Positions 1-64,000 of a stretch of DNA of 64,000 nt are shown here, piece by piece. Position 1 is the stretch's first letter; each line of letters starts with the position of its first letter. Under the pieces are notes generated by a model. That model was not told the origin of the DNA. It did not search any database and was given only the letters and a program-made list of their open reading frames with translations. The DNA is from Desulfobacteraceae bacterium Eth-SRB2 (GTDB lineage: Bacteria; Desulfobacterota; Desulfobacteria; Desulfobacterales; UBA11574). The DNA is taken from NCBI GenBank assembly GCA_004193595.1, contig RPGQ01000024.1, positions 16,017 to 80,016 on the forward strand. Direction: 5' to 3'. Position numbers and translations under genes: made by a program.

Positions 1-41
1 AATTAATAATTAACAATTGATTATTGATTATTAGATCGCGC

Positions 42-803
42 TTACCTCAGGCTTTTGATAAATTCACCGACAGCGCCAACGCCTTCTTCATCAACCAGCC
101 GGATGGTTTGGGATCCCACCACGGCGATATCGGCTTCTCCCTTTAGAAAATCAACATCTTTTTTCTCTTTCACACCAAAACCCAAGGCCAGAGGAAGATC
201 TGTGGCTTTCCGGCATCGAGCAAGATATTTTTTTAGTTGATTGGAAAAATCCGTATTCACACCGGTCACCCCTTTTCTGGCCACGCAATAGATGAAGCCC
301 TTTCCAAAGGAAGCAAGGTATTTCATCCGATCATCCGGCGTGGTTGGAGAAAATATGAAGATCGGAACCAGGTTGTGTTTTTCCATGGCGTCAAGGTAGT
401 CTCTCCCCTCTTCCGGAGGAAGATCCGGCACAATAGCACCCTTAATATCGCTTTGGGCCATTGCCTCGGTAAACCTGCCGACCCCGTATTTAAAAAGAAT
501 ATTGTAGTAACTCATAAAAAGAAATGGAATATCAAAAGCCCCGGTAACCTTTTGGGCAAAATCCATGCATTTTTGCACGGTTGTCTCTCTTGAAAGAGAC
601 TTTTGATTGGCGTGCAGGATTACCGGGCCGTCTGCAATGGGTTCGGAAAACGGGATTTGAAGCTCCATCAGGTCCACGCCTGCGTTGACCATGGATTCAA
701 TGATGTTAAAACTATCATCGAATGTGGGATATCCGAGAACGATATGTGTCATTAACAGAATCTCTTTTTCTTTGAGTCTGTTTTTTAAATACGCTTCAAG
801 CAT
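42..803 (-). CDS. trpA: tryptophan synthase alpha subunit
   Basis: Translation has the TrpA TIM-barrel N-terminus (LMTHIVLGYPTFDDS..VDLMELQIPFSEPIADGPVI). Start set at an internal ATG (801-803) that overlaps the trpB stop by 8 nt. The ORF-track start at 866 is probably an upstream extension. Confidence 0.88.
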   Translation of the reverse strand: MLEAYLKNRLKEKEILLMTHIVLGYPTFDDSFNIIESMVNAGVDLMELQIPFSEPIADGPVILHANQKSLSRETTVQKCMDFAQKVTGAFDIPFLFMSYYNILFKYGVGRFTEAMAQSDIKGAIVPDLPPEEGRDYLDAMEKHNLVPIFIFSPTTPDDRMKYLASFGKGFIYCVARKGVTGVNTDFSNQLKKYLARCRKATDLPLALGFGVKEKKDVDFLKGEADIAVVGSQTIRLVDEEGVGAVGEFIKSLR

Positions 804-2022
804 GATATTCCTCGGCTTTCTCCTTGATAAATTCCTGCCACTTTGGGTCGGCAAATGCATCGGCAACGGTAAAAATATCTTTGTCTCCTCTGCCGGATTG
901 ATTGATCAGAATAATATCCTCTTTGGACATGGCCGGCGCTTCTTTAAATGCCTGTGCAAAGGCATGGGCCGACTCCAAGGCCGGGATCAACCCCTCCTTT
1001 CGAATCGTAAGCGAGAGGGCATCTATGACCTCCCTGTCCGTTGCCGCCTGGAATCGAATACGACCGCTTTCTGCAAATTGGGCCAGGATCGGTGAAACAC
1101 CCACATAATCTAATCCCGCTGCAACACTGTGGGTCTCTTTCATCTGGCCGTCATTGTCCTGCAAAAAATAGGTCTTATACCCCTGGGCCACACCGATGCT
1201 GGCATCTTGGGAACAAAGGCGTGACGCATGCTTGCCGGTGTCCAGCCCTTTTCCGCCGGCTTCAACCCCCACAAGTTCAACCGGATCATCCAGGAAAGCC
1301 TTGAATATCCCCAGTGCATTTGATCCCCCCCCCACACACGCATAAATACGGGCAGGCAGCCGGTTCTCTTTTTCCAGAATCTGCCTTCGGGCCTCTTTTC
1401 CGATGATCGATTGCAAAAAAGAGACCATTTCCGGGAAAGGATGCGGACCGCAGGCGGTTCCCAGCACATAATGGGTGGTATCCATATTCGTCACCCAGTC
1501 ACGAAATGCCTCATTAATGGCATCCTTTAAGATCCGGGTGCCCTCCCGCACGGTAATGACGTCTGCACCCAGTCGCTCCATCCAGAAAACATTGGGGCGC
1601 TGCCGCCGGACATCCACTTCGCCCATGTAGATGGTACATTTAAATCCAAACCGTGCGGCCATGGTGGCAGTGGCCACTCCGTGCTGGCCGGCACCGGTCT
1701 CCGCAATAACCCGGGACTTTCCCATCCGTTTTACCAAAAGCCCCTGCCCCATAACATTGTTGGCCTTGTGGGCTCCGGTGTGGTTAAGGTCTTCTCTTTT
1801 AACATAAATGCGCGCACCTCCAAAATGCCGGGTAAGATTTTCAGCAAAGGTTATGGGTGTGGGCCTGCACGAATAGGTTGACATGATATCAACATATTCC
1901 TGCCAGAACACGGGGTCATCTTTTGCCTTTTGAAAAATCTCCGCAAGCTCATCAAAGGTGGCGATAAGAATTTCGGGAAGATAAGCCCCCCCGAATCCTT
2001 CATAGTATCCTCTATCTTTCAT
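796..2022 (-). CDS. trpB: tryptophan synthase beta subunit (PLP-dependent)
   Basis: Motifs HTGAHKANN, ETGAGQHGVATA, GGGSNA. 408 aa. ATG confirmed at 2020-2022. Translationally coupled to trpA. Confidence 0.92.
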   Translation of the reverse strand: MKDRGYYEGFGGAYLPEILIATFDELAEIFQKAKDDPVFWQEYVDIMSTYSCRPTPITFAENLTRHFGGARIYVKREDLNHTGAHKANNVMGQGLLVKRMGKSRVIAETGAGQHGVATATMAARFGFKCTIYMGEVDVRRQRPNVFWMERLGADVITVREGTRILKDAINEAFRDWVTNMDTTHYVLGTACGPHPFPEMVSFLQSIIGKEARRQILEKENRLPARIYACVGGGSNALGIFKAFLDDPVELVGVEAGGKGLDTGKHASRLCSQDASIGVAQGYKTYFLQDNDGQMKETHSVAAGLDYVGVSPILAQFAESGRIRFQAATDREVIDALSLTIRKEGLIPALESAHAFAQAFKEAPAMSKEDIILINQSGRGDKDIFTVADAFADPKWQEFIKEKAEEYHA

Positions 2023-2184
2023 CTACATATTCTCCTAACCCGGACAAACCGGAAATAAAAAAGATCGGTTTTATTTTTACAACGAAGATCACGAAGGAAA
2101 AGAAGAATAAAATATATAACCTTCGTGCTCTTCGTGTACTTCGTGGTGTAATCAAACTTTTTTTTGCCGCAAAAAGCATAAAAT

Positions 2185-2910
2185 TTACAAATAAGCGCCC
2201 AATTCCTGTGAAAAAACAAATTTATCTGTTCTACAATAAAGCTCTGAATAAATGACATTTTTTGCCTGTTCAAAATGAAGAAACCGTTTGACTGTAAGAA
2301 TGGGGGTGTCCGGTGCAACGTGTAAACTTTTGGCCTTTTTCCCGGTGACATAGCCTATCCTGAAGTTCTGTTTTCCGCCTTTGGGCCGCATGTAATAATT
2401 ATCATCCACAATTTGAGAAAGAGATCTGTCCGACAGGTCGATTCTGTCTATCTTTGCAAACAGGATTTCATGGAGATAAATATCCTCGATAAGAACAGGT
2501 ACATTTTCTACCCGGCTGAGCCTGGAAAAAAAATAGGCCTTTTTGTTGGCGAAAGGATTTTCCGGATCATTTCCAATCGATTTCAAGGTGATTTTTTGCA
2601 GAATTCGTGTACAAACCGATATCCCTTTTTTATGAAAAGAGGAGAGTGTTCCTGCCAGTGAAAAGAGATCAACCTCTTTTTGTTCTTTACAAACAAAAGT
2701 CCCTGAGCCTCGCTTTCGGATAAGGATTCGTTTACGAACCAGTAAGTCGGTCGCCTGCCTTGCCGTGGGCCGGCCGATACCGTAACGCTCGGCAAGGCTG
2801 TTTTCCGACGGAATCCTTGACCCTGGCAGGTATTTCCCTGAACGTATTTTGGCCAGCAGGATATCCGCCAGTTGGCGATATAATGGAATCGGAGATTTTG
2901 AATTCAGCAT
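2185..2910 (-). CDS. GntR-family transcriptional regulator with UTRA effector domain (HutC/FadR-like)
   Basis: N-terminal winged-HTH (PLYRQLADILLAKIRSGKYLPGSRIPSENSLAERYGIGRPTARQA). C-terminal region of UTRA-like size. 241 aa. Confidence 0.78.
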   Translation of the reverse strand: MLNSKSPIPLYRQLADILLAKIRSGKYLPGSRIPSENSLAERYGIGRPTARQATDLLVRKRILIRKRGSGTFVCKEQKEVDLFSLAGTLSSFHKKGISVCTRILQKITLKSIGNDPENPFANKKAYFFSRLSRVENVPVLIEDIYLHEILFAKIDRIDLSDRSLSQIVDDNYYMRPKGGKQNFRIGYVTGKKAKSLHVAPDTPILTVKRFLHFEQAKNVIYSELYCRTDKFVFSQELGAYL

Positions 2911-3257
2911 AATTGTATGCTGACAGATATTGGTTAAGTTGTCAAGACAATTTTACACTTCGAAATGCGTAATCCGTCAATAAACAATATATAAATGTCA
3001 AAAATTTAACACCGTAACACATTTCCAATCAAACATTGTTATCAACATCATTCAGATTTGGCATAGTTTTTTTGCCGTAACAGGCTCCTAATATCGTCTC
3101 TGATGACTTAATTGATAAAAAATAGATACAATCACTGCATTGGCACAATTTGTGCTTAATTTCTGTTTGGCTATCAATCACATTGGAAAGGCTTACAAGT
3201 ATATTCTAAAATTCATACTTAAACAAAAAGACAAACCGACCGATGATAAGATTAAAG

Positions 3258-3492
3258 ATAGGCGTTCACGGGTTCAAAGGTTCAGGGGTTCAAGGTTCCA
3301 TTCTTGTCCCCGGACTGCATTTGGGATGCGTATTTACGAGAAAAGCGTTAGTTTCGTCAGTCCTAATCCAAAATTTGAAGCTAAATTGGTAATTACTTGG
3401 GAAAATGAACATTTGTAACAAGGACTTTGGATCTTCAATGCCTTCTTTGTCATTAACCCTGAACGTTGAACCCTGAACCTGTGAACGGTTAC
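3258..3492. mobile_element. MITE family 1, copy A (about 235 bp, inverted relative to copies B/C)
   Basis: About 90% identical to the reverse complement of the elements at 45358-45590 and 48178-48411. Termini built from GTTCA(R)G repeats and end ...CCTGTGAACGGTTAC. Flanked by an 8-bp direct repeat GATTAAAG (3250-3257 and 3493-3500), consistent with a target-site duplication. The six-frame ORF 3140-3418 inside it is presumed spurious. Confidence 0.7.
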
Positions 3493-3504
3493 GATTAAAG
3501 ATCT

Positions 3505-4410
3505 ATGTTAGATCCGAGGGTATTTTTTCGTTTAAATCTTATCGATATAACGGTAACTATGGAAACAGCACACACATTATTTAAAAAATTTATTACCGCT
3601 AAAACCCTGCCTCATGTTGCAATACGTCTGACCAAATTGATTTCTGATGAAAACAGCACCATGCAGGATTTTGAAAATATGATGAAGATGGATCCCACAC
3701 TGGTTTTACGCCTGCTGCGCGTAGTGAACAGCTCCTATTATGCATTGCGGCAAAAAGTCGACAGTATCTCCAGAGCCGTTGTCGTCATCGGTATGAATAA
3801 CCTGCGCAACATGATTGTTACAGAAGCGCTCAAGGATATATTCAAGGAAAGTCCGGGGGAAAGCGACTTTTCCAGAAACCGGTTGTGGCTTCATTGTGCT
3901 GCGGTCAGTATTTGCAGCCAAATGATTTCAGAGCGAATTTTTGGGCAAAACGGTGAAGATGCTTTTTTATGCGGAATTCTCCATGACATTGGAATGATCG
4001 TTGAAGATCAGACGGCACACGATTTATTTAACCATGCGTGTAAAGCCTATGCACAGGACTCCAGACCCATTATCCATCATGAAAAAGAAATTATCGGTAC
4101 CGACCACTGTGAGTTAGGACACCTTTTAGCTAAAGACTGGAAACTACCTTTTGAAGTGCAGGAGGGGATTAAGCAACACCATAAAGCTCTCAAAGAAGTC
4201 TCCCCTTCAAGCATTACCGGAATAATACAGATATCAGAATATATTGTATCTAAATTGGACTATACTGCCATGCCTGGAATGAATACCGTGCTTTCATCCC
4301 CTTTGGCTGCCCATATTCGTGAAAATGTTGAGGAATATAAAGCTCTGGTCAAAGATCTGCCTGATGAAATGTCAAGAGCCAGCGATCTTTATGAATCTCA
4401 AAAGGAGTAA
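3505..4410 (+). CDS. HDOD domain signalling protein
   Basis: HDOD signature region ([45 protein letters not shown]...[13 protein letters not shown]...[10 protein letters not shown]). ATG at 3505. An alternative start METAHTLF lies at 3559. Confidence 0.78.
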
Positions 4411-4415
4411 AGTTG

Positions 4416-6770
4416 ATGGATATTCCGGGAGATATCTTCAGTGAATTTGAAGACCAGAATACAGAATCAAAAAAATTTCTTTCCATGCTAAAAGAACGAA
4501 TGCCCGAGGGGTGTTTTGAACTTATTTTAAATCATAAAAGGAATGTTTCTTTAGGAGACAACCTGAATTTATCACTAAACGTCCGGGATGAAATTGTCAA
4601 TCGTACTAAAAAGGAAAACCGCATAACCCATATGAATTTGCCCGACGGACTTTTGGTTTATTCGACCGCTATCAATGAATTAGATGCGATATTGGCTTTT
4701 ACGTTATCAAAACAGAGTCCTGATTCATTTATAAAACAATATGGAGCACCCTTTATCCAATTATGCATCGAGCTTTTTCTTTCTCAAAATGCCCTTTGTG
4801 ACGAGAAAGAATTTATCAAAACTCAAAAAAACCAATACAACCGCAAAATCAGTGTGTTAGAAAAAAAATATCAAGAAATTATGGAGGATAATCACCGCGG
4901 GTATCAGATTATTCAAAAACAGCAAGAGGATTATTCACGAACCTTGAAATCTGAGATTTCACGGCAAACCGCCCAGCTCCGGGAAACCAATGTGAGTCTG
5001 AAGCAAGCACGAGAAGCCGCAGAAAGTGCCAATAAAGCCAAAAGCCAATTTCTTGCCAACATGAGCCACGAAATCCGCACTCCCATGAACGGAATTATAG
5101 GCTTTACCGAAATGCTCTTTGATACAGATCTTAACGAAACCCAGCTAAATTATGTTGAGACAATAAAGAGGAGTGGGGATGGTCTATTATCTTTAATCAA
5201 CGATATTCTCGATTTTTCCAAGATCGAAGCCGGAGAACTCGATTTTGAGAAAACGGACTTTGATCCGGAACTTGTTGCATATGATGTCTGTGAACTCATC
5301 CTTCCAAAAGTTCATTCAAAATCTATAGAGGTTCTCTGCAATATCGACAATAGCCTTCCTGCACTTGTCAAAGGAGATCCATTGCGATTTCAGCAAATCC
5401 TGATCAACCTGATGGGTAATGCAGCCAAGTTTACCGAATCAGGAGAAATTGAGCTTTTTTTGGATGTTGAAGATGAAAATGAGACCCAGGTAAAGCTTCA
5501 TGCAAAAATAAGAGACACCGGTATCGGCATAACCAAGGATAAGATTTCAACCATTTTTTCACCGTTCAACCAGGCTGACGGGTCCACATCAAGAAAATAT
5601 GGCGGTACAGGGCTGGGACTTTCAATATGCAAGCAAATTTCAAATATAATGCGTGGCGACGCCTGGGTAGAAAGCCCGGTCGATTGTCAATTGAAAATTG
5701 AAAATTGTCGATTTAAAAATAATATCAAAATCCAAAATAATCGTCAATCGTCAATCGTCAATCGTCAATGTAAGGGGGGTCCGGGAAGCACATTTCATTT
5801 CACTGCCTGGCTGGATAAAGCTGAAGGTAATAACGCCCGAAAATCCGCGCCATCATCACTCTCCGGTAAGAAGGTGCTCGTTTTTGACGACAACGCGACT
5901 GCTGTAAACATATTGAGCAATATGTTGACATGGGCGGGAATGAATGTAACTGCCCTGAAGAACAGCAACGATATCATACCAACACTCCGCAAGGCCATAG
6001 AAACCAAGAATCCGTTTGATCGTTGTATGTTAGGTATTCAAATTTCCGGCATCAGCGGCTATGAACTAGCAAAGCAGATTCGTAATGTTGAATCCCAAAT
6101 CAAAGATATAAAACGTGTTCCCGTGAATGCTGGAATACAACCTATTCATTTAATTGCATTATCTTATTTTCTGGATCATGATGCTCAAAAATGCAAAGAT
6201 GCGGGTTTTGACAATTCTTTGAGCAAACCGGTTCGCAGAGATAAGCTTTACCGGATGTTGGAAAAAAGTATTGGAATGGGGAATGCGGATTGCAAATTTC
6301 GGGATGCAAAAGATCATGACATTCAAAAACAAATAAAGAACCCATATTCAGTTCGTAATGAGATAGGGCCTACTCTGCGCATTCTTTTAGCAGAGGATAA
6401 CCCGGTCAATCAGAAACTGGCGAAGATGATGCTGACCAAAGCCGGTCATCAGGTAGAAACGGCCATTACAGGAAAAGAGGCCATTGAAAAATTCACAACT
6501 TCACCTGCAGATTTTGATCTGATTTTTATGGATATGCAGATGCCTGAAATGGATGGAACTGAAGCCACTCATCACATACGAAAATGGGAAAAATCCGCAA
6601 TCTGCAACCCAAAATCCGTAATTAAAAGGGTTCCGATTATCGCACTGACAGCAAATGCCATGAAGGAAGACCGGATAAAGTGTTTTAAATGTGGTATGGA
6701 TGATTATATTACAAAACCAATTAAAAGGGAGCTGCTATTTAAGACCGTCAAAAAATGGATATCAAATTAA
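4416..6770 (+). CDS. hybrid sensor histidine kinase with two C-terminal receiver domains
   Basis: HisKA H-box ([19 protein letters not shown]). HATPase_c N, G1 and G2 boxes ([12 protein letters not shown]). Two REC-like regions (VLVFDDN...; [18 protein letters not shown]...[12 protein letters not shown]). AAGGAG RBS 8 nt upstream of the ATG at 4416. The ORF-track start at 4413 is TTG. Confidence 0.85.
5684..5772 (+). repeat. AT-rich microsatellite insertion inside the kinase ATPase domain: (TTGAAAA)x2.5 and (AATCGTC)x4
   Basis: Directly visible: caattgaaaattgaaaattg, then aatcgtcaatcgtcaatcgtcaatcgtcaatg (5739-5766). Encodes a roughly 30-aa low-complexity loop ([32 protein letters not shown]) between the conserved ...WVESP and GGPGSTFHF segments. 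Confidence 0.75.
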
Positions 6771-6795
6771 AAAGTCTATAGCGTAAGGAGGTTCT

Positions 6796-7113
6796 ATGAA
6801 TTTCAGGAAATTATCGAAAAACTTAGGCCTGGAAGAAGAAGAATATATAGAGCTGTTTGAACTCTTTGTTGAGACCAGCATGGAAGATCTTAACAAACTT
6901 TGGTTTGCCATCGATATAGCAAGTACGGAGAAACTAGCCGGCATCGCCCATTCTTTAAAAGGCGCTTCCTTAAATATGGGATTGAACGAGTTTCAGGAAA
7001 TTGCAGAAGCAATTGGAAAGACAGCTCGTGACGGGCAACTGGAAAAAACTGCAGAACTCGCTAAAACATTACAGGAAAAACTGGATAACGTTGCCGGTAT
7101 TGTCGGGTGTTAA
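6796..7113 (+). CDS. Hpt (histidine phosphotransfer) domain protein
   Basis: 105 aa. Conserved phospho-His context AHSLKGASLNMGL. Strong RBS AAGGAGG. Confidence 0.8.
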   Translation: MNFRKLSKNLGLEEEEYIELFELFVETSMEDLNKLWFAIDIASTEKLAGIAHSLKGASLNMGLNEFQEIAEAIGKTARDGQLEKTAELAKTLQEKLDNVAGIVGC

Positions 7114-7144
7114 GCTTTTAGATTGAACTTTCTCAAAAGGATAT

Positions 7145-8662
7145 ATGGCTATGAAAAAAATACTGGTTGTGGATAATCATTCTTTGATGATCAAGTTTAT
7201 GAGCAAGTTACTTGAAAAAGAAGGTCATCAAGTATTGACGGCATCAGACGGTCTTTCCGCTCTTGAAATATTAAAAACTAATATTCCTGACGTAATATTT
7301 GCCGACCTTATCATGCCGAATATCGATGGAAAAAAGCTATGCCAGATCGTTCGGCAAATACCCGAACTTGAAGATGTTTTTATTGTTATTCTTTCTGCAA
7401 TTGCTGCCGAGGAGGAACCCCGTCTTGATGACTACGGCGCCGATGTCTGCATTGCAAAAGGACCTTTTAATAAAATGGCCGAGCATGTTCTTTTAGCTCT
7501 GGAGCTTTCAGACGCTGAACCCGCCCAAAAGTCTAAAAGAAAAATAATCGGACGACAAGAATTATTTAAACGAGAAATTACAGAGGAATTGTTGGCGTCC
7601 AAAAAACATTTTGAAGCAACGTTAAACAATATTTCCGAAGGGATCCTGGAACTTACTTCTGAATTAAAGATTGTTTACATAAATCCTGCTGCCCTCTCTA
7701 TTATTGGTATTCCTGAGGAAACCCTATTGTCTTCAGACTTCACAAAACTTTTCAATGAAAAACATCAAAAAAGAATTATAGATTCTCTTGAAAAGCCAGG
7801 CAATAAACAACGAATAATCAGCCCGAAAGCTCCGGTAGAACTTAACAATAAACAGATCACTTTAAATATCATACCCATCAAAGACGATAAGCACCATCCT
7901 ATTCTTATTATTCTAAAAGACGTCACTCAACGAAAACAAATGGAAGCACAACTTCAGCATGCCCAAAGGATGGAGGCCATAGGTACCCTGGCTGCCGGTG
8001 TTGCGCATGAGATAAATAATCCCATCAGCGGTGTCATGGGCTATGCCGAGATACTAAAAGACCGGTACCAAGAGCAAGGCCGAAATGACGATATTCCAGA
8101 TAAAATTATCAAAGAAGCGGAGCGCATTGCAGAAATTGTAAAAAACCTCCTTTCATTTTCCAGGGGTTGGCAGGAAGAAAGCAGTCCTGCACACATTAAA
8201 GATATCATTTCCAATACCCTTAGTATGATAAAAGGACGAATAGCAAAAGACGGCATAAAATTGTCTGTTGATGTTCCGGATAATCTTCCCGATATTAAAG
8301 CTCATTCCCATGAGATTCAACAGGTTTTTTTAAATATTCTCAGCAATGCACATTATGGTCTGAACCAACGTTTTCCTAAACCCAATCAAAATAAATCCCT
8401 TAAAATTGAAAGCCAGACAATCAAACTTGAAGACCAAAATTATGTTCGAACAACATTTTACGATAACGGTACAGGAATTCCAAAAAATGTTTTGAATAAA
8501 ATTTGTGATCCATTTTTTTCCACCAAACCTCCAGGCAATGGTACGGGGTTGGGCCTTTCCATCAGCCACGGCATAATTTATAATCAGGGTGGAAAACTCC
8601 TGTTTGAAAGTGTGGAAGGAGAGTACACAAAGGTTATGGTTGATCTGCCGGTAATTGGATAA
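7145..8662 (+). CDS. response regulator receiver - PAS - histidine kinase fusion
   Basis: N-terminal REC ([15 protein letters not shown]...[14 protein letters not shown]). PAS region. H-box [23 protein letters not shown]2 box [13 protein letters not shown]. Confidence 0.85.
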
Positions 8663-8749
8663 CAAATCGGAATTTTTATCCCACTATCACCCTAAAAAAG
8701 GTATATTAATCGTCAACCTGTAAAACTTTCAAATATAAAAACCTCATTC

Positions 8750-10483
8750 ATGAACCCATTGAACTCACGAAATATATTTCATTCCAACATTAAGAAATTA
8801 TTTGGAAAAATTCCAGATGATGATCGTATTACAATAGGCGAGCTCCTGAAACGAAAAGGCATTATTACCGAAAACCAACTCCGGAAAGCCCTAAAGGTAC
8901 AAAAAGAAAAACTCTATACCTTGGGCAAGGCCGTTCGATTGGGTCAAATCATCGTTGAACTCGGTTATGCATCGGAAGAAGAGCTGGTCAAGGCAGTAAA
9001 TATTGAATATCAGATTTCGGTTAAAACACTGGCAGACGACATTAAAGGGCTTGTCAAAGATAAACGCGGGAACTTTGTCGAAGGTCTTCCTCCACCCCGC
9101 ATCCCCATATGGCTTCAATCTTTTGCTGCAACCATGGTCATTATTATCACGACTATTTTTGTAATGAGCTTTTTTATGTTAAGCCAGCAAAAAGAAAGGC
9201 TTTACCGGCAAACCGTAAAGATCGGCAAGGTCAGCCTGAACTATTTTAGCAGCAATTCTCCCGTCCCCCTTCTGGAAGACAATATTTTAAGGCTCAATAC
9301 CTTAATTAAGGGGGCAACGGCTGTTGAAGGGCTTGTTTATGCCATCATCGTTGATCACAATCAGATCATAAAGGCACATACCGACATAAATAAAATCGGC
9401 AAGACCTTTGAAAAGTTCACGAACATGGAAGATGTGAAAAAAGAACAAGATGTTACTTACTTTAATTACTACTTAAAATCCGGCGAACATATTTTGAATT
9501 TAAATCGTCCTGTATTATTTAAAGGTAAAAACCTGGGTCAAGTCCATGTCGGAGTGTCCATCAATTTTATTGAAAAATTGATTTATAAAGCTCGTTTGAC
9601 AATTGTAGCGATAACATTTTTTATTATTCTGTTCGGGAGTGTAATTGCAGTATGGCTCGGATTCCATTTCTCCCGCCCCATTTCAAATCTTGTTATGGCA
9701 ACCGGTGAAATCGGATCAGGAAATTATCAGCACAAAATAATTCTGGCAAGAAATGACGAACTGGGAAACCTGGCCACCGCCTTTAACCGCATGGGAGACG
9801 AACTCTGGAAGAATTCTCTCATGCAGAAATCCTTTGGCAAATATATCGGTTCTGAAGTTCTTGAAATGATCCTGGCCAATCCTGAAAGTGCCTGGCTTAA
9901 AGGCCATAGGAATGAAGCCACCATCGTGTTCACCGATATCAGAGGATTTTCATTATATTCAAAGCTCAAGGAGCCTGAAGAAATCGTTGAAGGTCTAAAT
10001 GAATACTTTGAGATTGCCACACAGGCCATACAGGATCATGGCGGGTATGTGGATAAGTTTATCGGTGATGCGGTTCTTGGGGTTTTTGGGGTCCCGGTTT
10101 ATCACGAAAATCATGTGGAAAGGGGGTTACGGGCCGCCAGCGACATGCAGAAGAAGTTTACGAATAAACGATACAATGGAAACCGCCTCCTTCAATCTGT
10201 AGGTATCGCAATTCATTCCGGTATCGTTGTATCAGGTAATATCGGATCACAGGATAAAATGGAATATACGGTAATTGGTGATACGGTAAACCTGACGGCA
10301 CATCTGAACAGGCTTGCCAGGCCCGGAGAAATTATTATTACTAAAAGTGTTTATGAAAATCTTGAAGACATGATTACCGTAAAACCAATTTCTCCGCAAT
10401 ATATCAAAGGCAAAACAAAACCGGTTGAAACGTTTAAGTTGCTCAGCATAAAGGACAAGCCCAATGCAACCCTTAGCAAATAA
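8750..10483 (+). CDS. membrane-bound class III adenylate/guanylate cyclase with HAMP domain and an N-terminal T2SSE_N/MshEN-like domain
   Basis: N-terminal motif ITIGELLKRKGIITENQLRKALKVQKE...LGQIIVELGYASEEELVKAV. Two TM segments flank a periplasmic sensor region. HAMP (LATAFNRMGDEL). Cyclase homology domain (ATIVFTDIRGFS...FIGDAVLGVFGVP). Confidence 0.83.
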   Translation: MNPLNSRNIFHSNIKKLFGKIPDDDRITIGELLKRKGIITENQLRKALKVQKEKLYTLGKAVRLGQIIVELGYASEEELVKAVNIEYQISVKTLADDIKGLVKDKRGNFVEGLPPPRIPIWLQSFAATMVIIITTIFVMSFFMLSQQKERLYRQTVKIGKVSLNYFSSNSPVPLLEDNILRLNTLIKGATAVEGLVYAIIVDHNQIIKAHTDINKIGKTFEKFTNMEDVKKEQDVTYFNYYLKSGEHILNLNRPVLFKGKNLGQVHVGVSINFIEKLIYKARLTIVAITFFIILFGSVIAVWLGFHFSRPISNLVMATGEIGSGNYQHKIILARNDELGNLATAFNRMGDELWKNSLMQKSFGKYIGSEVLEMILANPESAWLKGHRNEATIVFTDIRGFSLYSKLKEPEEIVEGLNEYFEIATQAIQDHGGYVDKFIGDAVLGVFGVPVYHENHVERGLRAASDMQKKFTNKRYNGNRLLQSVGIAIHSGIVVSGNIGSQDKMEYTVIGDTVNLTAHLNRLARPGEIIITKSVYENLEDMITVKPISPQYIKGKTKPVETFKLLSIKDKPNATLSK

Positions 10484-11477
10484 AAGGAAAACCATTTTCC
10501 ACATAATTCTTTTATTATTCCTTTTAGTGCTTGCCGCCTGCGCCACAAGTACCCGGTCGCATCACAAGACTTCTGAAATTCGCATTAATGACGACTTTAT
10601 CATTGTCAAAGCAACCGCCAAAGACACGCTTTCTTCCCTTGCCGCCGAATACTTGAACGATCCGTCCAAAGGGTGGTTAATCGCCGAATTTAATCATATT
10701 AAAAGCCTGACTTCCGGACAGGAATTGTGCATCCCCCTATTCCCTTTCAATAAGGGCGGCCTTAAATCCGGAGGTTTTCAAACCGTCCCGGTTTTGGCAT
10801 ATTACAGTTTTTCCAAAAACAAACCAAGTAAAATATCAATCACTCAAGACGACTTTAAAGCCCAGATGAAATATCTTAAGGAAAACGGCTATCATGTTAT
10901 CACCCTGAATCAATTATTGGGATTTTTCGATTACCAGGAACAGATACCTGATAAATCTGTTGCAATTACATTTGACGACGGATGGATCTCCGTATATGAC
11001 ATCGCTTTTCCCATATTGAAAGAATATGGTTTCCCGGCTACAATTTTTATTTACACTGATTTTATCGGCGGCGGAAAAGCCATGTCCTGGAAACAAATCA
11101 AAGAGCTTTCAGACGCCGGTTTTGATATCCAATGCCAAACCAAAACCCACCGAAATCTGACAGAGCTTAGAGAAAAGGAGTCGTTTAAAGAATACTTCAA
11201 ATCCCTTGAAATGGAGATAAGTTACCCCAAAAAGGTTATCAAAAAGAAACTGAATAAAGAATGCGAATGTCTGGCATATCCTTACGGTATAACGAACAAT
11301 CTCGTCATTGCCATGTTAAAAAAATACGGCTACCGTGCCGCGTTCACCGTGGATAATAAATCGAATCCGTTTTTTATTGATAAATACAAAATCAATCGAT
11401 CGGCAATTTACGGCAAATATGATATTGAAAAGTTTAAAAAAAGACTGTCCGTATTCCAAAACATGGAATTGAAATGA
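10464..11477 (+). CDS. lipoprotein: LysM domain plus polysaccharide deacetylase (NodB-type)
   Basis: Lipobox LLLFLLVLAAC. LysM-like segment (IIVKATAKDTLSSLAAEYLND). NodB motif ITFDDGWISVYDIAFPILKEYGFPATIF. Confidence 0.78.
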   Translation: MQPLANKRKTIFHIILLLFLLVLAACATSTRSHHKTSEIRINDDFIIVKATAKDTLSSLAAEYLNDPSKGWLIAEFNHIKSLTSGQELCIPLFPFNKGGLKSGGFQTVPVLAYYSFSKNKPSKISITQDDFKAQMKYLKENGYHVITLNQLLGFFDYQEQIPDKSVAITFDDGWISVYDIAFPILKEYGFPATIFIYTDFIGGGKAMSWKQIKELSDAGFDIQCQTKTHRNLTELREKESFKEYFKSLEMEISYPKKVIKKKLNKECECLAYPYGITNNLVIAMLKKYGYRAAFTVDNKSNPFFIDKYKINRSAIYGKYDIEKFKKRLSVFQNMELK

Positions 11478-12790
11478 AAAGGTTGTGTAACATTTATTTA
11501 TTATTATTTGTTTTGTTCATTTTCACCGGATGCGCCGGTGTGCGGGAGTTTCTCGGAGATGTCACCGATAAAATTGAAGAAAAGAATCCCCCAAAAACCC
11601 CCGAGGACACTAAAGTTTTACCCGCTTCTTCTTATCTGGAAAAAGCGCTGGAATATGAAAAAAAGAATGAATTGCAAACCGCCCTTTTTTACATGCGAAT
11701 TGCCGGAACACTAAATCCGGACAGCACAAAAATTCCTGAAAAGATAGCCTCTTTAAAATCTACCATCAATTATAAGGCAAGACAGCATTTTACAAAGGGT
11801 GTGAAATTTTGTGAAAAAAGAAGATTCAAAGACGCACGAAGGCAGTTTCTGATAACGTTAAGATATTCCCCTAATCATAAAGAGGCGTTAGACTATTTAA
11901 AAAACAGGTTAGATTCAAAAAAATACCTAAACTATAAAGTCAAAGAAAAAGACACCCTTAAAGATATTTCAAAAAAATTTTACAAAAATCCTTCAAAAGA
12001 TTTTCTGATCGCCTATTTCAATAATCTTAAAGCCGGTAACCCACCCGTATCCGGGACCATTCTTGAAATACCCGTACTCGAATCAAAATTTAACCGATTC
12101 CCAATCGATATCCCCATTGAACTGATAAAAGCGGAAAACCTTTTGATAGAAAAAAAATGTAAAGAGGCGTTGGATATTACAGAAAAAATTCTTGAATATG
12201 ATCATTTGAACAAAAAGGCATCTGATTTAAAAAATTCTGCCTATTACCAGATGGGGATAGAGTTAAGCGGACAAAAAAAATATCCGGAAGCCATAAAGAT
12301 GTTCAAAAAGGTAACTCCCGAATATCCGGGGGTTAAAGAAGCAATACAACAGGTAATTAACAAAGAATTGATCAAGGCTAAAACCCTTTTAAAAGAAAAA
12401 CAATATGAACAGGTATTCGCGGTGGCAGGAAAAATTTTAGATTATGACAAATCCAATAAAGCGGCCGAAGATCTGATCAACATCACTTTTTGTCAACAAG
12501 GCAAGGACTTGATCATTCGAAAAAACTATACCCAGGCATTAAATGTGCTTAACAGGGCAAACCCTCAATATGATTGCGTTAAAAAAACCATATCTGATGT
12601 TTACAAAGCTAAGAATAAACAGGCTGAAGTACATTACCTTAACGGCGTCAAACATTTTTTGAATGAAGAATTACAAAGCGCCATAAAGGAATGGGAAAAG
12701 GCGTTAGCCCTGAATCCCGAGCACAAAAAAGCAAAAAAAAATATCAATAACGCCCGGAATTTGTTAAAAAAATTAGAAAAGGTAAAATAG
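11474..12790 (+). CDS. TPR-repeat lipoprotein (LysM-like segment present)
   Basis: Lipobox LLFVLFIFTGCAG. Repeated helical TPR-like units. ALNPEHKKAKKNINNAR at the C-terminus. Overlaps the previous gene by 4 nt. Confidence 0.68.
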   Translation: MKRLCNIYLLLFVLFIFTGCAGVREFLGDVTDKIEEKNPPKTPEDTKVLPASSYLEKALEYEKKNELQTALFYMRIAGTLNPDSTKIPEKIASLKSTINYKARQHFTKGVKFCEKRRFKDARRQFLITLRYSPNHKEALDYLKNRLDSKKYLNYKVKEKDTLKDISKKFYKNPSKDFLIAYFNNLKAGNPPVSGTILEIPVLESKFNRFPIDIPIELIKAENLLIEKKCKEALDITEKILEYDHLNKKASDLKNSAYYQMGIELSGQKKYPEAIKMFKKVTPEYPGVKEAIQQVINKELIKAKTLLKEKQYEQVFAVAGKILDYDKSNKAAEDLINITFCQQGKDLIIRKNYTQALNVLNRANPQYDCVKKTISDVYKAKNKQAEVHYLNGVKHFLNEELQSAIKEWEKALALNPEHKKAKKNINNARNLLKKLEKVK

Positions 12791-13072
12791 TCTTACCGAA
12801 CTGTTGTTTGCTAAGATTGCTATGGCTTTTGGTTTCAGGTGTCAGGAATGATGAACAGAGGCGCTGGCACCTGAAACCTGACACCTAAAAAAAGCTCGCC
12901 CCGTGGGATTCACCGCAGGGAGTTCGAATAGCGGAGTCCCACAGGGAGAGCATTTAAAAAGTCAAACTTTAGGCACGTTAGCTGACTTTAAATTTTAGCA
13001 CTTAATCCAGTCCCCGAAAATCTTTGGCAAATTCCCCCAAAAAAAACATCTCATCCGGGGGTGGGAATTGAT

Positions 13073-13876
13073 TTAATATTTCATATACTCTTGCGGAGTG
13101 TTTTCAGCAATATACGTTACCGCATTATAAATACAAGTCCTGATCGCCTTTTCCATGGGGGTCTTTGCAAAGCCCCCTAAGCCGCCCCCCATGCCGCCAC
13201 TGCCGGTGAGTGCGAGAAGTGAGCCGCCAATATTGACACTTTTTCCCTCACCTTCTACACGGGTTGCCGCTAAAACTTCAGATGTATGAGCGTCAACGAT
13301 ACGAATATCCATAGCCATGGATGATTTTTTGAAAGCCCCGCGGGCAGCTCCAAACAAGGCCGAAGCTTTACCCAGCACACCACCGCCAAGTCCTCCGCCG
13401 CCACCGGAACTCGCCGGATCCCATCCGGTTATAGCGGCCATAATGAGCAGATCAGCCCCTTTGATTCCGCCTTTTTTAATGCCGCTTTTGTCTGAATATC
13501 CCTGTTTGGTTAATGCCATTTCCTGTTTAAGCGCATCAACATTCATGCGCTCCAACACCCGATATCTCTTGCTCTGTACCATAGCAGTGGTCAACATGTC
13601 TTTTAGACCGGTCATATATCCTGTATTCCGCTCATGGCTGACCGTGTACGATTGTCCTCCAAATCCTGAAATCTTGGTAGTACTGCCGCTCCCCCCGACT
13701 TTCCATTCGAATCCGGACACAGCGACTTTGGCTTTCGGTCCACTATAGGGTGGAAGCGCCATCTCCTCTCCCGTATCTGTCTTGGCGGTCGGCTTGACCA
13801 TGCTTTCCATACATCCTGATGTCATAAACAAAACCAGCAGCGGAATCAGAACCATTAAGAATAATTTCTTCTGCAT
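13073..13876 (-). CDS. CsgG-family (curli-type secretion channel) lipoprotein
   Basis: Lipobox LFMTSGC. Segments align to E. coli CsgG (TTAMVQSKRYRVLERMNVDALKQEMAL; GADLLIMAAITGWD; SGGGGGLGG; MDIRIVDAHTSEVLAATRVEG). AAGGAGG RBS. Confidence 0.72.
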   Translation of the reverse strand: MQKKLFLMVLIPLLVLFMTSGCMESMVKPTAKTDTGEEMALPPYSGPKAKVAVSGFEWKVGGSGSTTKISGFGGQSYTVSHERNTGYMTGLKDMLTTAMVQSKRYRVLERMNVDALKQEMALTKQGYSDKSGIKKGGIKGADLLIMAAITGWDPASSGGGGGLGGGVLGKASALFGAARGAFKKSSMAMDIRIVDAHTSEVLAATRVEGEGKSVNIGGSLLALTGSGGMGGGLGGFAKTPMEKAIRTCIYNAVTYIAENTPQEYMKY

Positions 13877-14060
13877 TGCAACCTCCTTGAATAATTTTGT
13901 TTTTATGAATTATAATAAATTTTGAAACGAGTTTGTGTTTGTATGCACATTTTAACGGAATAGAATGAATTGAGAAAGATTTAATCTAAAGGAATTGTAC
14001 TGTCAATCAGAAATATAGATACCAACGGACTTAGGCCCGAGATTCTCTTAATCCTTGAAT

Positions 14061-15266
14061 TCATCTCAACTCCATTTCATAACCCGCCATATTGAGCTTG
14101 TGGGCTATTTTTTCAACGTGGTCAGAGCCGCGTGTTTCCAGTTCCAAATCGACTCGTGTGACATAAATAGGCAAATCCCTTGCACGACGGTCATGATAAA
14201 TATGAAGAACATTTGCTTTAAGACCGGATATCAAGGCCAGCAATTGCGCCAAAGAACCGGGGGTGTCGGTCAGACGCACCCTTATGCGCATTATCCTGGC
14301 ATTTTTTAATAAGCCCTGACTCAGGATGCGGCCTAAAAGAGAGCTATCCACATTACCTCCGCTGATTAAAAGAACGACTCTGCTTCCCCGGGGAACAGTC
14401 ACGGAGCCGTTTAAAAGCGCTGCTAAAGGAACCGCCCCTGCGCCTTCAGCCAGTATCTTTTTTCGTTCCAGAAGCAACAGGATCGCCGCCGCAATTTGAT
14501 CTTCCTCCACCAAAACCACATCATCAACATGCTTTCTTATGATATCGAAATTCAGATTCCCCACCTGTTTAACATTTATTCCGTCGGCTATGGAGTGATG
14601 GGAATCGACTTTCGTTATTTTTCCATTGCGATACGATTCATAGGCCGAAGCACAGGCTGAAGATTGAACGCCGATGACTTTAACTCCCGGTCTGATTGAT
14701 TTTACTGTGGATGCAATACCTGAAATAATACCGCCACCACCGATGGGCACAAGAATCATGTCGGTCTCCTTGAGATCTTCCATAATTTCCAAACCCATGG
14801 TCCCCTGCCCCACAATAATATCAGGATCGTCAAAGGGATGAATAAAAGTTTTTCCTTGAAGAGCCATTTCTTCAGCTTTTTTTAAGGATTCTCCCAAACT
14901 CTGGCCCTCAATGACGACCTCTCCGCCATAGCCGCGCGTAGCTTCCTGTTTTGTGATAGAAGCCCATTCAGGCATCACTATAGTTGCCGGAATAAGCGCC
15001 TGTCTGGCGGCCAGGGCAACCCCTTGAGCATGATTTCCCGCAGAGGCCGTCACCACACCGCCATAACCCATTCTGTCTTTGTTTTTTAAAATACTATAGG
15101 TTGCCCCTCTGATTTTGAAGGATCCTGTTTTTTGAAGGTTTTCTAATTTAAGGTAAATCTCTCCGCCAAACATTTTACTTAGAGAAGGTGAATACACCAG
15201 CGGTGTTTTAATAACCTTCCCTTTAATCATCTTTGCGGCCTGTTGAACATTTTCAATGGAAATCAT
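14061..15266 (-). CDS. ilvA: threonine ammonia-lyase (threonine dehydratase), short form with C-terminal ACT-like domain
   Basis: PLP lysine motif SFKIRGA. Gly-rich loops GGGGIISG. 401 aa. Confidence 0.87.
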   Translation of the reverse strand: MISIENVQQAAKMIKGKVIKTPLVYSPSLSKMFGGEIYLKLENLQKTGSFKIRGATYSILKNKDRMGYGGVVTASAGNHAQGVALAARQALIPATIVMPEWASITKQEATRGYGGEVVIEGQSLGESLKKAEEMALQGKTFIHPFDDPDIIVGQGTMGLEIMEDLKETDMILVPIGGGGIISGIASTVKSIRPGVKVIGVQSSACASAYESYRNGKITKVDSHHSIADGINVKQVGNLNFDIIRKHVDDVVLVEEDQIAAAILLLLERKKILAEGAGAVPLAALLNGSVTVPRGSRVVLLISGGNVDSSLLGRILSQGLLKNARIMRIRVRLTDTPGSLAQLLALISGLKANVLHIYHDRRARDLPIYVTRVDLELETRGSDHVEKIAHKLNMAGYEMELR

Positions 15267-15308
15267 AGGTCAATCCTTTCTTGCTCAACCATTTTTCACC
15301 CAACTATT

Positions 15309-15584
15309 CAGGGTAAACACATTTAATTTCGGTGCAGCGCAGCGACGGCGTGTTTCTCTTGGAAACCGACTGACTGTTTGAAGGACTTTAGCACGCGTTA
15401 GCCCGAGCCGAATGAAATTATGACCTAAAAAATCAATGGGATAATTCAGCAACGAATTGTTCTTAATAACTCCGGCGCGGCTCGGGCTTACGGGTGCTTG
15501 AGCCCAAGTTTCAGTCGGTTGGAAAGAGATACACGCCGTCGTGGAGCGTTCTCCCTGTATTGGGATTCAAATGCGTTTGCCCTG
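15309..15584. mobile_element. MITE family 2 (276 bp) inserted just upstream of ilvA
   Basis: Terminal inverted repeats CAGGGTAAACACATTT (15309-15324) and AAATGCGTTTGCCCTG (15569-15584). Flanked by a 10-bp direct repeat CCCAACTATT (15299-15308 and 15585-15594), consistent with a TSD. The interior is rich in long palindromes. Confidence 0.7.
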
Positions 15585-15756
15585 CCCAACTATTTGACGA
15601 AAATTTAATTTTATTCTATTTATTAGTATGTATGCAATAATTCATCTTGTTTTTCAATAACAATTACTTAAACCTATATTTTAAGTATAATATCAAAACC
15701 ATCTGTTATTTTATATGATATATTCTAACTAGAAACAAACTATCAAGGATAAGGTT

Positions 15757-16554
15757 ATGAAAATCACCCATTGGCTTGAAGAACGATTACTTCAGGTTGT
15801 CGATTGTTTCTATGCGCACCTGTCGCAACCCATCCCCGATAAAGAACTATTGAAACAGTGTAAAATTGTCTCACATCGGGGAGAGCATGATAATAAGACG
15901 GTTTTTGAGAATACAATCTCTGCATTTGACCGTGTAAAAAAAGCCGGCGTGTGGGGTATAGAATTTGATATCCGGTGGACCAAAGATCTGCAACCGGTTG
16001 TCTTTCATGATACCAACCTTCAAAGAGTGTTTAAGTCTGATATAGAGGTAAACAAGGTAACACTTGCCGAGTTAAAAAAACATTGTCACTTGATCCCTTC
16101 TCTTTCCCAAGTCATTCAAAAGTATAGCAAAACCTTACACCTTATGGTTGAAATCAAGGAAGAAGAATATCCTGATCCCGTATATCAAAACAATGTGTTG
16201 AAAGATCTTTTCGATCCGCTGACGCCTCAGGTTGATTTTCATTTCATTTCTCTGCGGCCCGAGATGTTCAGCTTGATTAACTTTGTACCTTCAACAACAT
16301 TTCTTCCCAGCGCCCGGCTCAACGTTAAACGGCTAAGTAATCTGGCCCTTTGGAAAAAATACCGGGGAGTTACGGGGCATTACTTCTTAATCACCGATGC
16401 CGTATTGAAAAAACATCATAAGCAACGTCAACGCATTGGAACAGGATATATTGGTTCTAAAAATTGTTTATCCCGTGAGCTCAACAGGGGAATAGAATGG
16501 ATTTTTTCAAACAATGCGGTAGAACTTCAGAACATATGTAATTCGCTTCTCTAG
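15757..16554 (+). CDS. glycerophosphodiester phosphodiesterase family protein
   Basis: GDPD catalytic motifs (IVSHRGEHDNKTVFENTISAFDRVKKAGVWGIEFDIRWTKDLQPVVFHD). Confidence 0.8.
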   Translation: MKITHWLEERLLQVVDCFYAHLSQPIPDKELLKQCKIVSHRGEHDNKTVFENTISAFDRVKKAGVWGIEFDIRWTKDLQPVVFHDTNLQRVFKSDIEVNKVTLAELKKHCHLIPSLSQVIQKYSKTLHLMVEIKEEEYPDPVYQNNVLKDLFDPLTPQVDFHFISLRPEMFSLINFVPSTTFLPSARLNVKRLSNLALWKKYRGVTGHYFLITDAVLKKHHKQRQRIGTGYIGSKNCLSRELNRGIEWIFSNNAVELQNICNSLL

Positions 16555-16595
16555 GCATTTTAGATCATTTCAGGGATTTGAAAAGACCCATATCA

Positions 16596-17825
16596 TCACA
16601 GATTTGATGCAAGCTCAAGCTGATTCTTGTTAATGCCAAGATGAAACTCTGGATGGATAAGCTCATGATGTTGTTCAATAAATGGCATATAGACCAGCAG
16701 ATAACTTTTCGGTTTTATCCTTATATCCCGGAGTTTTGGGAAAAGGTCTTTTTGGGGTTTCATAAAACTGGCCAGATTTAGGGTAAGGCTTTCAATGGCT
16801 TCCTCAATCGGTAACGTTACGGGATGGAGCCGGGTGTCCGGCAATTCCCTGACCAGTTTTTCCTGTGGTTGTGCAAGGGTTATACTGCGAGCAAGACGCA
16901 GGAACACCTGGGGTCTGACCTTGAACCCCAAGGCCCAAAAACGAAATTCCACATCTTCCCATTTTTTCTTAATCGCTTTCGGTATATTGGCAATCCTGAC
17001 CAGATCCGCATACGAACTGAGCGTTATCCCGGTAACATCCGCCTTTATACGCCAGAATGGGAAATAAATAATATTTTCCTCTTTTGCCGGCAGGATTGCG
17101 AATTTCAGCTTTTTGAATCCATTTGCAGTTGGCCTCCAGACCGAATTGCAGTTCTTGCAGTTCAGAACCAGAGCATCTCGCCGGCCTTCTAAATCCCATC
17201 CGCAATTCGGACAAAGCGTGGGGATAAAATTAATGCGGCCGTGGGGACGTCCGCCCTGAAGAAGTGTCGCGTCAAAACCATCCGGCAGTACCGGCGAAAC
17301 CGGCTTGTTCAATATAGCGTCAAATATTTTATCATTTGCATAAAAAGGGGAATAAATAAGACTGAGGGTTTCACCAATATGTGACTGGTGAAAAACGGGA
17401 TTGGGTAAAGAAATGTTGTAGCGGTGATTAAAAATATTCATCACGTTATTAAAGGGCTGGGTCGGCTTCAGAAAATATCCCTTGCTCTCCGGGGTAACAA
17501 AATTAAGCTTAAGCGCCTGACTGCGAAGTCCCACGGAAATTGGAAAATAACTGGATTCCACGGCCTGGTGACTGAAATCTATAAACCTGTGTTTTATTCC
17601 GTCTTCCACACAGGAAAAAATCATCCCTTTAAATCTCCAGTAGGGGAAAAACAATAGATCTTTATTTTTCGGAGCGGAGTTGGGAAGCATATAGCGAAAA
17701 AATTCCTTTTGAAGCAGATAGGATTTTACCCGGCAGAACTCGCAGGCAAAGAGTCGATCTGTTTCTTTCAGGATAGCCGGTGCTCCGCACTGCGGGCATT
17801 GATGTTCGATCAGTATGTCAGACAT
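16596..17825 (-). CDS. hypothetical protein with N-terminal and central zinc-ribbon motifs
   Basis: CPQCGAP..CEFCRV and CPNCGW...CKNCNSVW. The ORF-track start at 17843 is TTG. The ATG at 17823-17825 (MSDILIEHQCPQCG) is preferred. Same strand as, and immediately downstream of, the SPFH gene. Confidence 0.55.
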   Translation of the reverse strand: MSDILIEHQCPQCGAPAILKETDRLFACEFCRVKSYLLQKEFFRYMLPNSAPKNKDLLFFPYWRFKGMIFSCVEDGIKHRFIDFSHQAVESSYFPISVGLRSQALKLNFVTPESKGYFLKPTQPFNNVMNIFNHRYNISLPNPVFHQSHIGETLSLIYSPFYANDKIFDAILNKPVSPVLPDGFDATLLQGGRPHGRINFIPTLCPNCGWDLEGRRDALVLNCKNCNSVWRPTANGFKKLKFAILPAKEENIIYFPFWRIKADVTGITLSSYADLVRIANIPKAIKKKWEDVEFRFWALGFKVRPQVFLRLARSITLAQPQEKLVRELPDTRLHPVTLPIEEAIESLTLNLASFMKPQKDLFPKLRDIRIKPKSYLLVYMPFIEQHHELIHPEFHLGINKNQLELASNL

Positions 17826-17947
17826 TTTCCGAATAAAAGTCAATTACATCTCTAAAAGAGATACAATAACTGTAACGTTTTAGATTGTTGAAAATATTGA
17901 TGATTCATGTATAAATTATATGTTCCGGAAATGTAACTTGCCTGCAC

Positions 17948-19078
17948 TTAAAGCTTCTCCCCGCACTGGTTACAAAATGTCGACTCCGCAACGTTCTCGC
18001 TGCCACATTTTGAGCAAAACTTTGGCTTTGGCTTTTCTTCTGTGGGATGGCCGCAGCGTGAGCAGAACTTTGCGCTGGGAGTCAGGTTTTTGCCACATTT
18101 TGTACACTGTTTAAAAACAAGTTGCTGGTGACCGCAAAACGGGCAGAATTTTGCATCCGGGGGAATGGGTTTGTTACAATCCGGGCATGAAATCTCTTGC
18201 TGGGTGCCGGGTTGCCGGGATTGGTGCTGTGCTCCGGAAAAGTATTGGGAAAACATGGCCGGCATCATCAATCCGAGTCCCATGCCCATCCCGGGACCGG
18301 CGCCGCCTTCGGCTTCCGAAGCTTTTTCCATGGCCATGGCCGCTTTCATCTGCATGAGTTTATTCATATCTTCGAAAACACCCATACGGCTCCGGTCGTC
18401 GATGGCCTTCTGAACCTCGGGCGGGGGGGTGATGGCATTGACATATAAATGGGTGAGTCCGAGACCGAAGCTGCTGAAATCCTTCCGGAGACGTTTGACC
18501 ATACCCTCGGACAGCTCTTCGTATCTTGCAGGAAGGTTCAGGATCGAGTCGATTGTCTCTCCCATGTAATCGTTGAACCTTGAAACGATAACACGGTTAA
18601 GATATTCTTCAATCTCCCGGGTGGTATACATGCCCTGGGTGCCCACAAGGCTGTTTATAAACAACACCGGTTGCATGACCTGAAGATTAAAGACTCCAAA
18701 AGCCCTGAGCCTGATCAGACCCAGTTCGGAATCCTTAAAGGCCACAGGGTCGCGGGTCCCCCATTTGAGATTTGTGAATACCTTAATATTTACGAAATAG
18801 ACTTCCGCCCGAAGGGGGCTGGTAAGTCCCCATGGCAGGCTGAGAATTTTTGTCAAAATGGGGATGTTTGCTGTTTTAAGGGTGTGCCGTCCCGACCCAA
18901 AAGCGTCTATGGCCTTACCCTGATAAAAAAAGACGCCTGCCTGACTTTCCCTTACCGTAAGCTGAGCCCCGTATTTGATTTCCCCGGAACCTTTCTGAGG
19001 GAGTCGATGAACAAGTTCCTTGCCGGTATCGTCGAACCATTCCAGATTTTCCAAAAAAACAATATTGTTGGTGCCCAT
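17948..19078 (-). CDS. SPFH/band-7 domain protein with three C-terminal zinc-ribbons (COG4260-like)
   Basis: SPFH-like N-terminal 250 aa. C-terminus CPDCNKPIPPDAKFCPFCG / CTKCGKNLTPSAKFCSRCG / CSKCGSENVAESTFCNQCG. AGGGAG RBS. Confidence 0.72.
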   Translation of the reverse strand: MGTNNIVFLENLEWFDDTGKELVHRLPQKGSGEIKYGAQLTVRESQAGVFFYQGKAIDAFGSGRHTLKTANIPILTKILSLPWGLTSPLRAEVYFVNIKVFTNLKWGTRDPVAFKDSELGLIRLRAFGVFNLQVMQPVLFINSLVGTQGMYTTREIEEYLNRVIVSRFNDYMGETIDSILNLPARYEELSEGMVKRLRKDFSSFGLGLTHLYVNAITPPPEVQKAIDDRSRMGVFEDMNKLMQMKAAMAMEKASEAEGGAGPGMGMGLGLMMPAMFSQYFSGAQHQSRQPGTQQEISCPDCNKPIPPDAKFCPFCGHQQLVFKQCTKCGKNLTPSAKFCSRCGHPTEEKPKPKFCSKCGSENVAESTFCNQCGEKL

Positions 19079-19200
19079 AATTGTTTTCTCCCTTTAAAGT
19101 GAATTTCTTAAAGTTCAAAATGAACTAAATTGTATAACCTAAAGAATTCAATCATTTTATTTATTCAGAAACTGGGTTTTCAATAACCAAGAGTTTTGAT

Positions 19201-19653
19201 TTATACCCACCCGGACTTGTAGAATTGCTTCAACAGCTTACGTGTGGCAGCGCTGACCTTCAGGGTTTTGATATCCCTGGATGAGGCCCAGCATACATCG
19301 GTGGCATCATCACCCGGTCGGAGTTCTCCGCTCACATAATCGGCCGCCAGGTCCACAATAACATAGTGAAACAGGATTGCCCCTTCTGGGTCACGTTCAA
19401 TTACGTCAAATGTATATACAGGCTCTCCGGCCTGTATCGTCAGGCCGGTCTCTTCCCATATTTCCCGTTCTGCCGCTTCCCCAAGGGTTTCGCCCAACTC
19501 AACTGATCCTCCGGGAATGGTCCAGTGGTTTTTTGCAGGCGGTTTGCCACGCAGTACCAGCAAGACCTTGTCTTCCTTAAAAACAATCGCCCCCACTGCC
19601 ACAAGCGGACGGTTTGGATAAGCACCGCTTACTGGGATTTCCTGTTTTTCCAT
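19201..19653 (-). CDS. NUDIX hydrolase
   Basis: Nudix box GGSVELGETLGEAAEREIWEETGL. Confidence 0.82.
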   Translation of the reverse strand: MEKQEIPVSGAYPNRPLVAVGAIVFKEDKVLLVLRGKPPAKNHWTIPGGSVELGETLGEAAEREIWEETGLTIQAGEPVYTFDVIERDPEGAILFHYVIVDLAADYVSGELRPGDDATDVCWASSRDIKTLKVSAATRKLLKQFYKSGWV

Positions 19654-19696
19654 TGGCTGTTAGACCGTTTTAGCCCGAACGTTGCTTTGGCTTGAA

Positions 19697-20464
19697 TCAT
19701 ACGTTCTTTTTAAAATCTTCTATTCGTTGACAGATCGGAGCTATTTCCGAAAAACTTGTGCTAAGTTCCCTACCCTCAAGATTATCGATAAAAATAGCCT
19801 GCATATACGGAATCTCGGCAATCACCTTGTCACGGTTTATATTTTTATGCATGGTTTCTATGCTTTTTTCATCAAACTTGTTGAGTACAAAAAATATTTC
19901 GGCCCCCGCTTTTATGGCCATATCACTCATTTGCTCTGATAGCGCAAACGACTCAAAACAGGGATCCACAACTCCGATGATCATATCGCATTCCGCATCG
20001 ACTCTGCGACCAAAATGCTCAATACCGGCAGAAGTATCTACGATAACGATCTCATTTTCTTTAAAATCGAGTTTTGACAAAACCATTTTTGAAAGCACCC
20101 CCATGGGGCAGGCACATCCTTCTCCAAAATGATGAATCTTTCCAACAACAAGCAGCTTGATTCCGTCAGATTCAGTGATACAGTCCCCTGGAATTTCATT
20201 GATGCGTATTCTTTCTTTAAAAGGAACGGCATCTAAATTCTGGGGGAATGCCGACGCTGTCATTTCTCTAAATCCCTTTTTACCGCCCAGACTGTCCATT
20301 AATGAAACAGGATGGGAGATGCCAAGCAATCGGTGAAGACCATAATTCGATTCATCAGCATCCACCAGTAAAACACGGTACCCCCGATTTTTCAAAGCTC
20401 TTGCAATAAGGGCCGAAAGGGTGCTCTTTCCGCTGCCGCCTTTGCCACAAATTAAAACTTTCAT
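19697..20464 (-). CDS. CooC/AcsF-like P-loop ATPase (MinD/ParA superfamily) with internal CxC metal-binding motif
   Basis: Deviant Walker A ICGKGGSGKST. HFGEGCACPMG motif about 110 aa in. 255 aa. Confidence 0.72.
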   Translation of the reverse strand: MKVLICGKGGSGKSTLSALIARALKNRGYRVLLVDADESNYGLHRLLGISHPVSLMDSLGGKKGFREMTASAFPQNLDAVPFKERIRINEIPGDCITESDGIKLLVVGKIHHFGEGCACPMGVLSKMVLSKLDFKENEIVIVDTSAGIEHFGRRVDAECDMIIGVVDPCFESFALSEQMSDMAIKAGAEIFFVLNKFDEKSIETMHKNINRDKVIAEIPYMQAIFIDNLEGRELSTSFSEIAPICQRIEDFKKNV

Positions 20465-20784
20465 ACATCTTTCCCCTGTTCCTTTTTATTTTTTTCTATT
20501 ACCTTGTCCATCTCTATTTGCATGGCTTTGGGAAATATTTCCATGGCTTTTTCTAAAGTCACTGCATCAAGAATGGCCTGAAGTAATACAGGTCCTGATG
20601 GTGACATCAACTGCGTCTGTGCCATAAAAATGGGATCTCGGCTTTCATCATCAGATCCATCGGGTTTTATGGGTGTCAGTCGCCTTATGGCAGCAACTTT
20701 GATATCGGTGAAGGCTTCCTCACGGTAAAGATTATTCAGGTCCACGGTAAAGTCGATCTTGCTCTGCGGGTCATTACTGGGCAT
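20461..20784 (-). CDS. hypothetical protein, translationally coupled (ATGA overlap) to the CooC-like gene
   Basis: AAGGAGA RBS. 107 aa. No recognisable motif. Confidence 0.5.
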   Translation of the reverse strand: MPSNDPQSKIDFTVDLNNLYREEAFTDIKVAAIRRLTPIKPDGSDDESRDPIFMAQTQLMSPSGPVLLQAILDAVTLEKAMEIFPKAMQIEMDKVIEKNKKEQGKDV

Positions 20785-21103
20785 AGTTTTTCTCCTTTTT
20801 CTTGCGTTTTTTTAAGCTCCCAATTCTTTTTGAAAAATTTTAACCTGAGTTGAGTGATTTTTTGCGAAGAGACGTGCTGAGATCTTGATGCATAAGGGTT
20901 CGCGAAAACCGCAGGCATACCCGTGGATATGTCGAGGATTTTCGCGGATACTTGATGCGCAAGAGATCGGCGCAGATCGAGTAAAAAATCGCTCAATTTA
21001 GGTTTGAGTATCAATCCAATATCAAAAGGATTAATACTTGTCCATACCTATCACTTAACCGAATAAATCGGCACACGCATCCGTTCGGCATAAAAACATC
21101 TTA

Positions 21104-21796
21104 CTAAACGCTCTTTAAAATCACGATAGACCTTTCAGATTTTAGATACGGGAGTCTATATTTTTTCAGTATAATGTTAAAATTGCTTATGCTGTTTTTC
21201 TGTATGTCAGACCTCTTCTTTATCAGTGATAGCGTGGATTCTATTTTCTTGACAGACATTTTCCCCTTCATGGCTATTATAAATCCATCTTTTGAAAGCA
21301 ACGGCAATGATATCTGAACGAAATTGACCATGGAGGATAAGGCGCGGCTTATGATAACATCATAAGTATTATTAGAGATAAAATCCCCGGACAGAGCCTC
21401 CGCCCGGACATGACAAGCCTCAATATTATCAAGACCGAGCATTCTGATCACATGTTTCAAAAAATTGACTTTTTTTCTGGAGGCATCAATAAGAGTAACC
21501 GATAAAGACGGTATCATGATCTTAAGTGGAATCCCGGGGAATCCGCCGCCCGAACCCATATCGAGTAAAGAGATATCCGGAGGAATAATCGGGGCCGGTG
21601 CTATGGAATCCAGAAAATGTTTTACCGCAATCTCCAAAGGATCGCAAATGGCAGTCAGGTTGATCTTTCGGGTCCATTTTAAAAGTTCAACGGCATGAAT
21701 TCCAAATTGATCTATTTTTTCCTGATCAATTTGGATTTCAAGATCTTTGGCCCCGTCATATATAACATTCTTCCACTTTCTTGAGCCGATCTGCAT
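21104..21796 (-). CDS. rsmG: 16S rRNA (guanine527-N7)-methyltransferase
   Basis: SAM motif LLDMGSGGGFPGIPL...VTLIDASRKKVNFL. The ORF-track start at 21802 is TTG. The ATG at 21794-21796 is preferred. Confidence 0.83.
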   Translation of the reverse strand: MQIGSRKWKNVIYDGAKDLEIQIDQEKIDQFGIHAVELLKWTRKINLTAICDPLEIAVKHFLDSIAPAPIIPPDISLLDMGSGGGFPGIPLKIMIPSLSVTLIDASRKKVNFLKHVIRMLGLDNIEACHVRAEALSGDFISNNTYDVIISRALSSMVNFVQISLPLLSKDGFIIAMKGKMSVKKIESTLSLIKKRSDIQKNSISNFNIILKKYRLPYLKSERSIVILKSV

Positions 21797-21834
21797 AACC
21801 AATCACTCATTATCCATTTTTATTGACCTAACCT

Positions 21835-22140
21835 TTTCAGATTGATATTAAAAACAAGTTAGTTCGCTTTGCCCCGCCTGCCATTGCAAGGCACGAGTGG
21901 GCAGGTCACAATTGGAATGTTGGAACACTGGAATATTGGGTTCTGGGAAAATGGAAAGTTGGGTTATTGCAAAATTTCTATTGACGGGAATTAAATAGAG
22001 GAATGTCATCTTCTTTAAATCATCATTCCATTATTCCATTATTCCATTATTCCATGTCCGAGTTAAAAGTATAAGCCTAAAAGATATCTTTAATTTCAAG
22101 AGATTGTAGAATTTCCAAGACGTTAAATTAACATTTTCGA
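21835..22140. repeat. intergenic repeat family 3, long copy (contains (CCATTATT)x3.5 tandem and degenerate TGGAA-like repeats)
   Basis: Shares ends with 44172-44311 (aagttagttcgct...cacaattggaatg / tccgagttaaaaRtataag.ctaaaa...aattaacat). Tandem cattccattattccattattccattattccatg at 22023-22056. Confidence 0.55.
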
Positions 22141-22307
22141 TTGAAGCCTGCCCGGGTGCGACTTGACTGCCAAACATCCATGGCCCTGTAATAATTCGCA
22201 GTATTCGGCATAAGCACCCATGTAAATTAATCAGGTCCGGGCCGGGGATTGAATAGTTCAGGGAAATAGATAATTTTTCAATTTTTAATGTGCTTACGGG
22301 AATTATA

Positions 22308-22658
22308 ATGAAAATCATACACTATTCTGAAGCAAAACCCAAGCGTTTCGATGCGGATACCGTAAAAGGTGTTACGGGACGTTTGGTAATCGGCAAATCT
22401 GACGGAGCTAATAATTTTTGCATGCGATTTTTTGAATTGTCCGAAGGTGGCTATTCTCCAAAACATTCACATGAATGGGAGCATGAGATAATCATTCATT
22501 CAGGCAACGGTGAAGTATTATCCCAGGGCAAATGGACACCTGTAACCCAAGGCCATGTTATTTTTATACCCGGCAATGAGGAGCACCAGATAAGAAATGC
22601 AAGTGAAGACACCTTGGTTTTTGCCTGTCTGATTCCTTCCGGGGTTCCCGAGTTATAA
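22308..22658 (+). CDS. cupin domain protein
   Basis: Cupin motifs HSHEWEHEIIIHSGNGEV and HVIFIPGNEEHQIRN. The ORF-track start at 22290 is GTG. The ATG at 22308 is preferred. Confidence 0.7.
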   Translation: MKIIHYSEAKPKRFDADTVKGVTGRLVIGKSDGANNFCMRFFELSEGGYSPKHSHEWEHEIIIHSGNGEVLSQGKWTPVTQGHVIFIPGNEEHQIRNASEDTLVFACLIPSGVPEL

Positions 22659-22943
22659 CAAAGCGATAACCATTATTGCAAAAAATGTTTCCTATGAAAC
22701 ATGATGAACTCGTAAAAAGTCCGATTTAGACGGTTTCGTAAAAAGTTCAAATTCCCCCGCCAAACATAGGCGGGATAAAAAGGCGTTGCAAATTTTGTAA
22801 TCATGAGGCGTACTTTTCGTACGTTGAATGATTGCGAAATGCAGCACAACGCAGAAGTTGGACTTTTTACGAGACCGTCAAACATAAATAGTTCTTATCC
22901 AAAGTATAGATCCTCCTTAAAATATCAAATTTGGAGGAACACT

Positions 22944-23699
22944 ATGAAAACTTTTAAGTCATCCGGGACGTTCAGACCCTTTGAAGAACTCAAAGAACTG
23001 CTTGAAAAAAAATCATTAAAATCTGTGCCTTCCTCCGTTGACAATGCGGACAAGGGAATTTTCAAAACCTGCGATAGCAAAAATGGCGTTTCCAAACCCG
23101 ATGAAAATATATCCAATAAACAACCATCTGAAAATGAACTCTTTTTGGAGGCCATGGCAAACGTTACGCCGATTCCCAGAGGAGACCGGATAGAACACAG
23201 TTTCATATCCGGGCCACCTGCCGGCTCTGATCATGATTCTGAAAATGAAACCTTGCTTAAGCTGAATAATCTTGTGAAATTCGGAACAGGTTTTGTTGTT
23301 GCCGATACTCCGGAATATATCGAAGGTCGGGGATATAATGTTCATCCTGAGATTACAAAACGACTGCACAAAGGAGATTTTTCAATACAGGCGTATATCG
23401 ATCTCCACGGACTCGGGGTGGAAGACGCCCGGAATGCTTTTGAAATGTTTTTAACAGATTCCATAACAACCGGTACAAAGGCTGTTCTGATTGTACACGG
23501 CCGCGGCCTTTCCTCGCCTGACAAGCCGGTCTTAAAAACCAGTGTTATCCAATGGCTTACCTGCGGGCCCTGGCGAAAGTGGGTTATCGCCTTTACAAGT
23601 GCAAGATCCTGTGACGGCGGTGCAGGGGCAACCTATGTGCTTCTCCGGCAGCGGCCCATGACAAAACGCAACAGGAAGGGAGCTTTCAAAACACGTTAG
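22944..23699 (+). CDS. Smr domain protein
   Basis: Smr motif IDLHGLGVEDARNAFEMFL...AVLIVHGRG. GGAGG RBS before the ATG at 22944. The longer ORF-track start at 22803 lacks an RBS. Confidence 0.72.
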   Translation: MKTFKSSGTFRPFEELKELLEKKSLKSVPSSVDNADKGIFKTCDSKNGVSKPDENISNKQPSENELFLEAMANVTPIPRGDRIEHSFISGPPAGSDHDSENETLLKLNNLVKFGTGFVVADTPEYIEGRGYNVHPEITKRLHKGDFSIQAYIDLHGLGVEDARNAFEMFLTDSITTGTKAVLIVHGRGLSSPDKPVLKTSVIQWLTCGPWRKWVIAFTSARSCDGGAGATYVLLRQRPMTKRNRKGAFKTR

Positions 23700-23911
23700 C
23701 TTGTTGAAAATATTGCCGCTCATTCCAGACCAAATTGTTCCAAAGGATAAACCTATTACATCATTATAGATAAGAATTCCTTGACAAACACATTTTTGCA
23801 ATTATTTTGCACCGTACCCATTTAAAAAAAATATCAATCTAAAATCCCCCATATGCCGCATTTCTTCCAAATGAGGGTTTTTTATTTAAAAAACAGAAAA
23901 GAACCCATACA

Positions 23912-25996
23912 ATGAAAAACGCTATTAACAAGGTCAGAAATATAGGAATCAGCGCGCACATTGATTCCGGAAAAACGACACTCACTGAAAGAATCCTTTT
24001 TTTCACAAAAAGAATACATGCTATCCACGATGTAAAAGGGAAAGATGGTGTTGGCGCAACCATGGATTCCATGGATCTTGAAAAAGAACGAGGCATCACT
24101 ATTGCTTCAGCCGCAACTTACTGTGAATGGCTTGGCCATGAAATCAATATTATTGATACTCCGGGACATGTTGACTTTACCATAGAAGTTGAGCGGTCTT
24201 TAAGGGTCCTTGACGGCGCCATACTGGTTCTGTGCGCTGTAGGCGGTGTTCAGTCCCAATCCATCACTGTTGACCATCAGATGAAACGGTATAAAGTGCC
24301 CTGTATCGCTTTTATCAACAAATGTGACCGGAGCGGCGCCAATCCCTCTCGGGTCATTGATCAGCTCAAAAGAAAACTGGGACACAATGCGATTCCCCTG
24401 CAGATTCCCATCGGGCTCGAAGCCGATCATCAAGGAGTTGTCGATCTGGTATCAATGAAAGCTATCTACTTTGACGGTGCAAACGGAGAAGATGTTCGAA
24501 TCGCAAATATACCACAGGATCTTCTTCAGGAAGCCATTCAAAGGCGGGAAGACCTTATCGATGCGGCCTCCATGTTTTCAGACGAATTGACTGAAGCGGT
24601 TCTTGAAGAACAAGAGGTTACCGAAGAGATGATTATTTCGGCGGTGCGCATGGGAACCCTGACGCGCCAAATAACACCGGTATTCATGGGATCGGCTTAT
24701 AAAAATAAAGGGGTTCAACCGCTTCTTGAAGCTATTACTAAACTGCTCCCCTGCCCTTATGATGTAAAAAATGAGGCTCTTGACATGGATAATGGCGAAA
24801 CGCCCGTTACCCTGTCCGGTGAATTGAAGAAACCGTTTGTTGCCCTGGCCTTCAAACTCGAAGAGGGACAATATGGTCAATTAACTTACATAAGAGTATA
24901 TCAGGGCTCCCTTTCCAAAGGCAATACCATCGTCAATGTCCGAAACGGGAAAAAAATCAAGGTCGGCAGGGTTGTCCGCATGCACGCAGACCAGATGGAA
25001 GACATTGAAACCATCCCGGCGGGATACATCGGCGCCCTTTTCGGAATTGACTGTTCTTCCGGAGACACTTTTGTCAGTCCGGGTCTCAATCTGGCAATGA
25101 CATCCATGTTTGTCCCCGAGCCTGTTATTTCCCTTGCCATTGTTCCCAAAGACAACACATCCCAGATAAATATGTCCAAGGCCCTGAACCGGTTCAGCAA
25201 AGAGGACCCCACGTTCAGAACCTATGTTGACGATGAAACCAAAGATACCATTATTGAAGGAATGGGTGAACTTCACCTTGAGGTCTATGTGGAGCGAATG
25301 CGCCGTGAATATGCCGCCGAAGTTGCTACCGGAAAACCGCGTGTCGCTTACAGGGAAACCATAACCCGAATAGGTGAATTCGACTATACTCATAAAAAAC
25401 AAACCGGCGGCGCCGGACAATACGGTCGCGTGACCGGTTATATGGAACCGATCACCGAAACCGAACTGGTCTTCGAGAATAAAATCGTGGGGGGCCGTAT
25501 TCCAACCCAATTTATCGCTTCATGCGAAAAGGGATTCAGACAATGCATGATAAAAGGGCCAAAAATGGAATTTCCGGTTACCGGCATTAAAGTGGTAATC
25601 AATGATGGGGCTTCCCACTCGGTGGATTCATCTGAAATGGCGTTCATGGCAGCAGCCCGGGGAGCCTTTCGTGAAGGGTATTCCAAGGCCGGGCCGGTGA
25701 TTCATGAGCCGATCATGAAAGTGGCCGTGGAAACACCGTCCGAGTTCCAGGGTGCTGTTATGGCGCTTTTAAACCAACGCCGTGGAATAATTGTCGGTTC
25801 TCAGGATGAAGGCCCTCTGTCCGTTGTTGAAGCCCGGGTTCCCCTTGCTGAAATGTTTGGTTTTTCAACCGTCTTAAGGTCATCCTCACAAGGCAAAGCC
25901 CAGTTTACCATGGAATTGAGTTCTTACAAACAGGTGCCCAAATCCATTGCCGAGGAACTGGCCAAAAAGGCGGAAAAAGAAAAGAAAGGAAAATGA
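23912..25996 (+). CDS. fusA: elongation factor G (EF-G family GTPase, possibly an EF-G2-type paralog)
   Basis: G1 [10 protein letters not shown]3 [12 protein letters not shown]. Full five-domain length (694 aa). Not flanked by rpsG/tuf, so paralog status is inferred. Confidence 0.9.
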
Positions 25997-26700
25997 TTAT
26001 GCTAAAAAAGGAGCTTATCCTCCAAAACCCTTTAAGGTTCATCGGAGACGAAACCGAAGATATCCTTCCTGAAGGAGGCTTTGGTGCCGTTCTTGCACGT
26101 GCGGGAGTCGGTAAAACTGCACTGCTGGTTCAGCTGGCTTTACATACACTTTTAATAGGGAGAAATGTTCTTCATATCAGCCTCGACGATCCGGTCAATA
26201 AAATTAGTCTGTGGTATAAAGAGGTCTTCCGCCATCTAACCAAATCATACGATGCCAAAAATACAAACAAGCTATGGGAAGACTTATTGCCGTACCGGTT
26301 CATTATGACGTTCAAAGTTGAGGGGTTTAGTGTGCCCAAACTTGAAGAAAGGCTGACCGACCTGAAGGAACAGAATATTTTTTCACCTCAGATGGTTTTA
26401 ATCGACGGGTTTCACTTTGACGAAAGCGCAAGAACATCCCTTTCTGAATTTAAGAAACTTGCCAAAAACCATTCCTTGCATGTCTGGTTTTCCGTGAAGA
26501 CCCATCGTCATAAAAAATCCGGACCGGTCGGCATGCCGTCTCCGCTTTTGGATGTCCCCGACCTGTTCGACATTGTGATTCAGCTCCAGCCTGAAGGCAA
26601 AAAAATCCATGTGATAACACTAAAGGGAGGACCGGTCGATTCCGACCGGCCGGCTTTGTTTCTTGACCCTGCGACAATGCTTGTAAAAGATACGACCTAA
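25993..26700 (+). CDS. RecA-superfamily (KaiC/RadA-like) single-domain P-loop ATPase
   Basis: Walker A-like [13 protein letters not shown] followed by HISLDD. The start overlaps the EF-G stop (ATGA). Confidence 0.5.
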
Positions 26701-26854
26701 TCCGGACAAGCCGAAATGAAAGTATTGAAAATTTAATATTGAAAATTGACTATTTATACAGGTCGTTTCGGTTAACGGTTTTTATTTATGTTTGTCCTGC
26801 TAAAATTCTAAGAATTCCTTAACTATTCAATCTTCAATTGAAAATATTCAATTA

Positions 26855-27694
26855 TTAGTGTGGCAGGAAACCATATTTTTGATATATTTTTTGGGCGGAT
26901 GAGGATCTAATAAAATCAAGGAATTTCTTTGCATTCTCAGGGTGGGGAGCATTTATTAATTTGCATACATAATAATTTATATTTTTTCTCTGATCCAAAT
27001 CTTCACCAGGCTCCACCGCATCAAAGGCAAGGCCCGTTGACTTTGCATGTATTATTTCTGTTGCCCAGACCGGCCCCACATCCACTGTTTTTTTTGAAAT
27101 CCTCAACGGAGTTTCTCTGTGATGGACAACCGTAAAAATGGTGGTCCCCTGTTCACGCTTTTCCTCCATAATTCGATGAACAAGGTCATCGTCGCCGGCC
27201 TGCCGGTACATATCTATAATATGGAAAGCGATATCTTCATTTTCAGGGTCCGGCTGTGAAATTCGGATATTGTCCCCGGCCAACTCCGCAACAGATGTTA
27301 TGCCGGCGGGGTTTCCTTCCGGGACCATCAGTGCCAGTCTATTGTGCAGGTAAAGGTGGTAATCACCCATATGAATATGACCGGACCGTTCAAGGGAATT
27401 CATGGCTTTTTCATTAACCGAAGTGTAAATGTCAGGGGTAACGTCCAGGATTTTATCTTTAAACACAGCACCGCCGGATAAAATCTGTTTGAGTTCAAGT
27501 CCCGGTGGAAGAGTTTCGTAAAAAATTTTTTCCACATCCGGATGTTCCTTTTGAAAGATAGAGATTATCTCTTTCATCGCCATAAACTGATTTCCGGCCA
27601 TAAACAATACAAGGTCTGAAGAATCTGCAATCTCCAGATTATGAAGGTCGTCTCCTCTTTCAGACGGGATTATCGGAAGATCTTTTTTGTCCAT
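26855..27694 (-). CDS. periplasmic-binding-protein-fold protein (ModA/WtpA-like molybdate/tungstate-binding family), no signal peptide seen
   Basis: ModA-like N-terminal strand LVLFMAGNQF..A. C-terminal AQKIYQKYGF. 279 aa. Confidence 0.45.
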   Translation of the reverse strand: MDKKDLPIIPSERGDDLHNLEIADSSDLVLFMAGNQFMAMKEIISIFQKEHPDVEKIFYETLPPGLELKQILSGGAVFKDKILDVTPDIYTSVNEKAMNSLERSGHIHMGDYHLYLHNRLALMVPEGNPAGITSVAELAGDNIRISQPDPENEDIAFHIIDMYRQAGDDDLVHRIMEEKREQGTTIFTVVHHRETPLRISKKTVDVGPVWATEIIHAKSTGLAFDAVEPGEDLDQRKNINYYVCKLINAPHPENAKKFLDFIRSSSAQKIYQKYGFLPH

Positions 27695-27742
27695 AATATT
27701 CCCCCCCGGATACGTTTACGTTTGAAATGATCTAAAGTTCCT

Positions 27743-27925
27743 GAACCGCAAATGCACACTAATGCACACATATAATATTTTTTAATTTGCGTGTATTCGT
27801 GTTCATTCGTGGTTAAAAAAGCCCTTTCATAACAGTGAGCTAAACTTCATAAACCGCAAATGCACACTAATGCACACATATAATATTTTTTAATTTGCGT
27901 GTATTCGTGTCCATTCGTGGTTAAC
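27743..27925. repeat. tandem duplication (2 x 74 nt, period 109 nt) of an imperfectly palindromic module in a divergent promoter region
   Basis: Units 27743-27816 and 27852-27925 differ at one position. Each reads aaccgcaaatgcacactaatgcacaca-TATAAT-attttttaatttgcgtgtattcgtgt(t/c)cattcgtggttaa: internal direct 9-mers (aatgcacac x2; attcgtg x2) around a perfect TATAAT. Confidence 0.7.
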
Positions 27926-27989
27926 CCTGAACCGCTGAACACTTATTATTTTTTTGACACTCAAATCTACTTATCCTATATTTCTTAAC

Positions 27990-29054
27990 ATGAAAATAGC
28001 ATTTATTCATTATCATCTCAAAACCGGCGGTGTAACCACGGTGTTACGGCAACAGGTGGAAACGCTCCGTGATACGTGTGACATGATGGTATTAACCGGC
28101 GCGCCTCCGGAATCGTCCTTTGTTTGCGACACCGTTCATATACCGGGACTGGGTTACGATCGCGGGGATCAAAATAGATCGGACCCCGAAGATATTGCAG
28201 CCGCCATCACCCGGGCGATCCATCTAAAATGGAAAGGCGGATGCGACCTTATCCATGTTCATAACCCCACACTGGCAAAAAACAGGGATTTTTTGAAAAT
28301 TCTCAAAGCGCTCCAAAACAAAAAGATCAAACTTTTTCTTCAGATCCATGATTTTGCGGAAGACGGTCGACCCTTAGTATACTTTTCTGAAGATGAATAT
28401 ATTCAAGACTGCCATTATGGGGTCATTAATTCAAGGGATTACAATATCCTGATCGAATCGGGATTAAAAGAAAAGGGGTTGCATAAAATTTTCAACACCA
28501 TAACTCCTTTTAATTTAAGTGCAAAAGGAGCACCCCCAAAAAACCTGGTTTTGTATCCGATTCGAGCACTCCGGAGAAAAAATATTGGGGAAGCAATTCT
28601 TATCTCCCTGTTTTTCAAAAACAATGAAACCCTTGCAATTACCCTTCCGCCCAACAGCCCGGCAGATCTGGAAAGCCATGCGCAATGGAAGGCGTTTGTA
28701 GAAGAAAAGAATCTGAATGTAATATTTGAAGCAGGTTTATCCCATGAATTTTCAGAACTTGTCATGTCCGCCAGGTTTATTATCACCACAAGTATTACCG
28801 AGGGATTCGGATTTTCATTTCTCGAACCCTGGACTGCAAAAAAAATCCTATGGGGAAGGAATCTACCGGAAATATGCCATGATTTTGAAAAAAAGGGGGT
28901 CTGGTTGGATCACCTTTACACACGTCTGGCGGTTCCCGTGGAATGGCTCGGTAAAGAAAAGTTATTTAGGACCTGGAAGGCGTGCATACGAAAAGCGTGT
29001 TCCCTATTCGGCATAGTTATCGATAACACGAAAATCGCCCAGTCACTTCTTTAA
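27990..29054 (+). CDS. GT-B fold glycosyltransferase (family-4-like)
   Basis: N-terminus MKIAFIHYHLKTGGVTTV. C-terminal region resembles a retaining GT-B nucleotide-sugar domain. The ORF-track start at 27954 is TTG. The ATG at 27990 is preferred. Confidence 0.6.
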   Translation: MKIAFIHYHLKTGGVTTVLRQQVETLRDTCDMMVLTGAPPESSFVCDTVHIPGLGYDRGDQNRSDPEDIAAAITRAIHLKWKGGCDLIHVHNPTLAKNRDFLKILKALQNKKIKLFLQIHDFAEDGRPLVYFSEDEYIQDCHYGVINSRDYNILIESGLKEKGLHKIFNTITPFNLSAKGAPPKNLVLYPIRALRRKNIGEAILISLFFKNNETLAITLPPNSPADLESHAQWKAFVEEKNLNVIFEAGLSHEFSELVMSARFIITTSITEGFGFSFLEPWTAKKILWGRNLPEICHDFEKKGVWLDHLYTRLAVPVEWLGKEKLFRTWKACIRKACSLFGIVIDNTKIAQSLL

Positions 29055-29123
29055 AAATTCTAATAATCGCGCCGAATCTGAGAGAGAAAGCTTTTTGGTT
29101 TTCGATATATTTTTCACCGTATT

Positions 29124-30586
29124 CTACAACGGCAAAACACTTTCAAAGTTTAGCCCTCCTTTGGCACCCGTGTTTACAGCCGCGCCGTTGAATGGTATCC
29201 TGGTTTTTTTCCACCTCATGGTCAAAATCCGCCCTGACTTTGAAAATTTTATTAAATTTTGAATCATGGTTCTGGAGCAGGTGAAAACAGGTGGATAGCC
29301 GCTGAACAAGACAACCTTTGACTTCCAGCGGGGACCGGTTCCGGCCGAAGGGATGATGTGCCGTATCCCAGGCCTGGAAGCAAGATCTTCTATAAAAGGA
29401 GCTTTGTTTCTTGTAACGCACGTTTGAGCGCTTCCCACACGAACGCCGGGTTCATGAGGTGATAATTCGATTTCCATTATCAGACAACCGCCGTTGGCTC
29501 TGGCGGAGAGTGATCCGGCCTGGACCATGGTAAAGTCTTTGTGATAATGGTTCTATATGCTCTTTTTCAATTTGGCCGAAAACATTGTGATGCGTCGGAT
29601 TTGTTTCAAAATAACCGGGGCGCTCTTTTAAAGGATTTTGATCTACCAACACATTGACCTTATAGTTGAAAGAGGTTTGGCATTTGAAACATGAAGCCCT
29701 CAATGGGTGATTTTGCTTCCTGAGAAGATATAAAACTCTTTAACGTTTTCCAGAATATCCTCCTGCAATCTTCGTCCAGAGCAGAATGCTTTGCATCCCT
29801 TGTATTGTTCCTCCTTTACATTATCTATCCGTTGTTTCACTACGAACAAAGGATTTCTTCCATGAGCTTTCAACTTGAGAAGTCATTACCTGGTTGATTT
29901 TATTGCCTCGACCGTATAATGACTTCTGGATTGAACCATACTGATCCTTTCCTCGATTTCGATTTCTGTTTCCTCTGAAGGCCATAAACTCCTCCGGTGA
30001 AATCGGCTTTTCCTTTTTAACAATGGGGATGGTTTGATACCCAATTTTGGTCCTGTTAAGCTGATATTATCTCTTCTTTTCCTTTGCCGACGCTTCGAGC
30101 GCTCTTGAATGACCTTCTTTTGTTGATCAGGAATAGCCTTTTTGGATTTCAGATTGTCTCTGGTGATACGATCTCATGCTCAAAGGCTTTGGGCAACTCT
30201 TTTCAGATCATCAATTAACTTGTTTATTGTTTTACTGAACTGGTTGCTTTGCTCTGTGGGCACGGGCTTCGGTTTTGGGGTGGTATTCATCCTTAAAATT
30301 GCTGACCATGCACCAATCCACGGGTGACGGAAGCGGTTTTTGCTTGCTTGTCGACCAGGTCTCTGATGATGGTAGATTTACCGGTGCCTTCTAATCCTGT
30401 GACAAAAAAATGTTGTAGCCCCGACTTTCTTACATGTTCAGGCCGAAGTTTATGGCTCCGAACCGCCCGTTCCTGTCCGATGACTTCATCCAGGGATTTA
30501 CTTCCGCAGTATTTCTTAAAGGTAAACATCTTGTGATCACATATTGACCTAAGATCCGAAGGCTTTAATTCGCATGTTTTTTCATA
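29124..30586 (-). pseudogene. degraded inverted duplicate of the 5' 60% of the Lon-like protease gene
   Basis: Fragments in three frames match the intact gene at 33619. 30293-30529 matches MFTFK..DEVIGQERAV..FVTGLEGTGKSTIIRDLVDKQAKT. 29452-29703 matches YKVNVLVDQ...FETNPTHHNVFGQIEK. 29143-29421 matches LLQNHDSKFNKIFKVRADFDHEVEKNQDTIQ exactly. The start region has A6 versus A7, which frameshifts it. Confidence 0.78.
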
Positions 30587-31426
30587 ATCTTCTTCTCCTT
30601 AAAAAATAAAAATTCAATAACCGGATAATCATCACAGGGCAATTATAAGGATGTTCTATATTCATATGTTTTTTAAAATTTAGCAAATTATTAAGTTTCA
30701 AGATAATGATGAGGGTGTGATGGAAAGGATACCGGACAGCCTGTCAAGAATTTGTCGATTTTATTTTATTTGCTCACCAAGGTTTTTAACGCGGTTCTTA
30801 TTATAATATTATAACTATAAGGAATTATAATGAAAATATAGATATTTAACATGGGAATGATGCCACTGGCATTTGCTATTGCAAAAATTAAGAAAAGAAG
30901 AATGTCAGCGTATATTTATGAGAAAAATATTGCATATCAACAGATATCGTAGGAGAGGAGACGGTTTGCCAAGCATGGAACCGGTTCAAAAGAAGTCGGC
31001 ACCGATAGATAGACGCCGGAAAGTGAGAGACGGCATAACCCTTAAAGGATTTTGATCGCAGGTAGAACAATGATCCATATTACAGTGGCTCCTGAGAGGC
31101 GTAGCAATATGGATAGAAGAAGTGGGATGGAATAATATGCTGTAAAATAAAATGGTTACCATCGCCCACAAAAGACTTTTACGAATGTTTCAATATTGCT
31201 TTTGCAGGAATCTTTCATATAAATTAAAAAAGCACAAAAATGTGAAAGTAAAGATCCGGGTCCAGAGGGGGCCTGGTTTTTGATTATCCCCAGAGGGATT
31301 TAGTTTGTCGGCATTTAACGATTTTACGAAGTAATGGAGTATTGGAGGGTGGAGTAATGGAAGAAACCCCTTTTCATCGCTCTCAGAAAACAGATCCCTG
31401 AGAAAATCTGAAAATTTAAAGCTCTT
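30587..31426. repeat. left arm (non-coding part) of the about 2.3-kb inverted duplication; mirror of 32781-33618
   Basis: The reverse complement of 30527-31426 aligns almost base-for-base with 32781-33680. A small ORF intact in the right arm is broken here (extra T plus TAG). Confidence 0.8.
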
Positions 31427-31572
31427 TTAAATCAACACTCCAATACTCCATTACCCGGTTGATTTATACGGGCAGAGCCATTGATTCTGACCCCGCAATG
31501 GGACAGGTTAATGGCCCAGCCTCCGCCCATAGGGAGGACCAGGGTTTTAGAACCCAATAAAAAACGGCTAAA

Positions 31573-32781
31573 TATGGATACAGACAATTATATGATAACG
31601 GTGTGCCCATCATGTAAATGCAGGTATCGGGTTCCTGAAGCTTTTATTGGACGAAAGGTTTCATGCAAGAAATGCGGTAGCGGTTTTAGTCTAAACTTAC
31701 AGGAAGAAAGCGCGCAAAAACAAAACCGGCAGGATGCCTCATCCGAACAGGGAGAGGTTTGGGAAGTCTTTCAAGATGATGCCTATTTGGTGATCGGCAA
31801 ACTGGCTGTTAAGTACAAGTTTATTAATGAAAAACAACTCCAAAAGGCTCTATTGATTCAAGAAGAGGGAAAACGAGCCGGGCAGAAGCTGTTATTGGGA
31901 GAGGTCCTGGTTGCTCATAGGATGATATCTCAAGCCCAGTTGGATCTTCTTTCTTCAGTACAGAAAATGGTTGAAGTTAGAAGACTGGATGTAAAATTCG
32001 GAGCCATTGCCGTGGGAGAAGGATTCACGACCCGTGATGAAATTGACAGAGCATTAGAGGAACAAAATAGGATATTCAAAGAGAAAAAAACAATTCAGTT
32101 GATCGGTGATATATTGATTGAATCCAAGGTGCTTACGGAAAATCAGCGCGATTCAGTCCTTAAAAGACAAAAGCGTTTTGAAAAAATTACATCTGATGAG
32201 CAAAAAAGGCCTGATGTTTCTGATTCCCAAGAACAGATTGAAAGTGATGCTGAATTTAATCTTACTGTTTCAGAAGACAAACTTAATGCCTTTATATCGA
32301 TAAAAAGAAAAGTTTCCGGCCCGATTACCATCGATAACATTAAAAATTTCCTTCAAATCAAAGGGATCGAATACGGAATAGTAAACGATGATCAAATAGC
32401 AGAGTACCTGAAAATTATCGACAACAAAAAGAGGCATTGAAAATTGCAGAAGGCAAACCCCCGGAATCCGGAAAAGATGAGCACATTAAATATTACTTTG
32501 AAACAGATTCGTTAAAAGTAGGAGCAATTAAAGAGGGCGGAGCCATAGACTTTAAAGACAGGGGAGATGTTCCTAACGTAAAAGAAGGAGATCTGCTTGT
32601 TGAAAAAATACCTGTTGTGGAAGGCAAGGCCGGGAAAGACGTATACGGCAGTCCAATACCCCCACAAAAACCCAATGATATAAAACTCAAAAATGGGAAA
32701 GGCACTAAAATTTCTGATGATCGGATTAAAATTATTGCTAAAATTGACGGCATACCTGAAATTTCTGCTATGGTAAAGTAA
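31573..32781 (+). pseudogene. Zn-ribbon / 4x T2SSE_N-like repeats / DUF342 (FapA-like) protein, frameshifted and 3'-truncated
   Basis: MJ0042-type zinc ribbon (ITVCPSCKCRYRVPEAFIGRKVSCKKCGSGF). Four roughly 25-aa repeats (IGKLAVKYKFINEKQLQKAL; LGEVLVAHRMISQAQLDLL; FGAIAVGEGFTTRDEIDRAL; IGDILIESKVLTENQRDSVL). Then FapA_N-like (FLQIKGIEYGIVNDDQI) and GKPPESGKDEHI...GKAGKDVYGSPIPPQKPNDIKL. The reading frame shifts -1 at the A-run near 32426-32430 (ORFs 31481-32440 and 32437-32781). The ORF ends exactly at the repeat-arm junction (32781), before the expected DUF342 beta-helix region. Confidence 0.6.
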
Positions 32782-35090
32782 AAGAGCTTTAAATTTTCAG
32801 ATTTTCTCCAGGGATCTGTTTTCTGAGAGCGATGAAAAAAGGGGTTTCTTCCATTACTCCACCACTCCAATACTCCATTACTTCGTAAATCGTTAAATGC
32901 CGACAAACTAAATCCCCTCTGGGGATAATCAAAGCCGGGCCCTCTGGACCCGGATCTTTACTTTTCACATTTTGTGCTTTTTAATTTATATGAAAGATTC
33001 CTGCAAAAGCAATATTGAAACATTCGTAAAAAGTCTTTTGTGGGCGATGGTAACCATTTTATTTTACAGCATATTATTCCATCCCACTTCTTCTATCCAT
33101 ATTGCTACGCCTCTCAGGGCCACTGTAATATGGATCATTGTTCTGCCTGCGATCAAATCCTTTAAGGGTTATGCCGTCTCTCACTTTCCGGCGTCTATCT
33201 ATCGGTGCCGACTTCTTTTGAACCGGTTCCATATGGCAAACCGTCTCCTCTCCTACGATATCTGTTGATATGCAATATTTTTTTCTCATAAATATACGCT
33301 GACATTCTTCTTTCTTAATTTTTGCAATAACCGTACCAGTGGCATCATTCCCATGTTAAATATCTATATTTTCATTATAATTCATATAGTTATAATATTA
33401 TAATAAGAACCGCGTTAAAAAAACCTTGGTGAGCAAATAAAATAAAATCGACAAATTCTTGACAGGCTGTCCGGTATCCTTTCCATCACACCCTCATCAT
33501 TATCTTAAAACTTAATAATTGCTAAATTTTAAAAAAAAACATATGAATATAGAACATCCTTATAATTGCCCTGTGATGATTATCCGGTTATTAATTTTTA
33601 TTTTTTAAGGAGAAGATTATGAAAAAAACATGCGAATTAAAGCCTTCGGATCTTAGGTCAATATGTGATCACAAGATGTTTACCTTTAAAAATACTGCGG
33701 AAGTAAATCCCCTGGATGAAGTCATCGGACAGGAACGGGCGGTTCAGGCCATAAACTTCGGCCTGAACATGAAAAGTCCGGGGTACAACATTTTTGTCAC
33801 AGGATTAGAAGGCACCGGTAAATCTACCATCATCAGAGACCTGGTCGACAAGCAAGCAAAAACCCTTCCGTCACCCGTGGATTGGTGCATGGTCAACAAT
33901 TTTAAGGATGAATACCACCCCAAAACCATTTCCGTGCCCACAGGCAAAGCAACCCGGTTCAGTAAAACAATAAACAAGTTAATTGATGATCTGAAAAAAG
34001 AGTTGCCCAAAGCCTTTGAGCATGAATCGTATCACCAGAGACAATCTGAAATCCAAAAAAAGTATTCTGATCAACAAAAAGAGGTCATTCAGAAACTCGA
34101 AGCGTCGGCAAAGGAAAAGAATATCCAGCTTAACAGGACCAAAACCGGGTATCAAACCATCCCCATTGTTAAGGAAAAGCCGATTTCACCGGAGGAGTTT
34201 ATGGCCCTTCCAGAGGAAACGAAATCCGAAATCGAGGAAAGGATCAGTATGGTTCAATCCGAAGTCGACGCCACGGTCCGAGAACTTAATAAAATCAACC
34301 AGGTAATGACTTCTCAAGTTGAAAAGCTCATGGAAGAAATCGCTTTGTTCGTAGTGAAACAGCGGATAGATAATGTAAAGGAACAATACAAGGGATGCAA
34401 AGACATTCTGGCCTATCTGGACGAGGTGCAGGAGGATATTCTGGAAAACGTTAAGGATTTTATATCTTCTCAGGAAGCAAAATCACCCATTGAGGGCTTC
34501 ATGTTTCAATCTGCCAAACCCTCTTTTCAACGCTATAAGGTCAATGTGTTGGTAGATCAAAAATCTTTAAAAGGCGCCCCGGTTATTTTTGAAACAAATC
34601 CGACGCATCACAATGTTTTCGGCCAAATTGAAAAAAGAGCCCATATGGGAACCATTATCACAGACTTTACCATGGTCCAGGCCGGATCACTCCTTAGAGC
34701 CAACGGCGGTTATCTGATAATGGAAATCGAGTCTATCCTCATGAACCCGTTCGTGTGGGAAGCGCTCAAACGTGCGTTACAAAACAAGCTCCTTTTTATA
34801 GAAGATCTTGCTTCAGGCCTGGGATACGGCACATCATCCCTTCGGCCGGAACCGGTCCCGCTGGAAGTCAAGGTTGTCTTGTTCGGCAGCTATCACCTGT
34901 TTCACCTGCTCCAGAACCATGATTCAAAATTTAATAAAATTTTCAAAGTCAGGGCGGATTTTGACCATGAGGTGGAAAAAAACCAGGATACCATTCAACA
35001 ATACGCTCGCTTTATTTCCCGGGTATGCAAAGAAGAGGAACTCCTGCCGTTAACCCCCAAAGGTGTTGCCGCCATTGTAGAATACGGTGA
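32781..35090. repeat. right arm of the inverted duplication (upstream region plus 5' part of the intact Lon-like gene)
   Basis: See left arm. Estimated 93-97% nucleotide identity to the left copy. Confidence 0.78.
33074..33232 (-). CDS. small basic protein with DRR/ERR repeats (hypothetical), divergent from the Lon-like gene
   Basis: MEPVQKKSAPIDRRRKVRDGITLKGFDRRQNNDPYYSGPERRSNMDRRSGME. Intact only in the right arm. The ORF-track start is at 33289. Confidence 0.35.
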   Translation of the reverse strand: MEPVQKKSAPIDRRRKVRDGITLKGFDRRQNNDPYYSGPERRSNMDRRSGME

Positions 35091-36036
35091 AAAATATATC
35101 GAAAACCAAAAAAAGCTTTCTCTCAGATTCGGCGCGATTATGGGAATTTTAAAAGAGGCTGACTACTGGGCAAAGAAAAGGAATGCAAAACGGGTTTCAG
35201 ACAAAGATGTTATCACCGCTTTCAGTGAATACCGATTTCGGTATAACCTTTATGAAGAAAAAATACACGAATCCTACGTGGATGATACCATTATGATCGA
35301 TGTGAAAGGGGATGTTGCCGGACAGGTAAATGCCCTTTCCGTATTTCAAATCGGCGATTTTATGTTTGGGCGTCCTTCCCGAATCACCGCCGAAACCTAT
35401 ATGGGCAAGCAGGGGGTTGTTAATATTGAACGGGAAGCCAAGCTGAGCGGAAAGACCCATGACAAAGGCATTCTGATTCTCTCCGGTTATTTGGGACGAA
35501 CTTTCGCGCAAAACTACCCATTAAGTTTATCCATCAGCATCACTTTTGAGCAAAGCTACAGCGGCATCGACGGCGACAGCGCTTCTTCGACGGAACTGTA
35601 TGCCGTTATCTCAAGCCTTTCAAACATTCCCATCCATCAGGGGATCGCGGTAACCGGTTCAGTGAATCAAAAAGGGCAAATTCAGGCCATCGGAGGGGTT
35701 AATCAGAAAATTGAAGGATTTTTTGACGTCTGTAAAAGCAAAGGACTTACCGGCAAACAGGGAGTATTAATTCCCCGGGCCAATGTAAAAAATCTGATGC
35801 TTAAAAAAGATGTGATCGATGCCGTAAGAAAAGGAAAATTTCATATCTATCAGGTTTCTACGATTGAAGAAGGAATAGAGATATTAACAGATGTTCCTGC
35901 AGGAACTCCGGATAAAGAGGACTACTTTCCCGAAGGAACCGTTTACGGCAAGGTACAGGAAAAGCTTAAACGATATCTGGAACAATTATTTAAACTTAAA
36001 AAACAATTTGAGGACGAAGACGAAACAACCGTATAG
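33619..36036 (+). CDS. Lon-like ATP-dependent protease (COG1067 type: AAA+ module plus S16 Lon C-terminal protease domain)
   Basis: Walker A VTGLEGTGKST. S16 domain with catalytic-Ser context SYSGIDGDSASSTELYAVISSL and a downstream Lys (IGGVNQKIEG). AAGGAG RBS. 805 aa. Confidence 0.85.
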   Translation: MKKTCELKPSDLRSICDHKMFTFKNTAEVNPLDEVIGQERAVQAINFGLNMKSPGYNIFVTGLEGTGKSTIIRDLVDKQAKTLPSPVDWCMVNNFKDEYHPKTISVPTGKATRFSKTINKLIDDLKKELPKAFEHESYHQRQSEIQKKYSDQQKEVIQKLEASAKEKNIQLNRTKTGYQTIPIVKEKPISPEEFMALPEETKSEIEERISMVQSEVDATVRELNKINQVMTSQVEKLMEEIALFVVKQRIDNVKEQYKGCKDILAYLDEVQEDILENVKDFISSQEAKSPIEGFMFQSAKPSFQRYKVNVLVDQKSLKGAPVIFETNPTHHNVFGQIEKRAHMGTIITDFTMVQAGSLLRANGGYLIMEIESILMNPFVWEALKRALQNKLLFIEDLASGLGYGTSSLRPEPVPLEVKVVLFGSYHLFHLLQNHDSKFNKIFKVRADFDHEVEKNQDTIQQYARFISRVCKEEELLPLTPKGVAAIVEYGEKYIENQKKLSLRFGAIMGILKEADYWAKKRNAKRVSDKDVITAFSEYRFRYNLYEEKIHESYVDDTIMIDVKGDVAGQVNALSVFQIGDFMFGRPSRITAETYMGKQGVVNIEREAKLSGKTHDKGILILSGYLGRTFAQNYPLSLSISITFEQSYSGIDGDSASSTELYAVISSLSNIPIHQGIAVTGSVNQKGQIQAIGGVNQKIEGFFDVCKSKGLTGKQGVLIPRANVKNLMLKKDVIDAVRKGKFHIYQVSTIEEGIEILTDVPAGTPDKEDYFPEGTVYGKVQEKLKRYLEQLFKLKKQFEDEDETTV

Positions 36037-36063
36037 CCTTTTTGGATTTAAAAACTGAGGGTC

Positions 36064-36639
36064 ATGAATATCATCACAACATCCATAGAAGGCGTCCTTA
36101 TGATTGAGCCCGAAGTATTTGAAGACAGCCGAGGCTTTTTCATGGAGACATACAACCGGAACAGATACTTTAAATGCGGCATTAATACGGCATTTGTTCA
36201 AGACAACCTATCTTATTCCGTGCAAGGCGCCGTCAGGGGACTTCACTATCAGATCAGAAACTCCCAGGCCAAGCTGGTACAGGTAATAACCGGTGAAATA
36301 TTTGATGTGGCGGTCGACATCCGGCAGGATTCGCCTACCTTCGGCAAATGGACGGGATTCCATCTTTCGGATCGGAACCGGCGCCAGTTATTTATTCCCC
36401 AAGGATTTGCTCACGGGTTCTGTGTGCTGAGCGAAATTGCCCATTTTTTATATAAGTGCTCGGATTTTTTTGCGCCTGACCACGAGAGGGGCATCCTCTG
36501 GTCCGATCCTGACATCGGTATTGACTGGCCGGTTCAAAATCCGATCATTTCAGAAAAGGATAAACAGTATCCACGCCTGTCTGAAATTAATCCTGATCAG
36601 CTTCCTGTCCTTGCACAAAAACCGATTATCCGCGGATGA
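36064..36639 (+). CDS. rfbC: dTDP-4-dehydrorhamnose 3,5-epimerase
   Basis: RmlC motifs IEGVLMIEP..FEDSRGFFMETY..RGLHYQ. Confidence 0.88.
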   Translation: MNIITTSIEGVLMIEPEVFEDSRGFFMETYNRNRYFKCGINTAFVQDNLSYSVQGAVRGLHYQIRNSQAKLVQVITGEIFDVAVDIRQDSPTFGKWTGFHLSDRNRRQLFIPQGFAHGFCVLSEIAHFLYKCSDFFAPDHERGILWSDPDIGIDWPVQNPIISEKDKQYPRLSEINPDQLPVLAQKPIIRG

Positions 36640-36883
36640 TCCTGGCCGCTTCTTCAAATTTTTTGTTGATCACAAGGGTCATTTCGGCTGCATCTAAAAT
36701 CAACGATCCCGCTTCACCCATATTGTTCTCTTTTGCTTTTTTTGCCCAATCCCTGTATGTTTCAGCGTGATCATCATTATGCTTTACCCAGTGCTCAAGC
36801 AGTTTGATCATTTTTTCATCAAATGTTAAAGTACTCTCAATTTCACTGTCATGGTGATGGTGATGATTATGATGATGTGTCAT
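36626..36883 (-). CDS. small His-rich protein (MTHHHNHHHHHD...), hypothetical
   Basis: AAGGAG RBS. 85 aa. The 3' end overlaps the rfbC 3' end by 14 nt (convergent). Confidence 0.5.
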   Translation of the reverse strand: MTHHHNHHHHHDSEIESTLTFDEKMIKLLEHWVKHNDDHAETYRDWAKKAKENNMGEAGSLILDAAEMTLVINKKFEEAARIIRG

Positions 36884-36935
36884 TTGAATTCTCCTTAAAT
36901 AAACGTTTTGGAAACCGGACTTAACAGTTACAGGT

Positions 36936-38906
36936 ATGGACAGTAACAGTCAATACATTAATAAAAATAAGGCCGCCATTTTTCTCTTCATTGTCTGTAG
37001 TGTCTTTTCAGGAATTTTGGTCGGTGCATTTCTTGCCCTTACCCATGATCTTCCCCAAATCCTCAGTCTTGAAACATTTAGACCGTCTTCTGTTACACGA
37101 ATCTACTCAGCAGACAAAATGCTCCTGGCAGAACTATTTGTAGAAAAAAGGGATCCGGTTCCGCTCAAAGCCATACCCGATTATCTCAAGAAAGCGCTGA
37201 TCGCCACTGAAGACCGAAAATTTTATCAACATAGTGGTGTCGACCTGAAAGGAATTCTCAGAGCCGTCATCAGTGATATCCGGGCCGGAAAATTTGTTGA
37301 AGGCGCCAGCACCATCACCCAGCAGCTTGCCAAGACTCTTTTTCTGACGCCTCGTAAAACGGTGTTGCGTAAGATCAAGGAGGCATTTCTGGCTTTTCAG
37401 CTTGAGCGACGTTACACAAAAGATGAAATCCTGGAACTGTACCTTAATCAGGTATATTTCGGAAGCGGCGCATACGGTGTAGAATCGGCCGCAAGGATAT
37501 TTTTCGGTAAACATGCAAAAGACCTGGGCCTTGCCGAATGCGCCCTGATTGCAGGCCTTCCCAAAGCACCGTCACGATATTCCCCTCTGGTTGACAAAGA
37601 TCTTGCCGTAAAACGTAGAAATATCGTCTTAAGACAGATGAAAGATACCGGAATCATATCGGAGACATCCTTTTCTAAAGCAAGAAAAGAACGGCTTTGT
37701 TCCCGGAAACAAAGCAATAATCTGATCAAAGCGCCATACTTTGTGGACTATATAAAAAGTTTCCTTGAAAAAACCCTGGGTTCCTCAAGGCTCTATAAAG
37801 GAGGGTTGACCGTTTATACAACACTCGATTTTAAGCTGCAAAATGCGGCGGAACATGCCGTTGCAAACGGGCTTTTGGCCCTTGAAAACAGGATGAAAAA
37901 GCAGAAAATTAAAAATCCGGCGCCTGAATGTGCCCTGGTCTCTCTGGATGTGCAATCCGGTGGCATTCTCACCATGATCGGCGGTAAGAACTTTTACCAA
38001 ACACCTTTTAACCGGGCAACCAGCGCCAAAAGGCAACCCGGATCCGCATTTAAACCCATTGTCTATGCTTATGCCATTGAACATAATTTTCCTCAAAGCA
38101 AAATCATTCTCGATGCACCGGTAGCCTTTAAAATTGCAAACCGGCAAAACCTCTGGAGGCCGGAAAACTTTTCGGGAGATTACAAGGGCGAGATGACGCT
38201 CAGGATGGCGTTAGCACTTTCGGAAAACATTCCTGCGATAAGATTAATCGAAATATTGGGGCCTTCATCGGTGGCCGGGTTTGGGTATACTCTCGGCATT
38301 GAATCGACCCTCTATCCGAATCTTTCCCTTGCCCTCGGCACATCGGAAGTAAAGCTCATAAATTTAACGGCTGCCTATGCGGTTTTTCCCAATAAAGGAG
38401 AGTTGATCAAACCTTACGGCGTCATGGAAGTCGTTGATCCAAGCGGGCGGCTTGTTTGGCGTGTAAAACCCCAAAAAAAAGTGGTCATGTCACGAGCAGG
38501 CGCAGCCATCATGACGGATATGCTCAAAGGGGTAATCCAGGAAGGCACGGGGAAAAAAGCACGGGTAATTAACCGTCCTGTTGCCGGAAAAACAGGGACT
38601 ACCAATGAATATAAAGACGCTCTGTTTATTGGTTTCTCACCATCGATTGCAACCGGGGTATGGGTGGGACAAGATGTTTTTATCACAATCGGCAAACGCG
38701 AAACCGGGGCCAGAGCAGCGCTTCCCATATGGATAGAGTTTATGACCCACGCACTTGACAGTAAACCATTTCAATACTTTGATATGCCCGATGATATGGT
38801 TGGGGTGCCCATGGATCCGTTAACCGGCCTCCTTGCATCTGATGTTTCACCCCGAACGGTCACGGCCCTTTTCAAAAAAGGAACAGAACCCAAAAGATTT
38901 CGGTGA
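36936..38906 (+). CDS. mrcA: class A penicillin-binding protein (transglycosylase plus transpeptidase), PBP1A family
   Basis: GT51 motifs (ATEDRKFYQHSGVD; GASTITQQLAK; RKIKEAFLAFQLE). Transpeptidase SAFKP and KTGT. Confidence 0.88.
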   Translation: MDSNSQYINKNKAAIFLFIVCSVFSGILVGAFLALTHDLPQILSLETFRPSSVTRIYSADKMLLAELFVEKRDPVPLKAIPDYLKKALIATEDRKFYQHSGVDLKGILRAVISDIRAGKFVEGASTITQQLAKTLFLTPRKTVLRKIKEAFLAFQLERRYTKDEILELYLNQVYFGSGAYGVESAARIFFGKHAKDLGLAECALIAGLPKAPSRYSPLVDKDLAVKRRNIVLRQMKDTGIISETSFSKARKERLCSRKQSNNLIKAPYFVDYIKSFLEKTLGSSRLYKGGLTVYTTLDFKLQNAAEHAVANGLLALENRMKKQKIKNPAPECALVSLDVQSGGILTMIGGKNFYQTPFNRATSAKRQPGSAFKPIVYAYAIEHNFPQSKIILDAPVAFKIANRQNLWRPENFSGDYKGEMTLRMALALSENIPAIRLIEILGPSSVAGFGYTLGIESTLYPNLSLALGTSEVKLINLTAAYAVFPNKGELIKPYGVMEVVDPSGRLVWRVKPQKKVVMSRAGAAIMTDMLKGVIQEGTGKKARVINRPVAGKTGTTNEYKDALFIGFSPSIATGVWVGQDVFITIGKRETGARAALPIWIEFMTHALDSKPFQYFDMPDDMVGVPMDPLTGLLASDVSPRTVTALFKKGTEPKRFR

Positions 38907-38988
38907 AATTCAAGAAAGGATAAACGTATTTGATTTCGTTGTAGCGTAGCGCTTTCCCTGTATTGGGATTCAAATGCGTTTGCCCTGA
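38907..38988. mobile_element. internally deleted MITE family 2 remnant
   Basis: Right end (ccctgtattgggattcaaatgcgtttgccctg) identical to 15553-15584. A degenerate left TIR (ggataaacgtatttga). Flanking direct repeat gaaattcaag(a). Confidence 0.5.
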
Positions 38989-39158
38989 AATTCAAGACAC
39001 CGGTTATTGACTTACGTCACATTTTCAAATAAATAGAATTTCATAAAACATGACCCGGAAGAGCCGGCCTCCGGCTCGTAAGCCTACGGCTCGGAGAGAA
39101 CCAGAAATATTTTCCACCAAGGCAAAAAGATACGAAGGGTTTTATTTTGTTATTCGTT

Positions 39159-39360
39159 CTTAGGGCTCGCGCAAAAATAACTTCGCAGAATTTGCGCTCA
39201 GATTTGGTTCAGGTTTGGCTGATCCGAGAGAGCAAAACCACAGGAATAGCGAGCTATTTCGAGGCCAATTTTATAAGATCGGGTGCGAGTGAGGTATCAG
39301 CCAAAGATGGGCTGAAGCTGAGATGTAAAAATGTGAAGTTATTTTTGCGCGAGCCCTTAG
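39159..39360. mobile_element. palindromic MITE-like element (202 bp) with perfect 26-bp terminal inverted repeats
   Basis: cttagggctcgcgcaaaaataacttc (39159-39184) versus gaagttatttttgcgcgagcccttag (39335-39360). No clear TSD. Confidence 0.5.
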
Positions 39361-39438
39361 TGTCTTGGTGCCTTTGTGGCGAAAAGAAAATAGTTAATGC
39401 GGATTTTAGTTAGTGTCCATCCATAAATGAGGACGATT

Positions 39439-39897
39439 ATGATTCGGAAAGCCAAAATAAAGGATATTAAAGCCATCCACGGTCTTCTCCAGGAATACGG
39501 GAAAAAGGGAGAACTTCTGCCGCGCCCCCTGAGTGTCTTATACGACCATGTCAGGAATTTCTCGGTTTATGTGGATGAAGAAAATGACGATATTCTCGGC
39601 TGTTGTGCATTACAATTCTGTTGGGATGACCTTGCTGAGATACGATCTCTTGCCGTGCATCCTAACTATCTGAGGAAAAAAATAGGATCAAAGCTGGTAG
39701 AAGCAATGCTTTTAGAGGCAAAATCCTTTGGGATAAAAAAAGTATTTGCACTCACTTATCGCCAGGAATTTTTTGAAAAATTCGGCTTTATGCAAATAGA
39801 AAAATCAAAACTCCCGCTGAAAATCTGGGCCGACTGCATCATGTGTGTGAAATTTCCGGACTGCGACGAAACAGCAATGATGAAAGAGATGGACTAG
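39439..39897 (+). CDS. GNAT-family N-acetyltransferase (ArgA short-form-like)
   Basis: Acetyl-CoA motif RSLAVHPNYLRKKIGSKLVEAM. GAGGA RBS favours the ATG at 39439 over 39427. Confidence 0.7.
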   Translation: MIRKAKIKDIKAIHGLLQEYGKKGELLPRPLSVLYDHVRNFSVYVDEENDDILGCCALQFCWDDLAEIRSLAVHPNYLRKKIGSKLVEAMLLEAKSFGIKKVFALTYRQEFFEKFGFMQIEKSKLPLKIWADCIMCVKFPDCDETAMMKEMD

Positions 39898-39899
39898 AA

Positions 39900-40961
39900 T
39901 CAGGTATAAATGACATTCAAGGGAAGCGGGGGGTACTTCCATACACCCGGTTTTGCAACAATATGCTGCCCTCCGACGCTCAGCCAGTTCAAATCCGGCT
40001 TGATTTCCCGTAATTTTCCGTCATCGGGCATCCTGGCATGATTGGTAAATGAATAGGTTGACTGGAATATGCAGATGCCGTAGTTTTTTTTGCGGTCTAA
40101 CACATAGTTTTTCTTGAATGTCCGGGAGGTAATATTATTTGCTTCTGCAATCTGGTCCATTTCACTATTTTTAAACTTCATCAAAAGCAATTTTGAAACG
40201 CCCCTTTCGGAAATTCGTATCAACGCCCTGGACTCACTGCTTCCTGCATAAACCGTAGTAATACAGGGGATCCTTTTAAAATACTGGGACGCAACTATAG
40301 CTGCAGTCCTTCTGCCGCCAACATCCACGGGAAGACAATAATACTCAAAGAATTTTTTCTGGATATCTTCTGCATATTTATCTCCTTTTTCATATAAATC
40401 CTTTGATATATAACGAAGACTGCGAGCGAGGTCTTCGGCCGCATCTGCAATTGGCCAGTCGATACGCACATGAAAATGTGACAGACTGTACCTATTCTTA
40501 GCTCTGCTATCCGGATCTCGCTGAATAAGGAGTGCATAATCCACGGGAAGCAACACCTTTAATAAATCATGGAAATGGGCTGAATCTAAATATTTCTGCG
40601 TTCTATCAAATTTATTTGACAGCGAAAGTCTGTCATAACGGAGAAGATTAATTTTGGTGGTTTTGTTCCTTTCAAAAAACCGGATATATTTCTTGTGTTC
40701 GGAAGGGATTGTTTCTTCCATAAAAATAACTAAAAAAGAGTTCTGGCATTCATGCTCCACAGCGGGGATACGCGCACGGGGCTTTAACTCACGCTTTTCT
40801 ACAAACGGGTAATCGGTTTTTTTGAAAAGAAAATTATTAAATGAATCTAACAGAGCATACTTAACCATTTGCTGATCCAATTCATCTCGCAGAAGCTCGT
40901 AATAAGAACGCCTCAATCTGTCTTGCTGACTCAGCTCTTCCCTTACACTCCAAAATGCCAA
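39900..40961 (-). CDS. hypothetical protein (353 aa)
   Basis: Long ORF with no family recognised by eye. The TTG at the ORF-track start is uncertain. An alternative ATG lies at residue 32. Confidence 0.45.
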   Translation of the reverse strand: MAFWSVREELSQQDRLRRSYYELLRDELDQQMVKYALLDSFNNFLFKKTDYPFVEKRELKPRARIPAVEHECQNSFLVIFMEETIPSEHKKYIRFFERNKTTKINLLRYDRLSLSNKFDRTQKYLDSAHFHDLLKVLLPVDYALLIQRDPDSRAKNRYSLSHFHVRIDWPIADAAEDLARSLRYISKDLYEKGDKYAEDIQKKFFEYYCLPVDVGGRRTAAIVASQYFKRIPCITTVYAGSSESRALIRISERGVSKLLLMKFKNSEMDQIAEANNITSRTFKKNYVLDRKKNYGICIFQSTYSFTNHARMPDDGKLREIKPDLNWLSVGGQHIVAKPGVWKYPPLPLNVIYT

Positions 40962-41053
40962 CCTTGCCCCCTGACAGCCCGCCCAAGGCGGATACTTTTT
41001 TAATTTTTCTTATAATAGCACTATTTTAGACAATCGTCAACTGCATATGATCC

Positions 41054-41752
41054 TCATTTTCCGTTAAACTTATCAACCCAATTATACAGCCCTTCCCGAT
41101 ACCTGTATGCTAAAAACATAAGGACAAGGCATACACTTAATATAAGAGCAAACCACCCGTATCTCTGTTCAAAAATATACGACCCCTGAAGGCTGAGCAT
41201 GAGTGTCCCGGGCATTCGTCCTATGGCTGTAAGTAAAATAAAAACTTTTAAAGGTATGGCGCTTAATCCAAGAAATAAACACAGATAGTCTTTAGGAAAG
41301 CCCGGGAAAACAAATAAACCAAACAAAACAATGACGCCCTGACGTTTTACAATACTATCCATCCGTTCTAATTTGGCCGGAGGAATAAGTTTTCTTACAA
41401 ATCTTTTTCCCAGAAAACGACCGATTGCGAAATTGATAAACGATCCTACTGTCAGACCGATACTCGAATAGCAAAATCCTTTTATCGCTCCGAATAAAAA
41501 TCCTCCGATAAAACCGGTTGCTTCACCGGGAAAAGGGGCGAACAAAACCTGGAGAATTTGAATGATTATAAAAACAACCGGCGCACCCGTACCAAAGGAC
41601 GTAACAAAAGACTTGATTTGCTCTCTATCCGTAAAAATATCATAGTAATAGGTGGTTTTTTCCCACAGAGGTATGCGGTACAAATATCCCAGCACAACAA
41701 GGAAGCATAGGACTGCAACAATAATTATCTTTTGAATATTTTTATTTATCAC
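41054..41752 (-). CDS. TVP38/TMEM64 (DedA-related) family membrane protein
   Basis: Signature VVFIIIQILQVLFAPFPGEATGFIGGFLFG. GTG start. Confidence 0.72.
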   Translation of the reverse strand: MINKNIQKIIIVAVLCFLVVLGYLYRIPLWEKTTYYYDIFTDREQIKSFVTSFGTGAPVVFIIIQILQVLFAPFPGEATGFIGGFLFGAIKGFCYSSIGLTVGSFINFAIGRFLGKRFVRKLIPPAKLERMDSIVKRQGVIVLFGLFVFPGFPKDYLCLFLGLSAIPLKVFILLTAIGRMPGTLMLSLQGSYIFEQRYGWFALILSVCLVLMFLAYRYREGLYNWVDKFNGK

Positions 41753-41868
41753 TCGTCACAGGACATTGGTTATTCGATATTCATCTTTTTCAGTACACCT
41801 CCCACAGTTTTTCCGGAGAAAAAATAACTTAGCGCTTATGGAGTTTCGCCACAATTGGGATAACCAAC

Positions 41869-43050
41869 TTACGAATTGTTAAGAGCAGCCACGGCAGGCA
41901 GGGTCTTACCTTCCATAAGAGCAAGGAAAGCTCCTCCTCCTGTTGAGATATATGTTATTCTGTCAGTTTCGCCGCTCTTGTGTATGGCGACATCTGTATC
42001 TCCCCCGCCAACAATTGAAAGTGCATAAGAATTGGCCACACTATTGGCCATGGCAAATGTTCCCCGGCTGAATGCATCCATTTCAAAAACGCCCATAGGT
42101 CCGTTCCATACAATTGTTTTGGCATCATATAAAACTTCGTCATAGAGCCTGGATGTGGCGGGACCGATATCCATAACCATCCACTCACTTGGGATCTCCT
42201 GTATGGGTACGATTTTGATTTCAGCTCTCGCATCAAAATGGCTTGCCACAACCGCATCTACCGGAAGATAAAACTTTATACCGGTTTCAGCCGCTTTTCT
42301 CAATATAGATTCAGCGGTTTCAATAAGGTCATTTTCTATTTTTGACTTTCCCAAATCGTGGCCAAAAGTTTTAAGGAATGTATTTGCCATGGCCCCGCCG
42401 ATAATGATTTTGTCAACATGATGGAGCATATTCTCCAACGCCCCTATTTTGCTCGATACCTTTGCCCCGCCCACAACGGCAACCACGGGACGTTGAGGAT
42501 CAGCCATTGCTTTTCTAAAATAGTTGAGTTCCTTTTGAAGCAAAAAACCGGCTCCGGAGACCGGTGCGAATTTTGTTATGGCGACAACCGAGGCATTGAC
42601 CCGGTGAGATACGGCAAAAGCGTCATTTATATAAACGTCACAAATCTCGGCCAGCGCCTTTGCAAATGTATCATCATTTTTCTGCTCCTCGGGATGGAAT
42701 CTTAAATTTTCGAGGAGCACAACATCGCCATTTTCCATTTTATTTACGAGATCTTTTATCTCGGAACCGATACAGTCTTTTGCCATTATAACTTCTTTTC
42801 CAAGGAATCTGCCCAGGCGCTTAGCTACGGGAGAAAGGCTGAATTCAGGAACGGGCTTCCCTTTTGGCCTACCCAAGTGTGAAGCGATGATTAGCTTTGA
42901 ATTATGGTCCAGTGCATATTCCAATGTTGGCAAAACAGCACGAATCCGGGAATCATCAGTGATATTCTGATGCTCATCCAGGGGAACATTAAAATCTACT
43001 CTGAAAAAGACCCTTTTGCCTGAAAGATTTATATCTTTAATCGTTTTCAT
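41869..43050 (-). CDS. pgk: phosphoglycerate kinase
   Basis: RVDFNVPLD...; 393 aa. GGAGG RBS. Confidence 0.92.
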
Positions 43051-43071
43051 GATTTCTCCTCCCCTTTTCCT

Positions 43072-43383
43072 TTATTCTGTCTTTTTCCTCTCTTTTAGCT
43101 TGCGTTCAAGGGCTTTCTTTCTAGACCATCTTTCCAGAAAATTTATGCGACCGGACTGATACGCCCTTTCGATAAATTCTTCCCGAACCTTCAGCCCGCC
43201 GACCCCCTCAATGGCTGATCTTAAACATTCTGTTTTGTGACGACATGCAAGACAGGTCTCAGGAGTATTTCGCAACCCGTTCTTGCCCATAGGAAAAACT
43301 GTTTCGAGTTCGCCAAAGCAAGGGGGAAATTTCTTATTTAGTTCTTTATCGGCCATTGTCTTGTCAATTTGAAAGGTGGGCAT
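43072..43383 (-). CDS. small Cys-containing hypothetical protein
   Basis: FPPCFGELETVF...CLACRHKTEC. 103 aa. Confidence 0.42.
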   Translation of the reverse strand: MPTFQIDKTMADKELNKKFPPCFGELETVFPMGKNGLRNTPETCLACRHKTECLRSAIEGVGGLKVREEFIERAYQSGRINFLERWSRKKALERKLKERKKTE

Positions 43384-43407
43384 TTCTTAGCAATTATAGC
43401 TGTGGTC

Positions 43408-44166
43408 CTACTTATTTTGCATATCAAATTCCTGATTCATCCGGGCAATATAACCTTGATCCGCAAAGCTGAAATATCGGTTGTCTCCTATGATCAAATG
43501 TTCGTGAACGGTTATACCGATTACTCTGCAGGCAAAAATTAACTGTCGTGTAATGGAGATATCTTCCGGAGACGGCTTGGGATCACCTGAAGGATGGTTG
43601 TGGGCAAAAATAAGAGCTGCGGCGTGATGATTAAGGGCTGCAAGTATTACCTCCCTCGGGTAAACCGAACTTGCAGTCAACGTTCCTTCAAAAAGGATTT
43701 CCGTAGCAGCAACCCTGTTCTTGGCATCAAGAAAAAGAACCGTGAAGCATTCACGACTCTTTTCTCTTATGCTGTGGTAAAGAAAATCAAACAGCTCTCT
43801 TGAGTTGTTCAAGGGGTCTTTGTGTATCAACCGTTTTTCAAGATAACGATCTGCAACCGCTTTTATAAGCTTGATCCCCAGTAAATTTTTAGGGCCAATC
43901 CCGGGCACTTCACAAAGCGCTGCCGGTGAAGCTTCGAGTACACCCTGAAACGTTTTAAATCGTGTCAGTGAAGCCTTGGCAGCATCCTTGCAGTCTTTTC
44001 GAGGAGTGGCAAGGGTCAGGAGCAATTCAATGACTTCATAGTCATGAAAGCCGGACAGGCCTGAAGTAAGAAATTTTTTCCGTAGCCTCTCCCGGTGACC
44101 TTTGCCCTTATGTTGTCTGACACGTTCAATTTCGGGCTGCCCATCAGAAATTGCATATTTTTTCAT
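43408..44166 (-). CDS. radC: RadC-family JAB/MPN domain protein
   Basis: JAMM motif HNHPSGDPKPSPEDISITRQL. N-terminal HhH. Confidence 0.85.
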   Translation of the reverse strand: MKKYAISDGQPEIERVRQHKGKGHRERLRKKFLTSGLSGFHDYEVIELLLTLATPRKDCKDAAKASLTRFKTFQGVLEASPAALCEVPGIGPKNLLGIKLIKAVADRYLEKRLIHKDPLNNSRELFDFLYHSIREKSRECFTVLFLDAKNRVAATEILFEGTLTASSVYPREVILAALNHHAAALIFAHNHPSGDPKPSPEDISITRQLIFACRVIGITVHEHLIIGDNRYFSFADQGYIARMNQEFDMQNK

Positions 44167-44171
44167 AAACC

Positions 44172-44311
44172 GATCAAGTTAGTTCGCTGAGTTTATGCTG
44201 AGAAACGAAGTGCTCACAATTGGAATGTCCGAGTTAAAAATATAAGTCTAAAAAATACCTTTATTTCCAATAAATTGTAAAATTTTCGAGATGTTTAATT
44301 AACATCGAGTT
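44172..44311. repeat. intergenic repeat family 3, short copy
   Basis: Homologous to the ends of 21835-22140. Lies immediately 5' of the radC start, just as the long copy lies 5' of the rsmG start. Confidence 0.5.
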
Positions 44312-45329
44312 CGTTTTTAAGATCGCGGGTCATCAGCCGGTGTACGGCCTCTTTGGGAGAAACATCGTTATAAAGAATATGGTATACTTCGTGGGAAATC
44401 GGCATGTCAACACCAAGCCTGCGTGACAGGTTATAAACCGACTTGGCTGTTTTGACGCCCTCTGCAACCATTCGCATTTCGGACAGGATATCCCTGAGCT
44501 TCATGCCCCCCCCTATCTTTTTTCCCACGGTATGGTTCCTGCTAACATTTCCGGTACAGGTCAGCACCAGGTCCCCGACGCCGGCGATCCCGGCAAAAGT
44601 ACGCGGGTCGGCGCCAAGCTTTAATCCCAGCCGACGCATTTCTGTCAGCCCCCTGGTAATCAGTGCCGCTCTTGTATTTAAACCCAGCCCTAGACCATCC
44701 ATAATCCCGGCGGCTATGGCAATAACATTTTTTACAGCGCCTCCCAGCTCAAGACCGATCATGTCATTGTTTGTATAAACCCTGAAATACGGAGTTGCAA
44801 ATAGCTGCTGAATATAGCCTGCTATTTTTTGGTCTTTTGATCCCACAGCGATAACGGTGGGAAATTTATTCGCTACCTCCCGCGCAAAACTCGGGCCTGA
44901 AAGAACTGCAAAAAAGTTTTCGGCAATTTCAGGGAGGGTCTCTTTGAGCACACCGGACATGGTCAAATGGGTTTTGTTCTCGATACCTTTGGAAGCCGAC
45001 ACAATAATCGTCCCGGGCGAAATATGTCCGCTAATTTTTTGAGCCGTCTCCCTCATAACATGGGACGGAACAACAATCAGTACAAGATCTTTTTTTAATA
45101 CCACTTCGGAAATATCGTTGGAAGGAAAAATATTTGCAGAAAGTTTAAAACCGGGAAGAAAAACTTTGTTTTCCCTGTATTCTTGGATCTGTTCTTTTAC
45201 TTCCTTTTCAAATACCCAGAAATCGACTTTAAAACCTTTTAAAGCCAAAAGATCGGCAAGAGCCGTACCCCAGCTTCCGGCACCCACAACACCGATCTTT
45301 ACGGCACTGACATCTATTTGATTTTTCAC
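44295..45329 (-). CDS. gpsA: NAD(P)H-dependent glycerol-3-phosphate dehydrogenase
   Basis: IGVVGAGSWGTALA Rossmann motif. GTG start. Confidence 0.88.
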   Translation of the reverse strand: MKNQIDVSAVKIGVVGAGSWGTALADLLALKGFKVDFWVFEKEVKEQIQEYRENKVFLPGFKLSANIFPSNDISEVVLKKDLVLIVVPSHVMRETAQKISGHISPGTIIVSASKGIENKTHLTMSGVLKETLPEIAENFFAVLSGPSFAREVANKFPTVIAVGSKDQKIAGYIQQLFATPYFRVYTNNDMIGLELGGAVKNVIAIAAGIMDGLGLGLNTRAALITRGLTEMRRLGLKLGADPRTFAGIAGVGDLVLTCTGNVSRNHTVGKKIGGGMKLRDILSEMRMVAEGVKTAKSVYNLSRRLGVDMPISHEVYHILYNDVSPKEAVHRLMTRDLKNELDVN

Positions 45330-45357
45330 TGGCTAATCACCTCAACTATAAATGATC

Positions 45358-45590
45358 GTATCCGTTCACGGGTTCAGGGTTCAACGTTCAGGGTTAAGGA
45401 CAAAAAAGCAATGAAGATCCGAAGTCCTCGTTACAAATGTTCATTTTTCCAAGTATTTGCCAATTTGGCTTCAAATTTTGGATTAGGCCTAACGAAACTG
45501 ACGCTTTTCTCGTAAATACGCATCCCAAATGTAGCCCGTGGACGAGAATGGAACCTTGAACCCCTGAACCTTTGAACCGTGAACGGTTAC
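45358..45590. mobile_element. MITE family 1, copy B (233 bp) at the 3' end of gyrA
   Basis: TIRs GTATCCGTTCACGG...CCGTGAACGGTTAC. 8-bp TSD AAATGATC on both sides. The gyrA TAA stop (45587-45589) lies within the terminal GGTTAC. Confidence 0.78.
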
Positions 45591-48022
45591 AAATGATCTT
45601 CCTTTTCCGCGAGCCGTGCAACACCGGCAACTTTTTCTTCGGGTGACAGCCCGATAAGCGTTACCCCCTGGGTGTTACGGCTGATCACAGAAATTTGGCT
45701 CACCGACATTCGTATCAGTTTTCCTGTATCGGCCATTAACATCAGGTCGTCGTCGTCATCAACCAACAGTATTGCCACGACCTGTCCGTTTCGCTTACTT
45801 GTCTTAATGGTAATGACACCCTTGCCCCCGCGTCTCTGGAGAGGATACTCATCAATTGAAGTTCTTTTCCCGTACCCGTTTTCCGTTGCCGCAAACAGGG
45901 TCTGGCCATGGCTTAGAACCTCCATGCCAACAATTCGGTCCCCTTTGGCAACCCTCAATCCGTGAACGCCCCTTGAGACACGGCCGCTCGGTCGAACGTC
46001 GGACTCGTGAAAGCGTATGGATTTGCCCGTGGCAGAACCTAAAAAGATATTCCGGGTCCCGTCTGTTATCCTTGCTGCAATCAATTCGTCACCCGGAACC
46101 AAGCTTAAAGCGATGATACCGCCGGATCTGGGTCTGGAAAACGCCATAAGATCCGTCTTTTTGACCAGTCCGTTTCGGGTTGCCATAATGATATAATACC
46201 CCGGCTCAAATACCGAGACATCAAGCACGGTAGTAAGTTTCTCATCCTTTCCCAGGTTAAGAAGATTAACGATTGCTTTTCCTCGGCTCATGCGGCCGGC
46301 CTGGGGAATATCGTACACTTTGCACCAGTAAACCCTTCCCTGGTTTGTAAAAAATAGAAACGTATGGTGGGTGGACGCCACAAAGAGATTCGCAATAAAA
46401 TCTTCATCCTTAACTCCCATGGCTGTCTTTCCTTTGCCACCGCGCTGCTGTTTCCGGTAAAGGGTAATGGGATTCCGTTTTATATAACCGCTTTTTGAAA
46501 TGGTGACAACCATGTCCTCTTCAACAATCATATCCTCAATGGTTATCTCTTTTGTTGATTCAACAATCTCAGTCCGTCGCTCATCACCATACTCTTGCTG
46601 TATTTGTGTAAGCTCGTCCTTGATAATATTTTTCACAAGACGCTCACTGCCTAAAATCTCTTTGTACCAGGCAATATCCTTGAGAGTATTCTTGTATTCT
46701 TCCAGAATTTTTTCCTGCTCCAAACCGGTAAGCCGCTGCAGACGCATATCCAGGATGGCCTGGGCCTGTATCACCGTCAGGTCGTATGTCCGAACCAGCC
46801 CTTTTTTGGCCTCGTCCGGCGATTTGGATTGGCGAATCAGAGATACGACATCATCAAGATTTTCAAGGGCGATTTTTAAGCCTTCCAGGATATGGGCCCG
46901 CGCTTCAGCCTTTTTCAGGTCATATCGGGTCCGGCGGATAATAATCTCCCTGCGGTGAAGAATGAAATGCTCAAGAATCTTTTTCAAAGAGAGTTGTTGG
47001 GGCTGGTTGTTCACAATGGCAAGAAAAATGATGCCGAAGCTGTTTTCCATCCGCGTGTGCTTGAAAAGCTGATTAATGATCACCTCCGCAAACTGATCTT
47101 TTTTCAGCCCCACCGCGATCCGCATACCTTCCCGGTCCGACTCATCCCTTATATATCGTACCCCTTCGACCTGCTTTTTTCTTATCAGGTCCGCAATTTT
47201 TTCGATAAGTTTTGCCTTGTTCACCTGATAAGGAAGCTCCGTGACAACGATTGTCTCTCTTCCTGTCCTTTTGTCTTTTTCGATCACGGCTCTCGCCCTG
47301 ATTCGGATGATGCCCCGACCGGTTGTATATGCGTCATAAATTCCTTTGGTGCCGTAAATAATACCGGCAGTGGGAAAGTCAGGGCCCGGGATATAAGCCA
47401 AAAGGTCTTGAGATGTTAGATCAGGATCATCTATGACTGCCTTTGTGGCTTCAATGACTTCAAAAAGATTATGAGGCGGGATGTTGGTGGCCATACCAAC
47501 GGCGATACCCGAAGAACCGTTTATTAAGAGGTTGGGGGCTTTGGCCGGAAGTACACAAGGCTCTGTCAAAGAATCATCATAATTCGGCACAAACTCAACG
47601 GTTTCCTTATCCAGGTCCTCCATCATCTCATGAGCCAAACGCATCATTCTGACTTCAGTATACCTCATTGCAGCCGGAGGGTCGCCATCCACGGAACCAA
47701 AATTGCCCTGGCCGTCTACAAGAGGATACCGTAAAGAAAAATCCTGGGCCATCCGTACAATGGTATCATAAACCGCAGTATCACCATGGGGATGATATTT
47801 ACCGATAACATCACCGACGATGCGGGCGGATTTTTTATACGCTTTGTTATAATCGTTTTTAAGCTCTCGCATTGCAAAGAGTATGCGTCTGTGGACGGGT
47901 TTCAGGCCGTCGCGCACTTCCGGGAGTGCTCTCCCGATGATGACACTCATGGCATAATCGAGATACGACTTTTTCATCTCGCTCTCGATACTGATCTGAG
48001 CCAACTTTTCTGTATTCAACAT
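45587..48022 (-). CDS. gyrA: DNA gyrase subunit A
   Basis: [29 protein letters not shown]. Active-site Tyr region and C-terminal beta-pinwheel repeats. 811 aa. Confidence 0.93.
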
Positions 48023-48177
48023 ATTAAACCACCCGCCTGAACCTTGAACCTTTGAACCCTATACGGTTAAGGGTTAGTATTTTTGTAAGTGTTCACAGAT
48101 TTTTTAAAATCACAAATTACAAGCACCAAATTTCAAATAAATTCCAAATGCCAATAACCTAAACTATTTCTATTTTT

Positions 48178-48411
48178 GTATCCGTTCACGGGTTCAGGGT
48201 TCAACGTTCAGGGTTAAGGACAAAAAAAGCAATGAAGATCCGAAGTCCTCGTTACAAATGTTCATTTTTCCAAGTATTTGCCAATTTGGCTTCAAATTTT
48301 GGATTAGGCCTAACAAAACTGACGCTTTTCTCGTAAATACGCATCCCAAATGTAGCCCGTGGACGAGAATGGAACCTTGAACCCCTGAACCTTTGAACCG
48401 TGAACGGTTAC
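48178..48411. mobile_element. MITE family 1, copy C (234 bp), 156 bp upstream of gyrA
   Basis: Same orientation as copy B and over 98% identical to it. 8-bp TSD CTATTTTT. Confidence 0.78.
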
Positions 48412-48577
48412 CTATTTTTTTAGTATTGATGAAAATATTTTTTTCAATTCGTTTGCTTTTCTTCAAGATCATAAGGTTTCGAATTTTGAATTTCGGTCAT
48501 TGTGATTTGTTTGTTTTTTGGGATTTGTTATTTGGAATTTCCACAAAATCAACTACTCCATGAACCGTTACTATTTT

Positions 48578-49669
48578 TCAATCCTTACAGTTTTTAATGC
48601 TTACGGGATCAACCAGTTGTTGATAACTGGTATAATAAATATCGGTTAATGTTAAAAAAGCAGTGGCAACCAGAGGGCCGTAAATAATACCCAGGATTCC
48701 GAACATCTTCAATCCCCCGATAATAGATAGAAAAACAAGGAGCGTATGCATTTTAACCCGTTTACCCACCAGTTTTGGTTTTAACAAATATTCAATTCCA
48801 CCGGAAAGTATAATGTAAAAAACAACAAAAAATATCCCTGATGCAATCCGCATTTTTAAAAATAGATATAGAGCCGCGGGAATAAATACAACTCCGATTC
48901 CTATGATGGGAAGAAACGCGAGCAGGGCCATTATAACCCCCCATAAAAACGGTGAATTAAAACCAAAAAGAAAAAAAACGATGCCTCCTGCCACACCCTG
49001 AATCAGACCGCAAAAGCCATTGCCGATAAGAACAGCACCGGCCATGTCCTTAAATTTTTGAATCAGTTTTTCATCCTGTTCCTTTGGCAGCGGAGAAAGA
49101 TCGATGATAAACGCAACAAGTTTGTCCCCGTCAAATAAAAGATAATAGATAATAAGGAGCATAAAAAAGAAATATAGAAAAAAATTGAGTACATTCGAGG
49201 CAATAGAACTGGCCTGCTGAAATAGAAAGAGGCCGACGAATTTTCCGAGTTCTGAAACCGCCTTATTTAATTCTTCACCGGTTATTTCCATATTTAAACT
49301 AGAAAGGACAAGGTTTACTCTTTCAAGAACCCTGCTGCTTTCAAGCAGCGGCTTGATTTGGTCGCTGATTACCCCGCCTTTTCCCATAAGATACAGAGCG
49401 TACGCCTCTTTTGACAAAATGCCTACAAAAAAAACGGTCGGGATAAACAGGATAAAAAATATTAAAGCGCAGGTTAGCAGCGATGCAAGAATAGAATTAA
49501 ATTTTCTGTTTAAAAAATTATAAACCGGTTTAAAAATGCCGGTTACAACAGCGGCAAGAACAATAACAGACATAAAGGGCCAGAAAAGCCGGCCAAGAAA
49601 AAAAGCTGACAAAAGAAAAAGGGCCAAAAAAAACCACAAAATATTATTATGGGACGTTCTATCCGGCAT
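48578..49669 (-). CDS. AI-2E family (UPF0118/PerM-like) transporter
   Basis: Eight hydrophobic segments and conserved LIGNGFCGLIQGVAGG. Confidence 0.78.
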   Translation of the reverse strand: MPDRTSHNNILWFFLALFLLSAFFLGRLFWPFMSVIVLAAVVTGIFKPVYNFLNRKFNSILASLLTCALIFFILFIPTVFFVGILSKEAYALYLMGKGGVISDQIKPLLESSRVLERVNLVLSSLNMEITGEELNKAVSELGKFVGLFLFQQASSIASNVLNFFLYFFFMLLIIYYLLFDGDKLVAFIIDLSPLPKEQDEKLIQKFKDMAGAVLIGNGFCGLIQGVAGGIVFFLFGFNSPFLWGVIMALLAFLPIIGIGVVFIPAALYLFLKMRIASGIFFVVFYIILSGGIEYLLKPKLVGKRVKMHTLLVFLSIIGGLKMFGILGIIYGPLVATAFLTLTDIYYTSYQQLVDPVSIKNCKD

Positions 49670-49850
49670 AATACTCCAACTAAAAACGACGTTTTGTTAT
49701 CACAGGCTATATTGTTCCTACTTCAGGGAACCGGCCGACCTTGAAGTTCATTGGCGACAATAAGATCAACAGCATCCCCTTTCCTAATTAATAATGGAGA
49801 TGATGTTATTATAATCGAGAAAGATATCGTGTAAAATGAGGGAAGGTGTT

Positions 49851-50006
49851 TTACTTACTCGCAAATCCTCCAGCCACAAATAAAAGAAGGGTTTCATAAA
49901 CGAAAACCGGAACATAGCTATCACATAAACCATATACAATACCGCCGCCTATGATGGCCGGCACAGCACAAACAACCAAAATACCCAATCTTCTGCTGAT
50001 GTTCAT
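49851..50006 (-). CDS. small hydrophobic protein (51 aa), hypothetical
   Basis: Not in the ORF track (below 60 aa). MNISRRLGILVVCAVPAIIGGGIVYGL... AAAGGAG RBS 7 nt upstream. Confidence 0.4.
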   Translation of the reverse strand: MNISRRLGILVVCAVPAIIGGGIVYGLCDSYVPVFVYETLLLFVAGGFASK

Positions 50007-50296
50007 CTGTGTTAATCTCCTTTAAGTGTAAACATTTCTCGAAACGCCTTTTACTCAAAATTGATGAGGTTTAAAAAGCAATAACTTGATAATATTAGTT
50101 TTTTCTCTTTTTAGTACGGCGAAGCCGCATGATATAGAATCGCGCAATCATTGTATAATTTGTAACAATAACATTTAATTAAGTAAAGGAAAAACAGACA
50201 AACCTGTTTATTTTTTGTATAGTCATAAAGGTTTGACGATCCTGGTTTTTTTTAATAACATATAAAGAATTTTATGGTCAAAGGTCTCGAGACAAA

Positions 50297-51079
50297 ATGT
50301 GCCTGATTGTATTTTCCTACGATATGCATCCCCGTTACCGGTTGATACTTGCCGCTAACCGGGACGAAGATTACAACCGTCCGACAGCGCCGCTTTCTTT
50401 TTGGGATGACGCGCCAGGCATTTTTGCCGGCCGTGATTTAAAGCATAATGGAATGTGGCTTGGGGTTTCCCGGACAGGACGAATTGCCGCCATCACTAAT
50501 TTCAGAGAACCTGATTTTCGGATTGCAAATGCCCCTTCCCGTGGTTTTCTGGTGGGCGATTTTCTGGTCTCAAAACAATCTGCCAAAAATTATATAGAAC
50601 ACGTTAAAACTATGGGGCACAGATTCAATGGGTTTAATCTTTTTGTCGGAGACAGGTCCGAGCTATTTTATTATTCCAACAGGGGAAACAGCATTAAGAA
50701 AATAAAACCCGGCTTATACGGTGTGAGCAATCGATTTCTTGACACGCCATGGCCCAAGGTGGTTAAAGGAAAGGCTGATCTTAAAAAACTGCTTGATAAG
50801 ACTGAAAAAATAGACTCTGAAAACATATTCGGTATTCTGAAAGACAGCTCTTATCCACCGGACAACGCGCTACCGGACACCGGCATCGGCCTCACTTGGG
50901 AACGGATTCTTTCCCCCTTGTTTATCACAAGCAGATTTTACGGAACACGCTCATCTTCAATCGTTTTGATAGAACGCTCAGATAGAATAACCTTTTTAGA
51001 ACGGACATTTATTTCAGATGGCGCTGTATCCAGAGAGGAGAAAACCCGAAAATTCACCTTTGATATAAAATCGCAATAA
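50297..51079 (+). CDS. NRDE-family protein (DUF833/TANGO2-like)
   Basis: N-terminal MCLIVF...LAANRDE signature. Confidence 0.8.
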   Translation: MCLIVFSYDMHPRYRLILAANRDEDYNRPTAPLSFWDDAPGIFAGRDLKHNGMWLGVSRTGRIAAITNFREPDFRIANAPSRGFLVGDFLVSKQSAKNYIEHVKTMGHRFNGFNLFVGDRSELFYYSNRGNSIKKIKPGLYGVSNRFLDTPWPKVVKGKADLKKLLDKTEKIDSENIFGILKDSSYPPDNALPDTGIGLTWERILSPLFITSRFYGTRSSSIVLIERSDRITFLERTFISDGAVSREEKTRKFTFDIKSQ

Positions 51080-51256
51080 ATTATGGCGCCGGGTTAATAT
51101 GATTATTTAATACACCAAAACTTATTGAGAAGTTACCCTCTGATATGATATAGTATAGAAAATTTGAGGAAAAGCCTTGACAAACAGACCATAGCTGCTT
51201 AGTTTTTTTTATAAAAATGTTCTTTCTCATCTTTTTACCCCAAACAATCTCTTTGT

Positions 51257-51620
51257 GGGGGCGAAACGGCTTCGACGGGGATAAAGAAGCATCGGCTGCA
51301 TGCCAAGCTCCTGCCGGCTTGTAAAAAAGGCGGGAAACTTAAAGTAATCGCAGACGATTATAATTACGCTTTAGCCGCTTAAGGCTAACGTCCTACCGGA
51401 TTATTCCTGCGCATCCGGCAAGGGCGTCGACAAGCAGGATAGCCGGTCCCGATATCCCGTTAACGGATCGGTCCTGCAGGCGGCTTTTGCGAAGGTTATG
51501 GGTTTCAGGCGATTGCGTCCGCACTCTTTTATCATCTATCTTGTTATCGTTTTCGGAGATCAGGTATTGCATTTCAATACAAAACAAGCCTTCCAGTAAA
51601 GGCGGAGTTTGATCAAAACA
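51257..51620 (+). ncRNA. ssrA: tmRNA-like (ssrA) sequence; 5' acceptor/TLD half and tag ORF recognisable, 3' T-arm/CCA not found
   Basis: GGGGGCGAAACGGCUUCGACGGGG 5' consensus. Tag reading frame gca gac gat tat aat tac gct tta gcc gct taa (51350-51382) encodes ADDYNYALAA*. The 3' end is approximate. Confidence 0.55.
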
Positions 51621-51639
51621 GTTTCGGCGACGAAACAAT

Positions 51640-54600
51640 ATTTATATCCTATTTGCTGGCGTGACGATATGGCAGGTTTCCGCGTAAAGTCGCTCAAACC
51701 GGTATTTCGAAGATCTACCTGATTCTTTATTTCTATTTATTTTCTATTTTTATGCGTGACATCGGCGCTGACTTGTTTTGAAAAGTTATACGCCTAAATC
51801 GGTGCTTTTGCCTCGGCAAGCCATTTTAAGATTCAGCATTGCTACGGCGAAAATCAAAATTGCGATTAGATAGTATTGATCACGGCAAATGACAACAGCC
51901 GAAAGTCGTCAGTTAACGGTGGTAAGTAATTGACCAGTCACACGACACCGGCATGCTCATCAAAATGCCCAGCCGCGAAGTACCAGCGCCGCCATATACG
52001 ATTTCGACGTCTCATCCAGCAAAATGAAATGTCATGGCCTTTGATCTGCTCCGCATGATGGCGTTTATTTTCTAGATCAGTATAAGTTAGGTGCTGGTTT
52101 GCGTACGATTTCCCCATCAATCTTAATTTAGGCAGACTCTAATCGTTTTTATACTTTATCTCGCAATAAGCTTCGTTTTAGTAACTCTTTGGGCTCTCTA
52201 CCAGTGTCGCGGAAGACTCAGTACCTTAGCTGAAAGCGCTCGCCAGACAAATAGAATGGTGCGAAAGGTTTTAGTTAAATTTTCGGTGCGTAAAGTTTCC
52301 TTTATCCATAGGTGAGCCCCAAAAGTAGCGTATGTAGTCCAACGATATGTACAGCCAGAATACAAAACCACCGATAGCGTAAGTACTGAACTCTTCCCGC
52401 TCAAACAGCAGTGATTACATTTGTCAACAACTTCAACAAGACGACCATGAAAAAGACGATCGCGTAACGATAAACACTGGCTCTGCTTTTCGCCGGACCC
52501 GACCGCAGCAGATGACCCAAATATCCGGCCCATTCAGCCCTTAACGGCGTACTAATAACATTTTAATTGAACGTTTTTTCGTGATCTAAACGTAGCGTTT
52601 CACCGTAAAAAGCGGTAATTGTATCTTTAACCAGAACCTTGATCGGGATTAATTTCTGGCTGGATTAATTCTGTTTTAGCGTTTAATCCGGCAACTCCGA
52701 CCATGAAAATCATTCTTTAATGGCAGCAGTACGTTTGAAGAACGCTTTATAAAATTGATAGGTCGCATGGTGATAGAAAAGCTTAAACTGGAAGAAAAGA
52801 AAACCGCGCGGCGATTTGTCCGAAATGAGGCGCGCAACTATCCGGTTCCTGATTTACTCGAACAATTTGATTAACCTTGATGTAAGGGGCCCAAAAAGCT
52901 TTATGCTCAACCGTTATTTGGTTGTAACATAGGATTTTGAGGCGGTTTATTTGATACCAGCAATAAAAGGAACAACCCCAGAATTTATTACAGATTTTAT
53001 TGAAAGCTGCACAATCAATGTAAAACGCTCAGCAAGTTACAAATTACTTCCAGGATTGCTGATGATTTTCGATGCCAAATCAGCCGCAATCACTATTTCT
53101 TGAGCTCGCGACCCAGGACATTGACGTGAATTAAATGAAATGATTAGCAGATATTTTGTACCAAGTTTTAAAGTGCCGGATGGAAAGCCAGCCATCGATT
53201 TTGTATAGTCAATTCCGCACCTTAGGCTTTATTTTGATCTGGTAATCGCGATTTCATCTTTGGACGTCAGCGCTTAAAGCGAACTTTTTATTGCTGAACG
53301 CGTTGAAGTTTCTGTAGTCAAATTTGATTACCTGGATTTCATATTTCTGATGGTCCCAGATTCCAATTAATCTTTTAAAGCAAAATATGCTAATCACTTC
53401 CTGTGGGAGGCACCAGTCCGCCGATCTTGATCTTTTATTGATTGGATATAATTTAATCATCAGCAATCCCGGTGCTTTCGCGGCCAGTCCGTTTTAGTCG
53501 GCGATGGAGGCATGGCGTTATGAAATCGCGTAAACAGATCCTAATCATCGCCCTTTGCAAATGAAAACCGGACTCCACTAAAAATCAGTTAATTCTAGAA
53601 TCTGTGGTGGAAACTTTAATCGAGATGCTCGGCACCCGCCTCCAGGCAAATGGCGATAGGGCGAAACCAGGTAAAGGGATTTTCGGTGTCTTTTATGTTA
53701 AAGGGCCTCATAAAGCTGCACTTCCAGCAGCAAACCGTAAACCTAAACCCACGATGTTTTGTAACTTAGTTATGTCGCATCTTCTTTTTCGGCGCGGCGG
53801 TAAGGAATTGAAAAACGGGTGGATAATCAAAACTCGAAAATGGATGAAAAAGAGACACCAGTCGAAGTTTCATCTGGATCTGGTGTTCTGACGAATCTTT
53901 GTATCGCGGGATAAACTTAACAACCTGAAAACCGGCTGGAAGCGCATTAATTCCAGGCGTATGCGCCAAAATGATACGATCTCTCGGAGGCTCAAATAAA
54001 TTAGGTTATGCTCAGTTCTGGAAATCGATTCATAGTGCGCGACGCCGCTAAACCGACATCGTACTAAAACGCCACCGAAAGCAACGGCGAACCATTGCAT
54101 GTGGAAAATGAAATGACAGCTGAATCTGGAAAAGAACCTGCGCAGGCGATTAAATAAGAAAATTAAGGCGTTTTGCTGAAAGTTGATAGAGACCGATTGT
54201 CATGGTCGGTGTTTGAGAGGCGTCAGGCAAAACTGCTGGCGGCAAAAACCGACCAAAACCTACTCACTTAAATAAAACCCACCAACGCGTCGACGCCGCC
54301 CTTCGGGATTATAAAATAAGCAAAAGTGGCGTTTTGATGTTTTACACTCGATGAAAGACGATCGTCAGAAGAAAATATATTGATAATGTTAAGATTTTGA
54401 AATTAGCTTTCAGGAAAATTAAACTGCTTCGGGATTTTGGCGTAATGGAAGGCATATGCGCGGCTTAATTTGTTCACCATCGGTTTATTTCTGACTCTTT
54501 CGTGGAGCCGCCGGCTTCCTCCCTGGTTTTTAGATCATAATAATTTAAACTGTAACTCCATAAAATAAAACCCGCCTTGATGGTGCAACCATACACCAGC

Positions 54601-57600
54601 CCGATCTCGATCCATTACGCCCCGCTATATACACCCCAAAACCCTAAATGGGCGAACCAGCAATCCAAGCATTATCACAGCAGGAATATGGACTATCTGG
54701 ATGAAATCACAAAATAATATCACCATGGCTTTTATCCGCGCTTGGAAAGGGCGAAGATGCAATTCAAGGACGTCGAAGAACGCCCCACCAGCACCACAAG
54801 TCTCCGAATTCTGCGACTGATATTATTTGAGAATCCATGACCAGTTGCTGCTATTCCAATAATGGCGATTGATGGCGGAAAACAGATATTTTATGACGGC
54901 TCCATTACCGATCCCCTCTGTAATCGTTTATCCCCCGAATAATCATCCAGGAGAAGCCATATTTTCGTTCAGCAGTCTGTTTCATCCCCAGTGGCAACAT
55001 TTGCGGCGGAAAACGGTCAGTGGTATTGGGAATTGTATTAGTTTTTCGGATTAACATCAACGGAAATGAGATGAAGCTCGGGGAAAGGGTGACAGGTAAA
55101 TCCCAATTTGTAAATTATTATGATTGGGTGGAAACCAGCGTGCAATCGTAATTCAAAAGGAAGACCTAAAACCAGTTGCCACGACCGCGAAAATCATTCG
55201 CCAACCTGTGGAAATGGAGCCGGATGGATTTTCTATCCTTTTTTCAAGAATAAAGTCGCTTTCCTACGCACTTTAAATCTTTCAAAAGCGCTATGAAATA
55301 GGAGTATTAGGAATGATTATATTTGGCGTCGGCCATATTCATTCAAAATATAAGCAAGCCTTTACATTGTTTAACGATGCTGCCGCGCTTATCTCTGTTT
55401 TGCCGGGGCGGTATCTATGGTACGGTATGTTGAAAGAAAGTGCTGAGTTTCGATGGCGAAACACGGCTCTGAGACCGACGAAATGGATTACGAAGGGCAA
55501 CCGCATTTGATGAAATTTTAACTCAGGTTAATACTGGTTCTTTGACCTCCAGGGTCATTTGTTAAATGCCGCCAAAACGAAGGTTGAGGAATGGTTTCTA
55601 CCCCATTGCCAAAACTGGAAGTGTATTTGCTAGTAAGATATCCATTACTTTGTCGGAATTATTACGTCTCCGACACTGCATGGAGGATTCTTCGCAATGG
55701 CGTAAGCGGAAATGGGCTTAACTATCCTGTTTTTACGGAGAACAATCTCTAAGATCGTACATTTACAGGCGACAACTGTTCGGCTATTGCTGATGGAAAT
55801 TAATAGAAATATCTGCCTTCGGTCTTATCTTCAAGGGCGTATTGGTCCTGTGGGATGGCCAAACCAATAGCCCAAAACTGCGTTAGAGCCCCATCATTGC
55901 GTTGACCGCGATAAAACCGACGGGGCCGAACGCACGGGAAAACCAAACTGGCGATGACTGTTGAACGTTCCCATCGGTTAAAAGGAGATCCGCGAGGTAC
56001 TGCTTGTTTCTTTCAAAATCACACGGCGCGTCAGGCCTCCAGGGATTACGCTATGCGTAACATTCAAACAATGGGCGAAGATCGGTCGATCGTTAAGAAA
56101 GCCATGTTAGAAAACCCTATACCGCCTTTGGCAACCGATATTCTTTTGGGTAGATCGGTTTTTATTCACAGTGGCGACCAAAATGCCATGTTCCGAAGCT
56201 CGAAAATTCCTGAGAATTACAAACAGTTTGAAGGCGACACCCGATGCGCCTGTTACCAACCGGCCGACAGTTTGTTCGGTCACTCCCTATAACCTTCCTG
56301 ATATCAGTGCTTTGTGGTACCCTTGGATTTTGAATCAAGATATCATTGAGTATGCCGCTTTACCGGCATCGATTACTTCAGTTGATAATCGGATTGTTTA
56401 TCGCGAGGTTGATTTTGAAACGGAAGACATAGACGAATTTCAAGAAAACTATAAAGCGGCTCCATTCCTGCAAAGCGTTTATCACGTCTTTTGTGGCAAA
56501 ACCAAATTATTTAGGTGCCAGGGTAAAATTAATTGACAGGTAAATATTCCAAACATAATCTAAAAAATCGGTCTCGCCAAAGCCGATAGATTGGGTGCAG
56601 AAACAACTCCTGTAGATATTTCGCCGGGTTTCGGAAGGTTAGCCGAAACGCCCGTTACCGAGCAACAAGGTAATGGCGCGCGATCACTGAGTGGGGCCCG
56701 GGATGGGTAAAACAAACGATTTTCGATACGCTGTCTCTTAAAGTTTCTTTTTCCAAACTTCCTATTAATATATTGCTGGCTGCTCCGACCGGAAGAGCTG
56801 CAAAACGAATGAATGAAACAACCGGGCATGAAGCAAAAACAATCCGGCTTAAGAATTTGCTTCGAGTATAGCATTCGGTATGGCGGATTCCCGAAAACGA
56901 TGAACAACCTTCGGATTTCGGTTATGATTTATTTCGATTAATCGATGAAGTTATCGACGTCCTGACGCATTAATTTTTAAAGTGCTTATCCTGTAGCCAG
57001 CTGACTCTTCTCCTTGTTGGAGATGTGAACCAGCTCCCTTCCTGTCAAAGCTGGAAATGTATTAAAGATATTATCCGTCTCGTACCGGTGGCAGGAGCCT
57101 AACGAAAATATTCCGGCTCGTGGCTGAAGATGAAATCGAGAATAACCAACAATTCCATAAAGTACCATTAAATTTGCGCTCGTATTCCTTCATTTCAGAC
57201 TCTGCTGTGACATGGATTCTTTTATTTTATCTCAGTGCGAAGCCGATCCGGAAGACGCATTGATGGATTATTTTAGAACTTGCTAAGGATCGTATGTACT
57301 CCGACAGTGATTCGGATTTGGATCCTTTGATGACATTATTGTGATTTCCTTGACACTCTATACCGTGCCAGATCAAAGTCTGCTTTCTAAACTCAAACGC
57401 CATCGAACCAAAACCAAAATCCCGGTGTAGGCTGGCGTATGCAACATTAGGGTAACAGAAATTTCAGAGTCAACGACAAGGTCATGCAGATCAAGAATAA
57501 TTATGATTGCCGATATTCTTTAATCGATATCGGAATGAATTTCCAGAATAAACTGAAGGAGTGGTCGGTGATCATCAATATCTGACGGAGTCGACCCGTT

Positions 57601-60600
57601 GAATATGACTATACAGACCTGGATTGAAAATTGTCCCGGCATTATGGCGTTTCCAGTCTGAGCAGTCGCATGATCTGGAATATCCTGGCTGTGGATTATC
57701 CCTGATTTTGTAATTCTTTACTACTACTTCGGTGCCATTGATGGATTTTGGTTGCAATGGAATTTTGATTTATACAGCTGTTTACCAAGAGGCTCTGCTT
57801 TCGGTTTGTCTGCGGGTTTGGGAAATCAAAGAAAGAATTGCGTATGATCTATGTCAGGGAATCGATAAAACCCGGTTTCATTGATACGCAACTGTTATAC
57901 GCCTGAACCTCATGAATGTAATTGATTTAAGATTTGCTTATTTAATTATAATGACTCCCTGAATCCATAGTCGAAATCAGATCGGGTAACAGCTTAAATT
58001 CCAAAAAAATAGGAGCCTCCATACGCCAAAGAACAAGCCTGGTGATGACTCACCAAAGTCAGTGAGATTAACATCTGTAACCCTGACTCAAAATCCACCC
58101 CTGGCTCTACCAAAAACGGCTTCATGACCACAAATTATATGCAAACCTTCCTAGAAAACAAAGCGTCCCCGAACTGGAAGCAGCCACGCCCCACCAGCCG
58201 TAGTTCCTGCACCAGAAGCGTTAAAGCGTTATTGAAGTCCAGCCAGTGAGAACCCGGCCACAACCGGCAAAGCGGTGATGGTTTACGCCCTACCTGCGCC
58301 TGTTACGGCGTCATGAATTTGTTCAGGCGGAAACTTCCTCGGCAGCGGATCAAATTAAAATTTAGGCGAAAAAGAGCAGAGCAACCGTCCAAACCCAATG
58401 GCCCAGAATATTTCTATTGCCCCGGTTTTCGTACGAACGTTTATGGTTTGGAATGCGTCCAAAATCCGGGTAATGTAAAAAGAACTGCCGCAGCTTCTGA
58501 AATTAGTATGGCCGTTCCCGAAAGATCCGCGATGATAGTGTAGAGGGTGGTCTAACTGTGCTTTCCATAGGTGTTCCACCGCGGCACCGCATCGTTAACC
58601 CTCGCCATCCCGAGCCAGCAGGTGCCGTAGCAGCAACGTTTGCAGAAACGCAACAGATATTTGTAACTTCTGGCGCTCCGCTGATCAAAAACAAGATGCG
58701 CGGCTGGATCGGCTCCATGCTTTAATCGATGACTTTGCAAGTGGGATTTTATCTGGATTCTGTTAGAGATCGTCAAGAGGTAAGGGTCATCTGAAACCGC
58801 TTCCCTTAAAAATTGCTGATGGTCGCCCAAATCAGCAAAACAACCTGAAGAAACAAACAGGAACTTTTTTTCATTTTCGAGGACATGGCGCCTGGTTCTT
58901 GTCCCCTGTTTGCAAGGCAGCCGGCATAAGTACTGGAGAGCTTCCTTCGATTTTGTTGAACTTGCGCTTTCGCATTATTTCCTGTAATGAACGGTAAATT
59001 ATGGCGTTCAGCGCTTTATTTCGCTATGGGCAAAGCGAAGTTTAAAGCCGCTCACGCCGTATGCCTCTATGCGGATTGAAACGACAGTCAGGCTCCTGAA
59101 CAGATGGTTTGCATATGAATAGCAAACATCGCCAGTCCCCGTACTGAAGAGGCGTACAAGCAATATGCGCTGACAGTTAATCGTATTAGTCAGACCTAAT
59201 CTCGGCGACGTCTTTGTGAAATATTTTGCAAAAAATACTCCGATGAAAGCGCCATTTCAGCGTTCAAATCCTGGAAGATCTGGCTTGAATCAACGCCGGG
59301 CGGAATAGGCTGAAAGTATGCCTGGTAACGGCAAAATCAGCCTTCCGGATAGCGTTTATTAGCGCTTTAAGTTCCGCCTATCAAAGTCCGCAAGAGAACG
59401 TTAACAATTGAACCTGCGCTATTTGCGGAGATTATCTTGAAAAGATCCTGGGTAATTGAAATTTTGGCGCGTTTATGGCATCACTTCACTGCGGCTGGCT
59501 TCAGAGGGATGGGGCGTATGAATTGGCGGCGATGCGATGCAATATTCACCAAGACCGCTATGAGTGCGGCGGAAACTCCTGGATATCGCGGCGGACGAGG
59601 TAAAGCAGATTTATCGATCGTAATACGGATAAATCCTCCTGGGGATTTCGTTCGTGGTATGATTTTATCCTCGGTCGTCATTTCTGGATTTCTAAGAGAA
59701 CATGGTGTTGATCGAATGGCTTTCCTCAAACCATTCATCCCTTTGCCTTGGCCTAATTCCTGTATTTCTGTTTTTCTAGAATCCTCCGACTACCTTAACG
59801 AAGTCGAAAGTGAAAACATCTTAGAAAGCCGAACCTCAAAAGAAACATTCCAAAGCCTATCCTGGTATGTCTCAAATTTTTTTCCCCATCCTAATTCTAT
59901 TTCACCCCTAATCATCTTTTCATTAAATTTTTTTTCGATGACCGAGATATATTTAAATTAGAGAGTTCGTAAATGGCATTTCTTGAAGCACGAGTTTTTT
60001 GTTGATCAAGACAAAAGTCGGTTAAAGAGTTTCTTGGTTTCTATTTTTAAACGCAAGGCAGGCATGATATGGCGTAAAAATCCGGTCGAAACAGTGCCGA
60101 GCAGCCAGCATGAATGTACTTTTCGGGATTTCCGTAATGGAATACTGGGGAAATTCCTGGAGGTGTCTGAAAGTGGATGCGATTGCGTTGAGAAGGTTTT
60201 GAATCTGATTTTAAATAAACTGCTGATATAAAGGGCGTGGTAAAATATCCCGACGCGATCCCGATTCTGTATTTCTTGGTGTTCTATAAACTCAGGTTCT
60301 GTGGTAATTATTTCCCAGCTCTACATCGTTTCGATATATAATATTAATAACATTATTATATATTTTATCATATACTTCCATATTGAAATCCAAAACACCC
60401 TGGCACTCTGGATTTTAAAGTTCCATCGAAATTCTATCTACCTACCTGTCCGCGACATTTATTATGATTCATAGGCGGTGACAAAAGAATTGTGGTACCG
60501 ACAGATGCGGGTTTCTCCCTGCGGCGGCGCAACCGGCGAAAATGTCCGATGCAGAAAATGTCCGATGGAAAATTCGAAGGATCACCCTTAGTGCTATGCT

Positions 60601-61290
60601 CATGGATGATAAATGACAAACGCCCATCCTGCGTCCATGATTCGGCAATGATTTTTTATCAGGATTTTTAACCATCCGGCTCATCAGTCATGGAAACAAT
60701 CTTGCCGGTTTATTTCATTATCTTTATAGGAAAATCTCGTTGTCAGAAAACTCTCAAAGTTCCTACCGCCACCTAGATAAGTTCTTGAATTATGCCCTTT
60801 ATATCCGGAAACCGAAATCTGTTTCACAAGGCGCAACCGAGGGCGGCTTAAGCGGCGAGGCAATTAATTAATAGCCGAGGAGGCGTTTCTATCCTTTGGA
60901 AATATTAATCCATTGTGGTCATTTTGCAACTCCTGCTTCGGAGTGAAACGACCGATGATCCAGCGAACCTGCGAAATGCAGGCGAGGATCTTTGGGAGAA
61001 TCGAAACGTTATCGAAAACAGCCCAGTCGGGCAACGAGACAGCGTTCCGTCGAATCTGATCAGGTAAAGCGCCAACCGGGGCACGGTTTGGTATTACTGT
61101 AAGTTTACGACGTTCTGCGACAAAACCCAGTCCTTTTCGAATCCGGTGGGCGGTGCCTTCGCAGGATCTAACCTGCCACCACTAAGGCCGGTGGAGGGCG
61201 GCGGTTTCAACCCAAGCGTCCTTCGTGGAACATTCCTGCGTGACGGGCGTTCCGGCGACATTACTATTATCCTGAAAATTTCTAATTTCG
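51640..61290. other. about 9.7-kb ORF-poor segment of decayed (or artefactual) sequence
   Basis: No ORF above 174 codons in any frame. Overlapping short ORFs in three frames. Protein-motif remnants interrupted by stops. k-mer texture differs from 1-51 kb. Confidence 0.6.
56650..57110 (+). pseudogene. RecD/TraA-like SF1B helicase remnants
   Basis: Translation fragments WGPGMGKTN (Walker A, 56692-), PINILLAAPTGRAAKRMNETTGHEAKTIRLKNLL (motif Ia, 56761-), DLFRLIDEVIDV (motif II-like, 56926-), VGDVNQLPS..W.CIKDI (motif III, 57016-). Stops and frameshifts separate them. Confidence 0.5.
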
Positions 61291-61299
61291 CCTTCCTGC

Positions 61300-61598
61300 A
61301 AGTCCTTCCCAGGCATGATGCGTTTCGATAGGTCATCCCGCAAGGCCGATTCTACCGGATCCGTTTAACGCGGATTATCGACCGGCTTATCCTGTGTTTG
61401 TCGATCGCCCTTGCTGGATGCGCAGGAATTAATCCGGTAGGACGTTAGGCCTTGTTTTGCCTGTAAAGGCGTAATTATTTAATCGTCTGCGATTACTTTA
61501 AGCCCGCCTTTTACAAGCCTGCAGGGAGCTCGGCATGCAGCTGATGCTTTATCCCCAGGTCAGTCGTTTCGCCCCTACTAAAGAGATTGTTCTGTGAT
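61300..61598 (-). pseudogene. second, degenerate tmRNA-like copy (inverted)
   Basis: Reverse complement begins GGGGCGAAACGACUGACCUGGGGAUAAAG... and aligns to 51257-51560 at roughly 75-80% identity. The tag frame is destroyed (gca gac gat taa). Confidence 0.45.
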
Positions 61599-61609
61599 GA
61601 GGAAAGAAC

Positions 61610-62700
61610 TGATATTTCATAAACTGCCCATTGGCTAGTTTCTTCCTCTGCACCTCTTTCTATACTATATCATATCAGGAGGGTAAACTTTCACCAAGTT
61701 TTGGGTGTATTTTCAAATTTAATCATATTAACCTGGCGCCATAATTTATTGCGATTTTATATCAGCGGTGAATTTTCGGGTTCTTTCTCCTTCTCTTGGA
61801 TTGGGAAGTCAATTCAAAACAAACCGTTCCGCAGTACGTCATCTCCATCCGACAGTTCCACAAACGATTGAAGATGAGCAGTCCTCTAAATCTGCTTTGG
61901 CGTGATTAAATCAAGGGGAAAGAATCCGTTCCTAAGCGGAGGCCGATGCTGGTGTGTCCGTAGAAGCAAGGTTTGTCCGGTGGATAAGAGCCTGTTCCTT
62001 TCTCTTAGAATAATTCCTGAATGATGTTCTCTTCTAGAGTCTATTTTTCTTCAGTCTTATCAAGCAGTTTTTAAGATCAAAGCCCTTCCTTCAAACTAAT
62101 CTTGGGCCGTTTTAAGTGCGTCACAGGCAACTCTGATTTGCTCGGCCTTTCACCCTCCGTGTCACTCTGAATTTGTTTCCTGTTTTTGGAATTAAATAAA
62201 ACAGCTCGGACCTGTCCTCCTGACCAAAGCTGATTTAAAAACCCCATTTAACGCTGCGCCCAGCGCTTCCAACGGAAACGATAATTTTGGTAGATTTTGT
62301 TTCGATGACCTTGTAATCGCCCCACCATGAAAACTCATTTTGGTATGTGCGATCGGCAGAACCGAAATCATAGTCCCGAAATTTTAGGTGATGGCGCAAT
62401 TCGTCCTGTCTCGTAGCAAAACCTCGCTTCACATTCCCATTATAAGCGGCGAAATCACGGGGTCAAAATGTTCTGGCGCGTCTTCATCCTAAAAAGAGCT
62501 TTACGTTTGTCGGATTTGTTGGTAATTCCTTCGTCCTGTCGGTGAAGCAAAAGAATCCTGCGAAACGACGTTAACGAGGAATACGTCCAGCAACACGAAG
62601 TCCGGATGACAATCTTCTTTAACGTTAAAATTCGCCAGTATGTTATTAAAACCAAGATCAAACCTTTATGACTTTTATAGTTGCGCGGCAATGGTAAACA
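61610..62700 (-). pseudogene. degraded inverted copy of the NRDE-family gene (plus its 3' flank)
   Basis: Nucleotide homology to 50940-51250 (e.g. gagaaggagaaagaacccgaaaattcac cgctgatataaaatcgcaataaattatggcgcc). Peptide remnants LLLHRQDE (compare ILAANRDE) and FSWWGDY (compare SFWDDAPG). Confidence 0.45.
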
Positions 62701-62976
62701 GTATTCGTCTGTTTTCCTTTTACTTTAATTTTTGGTACCGTTATTTAGCGCATACTTTATCAGGCATTTTTGCAAAAATCAAGGCTTTTTTATTGTAATT
62801 TTAAGCATAATACGCCAAAATGTCCCCAAATTGAGTGATTTTACAGCAACACATACTTTATCAAAAATTGCCGGCTAAAACCAATGCCGCTAACAGTAAG
62901 GCTTTCTTACAATCCAACCGTTATTTGCTATCATAGCTTTTTCCCCTGCCTCTTTTACTCATAACTGACGGTAATG

Positions 62977-63453
62977 CTATTTAATGGGGCCACTGGGATT
63001 GGTGGGCCAGTAAAACGGATCGTATTTCCCCTTATTATCCTTAGAATCTTCTGGTTTCTTTTCCGGGGTCGTGGATTTTTCTTCTGATTTTGATTGTCCG
63101 AGAGCCTCGGTCTTTTTCTCAGGAATTTCAATTATAGAATCTTTGTAAAGACTCATTTGAAGAGATTTTTCGGGCAGGATAACAATCTCTTTTTCCGTTT
63201 CTTTAACCCGCAGCACATGAGTTCCGGGCGCTACTTCCTTTAAAATTACCGGCGTTTTTCCAATATTAATGCCGTCTAAAAGAACATCGATCTCAGGGGG
63301 CTCACTGAATACCGACAGTCGTCCCATAGGTTTTTGTTGGCCTTCCAGCGTTCGAGATGGCTCGATCAACTCGGCGAACACAGATAAAGGTTGCATGATC
63401 AAGAAAACGAAACCAAAACCAAAAAGGACCATTAGTTTAATATTTATTTTCAT
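62977..63453 (-). CDS. secreted PEGA domain protein
   Basis: Signal peptide MKINIKLMVLFGFGFVFLIMQPLSVFA. PEGA-like DVLLDGINIGKTPVILKEVAPGTHVLRV. AGGGAG RBS. Confidence 0.68.
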   Translation of the reverse strand: MKINIKLMVLFGFGFVFLIMQPLSVFAELIEPSRTLEGQQKPMGRLSVFSEPPEIDVLLDGINIGKTPVILKEVAPGTHVLRVKETEKEIVILPEKSLQMSLYKDSIIEIPEKKTEALGQSKSEEKSTTPEKKPEDSKDNKGKYDPFYWPTNPSGPIK

Positions 63454-63492
63454 TTCTTATCTCCCTGATCGTATAGACATATTCCTGTTGAT

Positions 63493-63816
63493 TCAGATTA
63501 ACACCCGTTGACGCATGGTTTCCCTTATGTTACGACAACCGTCTATAATGCCGTGAATGATAACCACTTTGCCGACAATCTGATAGATTATTCGAAAATT
63601 TTTAATGACAATTTGACGGCATAACATTTCGCTGAAACCTTCAAGTTCAGATGGGACGTGGCCACGCTCAGGGTTATGTGACAAGCTGTCACAAGCCTGC
63701 GAGAGTATCCCGTATAACCGCTTGGCCGTTTCAGGCCTTCCACCGGCCTTGATATAGCGGTAAATTTTTAAGAGGTCTTGCCTGGCTCCGGTAGTGAATT
63801 CCACGGCAAAGCTCAT
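63493..63816 (-). CDS. type II toxin, ParE/RelE family
   Basis: 107 aa. YRYIKAGG...IIYQIVGKVVIIHGIIDG fold signature. ATGA overlap with the upstream antitoxin. Confidence 0.72.
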   Translation of the reverse strand: MSFAVEFTTGARQDLLKIYRYIKAGGRPETAKRLYGILSQACDSLSHNPERGHVPSELEGFSEMLCRQIVIKNFRIIYQIVGKVVIIHGIIDGCRNIRETMRQRVLI

Positions 63817-64000
63817 TTTTTAGAGAAATCCTTTGAAATCATGTCGTCGAATTCTTTAAGCAGTTGACCGGCCGGTATGGTTTTTCCCTCTTCAAAGTCC
63901 TTTTGCCCTTGAGCAACCATTTTGAGCAAAGCCAGTGCCTCTTGAATCCTCTCGTACTCGGTGATATCCTGAATGATCGCTTTAGCTTCTCCGTGTTGGG
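63813..64000 (-). CDS. type II antitoxin (Phd/YefM or ParD-like), 5'-partial at window edge
   Basis: Translation ...AKAIIQDITEYERIQEALALLKMVAQGQKDFEEGKTIPAGQLLKEFDDMISKDFSKK*. Confidence 0.6.
   Translation of the reverse strand, partial: QHGEAKAIIQDITEYERIQEALALLKMVAQGQKDFEEGKTIPAGQLLKEFDDMISKDFSKK

Follow-up and report, generated by a model that had tools for sequence, protein, structure and literature searches.

The window, which is the whole 64,000-nt stretch of DNA analysed here, is part of one 94,436-nt deposited contig of the metagenome-assembled genome (MAG) "Desulfobacteraceae bacterium Eth-SRB2". We take Eth-SRB2 to be the sulfate-reducing partner in an ethane-oxidising enrichment culture and a widely used reference MAG. 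Six proteins of the window match proteins from the RZB35913–RZB35922 range of this contig exactly, and two of these six are ORFs that lie in the interior of an abnormal block. With an inverted copy of the TANGO2–ssrA region included, this block extends from 51473 to ~62765 and is larger than the initial annotation had it (51640–61290). It is bounded on the left by an intact gene and a truncated tmRNA gene and is followed on the right by clean sequence; a second, shorter abnormal segment lies elsewhere in the window. The features are:

29041..31429, minus strand: second garbled inverted copy, whose clean source (32779–35164) covers the 5' 1.5 kb of the gene for a Lon-like protease together with its upstream region
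50127..51472, plus strand: clean "left arm", consisting of an upstream region, the intact NRDE/TANGO2 gene, an intergenic region and the first ~215 nt of ssrA
50297–51079, plus strand: intact NRDE/TANGO2 gene (Pfam TANGO2, 2e-75; exact match to RZB35915, SRB2_02713)
51257..51472, plus strand: genuine 5' part of ssrA, with the tag frame intact (ADDYNYALAA*) and the T-arm and 3' acceptor strand missing
51473..61189, no strand assigned: garbled interior, unique sequence without a coherent reading frame
52198..52533, minus strand: spurious ORF, GenBank hypothetical protein SRB2_02714 (RZB35916; exact match to the deposited protein, no Pfam match)
56694..57732, plus strand: RecD2-like (SF1B) helicase remnant, corresponding to residues ~352–688 of a ~740-aa protein, with frameshifts and stops throughout
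59437..59961, plus strand: spurious ORF, the longest of the block, GenBank hypothetical protein SRB2_02717 (RZB35919; exact match, no Pfam match)
61190..61581, minus strand: garbled full-length ssrA copy with a degraded 3' end, a broken tag frame (ADD*) and a destroyed T-arm
61582..62765, minus strand: garbled inverted copy of the intergenic region, TANGO2 and ~170 nt upstream (outer limit, 62765)
62977..64000, minus strand: clean sequence resumes, with a PEGA-domain lipoprotein, a ParE toxin and a partial antitoxin (proteins matching RZB35921 and RZB35922 exactly)
62977–63453, minus strand: PEGA-domain lipoprotein (Pfam PEGA; signal peptide; codon-usage log-likelihood ratio, LLR, 0.29)
63493–63816, minus strand: ParE toxin (Pfam ParE_toxin; codon-usage LLR 0.11)
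63813–64000, minus strand: partial antitoxin, overlapping the toxin gene at ATGA (codon-usage LLR 0.44)

The truncated tmRNA gene and the inverted copies

The left arm aligns colinearly to 39 related contigs (9 MAG contigs and 30 metagenome contigs, relatives ~98% identical included) at 92–98% identity, and in 39 of 39 the match to the window ends exactly at 51471/51472. In the relatives the tmRNA at this locus is intact, at 355 nt, and normal coding DNA follows it; the breakpoint in the window falls in the middle of the tmRNA, at ~nt 215 of 355. The left ssrA copy is near-identical to those of L001 and L002 through 51472 and unrelated to them beyond this position. It scores 56.2 bits against Rfam RF00023, above the 47-bit gathering threshold, with its 3' elements unaligned. 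The idea that this copy continues as a garbled 3' part of ssrA is rejected, since the sequence after 51472 does not resemble the genuine 3' part of ssrA (z = -0.8). The right ssrA copy obtains only 20.9 bits with Rfam; in its 3' part, the similarity to the genuine 3' end of ssrA is significant (z = 18.9). Neither copy in the window combines a tRNA-like domain with a tag frame, and ARAGORN finds no tmRNA gene anywhere in the window. Thus, what the initial annotation called a tmRNA-like gene is genuine over its first ~215 nt (51257–51472); it is not a complete gene, as the T-arm and the 3' acceptor strand are absent.

The same annotation had noticed inverted and diverged homology to the NRDE/ssrA locus at the far end of the gene-free stretch, and this homology is indeed present as a minus-strand copy at 61190–62765 (the right arm). 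The left arm, 50127..51472, is the source sequence of this copy. Relative to the left arm, the right arm contains 141 substitutions and 129 indel events (92 insertions, 37 deletions), an error profile of about 11–12% substitutions, 7% insertion events and 3% deletion events, and the longest perfect run between the two arms is 30 nt. The number of right-arm matches is 1020 with its own left arm, 1010 with the 98% relative L092, and at most 935 with the others (5–6% relatives). Distances from a multiple sequence alignment place the inverted copy at the tip of the left-arm lineage. Private-allele sharing rests on few strictly polarised sites, and it is mainly the pairwise match counts that show the strain's own sequence to be the origin of the inverted copy.

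The age of the copy can be set against its divergence. In intergenic DNA the window differs from L092 by 1.9%, and the inverted structure is absent from both L092 and L090. The copy differs from its own left arm, the sequence nearest to it, by ~12% substitutions and 129 indels; this is several times the change that its age allows and does not keep the clock of an evolving pseudogene. Nor do the changes reflect selection. Right-arm mismatch rates at the three codon positions are 0.148/0.133/0.139; orthologs show a strong third-position excess. Mismatch rates are likewise 0.368 in family-invariant columns and 0.351 in variable columns. A frameshift-aware alignment of the TANGO2 copy yields 23–30 frameshifts per ~830–840 nt (2.8–3.6 per 100 nt). 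The right-arm differences are non-evolutionary.

A second garbled inverted copy, at 29041–31429, adjoins its clean source, and here again the junction severs a gene: the source arm starts at 32779 and truncates a FapA-like gene. Between this copy and its source there are 114 substitutions and 114 indel events, with codon-position mismatches of 0.041/0.048/0.058, and the longest open frame is 142 codons in the copy vs 523 in the source. Positions 1–51 kb, described at first as behaving like normal coding DNA, are consequently not uniformly normal, since they include this ORF-poor segment.

The two copies share an error spectrum. Transitions at purines and pyrimidines stand at 50:20 in the first copy (p = 0.001) and at 26:11 in the second (p = 0.02), whereas natural controls are strand-symmetric, with a ratio of 1.1–1.3. 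The indel:substitution ratio is 0.91–1.00 in the garbled copies vs 0.13–0.54 in the genuine intergenic DNA of the lineage, where one natural comparison, of 109 nt, gave 0.62; the indel excess over natural neutral DNA is thus only 2–8 fold. A figure of ten-fold, which rested on mostly coding orthologs, was dropped. The transition:transversion ratio (ts/tv) of the garbled sequence, ~0.9, does not discriminate, because natural intergenic controls give the same value here. A spectrum that is strand-asymmetric and has an indel:substitution ratio above that of neutral DNA is not the spectrum of an evolutionary pseudogene.

The garbled interior and its helicase remnant

Between 51.4 and 62.9 kb the longest standard ORF is 174 aa, in agreement with the initial annotation, which had reported no ORF over 174 codons. 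Stops are spread evenly, at ~150 per frame in six of six frames, and the longest stop-free run, 196 codons, is near random expectation. The two interior ORFs deposited as proteins, SRB2_02714 and SRB2_02717, each form a singleton cluster among ~15 billion proteins, and their codon-usage LLRs are -0.153 and -0.010, respectively, vs 0.279 ± 0.072 for genuine genes. Of the open frames of at least 75 codons in the interior, 27 of 27 have the codon usage of spurious ORFs. The interior looks like ordinary coding DNA that has received dense substitutions and indels. Its period-3 signal is at full strength from lag 3 to lag 12 and lost by lag 15, and the block retains ~75% of the native dinucleotide information. 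None of the simulations with substitutions, insertions and deletions reproduced both the dinucleotide retention and the period-3 signal; simple random-noise models of the block fail on its k-mer bias and short-range periodicity. The corruption is not random-base noise of a simple kind.

Similarity searches with the interior return little. Nothing similar to it occurs elsewhere in the window, in 114 loci or in plasmids; phages give only a 74-nt match, to a helicase motif, and an exact 29-mer from it is absent from JGI metagenome contigs. A large protein search with the concatenated interior ORFs gave no matches; this search is uninformative, since it also missed the exact deposited proteins. 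There is no support for deriving the interior, as a noisy version, from what follows ssrA in L092, the closest relative. An apparent natural parallel, an ORF desert downstream of ssrA in L084, was a false alarm, as a 1134-codon frame there runs off the edge of the locus.

A six-frame Pfam scan detects AAA_19 (2.8e-13), AAA_30 and the RecD-like SH3_13 domain at ~56.7–57.5 kb on the plus strand and, beyond these helicase domains, nothing else in the 9.7 kb. This remnant matches RecD2 of PDB 3E1S. Its frame is interrupted by all three stop types, its Walker A motif is degraded (GPGWVKQ), and it lacks the continuous ~740-aa ORF, with N-terminal domain, motifs I–VI and SH3 insert, that characterises a RecD2-type SF1B helicase. 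In a frameshift-aware alignment it contains 21–25 frameshifts per 1,040 nt at 40–45% identity. The initial statement that helicase motifs are interrupted by stops is thus borne out, with frameshifts in addition; the idea of a remnant in a single frame without indels was overturned once this alignment was calibrated. When an intact gene is simulated with noise at the level of the right arm, the frameshift count of the helicase is reproduced, whereas decay by substitution only gives 0–2. The helicase remnant therefore carries the same kind of noise as the inverted copy, and one 148-nt stretch of it is cleaner than the average noise level predicts. The whole interior, 51473..61189, is probably corrupted in the same way as this remnant, which is the part on which the noise was measured directly.

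Origin of the block

Taken together, the 10-kb gene-free stretch is most likely corrupted, misoriented sequence that has been built into a public MAG, rather than decayed DNA. The block contains an error-laden copy of sequence from the same organism and is absent from the independent assemblies compared (the 39 related contigs and the JGI metagenome contigs). There is a good chance that 51473–~62765 is a technical artefact fixed in the Eth-SRB2 contig, consisting of error-dense DNA of the same strain joined in the inverted orientation. The cause is presumably either a chimeric fold-back molecule or a segment of long-read (or similar) sequence left uncorrected or unpolished, which would have entered through hybrid assembly or gap filling. 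Read along the minus strand, the block would run from TANGO2 through a complete ssrA into ~9.7 kb with a RecD2-like helicase gene, and it would have been joined, inverted, to the high-quality contig in the middle of ssrA. About one substitution or small indel per 5–10 nt would break all reading frames in the block. Such dense errors would account for the ORF desert and for the short ORFs that overlap in it, as well as for the interrupted helicase motifs and the degradation of the inverted copy; gene callers would then have yielded a few spurious hypothetical proteins.

Uncorrected long-read gap fills and chimeric (fold-back or inverted) joins in hybrid or metagenome assemblies have the same properties: error-dense sequence of the same strain that is indel-rich, strand-asymmetric and blind to selection; high-quality flanks on both sides; inversion relative to the source and junctions that sever genes; absence from independent assemblies; and spurious ORFan gene calls. 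To our knowledge, the error profile of the block, its native-like k-mer bias included, fits no single platform's typical errors. The simple form of the missed-adapter artefact is excluded for this block. If the interior were a missed-adapter (SMRTbell or fold-back) palindrome, its halves should align; they score 22, which is the null value, and simulated noisy copies score ~1500. No trace of SMRTbell adapter remnants was found in the block.

The initial annotation preferred a decayed integrative or mobilisable element that once targeted ssrA, and placed an assembly chimera or mutated segment second. Natural decay, whether of such an element or of an inverted segmental duplication pseudogenised by ordinary mutation, has several points in its favour. 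ssrA is a classic integration site for islands, the block lies directly after it, the DNA downstream of ssrA varies among close relatives, and a RecD-like helicase remnant is present. In addition, the k-mer statistics of the block are host-like, its ts/tv is that of natural intergenic DNA, and the deposited contig carries the block with both flanks. However, ssrA islands and prophages differ from this block in that here the break lies at ~nt 215 of the gene rather than at its 3' end, and no intact tmRNA is restored in the window. A direct att repeat is also missing: the ssrA 3' end is found nowhere in the window when up to 3 mismatches are allowed. The sole second copy of ssrA has its full length but is inverted, and TANGO2, the upstream gene, comes with it. 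No integrase is detected in a six-frame Pfam scan of 51473–61290, a scan in which dense frameshifts lower the power of detection.

The block shares with bacterial pseudogenes of host-restricted or bottlenecked genomes its broken ORFs, overlapping short frames and motifs cut by stops and frameshifts. It differs from them in being insertion-biased rather than deletion-biased, strand-asymmetric and over-diverged for its age, and in that the garbled blocks are sharply bounded beside pristine genes. A copy from the strain's own lineage (at most 2–5% divergence) with ~12% substitutions and 129 indels exceeds the neutral clock several-fold, the structure is missing from 98% relatives, and there are no clean gene-conversion tracts to explain the shared alleles. 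Natural decay is thus improbable. The ssrA-targeting element fails on the position of the break, the unrestored tmRNA and the missing att repeat, and "decay" in an evolutionary sense fails on the violated clock, the disregard of constraint and the strand asymmetry. The breakpoint, the clock violation, the constraint-blindness and the strand asymmetry instead favour the option ranked second, an assembly chimera or mutated segment. The more general judgement, that the sequence is probably non-functional and that its origin is the interesting question, was sound.

A process within the cell would have to be an unusual one. Fold-back inverted duplications beside their sources could have been hit by a strand-biased, indel-prone hypermutation undescribed in bacteria, which might involve, for example, error-prone synthesis on a hairpin or a single-stranded intermediate. 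Such a process would accommodate the two independent inverted copies that adjoin their sources and share a strand-asymmetric, indel-rich spectrum, as well as the gradient of noise along each copy. However, ~20% change with insertions every ~14 nt over 11 kb fits no known bacterial process, both ssrA copies would be left non-functional, nothing comparable occurs among the 39 related contigs, and strand-specific read errors are expected to give the same features. We regard this explanation as very unlikely. A non-standard genetic code, or in-silico manipulation or generation of the sequence after deposition, is rejected, and nothing speaks for it beyond the absence of ORFs. Reassignment of a single stop gives longest frames of only 188–286 codons, reassignment of one or two stops lengthens ORFs no more than rarity predicts, and the helicase frame holds all three stop types together with frequent frameshifts; the code was rightly ranked last at the outset. 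Since the two interior ORFs are exact matches to deposited GenBank proteins, the segment was not introduced after deposition, and the in-silico variant mentioned initially is excluded.

The block is most likely a data-quality problem and not biology; its biological significance is small, and its practical value is that of a database warning. Within these 64 kb alone the Eth-SRB2 MAG has at least two blocks that are corrupted and misoriented, and its record appears to be without an intact tmRNA at a conserved locus. The record also feeds spurious ORFan singletons, such as RZB35916 and RZB35919, into public protein databases. Regions of this kind will continue to turn up in searches for pseudogenes, decayed islands, non-coding deserts or orphan genes. 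They can be recognised without reads by the use of an internal duplicate as a clock, constraint-blindness, strand symmetry and a calibrated frameshift-aware alignment.

The ORF-poor block and the interrupted ssrA gene

Within ~51.4-62.9 kb of the window, standard ORFs reach at most 174 aa; elsewhere ORFs of 150–811 aa are densely packed. Each of the six frames of the block contains ~150 stops, the longest stop-free run (196 codons) is about the random expectation for the composition, and G+C content is unremarkable. With stops masked, a Pfam scan of all six frames reveals RecD-like helicase domains on the + strand at ~56.7–57.5 kb [AAA_19 (2.8e-13), AAA_30, and SH3_13] and no other domain. A large inverted repeat pairs ~50.1–51.47 kb with ~61.2–62.77 kb. 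Given these ORF, stop, repeat, and Pfam results, together with the Rfam match described below, the initial annotation was accurate in describing a region with no ORF over 174 codons, helicase motifs, and an inverted, diverged return of the NRDE/ssrA locus at its far end. The features are:

50127-51472 (+), left arm, clean, with the TANGO2/NRDE gene at 50297–51079
51473-61189, interior of the block
61190–62765 (-), right arm or first inverted copy, garbled: ~170 nt of upstream sequence, TANGO2, the intergenic region, and full-length ssrA with its 3' end
29041–31429 (-), second inverted copy, garbled
31430-32778, spacer: FapA/DUF342-like gene with one frameshift (~32440), truncated at 32779
32779–35164, clean source of the second copy: 5' portion (first 1.5 kb) of a Lon-like protease gene (805 aa, intact) and the region upstream of it

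ARAGORN finds neither a tRNA nor a tmRNA gene in the window. Rfam matches a tmRNA at 51265–51558 (56 bits), leaving the 5' acceptor strand, T-arm, and 3' acceptor strand unaligned, although the 5' acceptor strand is present in the sequence at ~51257. The locus was compared with that on 9 MAG contigs and 30 metagenome contigs (68–98% identity). An intact tmRNA of ~355 nt, with tag ADDYNYALAA, lies directly after TANGO2 in all relatives that reach far enough. In 39 of 39 contigs the match to the window breaks off at 51471/51472, ~215 nt into the tmRNA; this holds also for loci L092 and L090, whose identity across most of the flank is 97–98%. The sequence that directly follows 51472 is not significantly similar to the true 3' part of the tmRNA (z = -0.8). 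Downstream of ssrA the relatives contain ordinary coding DNA (a 1310-aa ORF in L092, a 1134-codon frame in another relative, L084), none of which the interior matches. One interior 29-mer, searched for exactly, is missing from the JGI metagenome contigs, and plasmid and phage collections yield nothing beyond one 74-nt helicase-motif match.

The contigs of all nine of the closest species-representative MAGs end ~20–1,700 nt past TANGO2/ssrA; thus, this locus is prone to break short-read assemblies. Such breaks would fit DNA after ssrA that varies among strains.

The flanking genes assign the window to the Desulfobacterales. RZB35921 of Desulfobacteraceae bacterium Eth-SRB2 is identical (100%) to the PEGA-domain protein encoded at 62977–63453, and exact look-ups place PerM (SRB2_02711), TANGO2/NRDE (02713), PEGA (02719), and ParE (02720) on one 94,436-nt MAG contig. 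The same contig carries the interior ORFs 52198–52533 (SRB2_02714) and 59437–59961 (SRB2_02717), whose proteins are singleton clusters among ~15 billion sequences. The odd segment therefore belongs to the public record and is not a later introduction.

The garbled inverted copies

Across 1,161 aligned nt, the first inverted copy differs from the left arm by 141 substitutions and 129 indel events (92 insertions, 37 deletions); its ssrA has a broken tag frame (ADD*) and a destroyed T-arm. Mismatches are even over codon positions (0.148/0.133/0.139), whereas orthologs contain no frameshifts and, as usual, differ most at third positions. Nor does the mismatch rate depend on conservation: it is 0.368 where 13 relatives are invariant and 0.351 at variable columns. 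In independent pairwise alignments the copy shares most matches with the window's own left arm (1020), followed by the 98% relative L092 (1010), relatives at 5–6% (921–935), and more distant ones; distances from the multiple alignment are additive and attach the copy at the left-arm tip. Thus, it was derived from the strain's own sequence. True intergenic divergence to L092 is 1.9%, versus ~12% substitutions plus an indel per ~10 nt between the copy and its source, and the copy contains no clean gene-conversion tracts that would reconcile these values (longest perfect run, 30 nt).

True intergenic DNA of this lineage served as the neutral-spectrum control, with ts/tv of 0.8–1.1 and indel:substitution ratios of 0.13–0.54 (0.62 for both in one 109-nt comparison). 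The ts/tv of the garbled copy (0.9) lies within the control values and was dropped as a discriminator; an apparent ten-fold indel excess, obtained against mostly coding orthologs, was revised to 2–8 fold against intergenic DNA. Strand symmetry discriminates better. As duplex DNA evolves, substitutions are near strand-symmetric; errors in reading a single strand need not be. The first copy has purine versus pyrimidine transitions of 50:20 (p = 0.001) and A-rich inserted bases, versus ratios of 1.1–1.3 (p ≥ 0.13) in five natural comparisons.

Comparing the window with itself reveals the second copy. Its identity to the source, counted over aligned columns, is 95.4%; 114 substitutions plus 114 indel events separate the two. 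Again mismatches are even over codon positions, every ORF is broken, and the strand asymmetry is alike (26:11). The source arm starts at 32779 by cutting the FapA-like gene, paralleling the cut in ssrA at 51472. The presence in 64 kb of two sharply bounded, garbled inverted copies beside clean sources points to a systematic technical cause.

About 200 nt at the inner end of this second pair (31279-31479, 32780-32944) recur in a metagenome contig that is unrelated (L102:2771-2988), adjoining that contig's own ssrA and TANGO2 fragments, which suggests a short mobile or dispersed element at the arm ends.

The interior and its helicase remnant

In all 27 interior open frames of ≥75 codons, among them both annotated "genes", codon usage is of the spurious, wrong-frame type (score 0.031 ± 0.094, versus 0.279 ± 0.072 for genuine genes). 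Period-3 autocorrelation has native strength at lags 3–12 and is gone by lag 15; in real genes it extends beyond 480 nt.

A first impression that the RecD2-like remnant lies in one continuous frame was overturned by frameshift-aware protein-to-DNA alignment, which places 21–25 frameshifts in 1,040 nt, many at identical positions across different homologs.

Helicase alignments and simulated genes
Observed, without frameshifts: score ~209, identity 31%
Observed, with frameshifts: score ~374, identity 45%
Simulated, intact or substitution-only decay: 0–2 frameshifts called
Simulated, intact plus right-arm-level noise: 21–25 frameshifts called, identity 38–41%, score 301–394

An intact gene overlaid with the dense substitutions and small indels of the right arm reproduces essentially what is observed. 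By one method, frameshifts per 100 nt number 2.8–3.6 in the right-arm TANGO2 copy, for which the true sequence is known, and 2.0–2.4 in the helicase. The remnant, the sole measurable spot in the interior, carries the same type of corruption as the first inverted copy, over what was probably an ordinary gene; by extension, the entire 11.3-kb block is probably corrupted likewise.

Among the closest database matches to the remnant, the majority are short pieces (100–245 aa) of RecD2-like proteins, some on long contigs (19–145 kb). In public metagenome assemblies, helicase genes seem often to be called in fragments.

Origin of the block and other repeats in the window

We consider it likely that the feature is an artefact of how a public MAG was assembled, and the block is most likely neither a decayed mobile element nor a new kind of non-coding region. 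The assembly chimera listed in the initial annotation is thereby favored: the garbled inverted copies are of the strain's own sequence, and the segment is absent from 39 related contigs. It could have arisen from a gap filled with unpolished long reads, from a chimeric molecule, or in some comparable way; a missed-adapter palindromic read is excluded. Dinucleotide information in the block is ~75% of native, versus ~35% in simulations, and short-range periodicity is kept, indicating corruption other than random-base noise. The two garbled copies are not equally noisy, and in both the noise increases toward the outer end.

The reading preferred in the initial annotation, a decayed element that targeted ssrA, did not hold up, given a break in mid-gene, a tmRNA that is not restored, and no att repeat; the six-frame Pfam scan, which has low power here, found no integrase in the block. 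Tests of the clock, of strand symmetry, and of distribution all speak against ordinary pseudogene decay. An alternative genetic code, rightly ranked least likely at the outset, is excluded: no stop-codon reassignment recovers long frames in the block, and the helicase remnant is frameshifted. Hypermutation of fold-back duplications in vivo, of a kind not yet known, would be without precedent and is very improbable. As a probable assembly artefact, the block is of low scientific interest, with some use as a data-quality flag.

The window also contains a dispersed repeat of ~230–260 nt (91–95% identical), with two direct copies around gyrA (48150-48411, 45332-45590) and one inverted copy 42 kb off (3263-3495). 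It has GAACC(T/C)TTGAACC-type short repeats, overlaps a 92-aa ORF (48194–48472), and is found too in the relatives L087–L092. Small intergenic repeat families at 21850-22134, 22702-22883, and 44225-44305 are common to related MAGs and resemble the MITE/REP-type pattern; several pieces of the MAG contigs L001 and L002 match 21850–22134 in both orientations, and L087 and L088 have a ~155–180-nt element similar to 22702–22883 on both sides of the TANGO2–ssrA pair. Positions 63493-64000 (-) hold an intact toxin–antitoxin pair of type II, with a ParE toxin (107 aa) after a partial antitoxin ORF (ATGA overlap); in relatives, too, many toxin–antitoxin genes and transposases surround PEGA.
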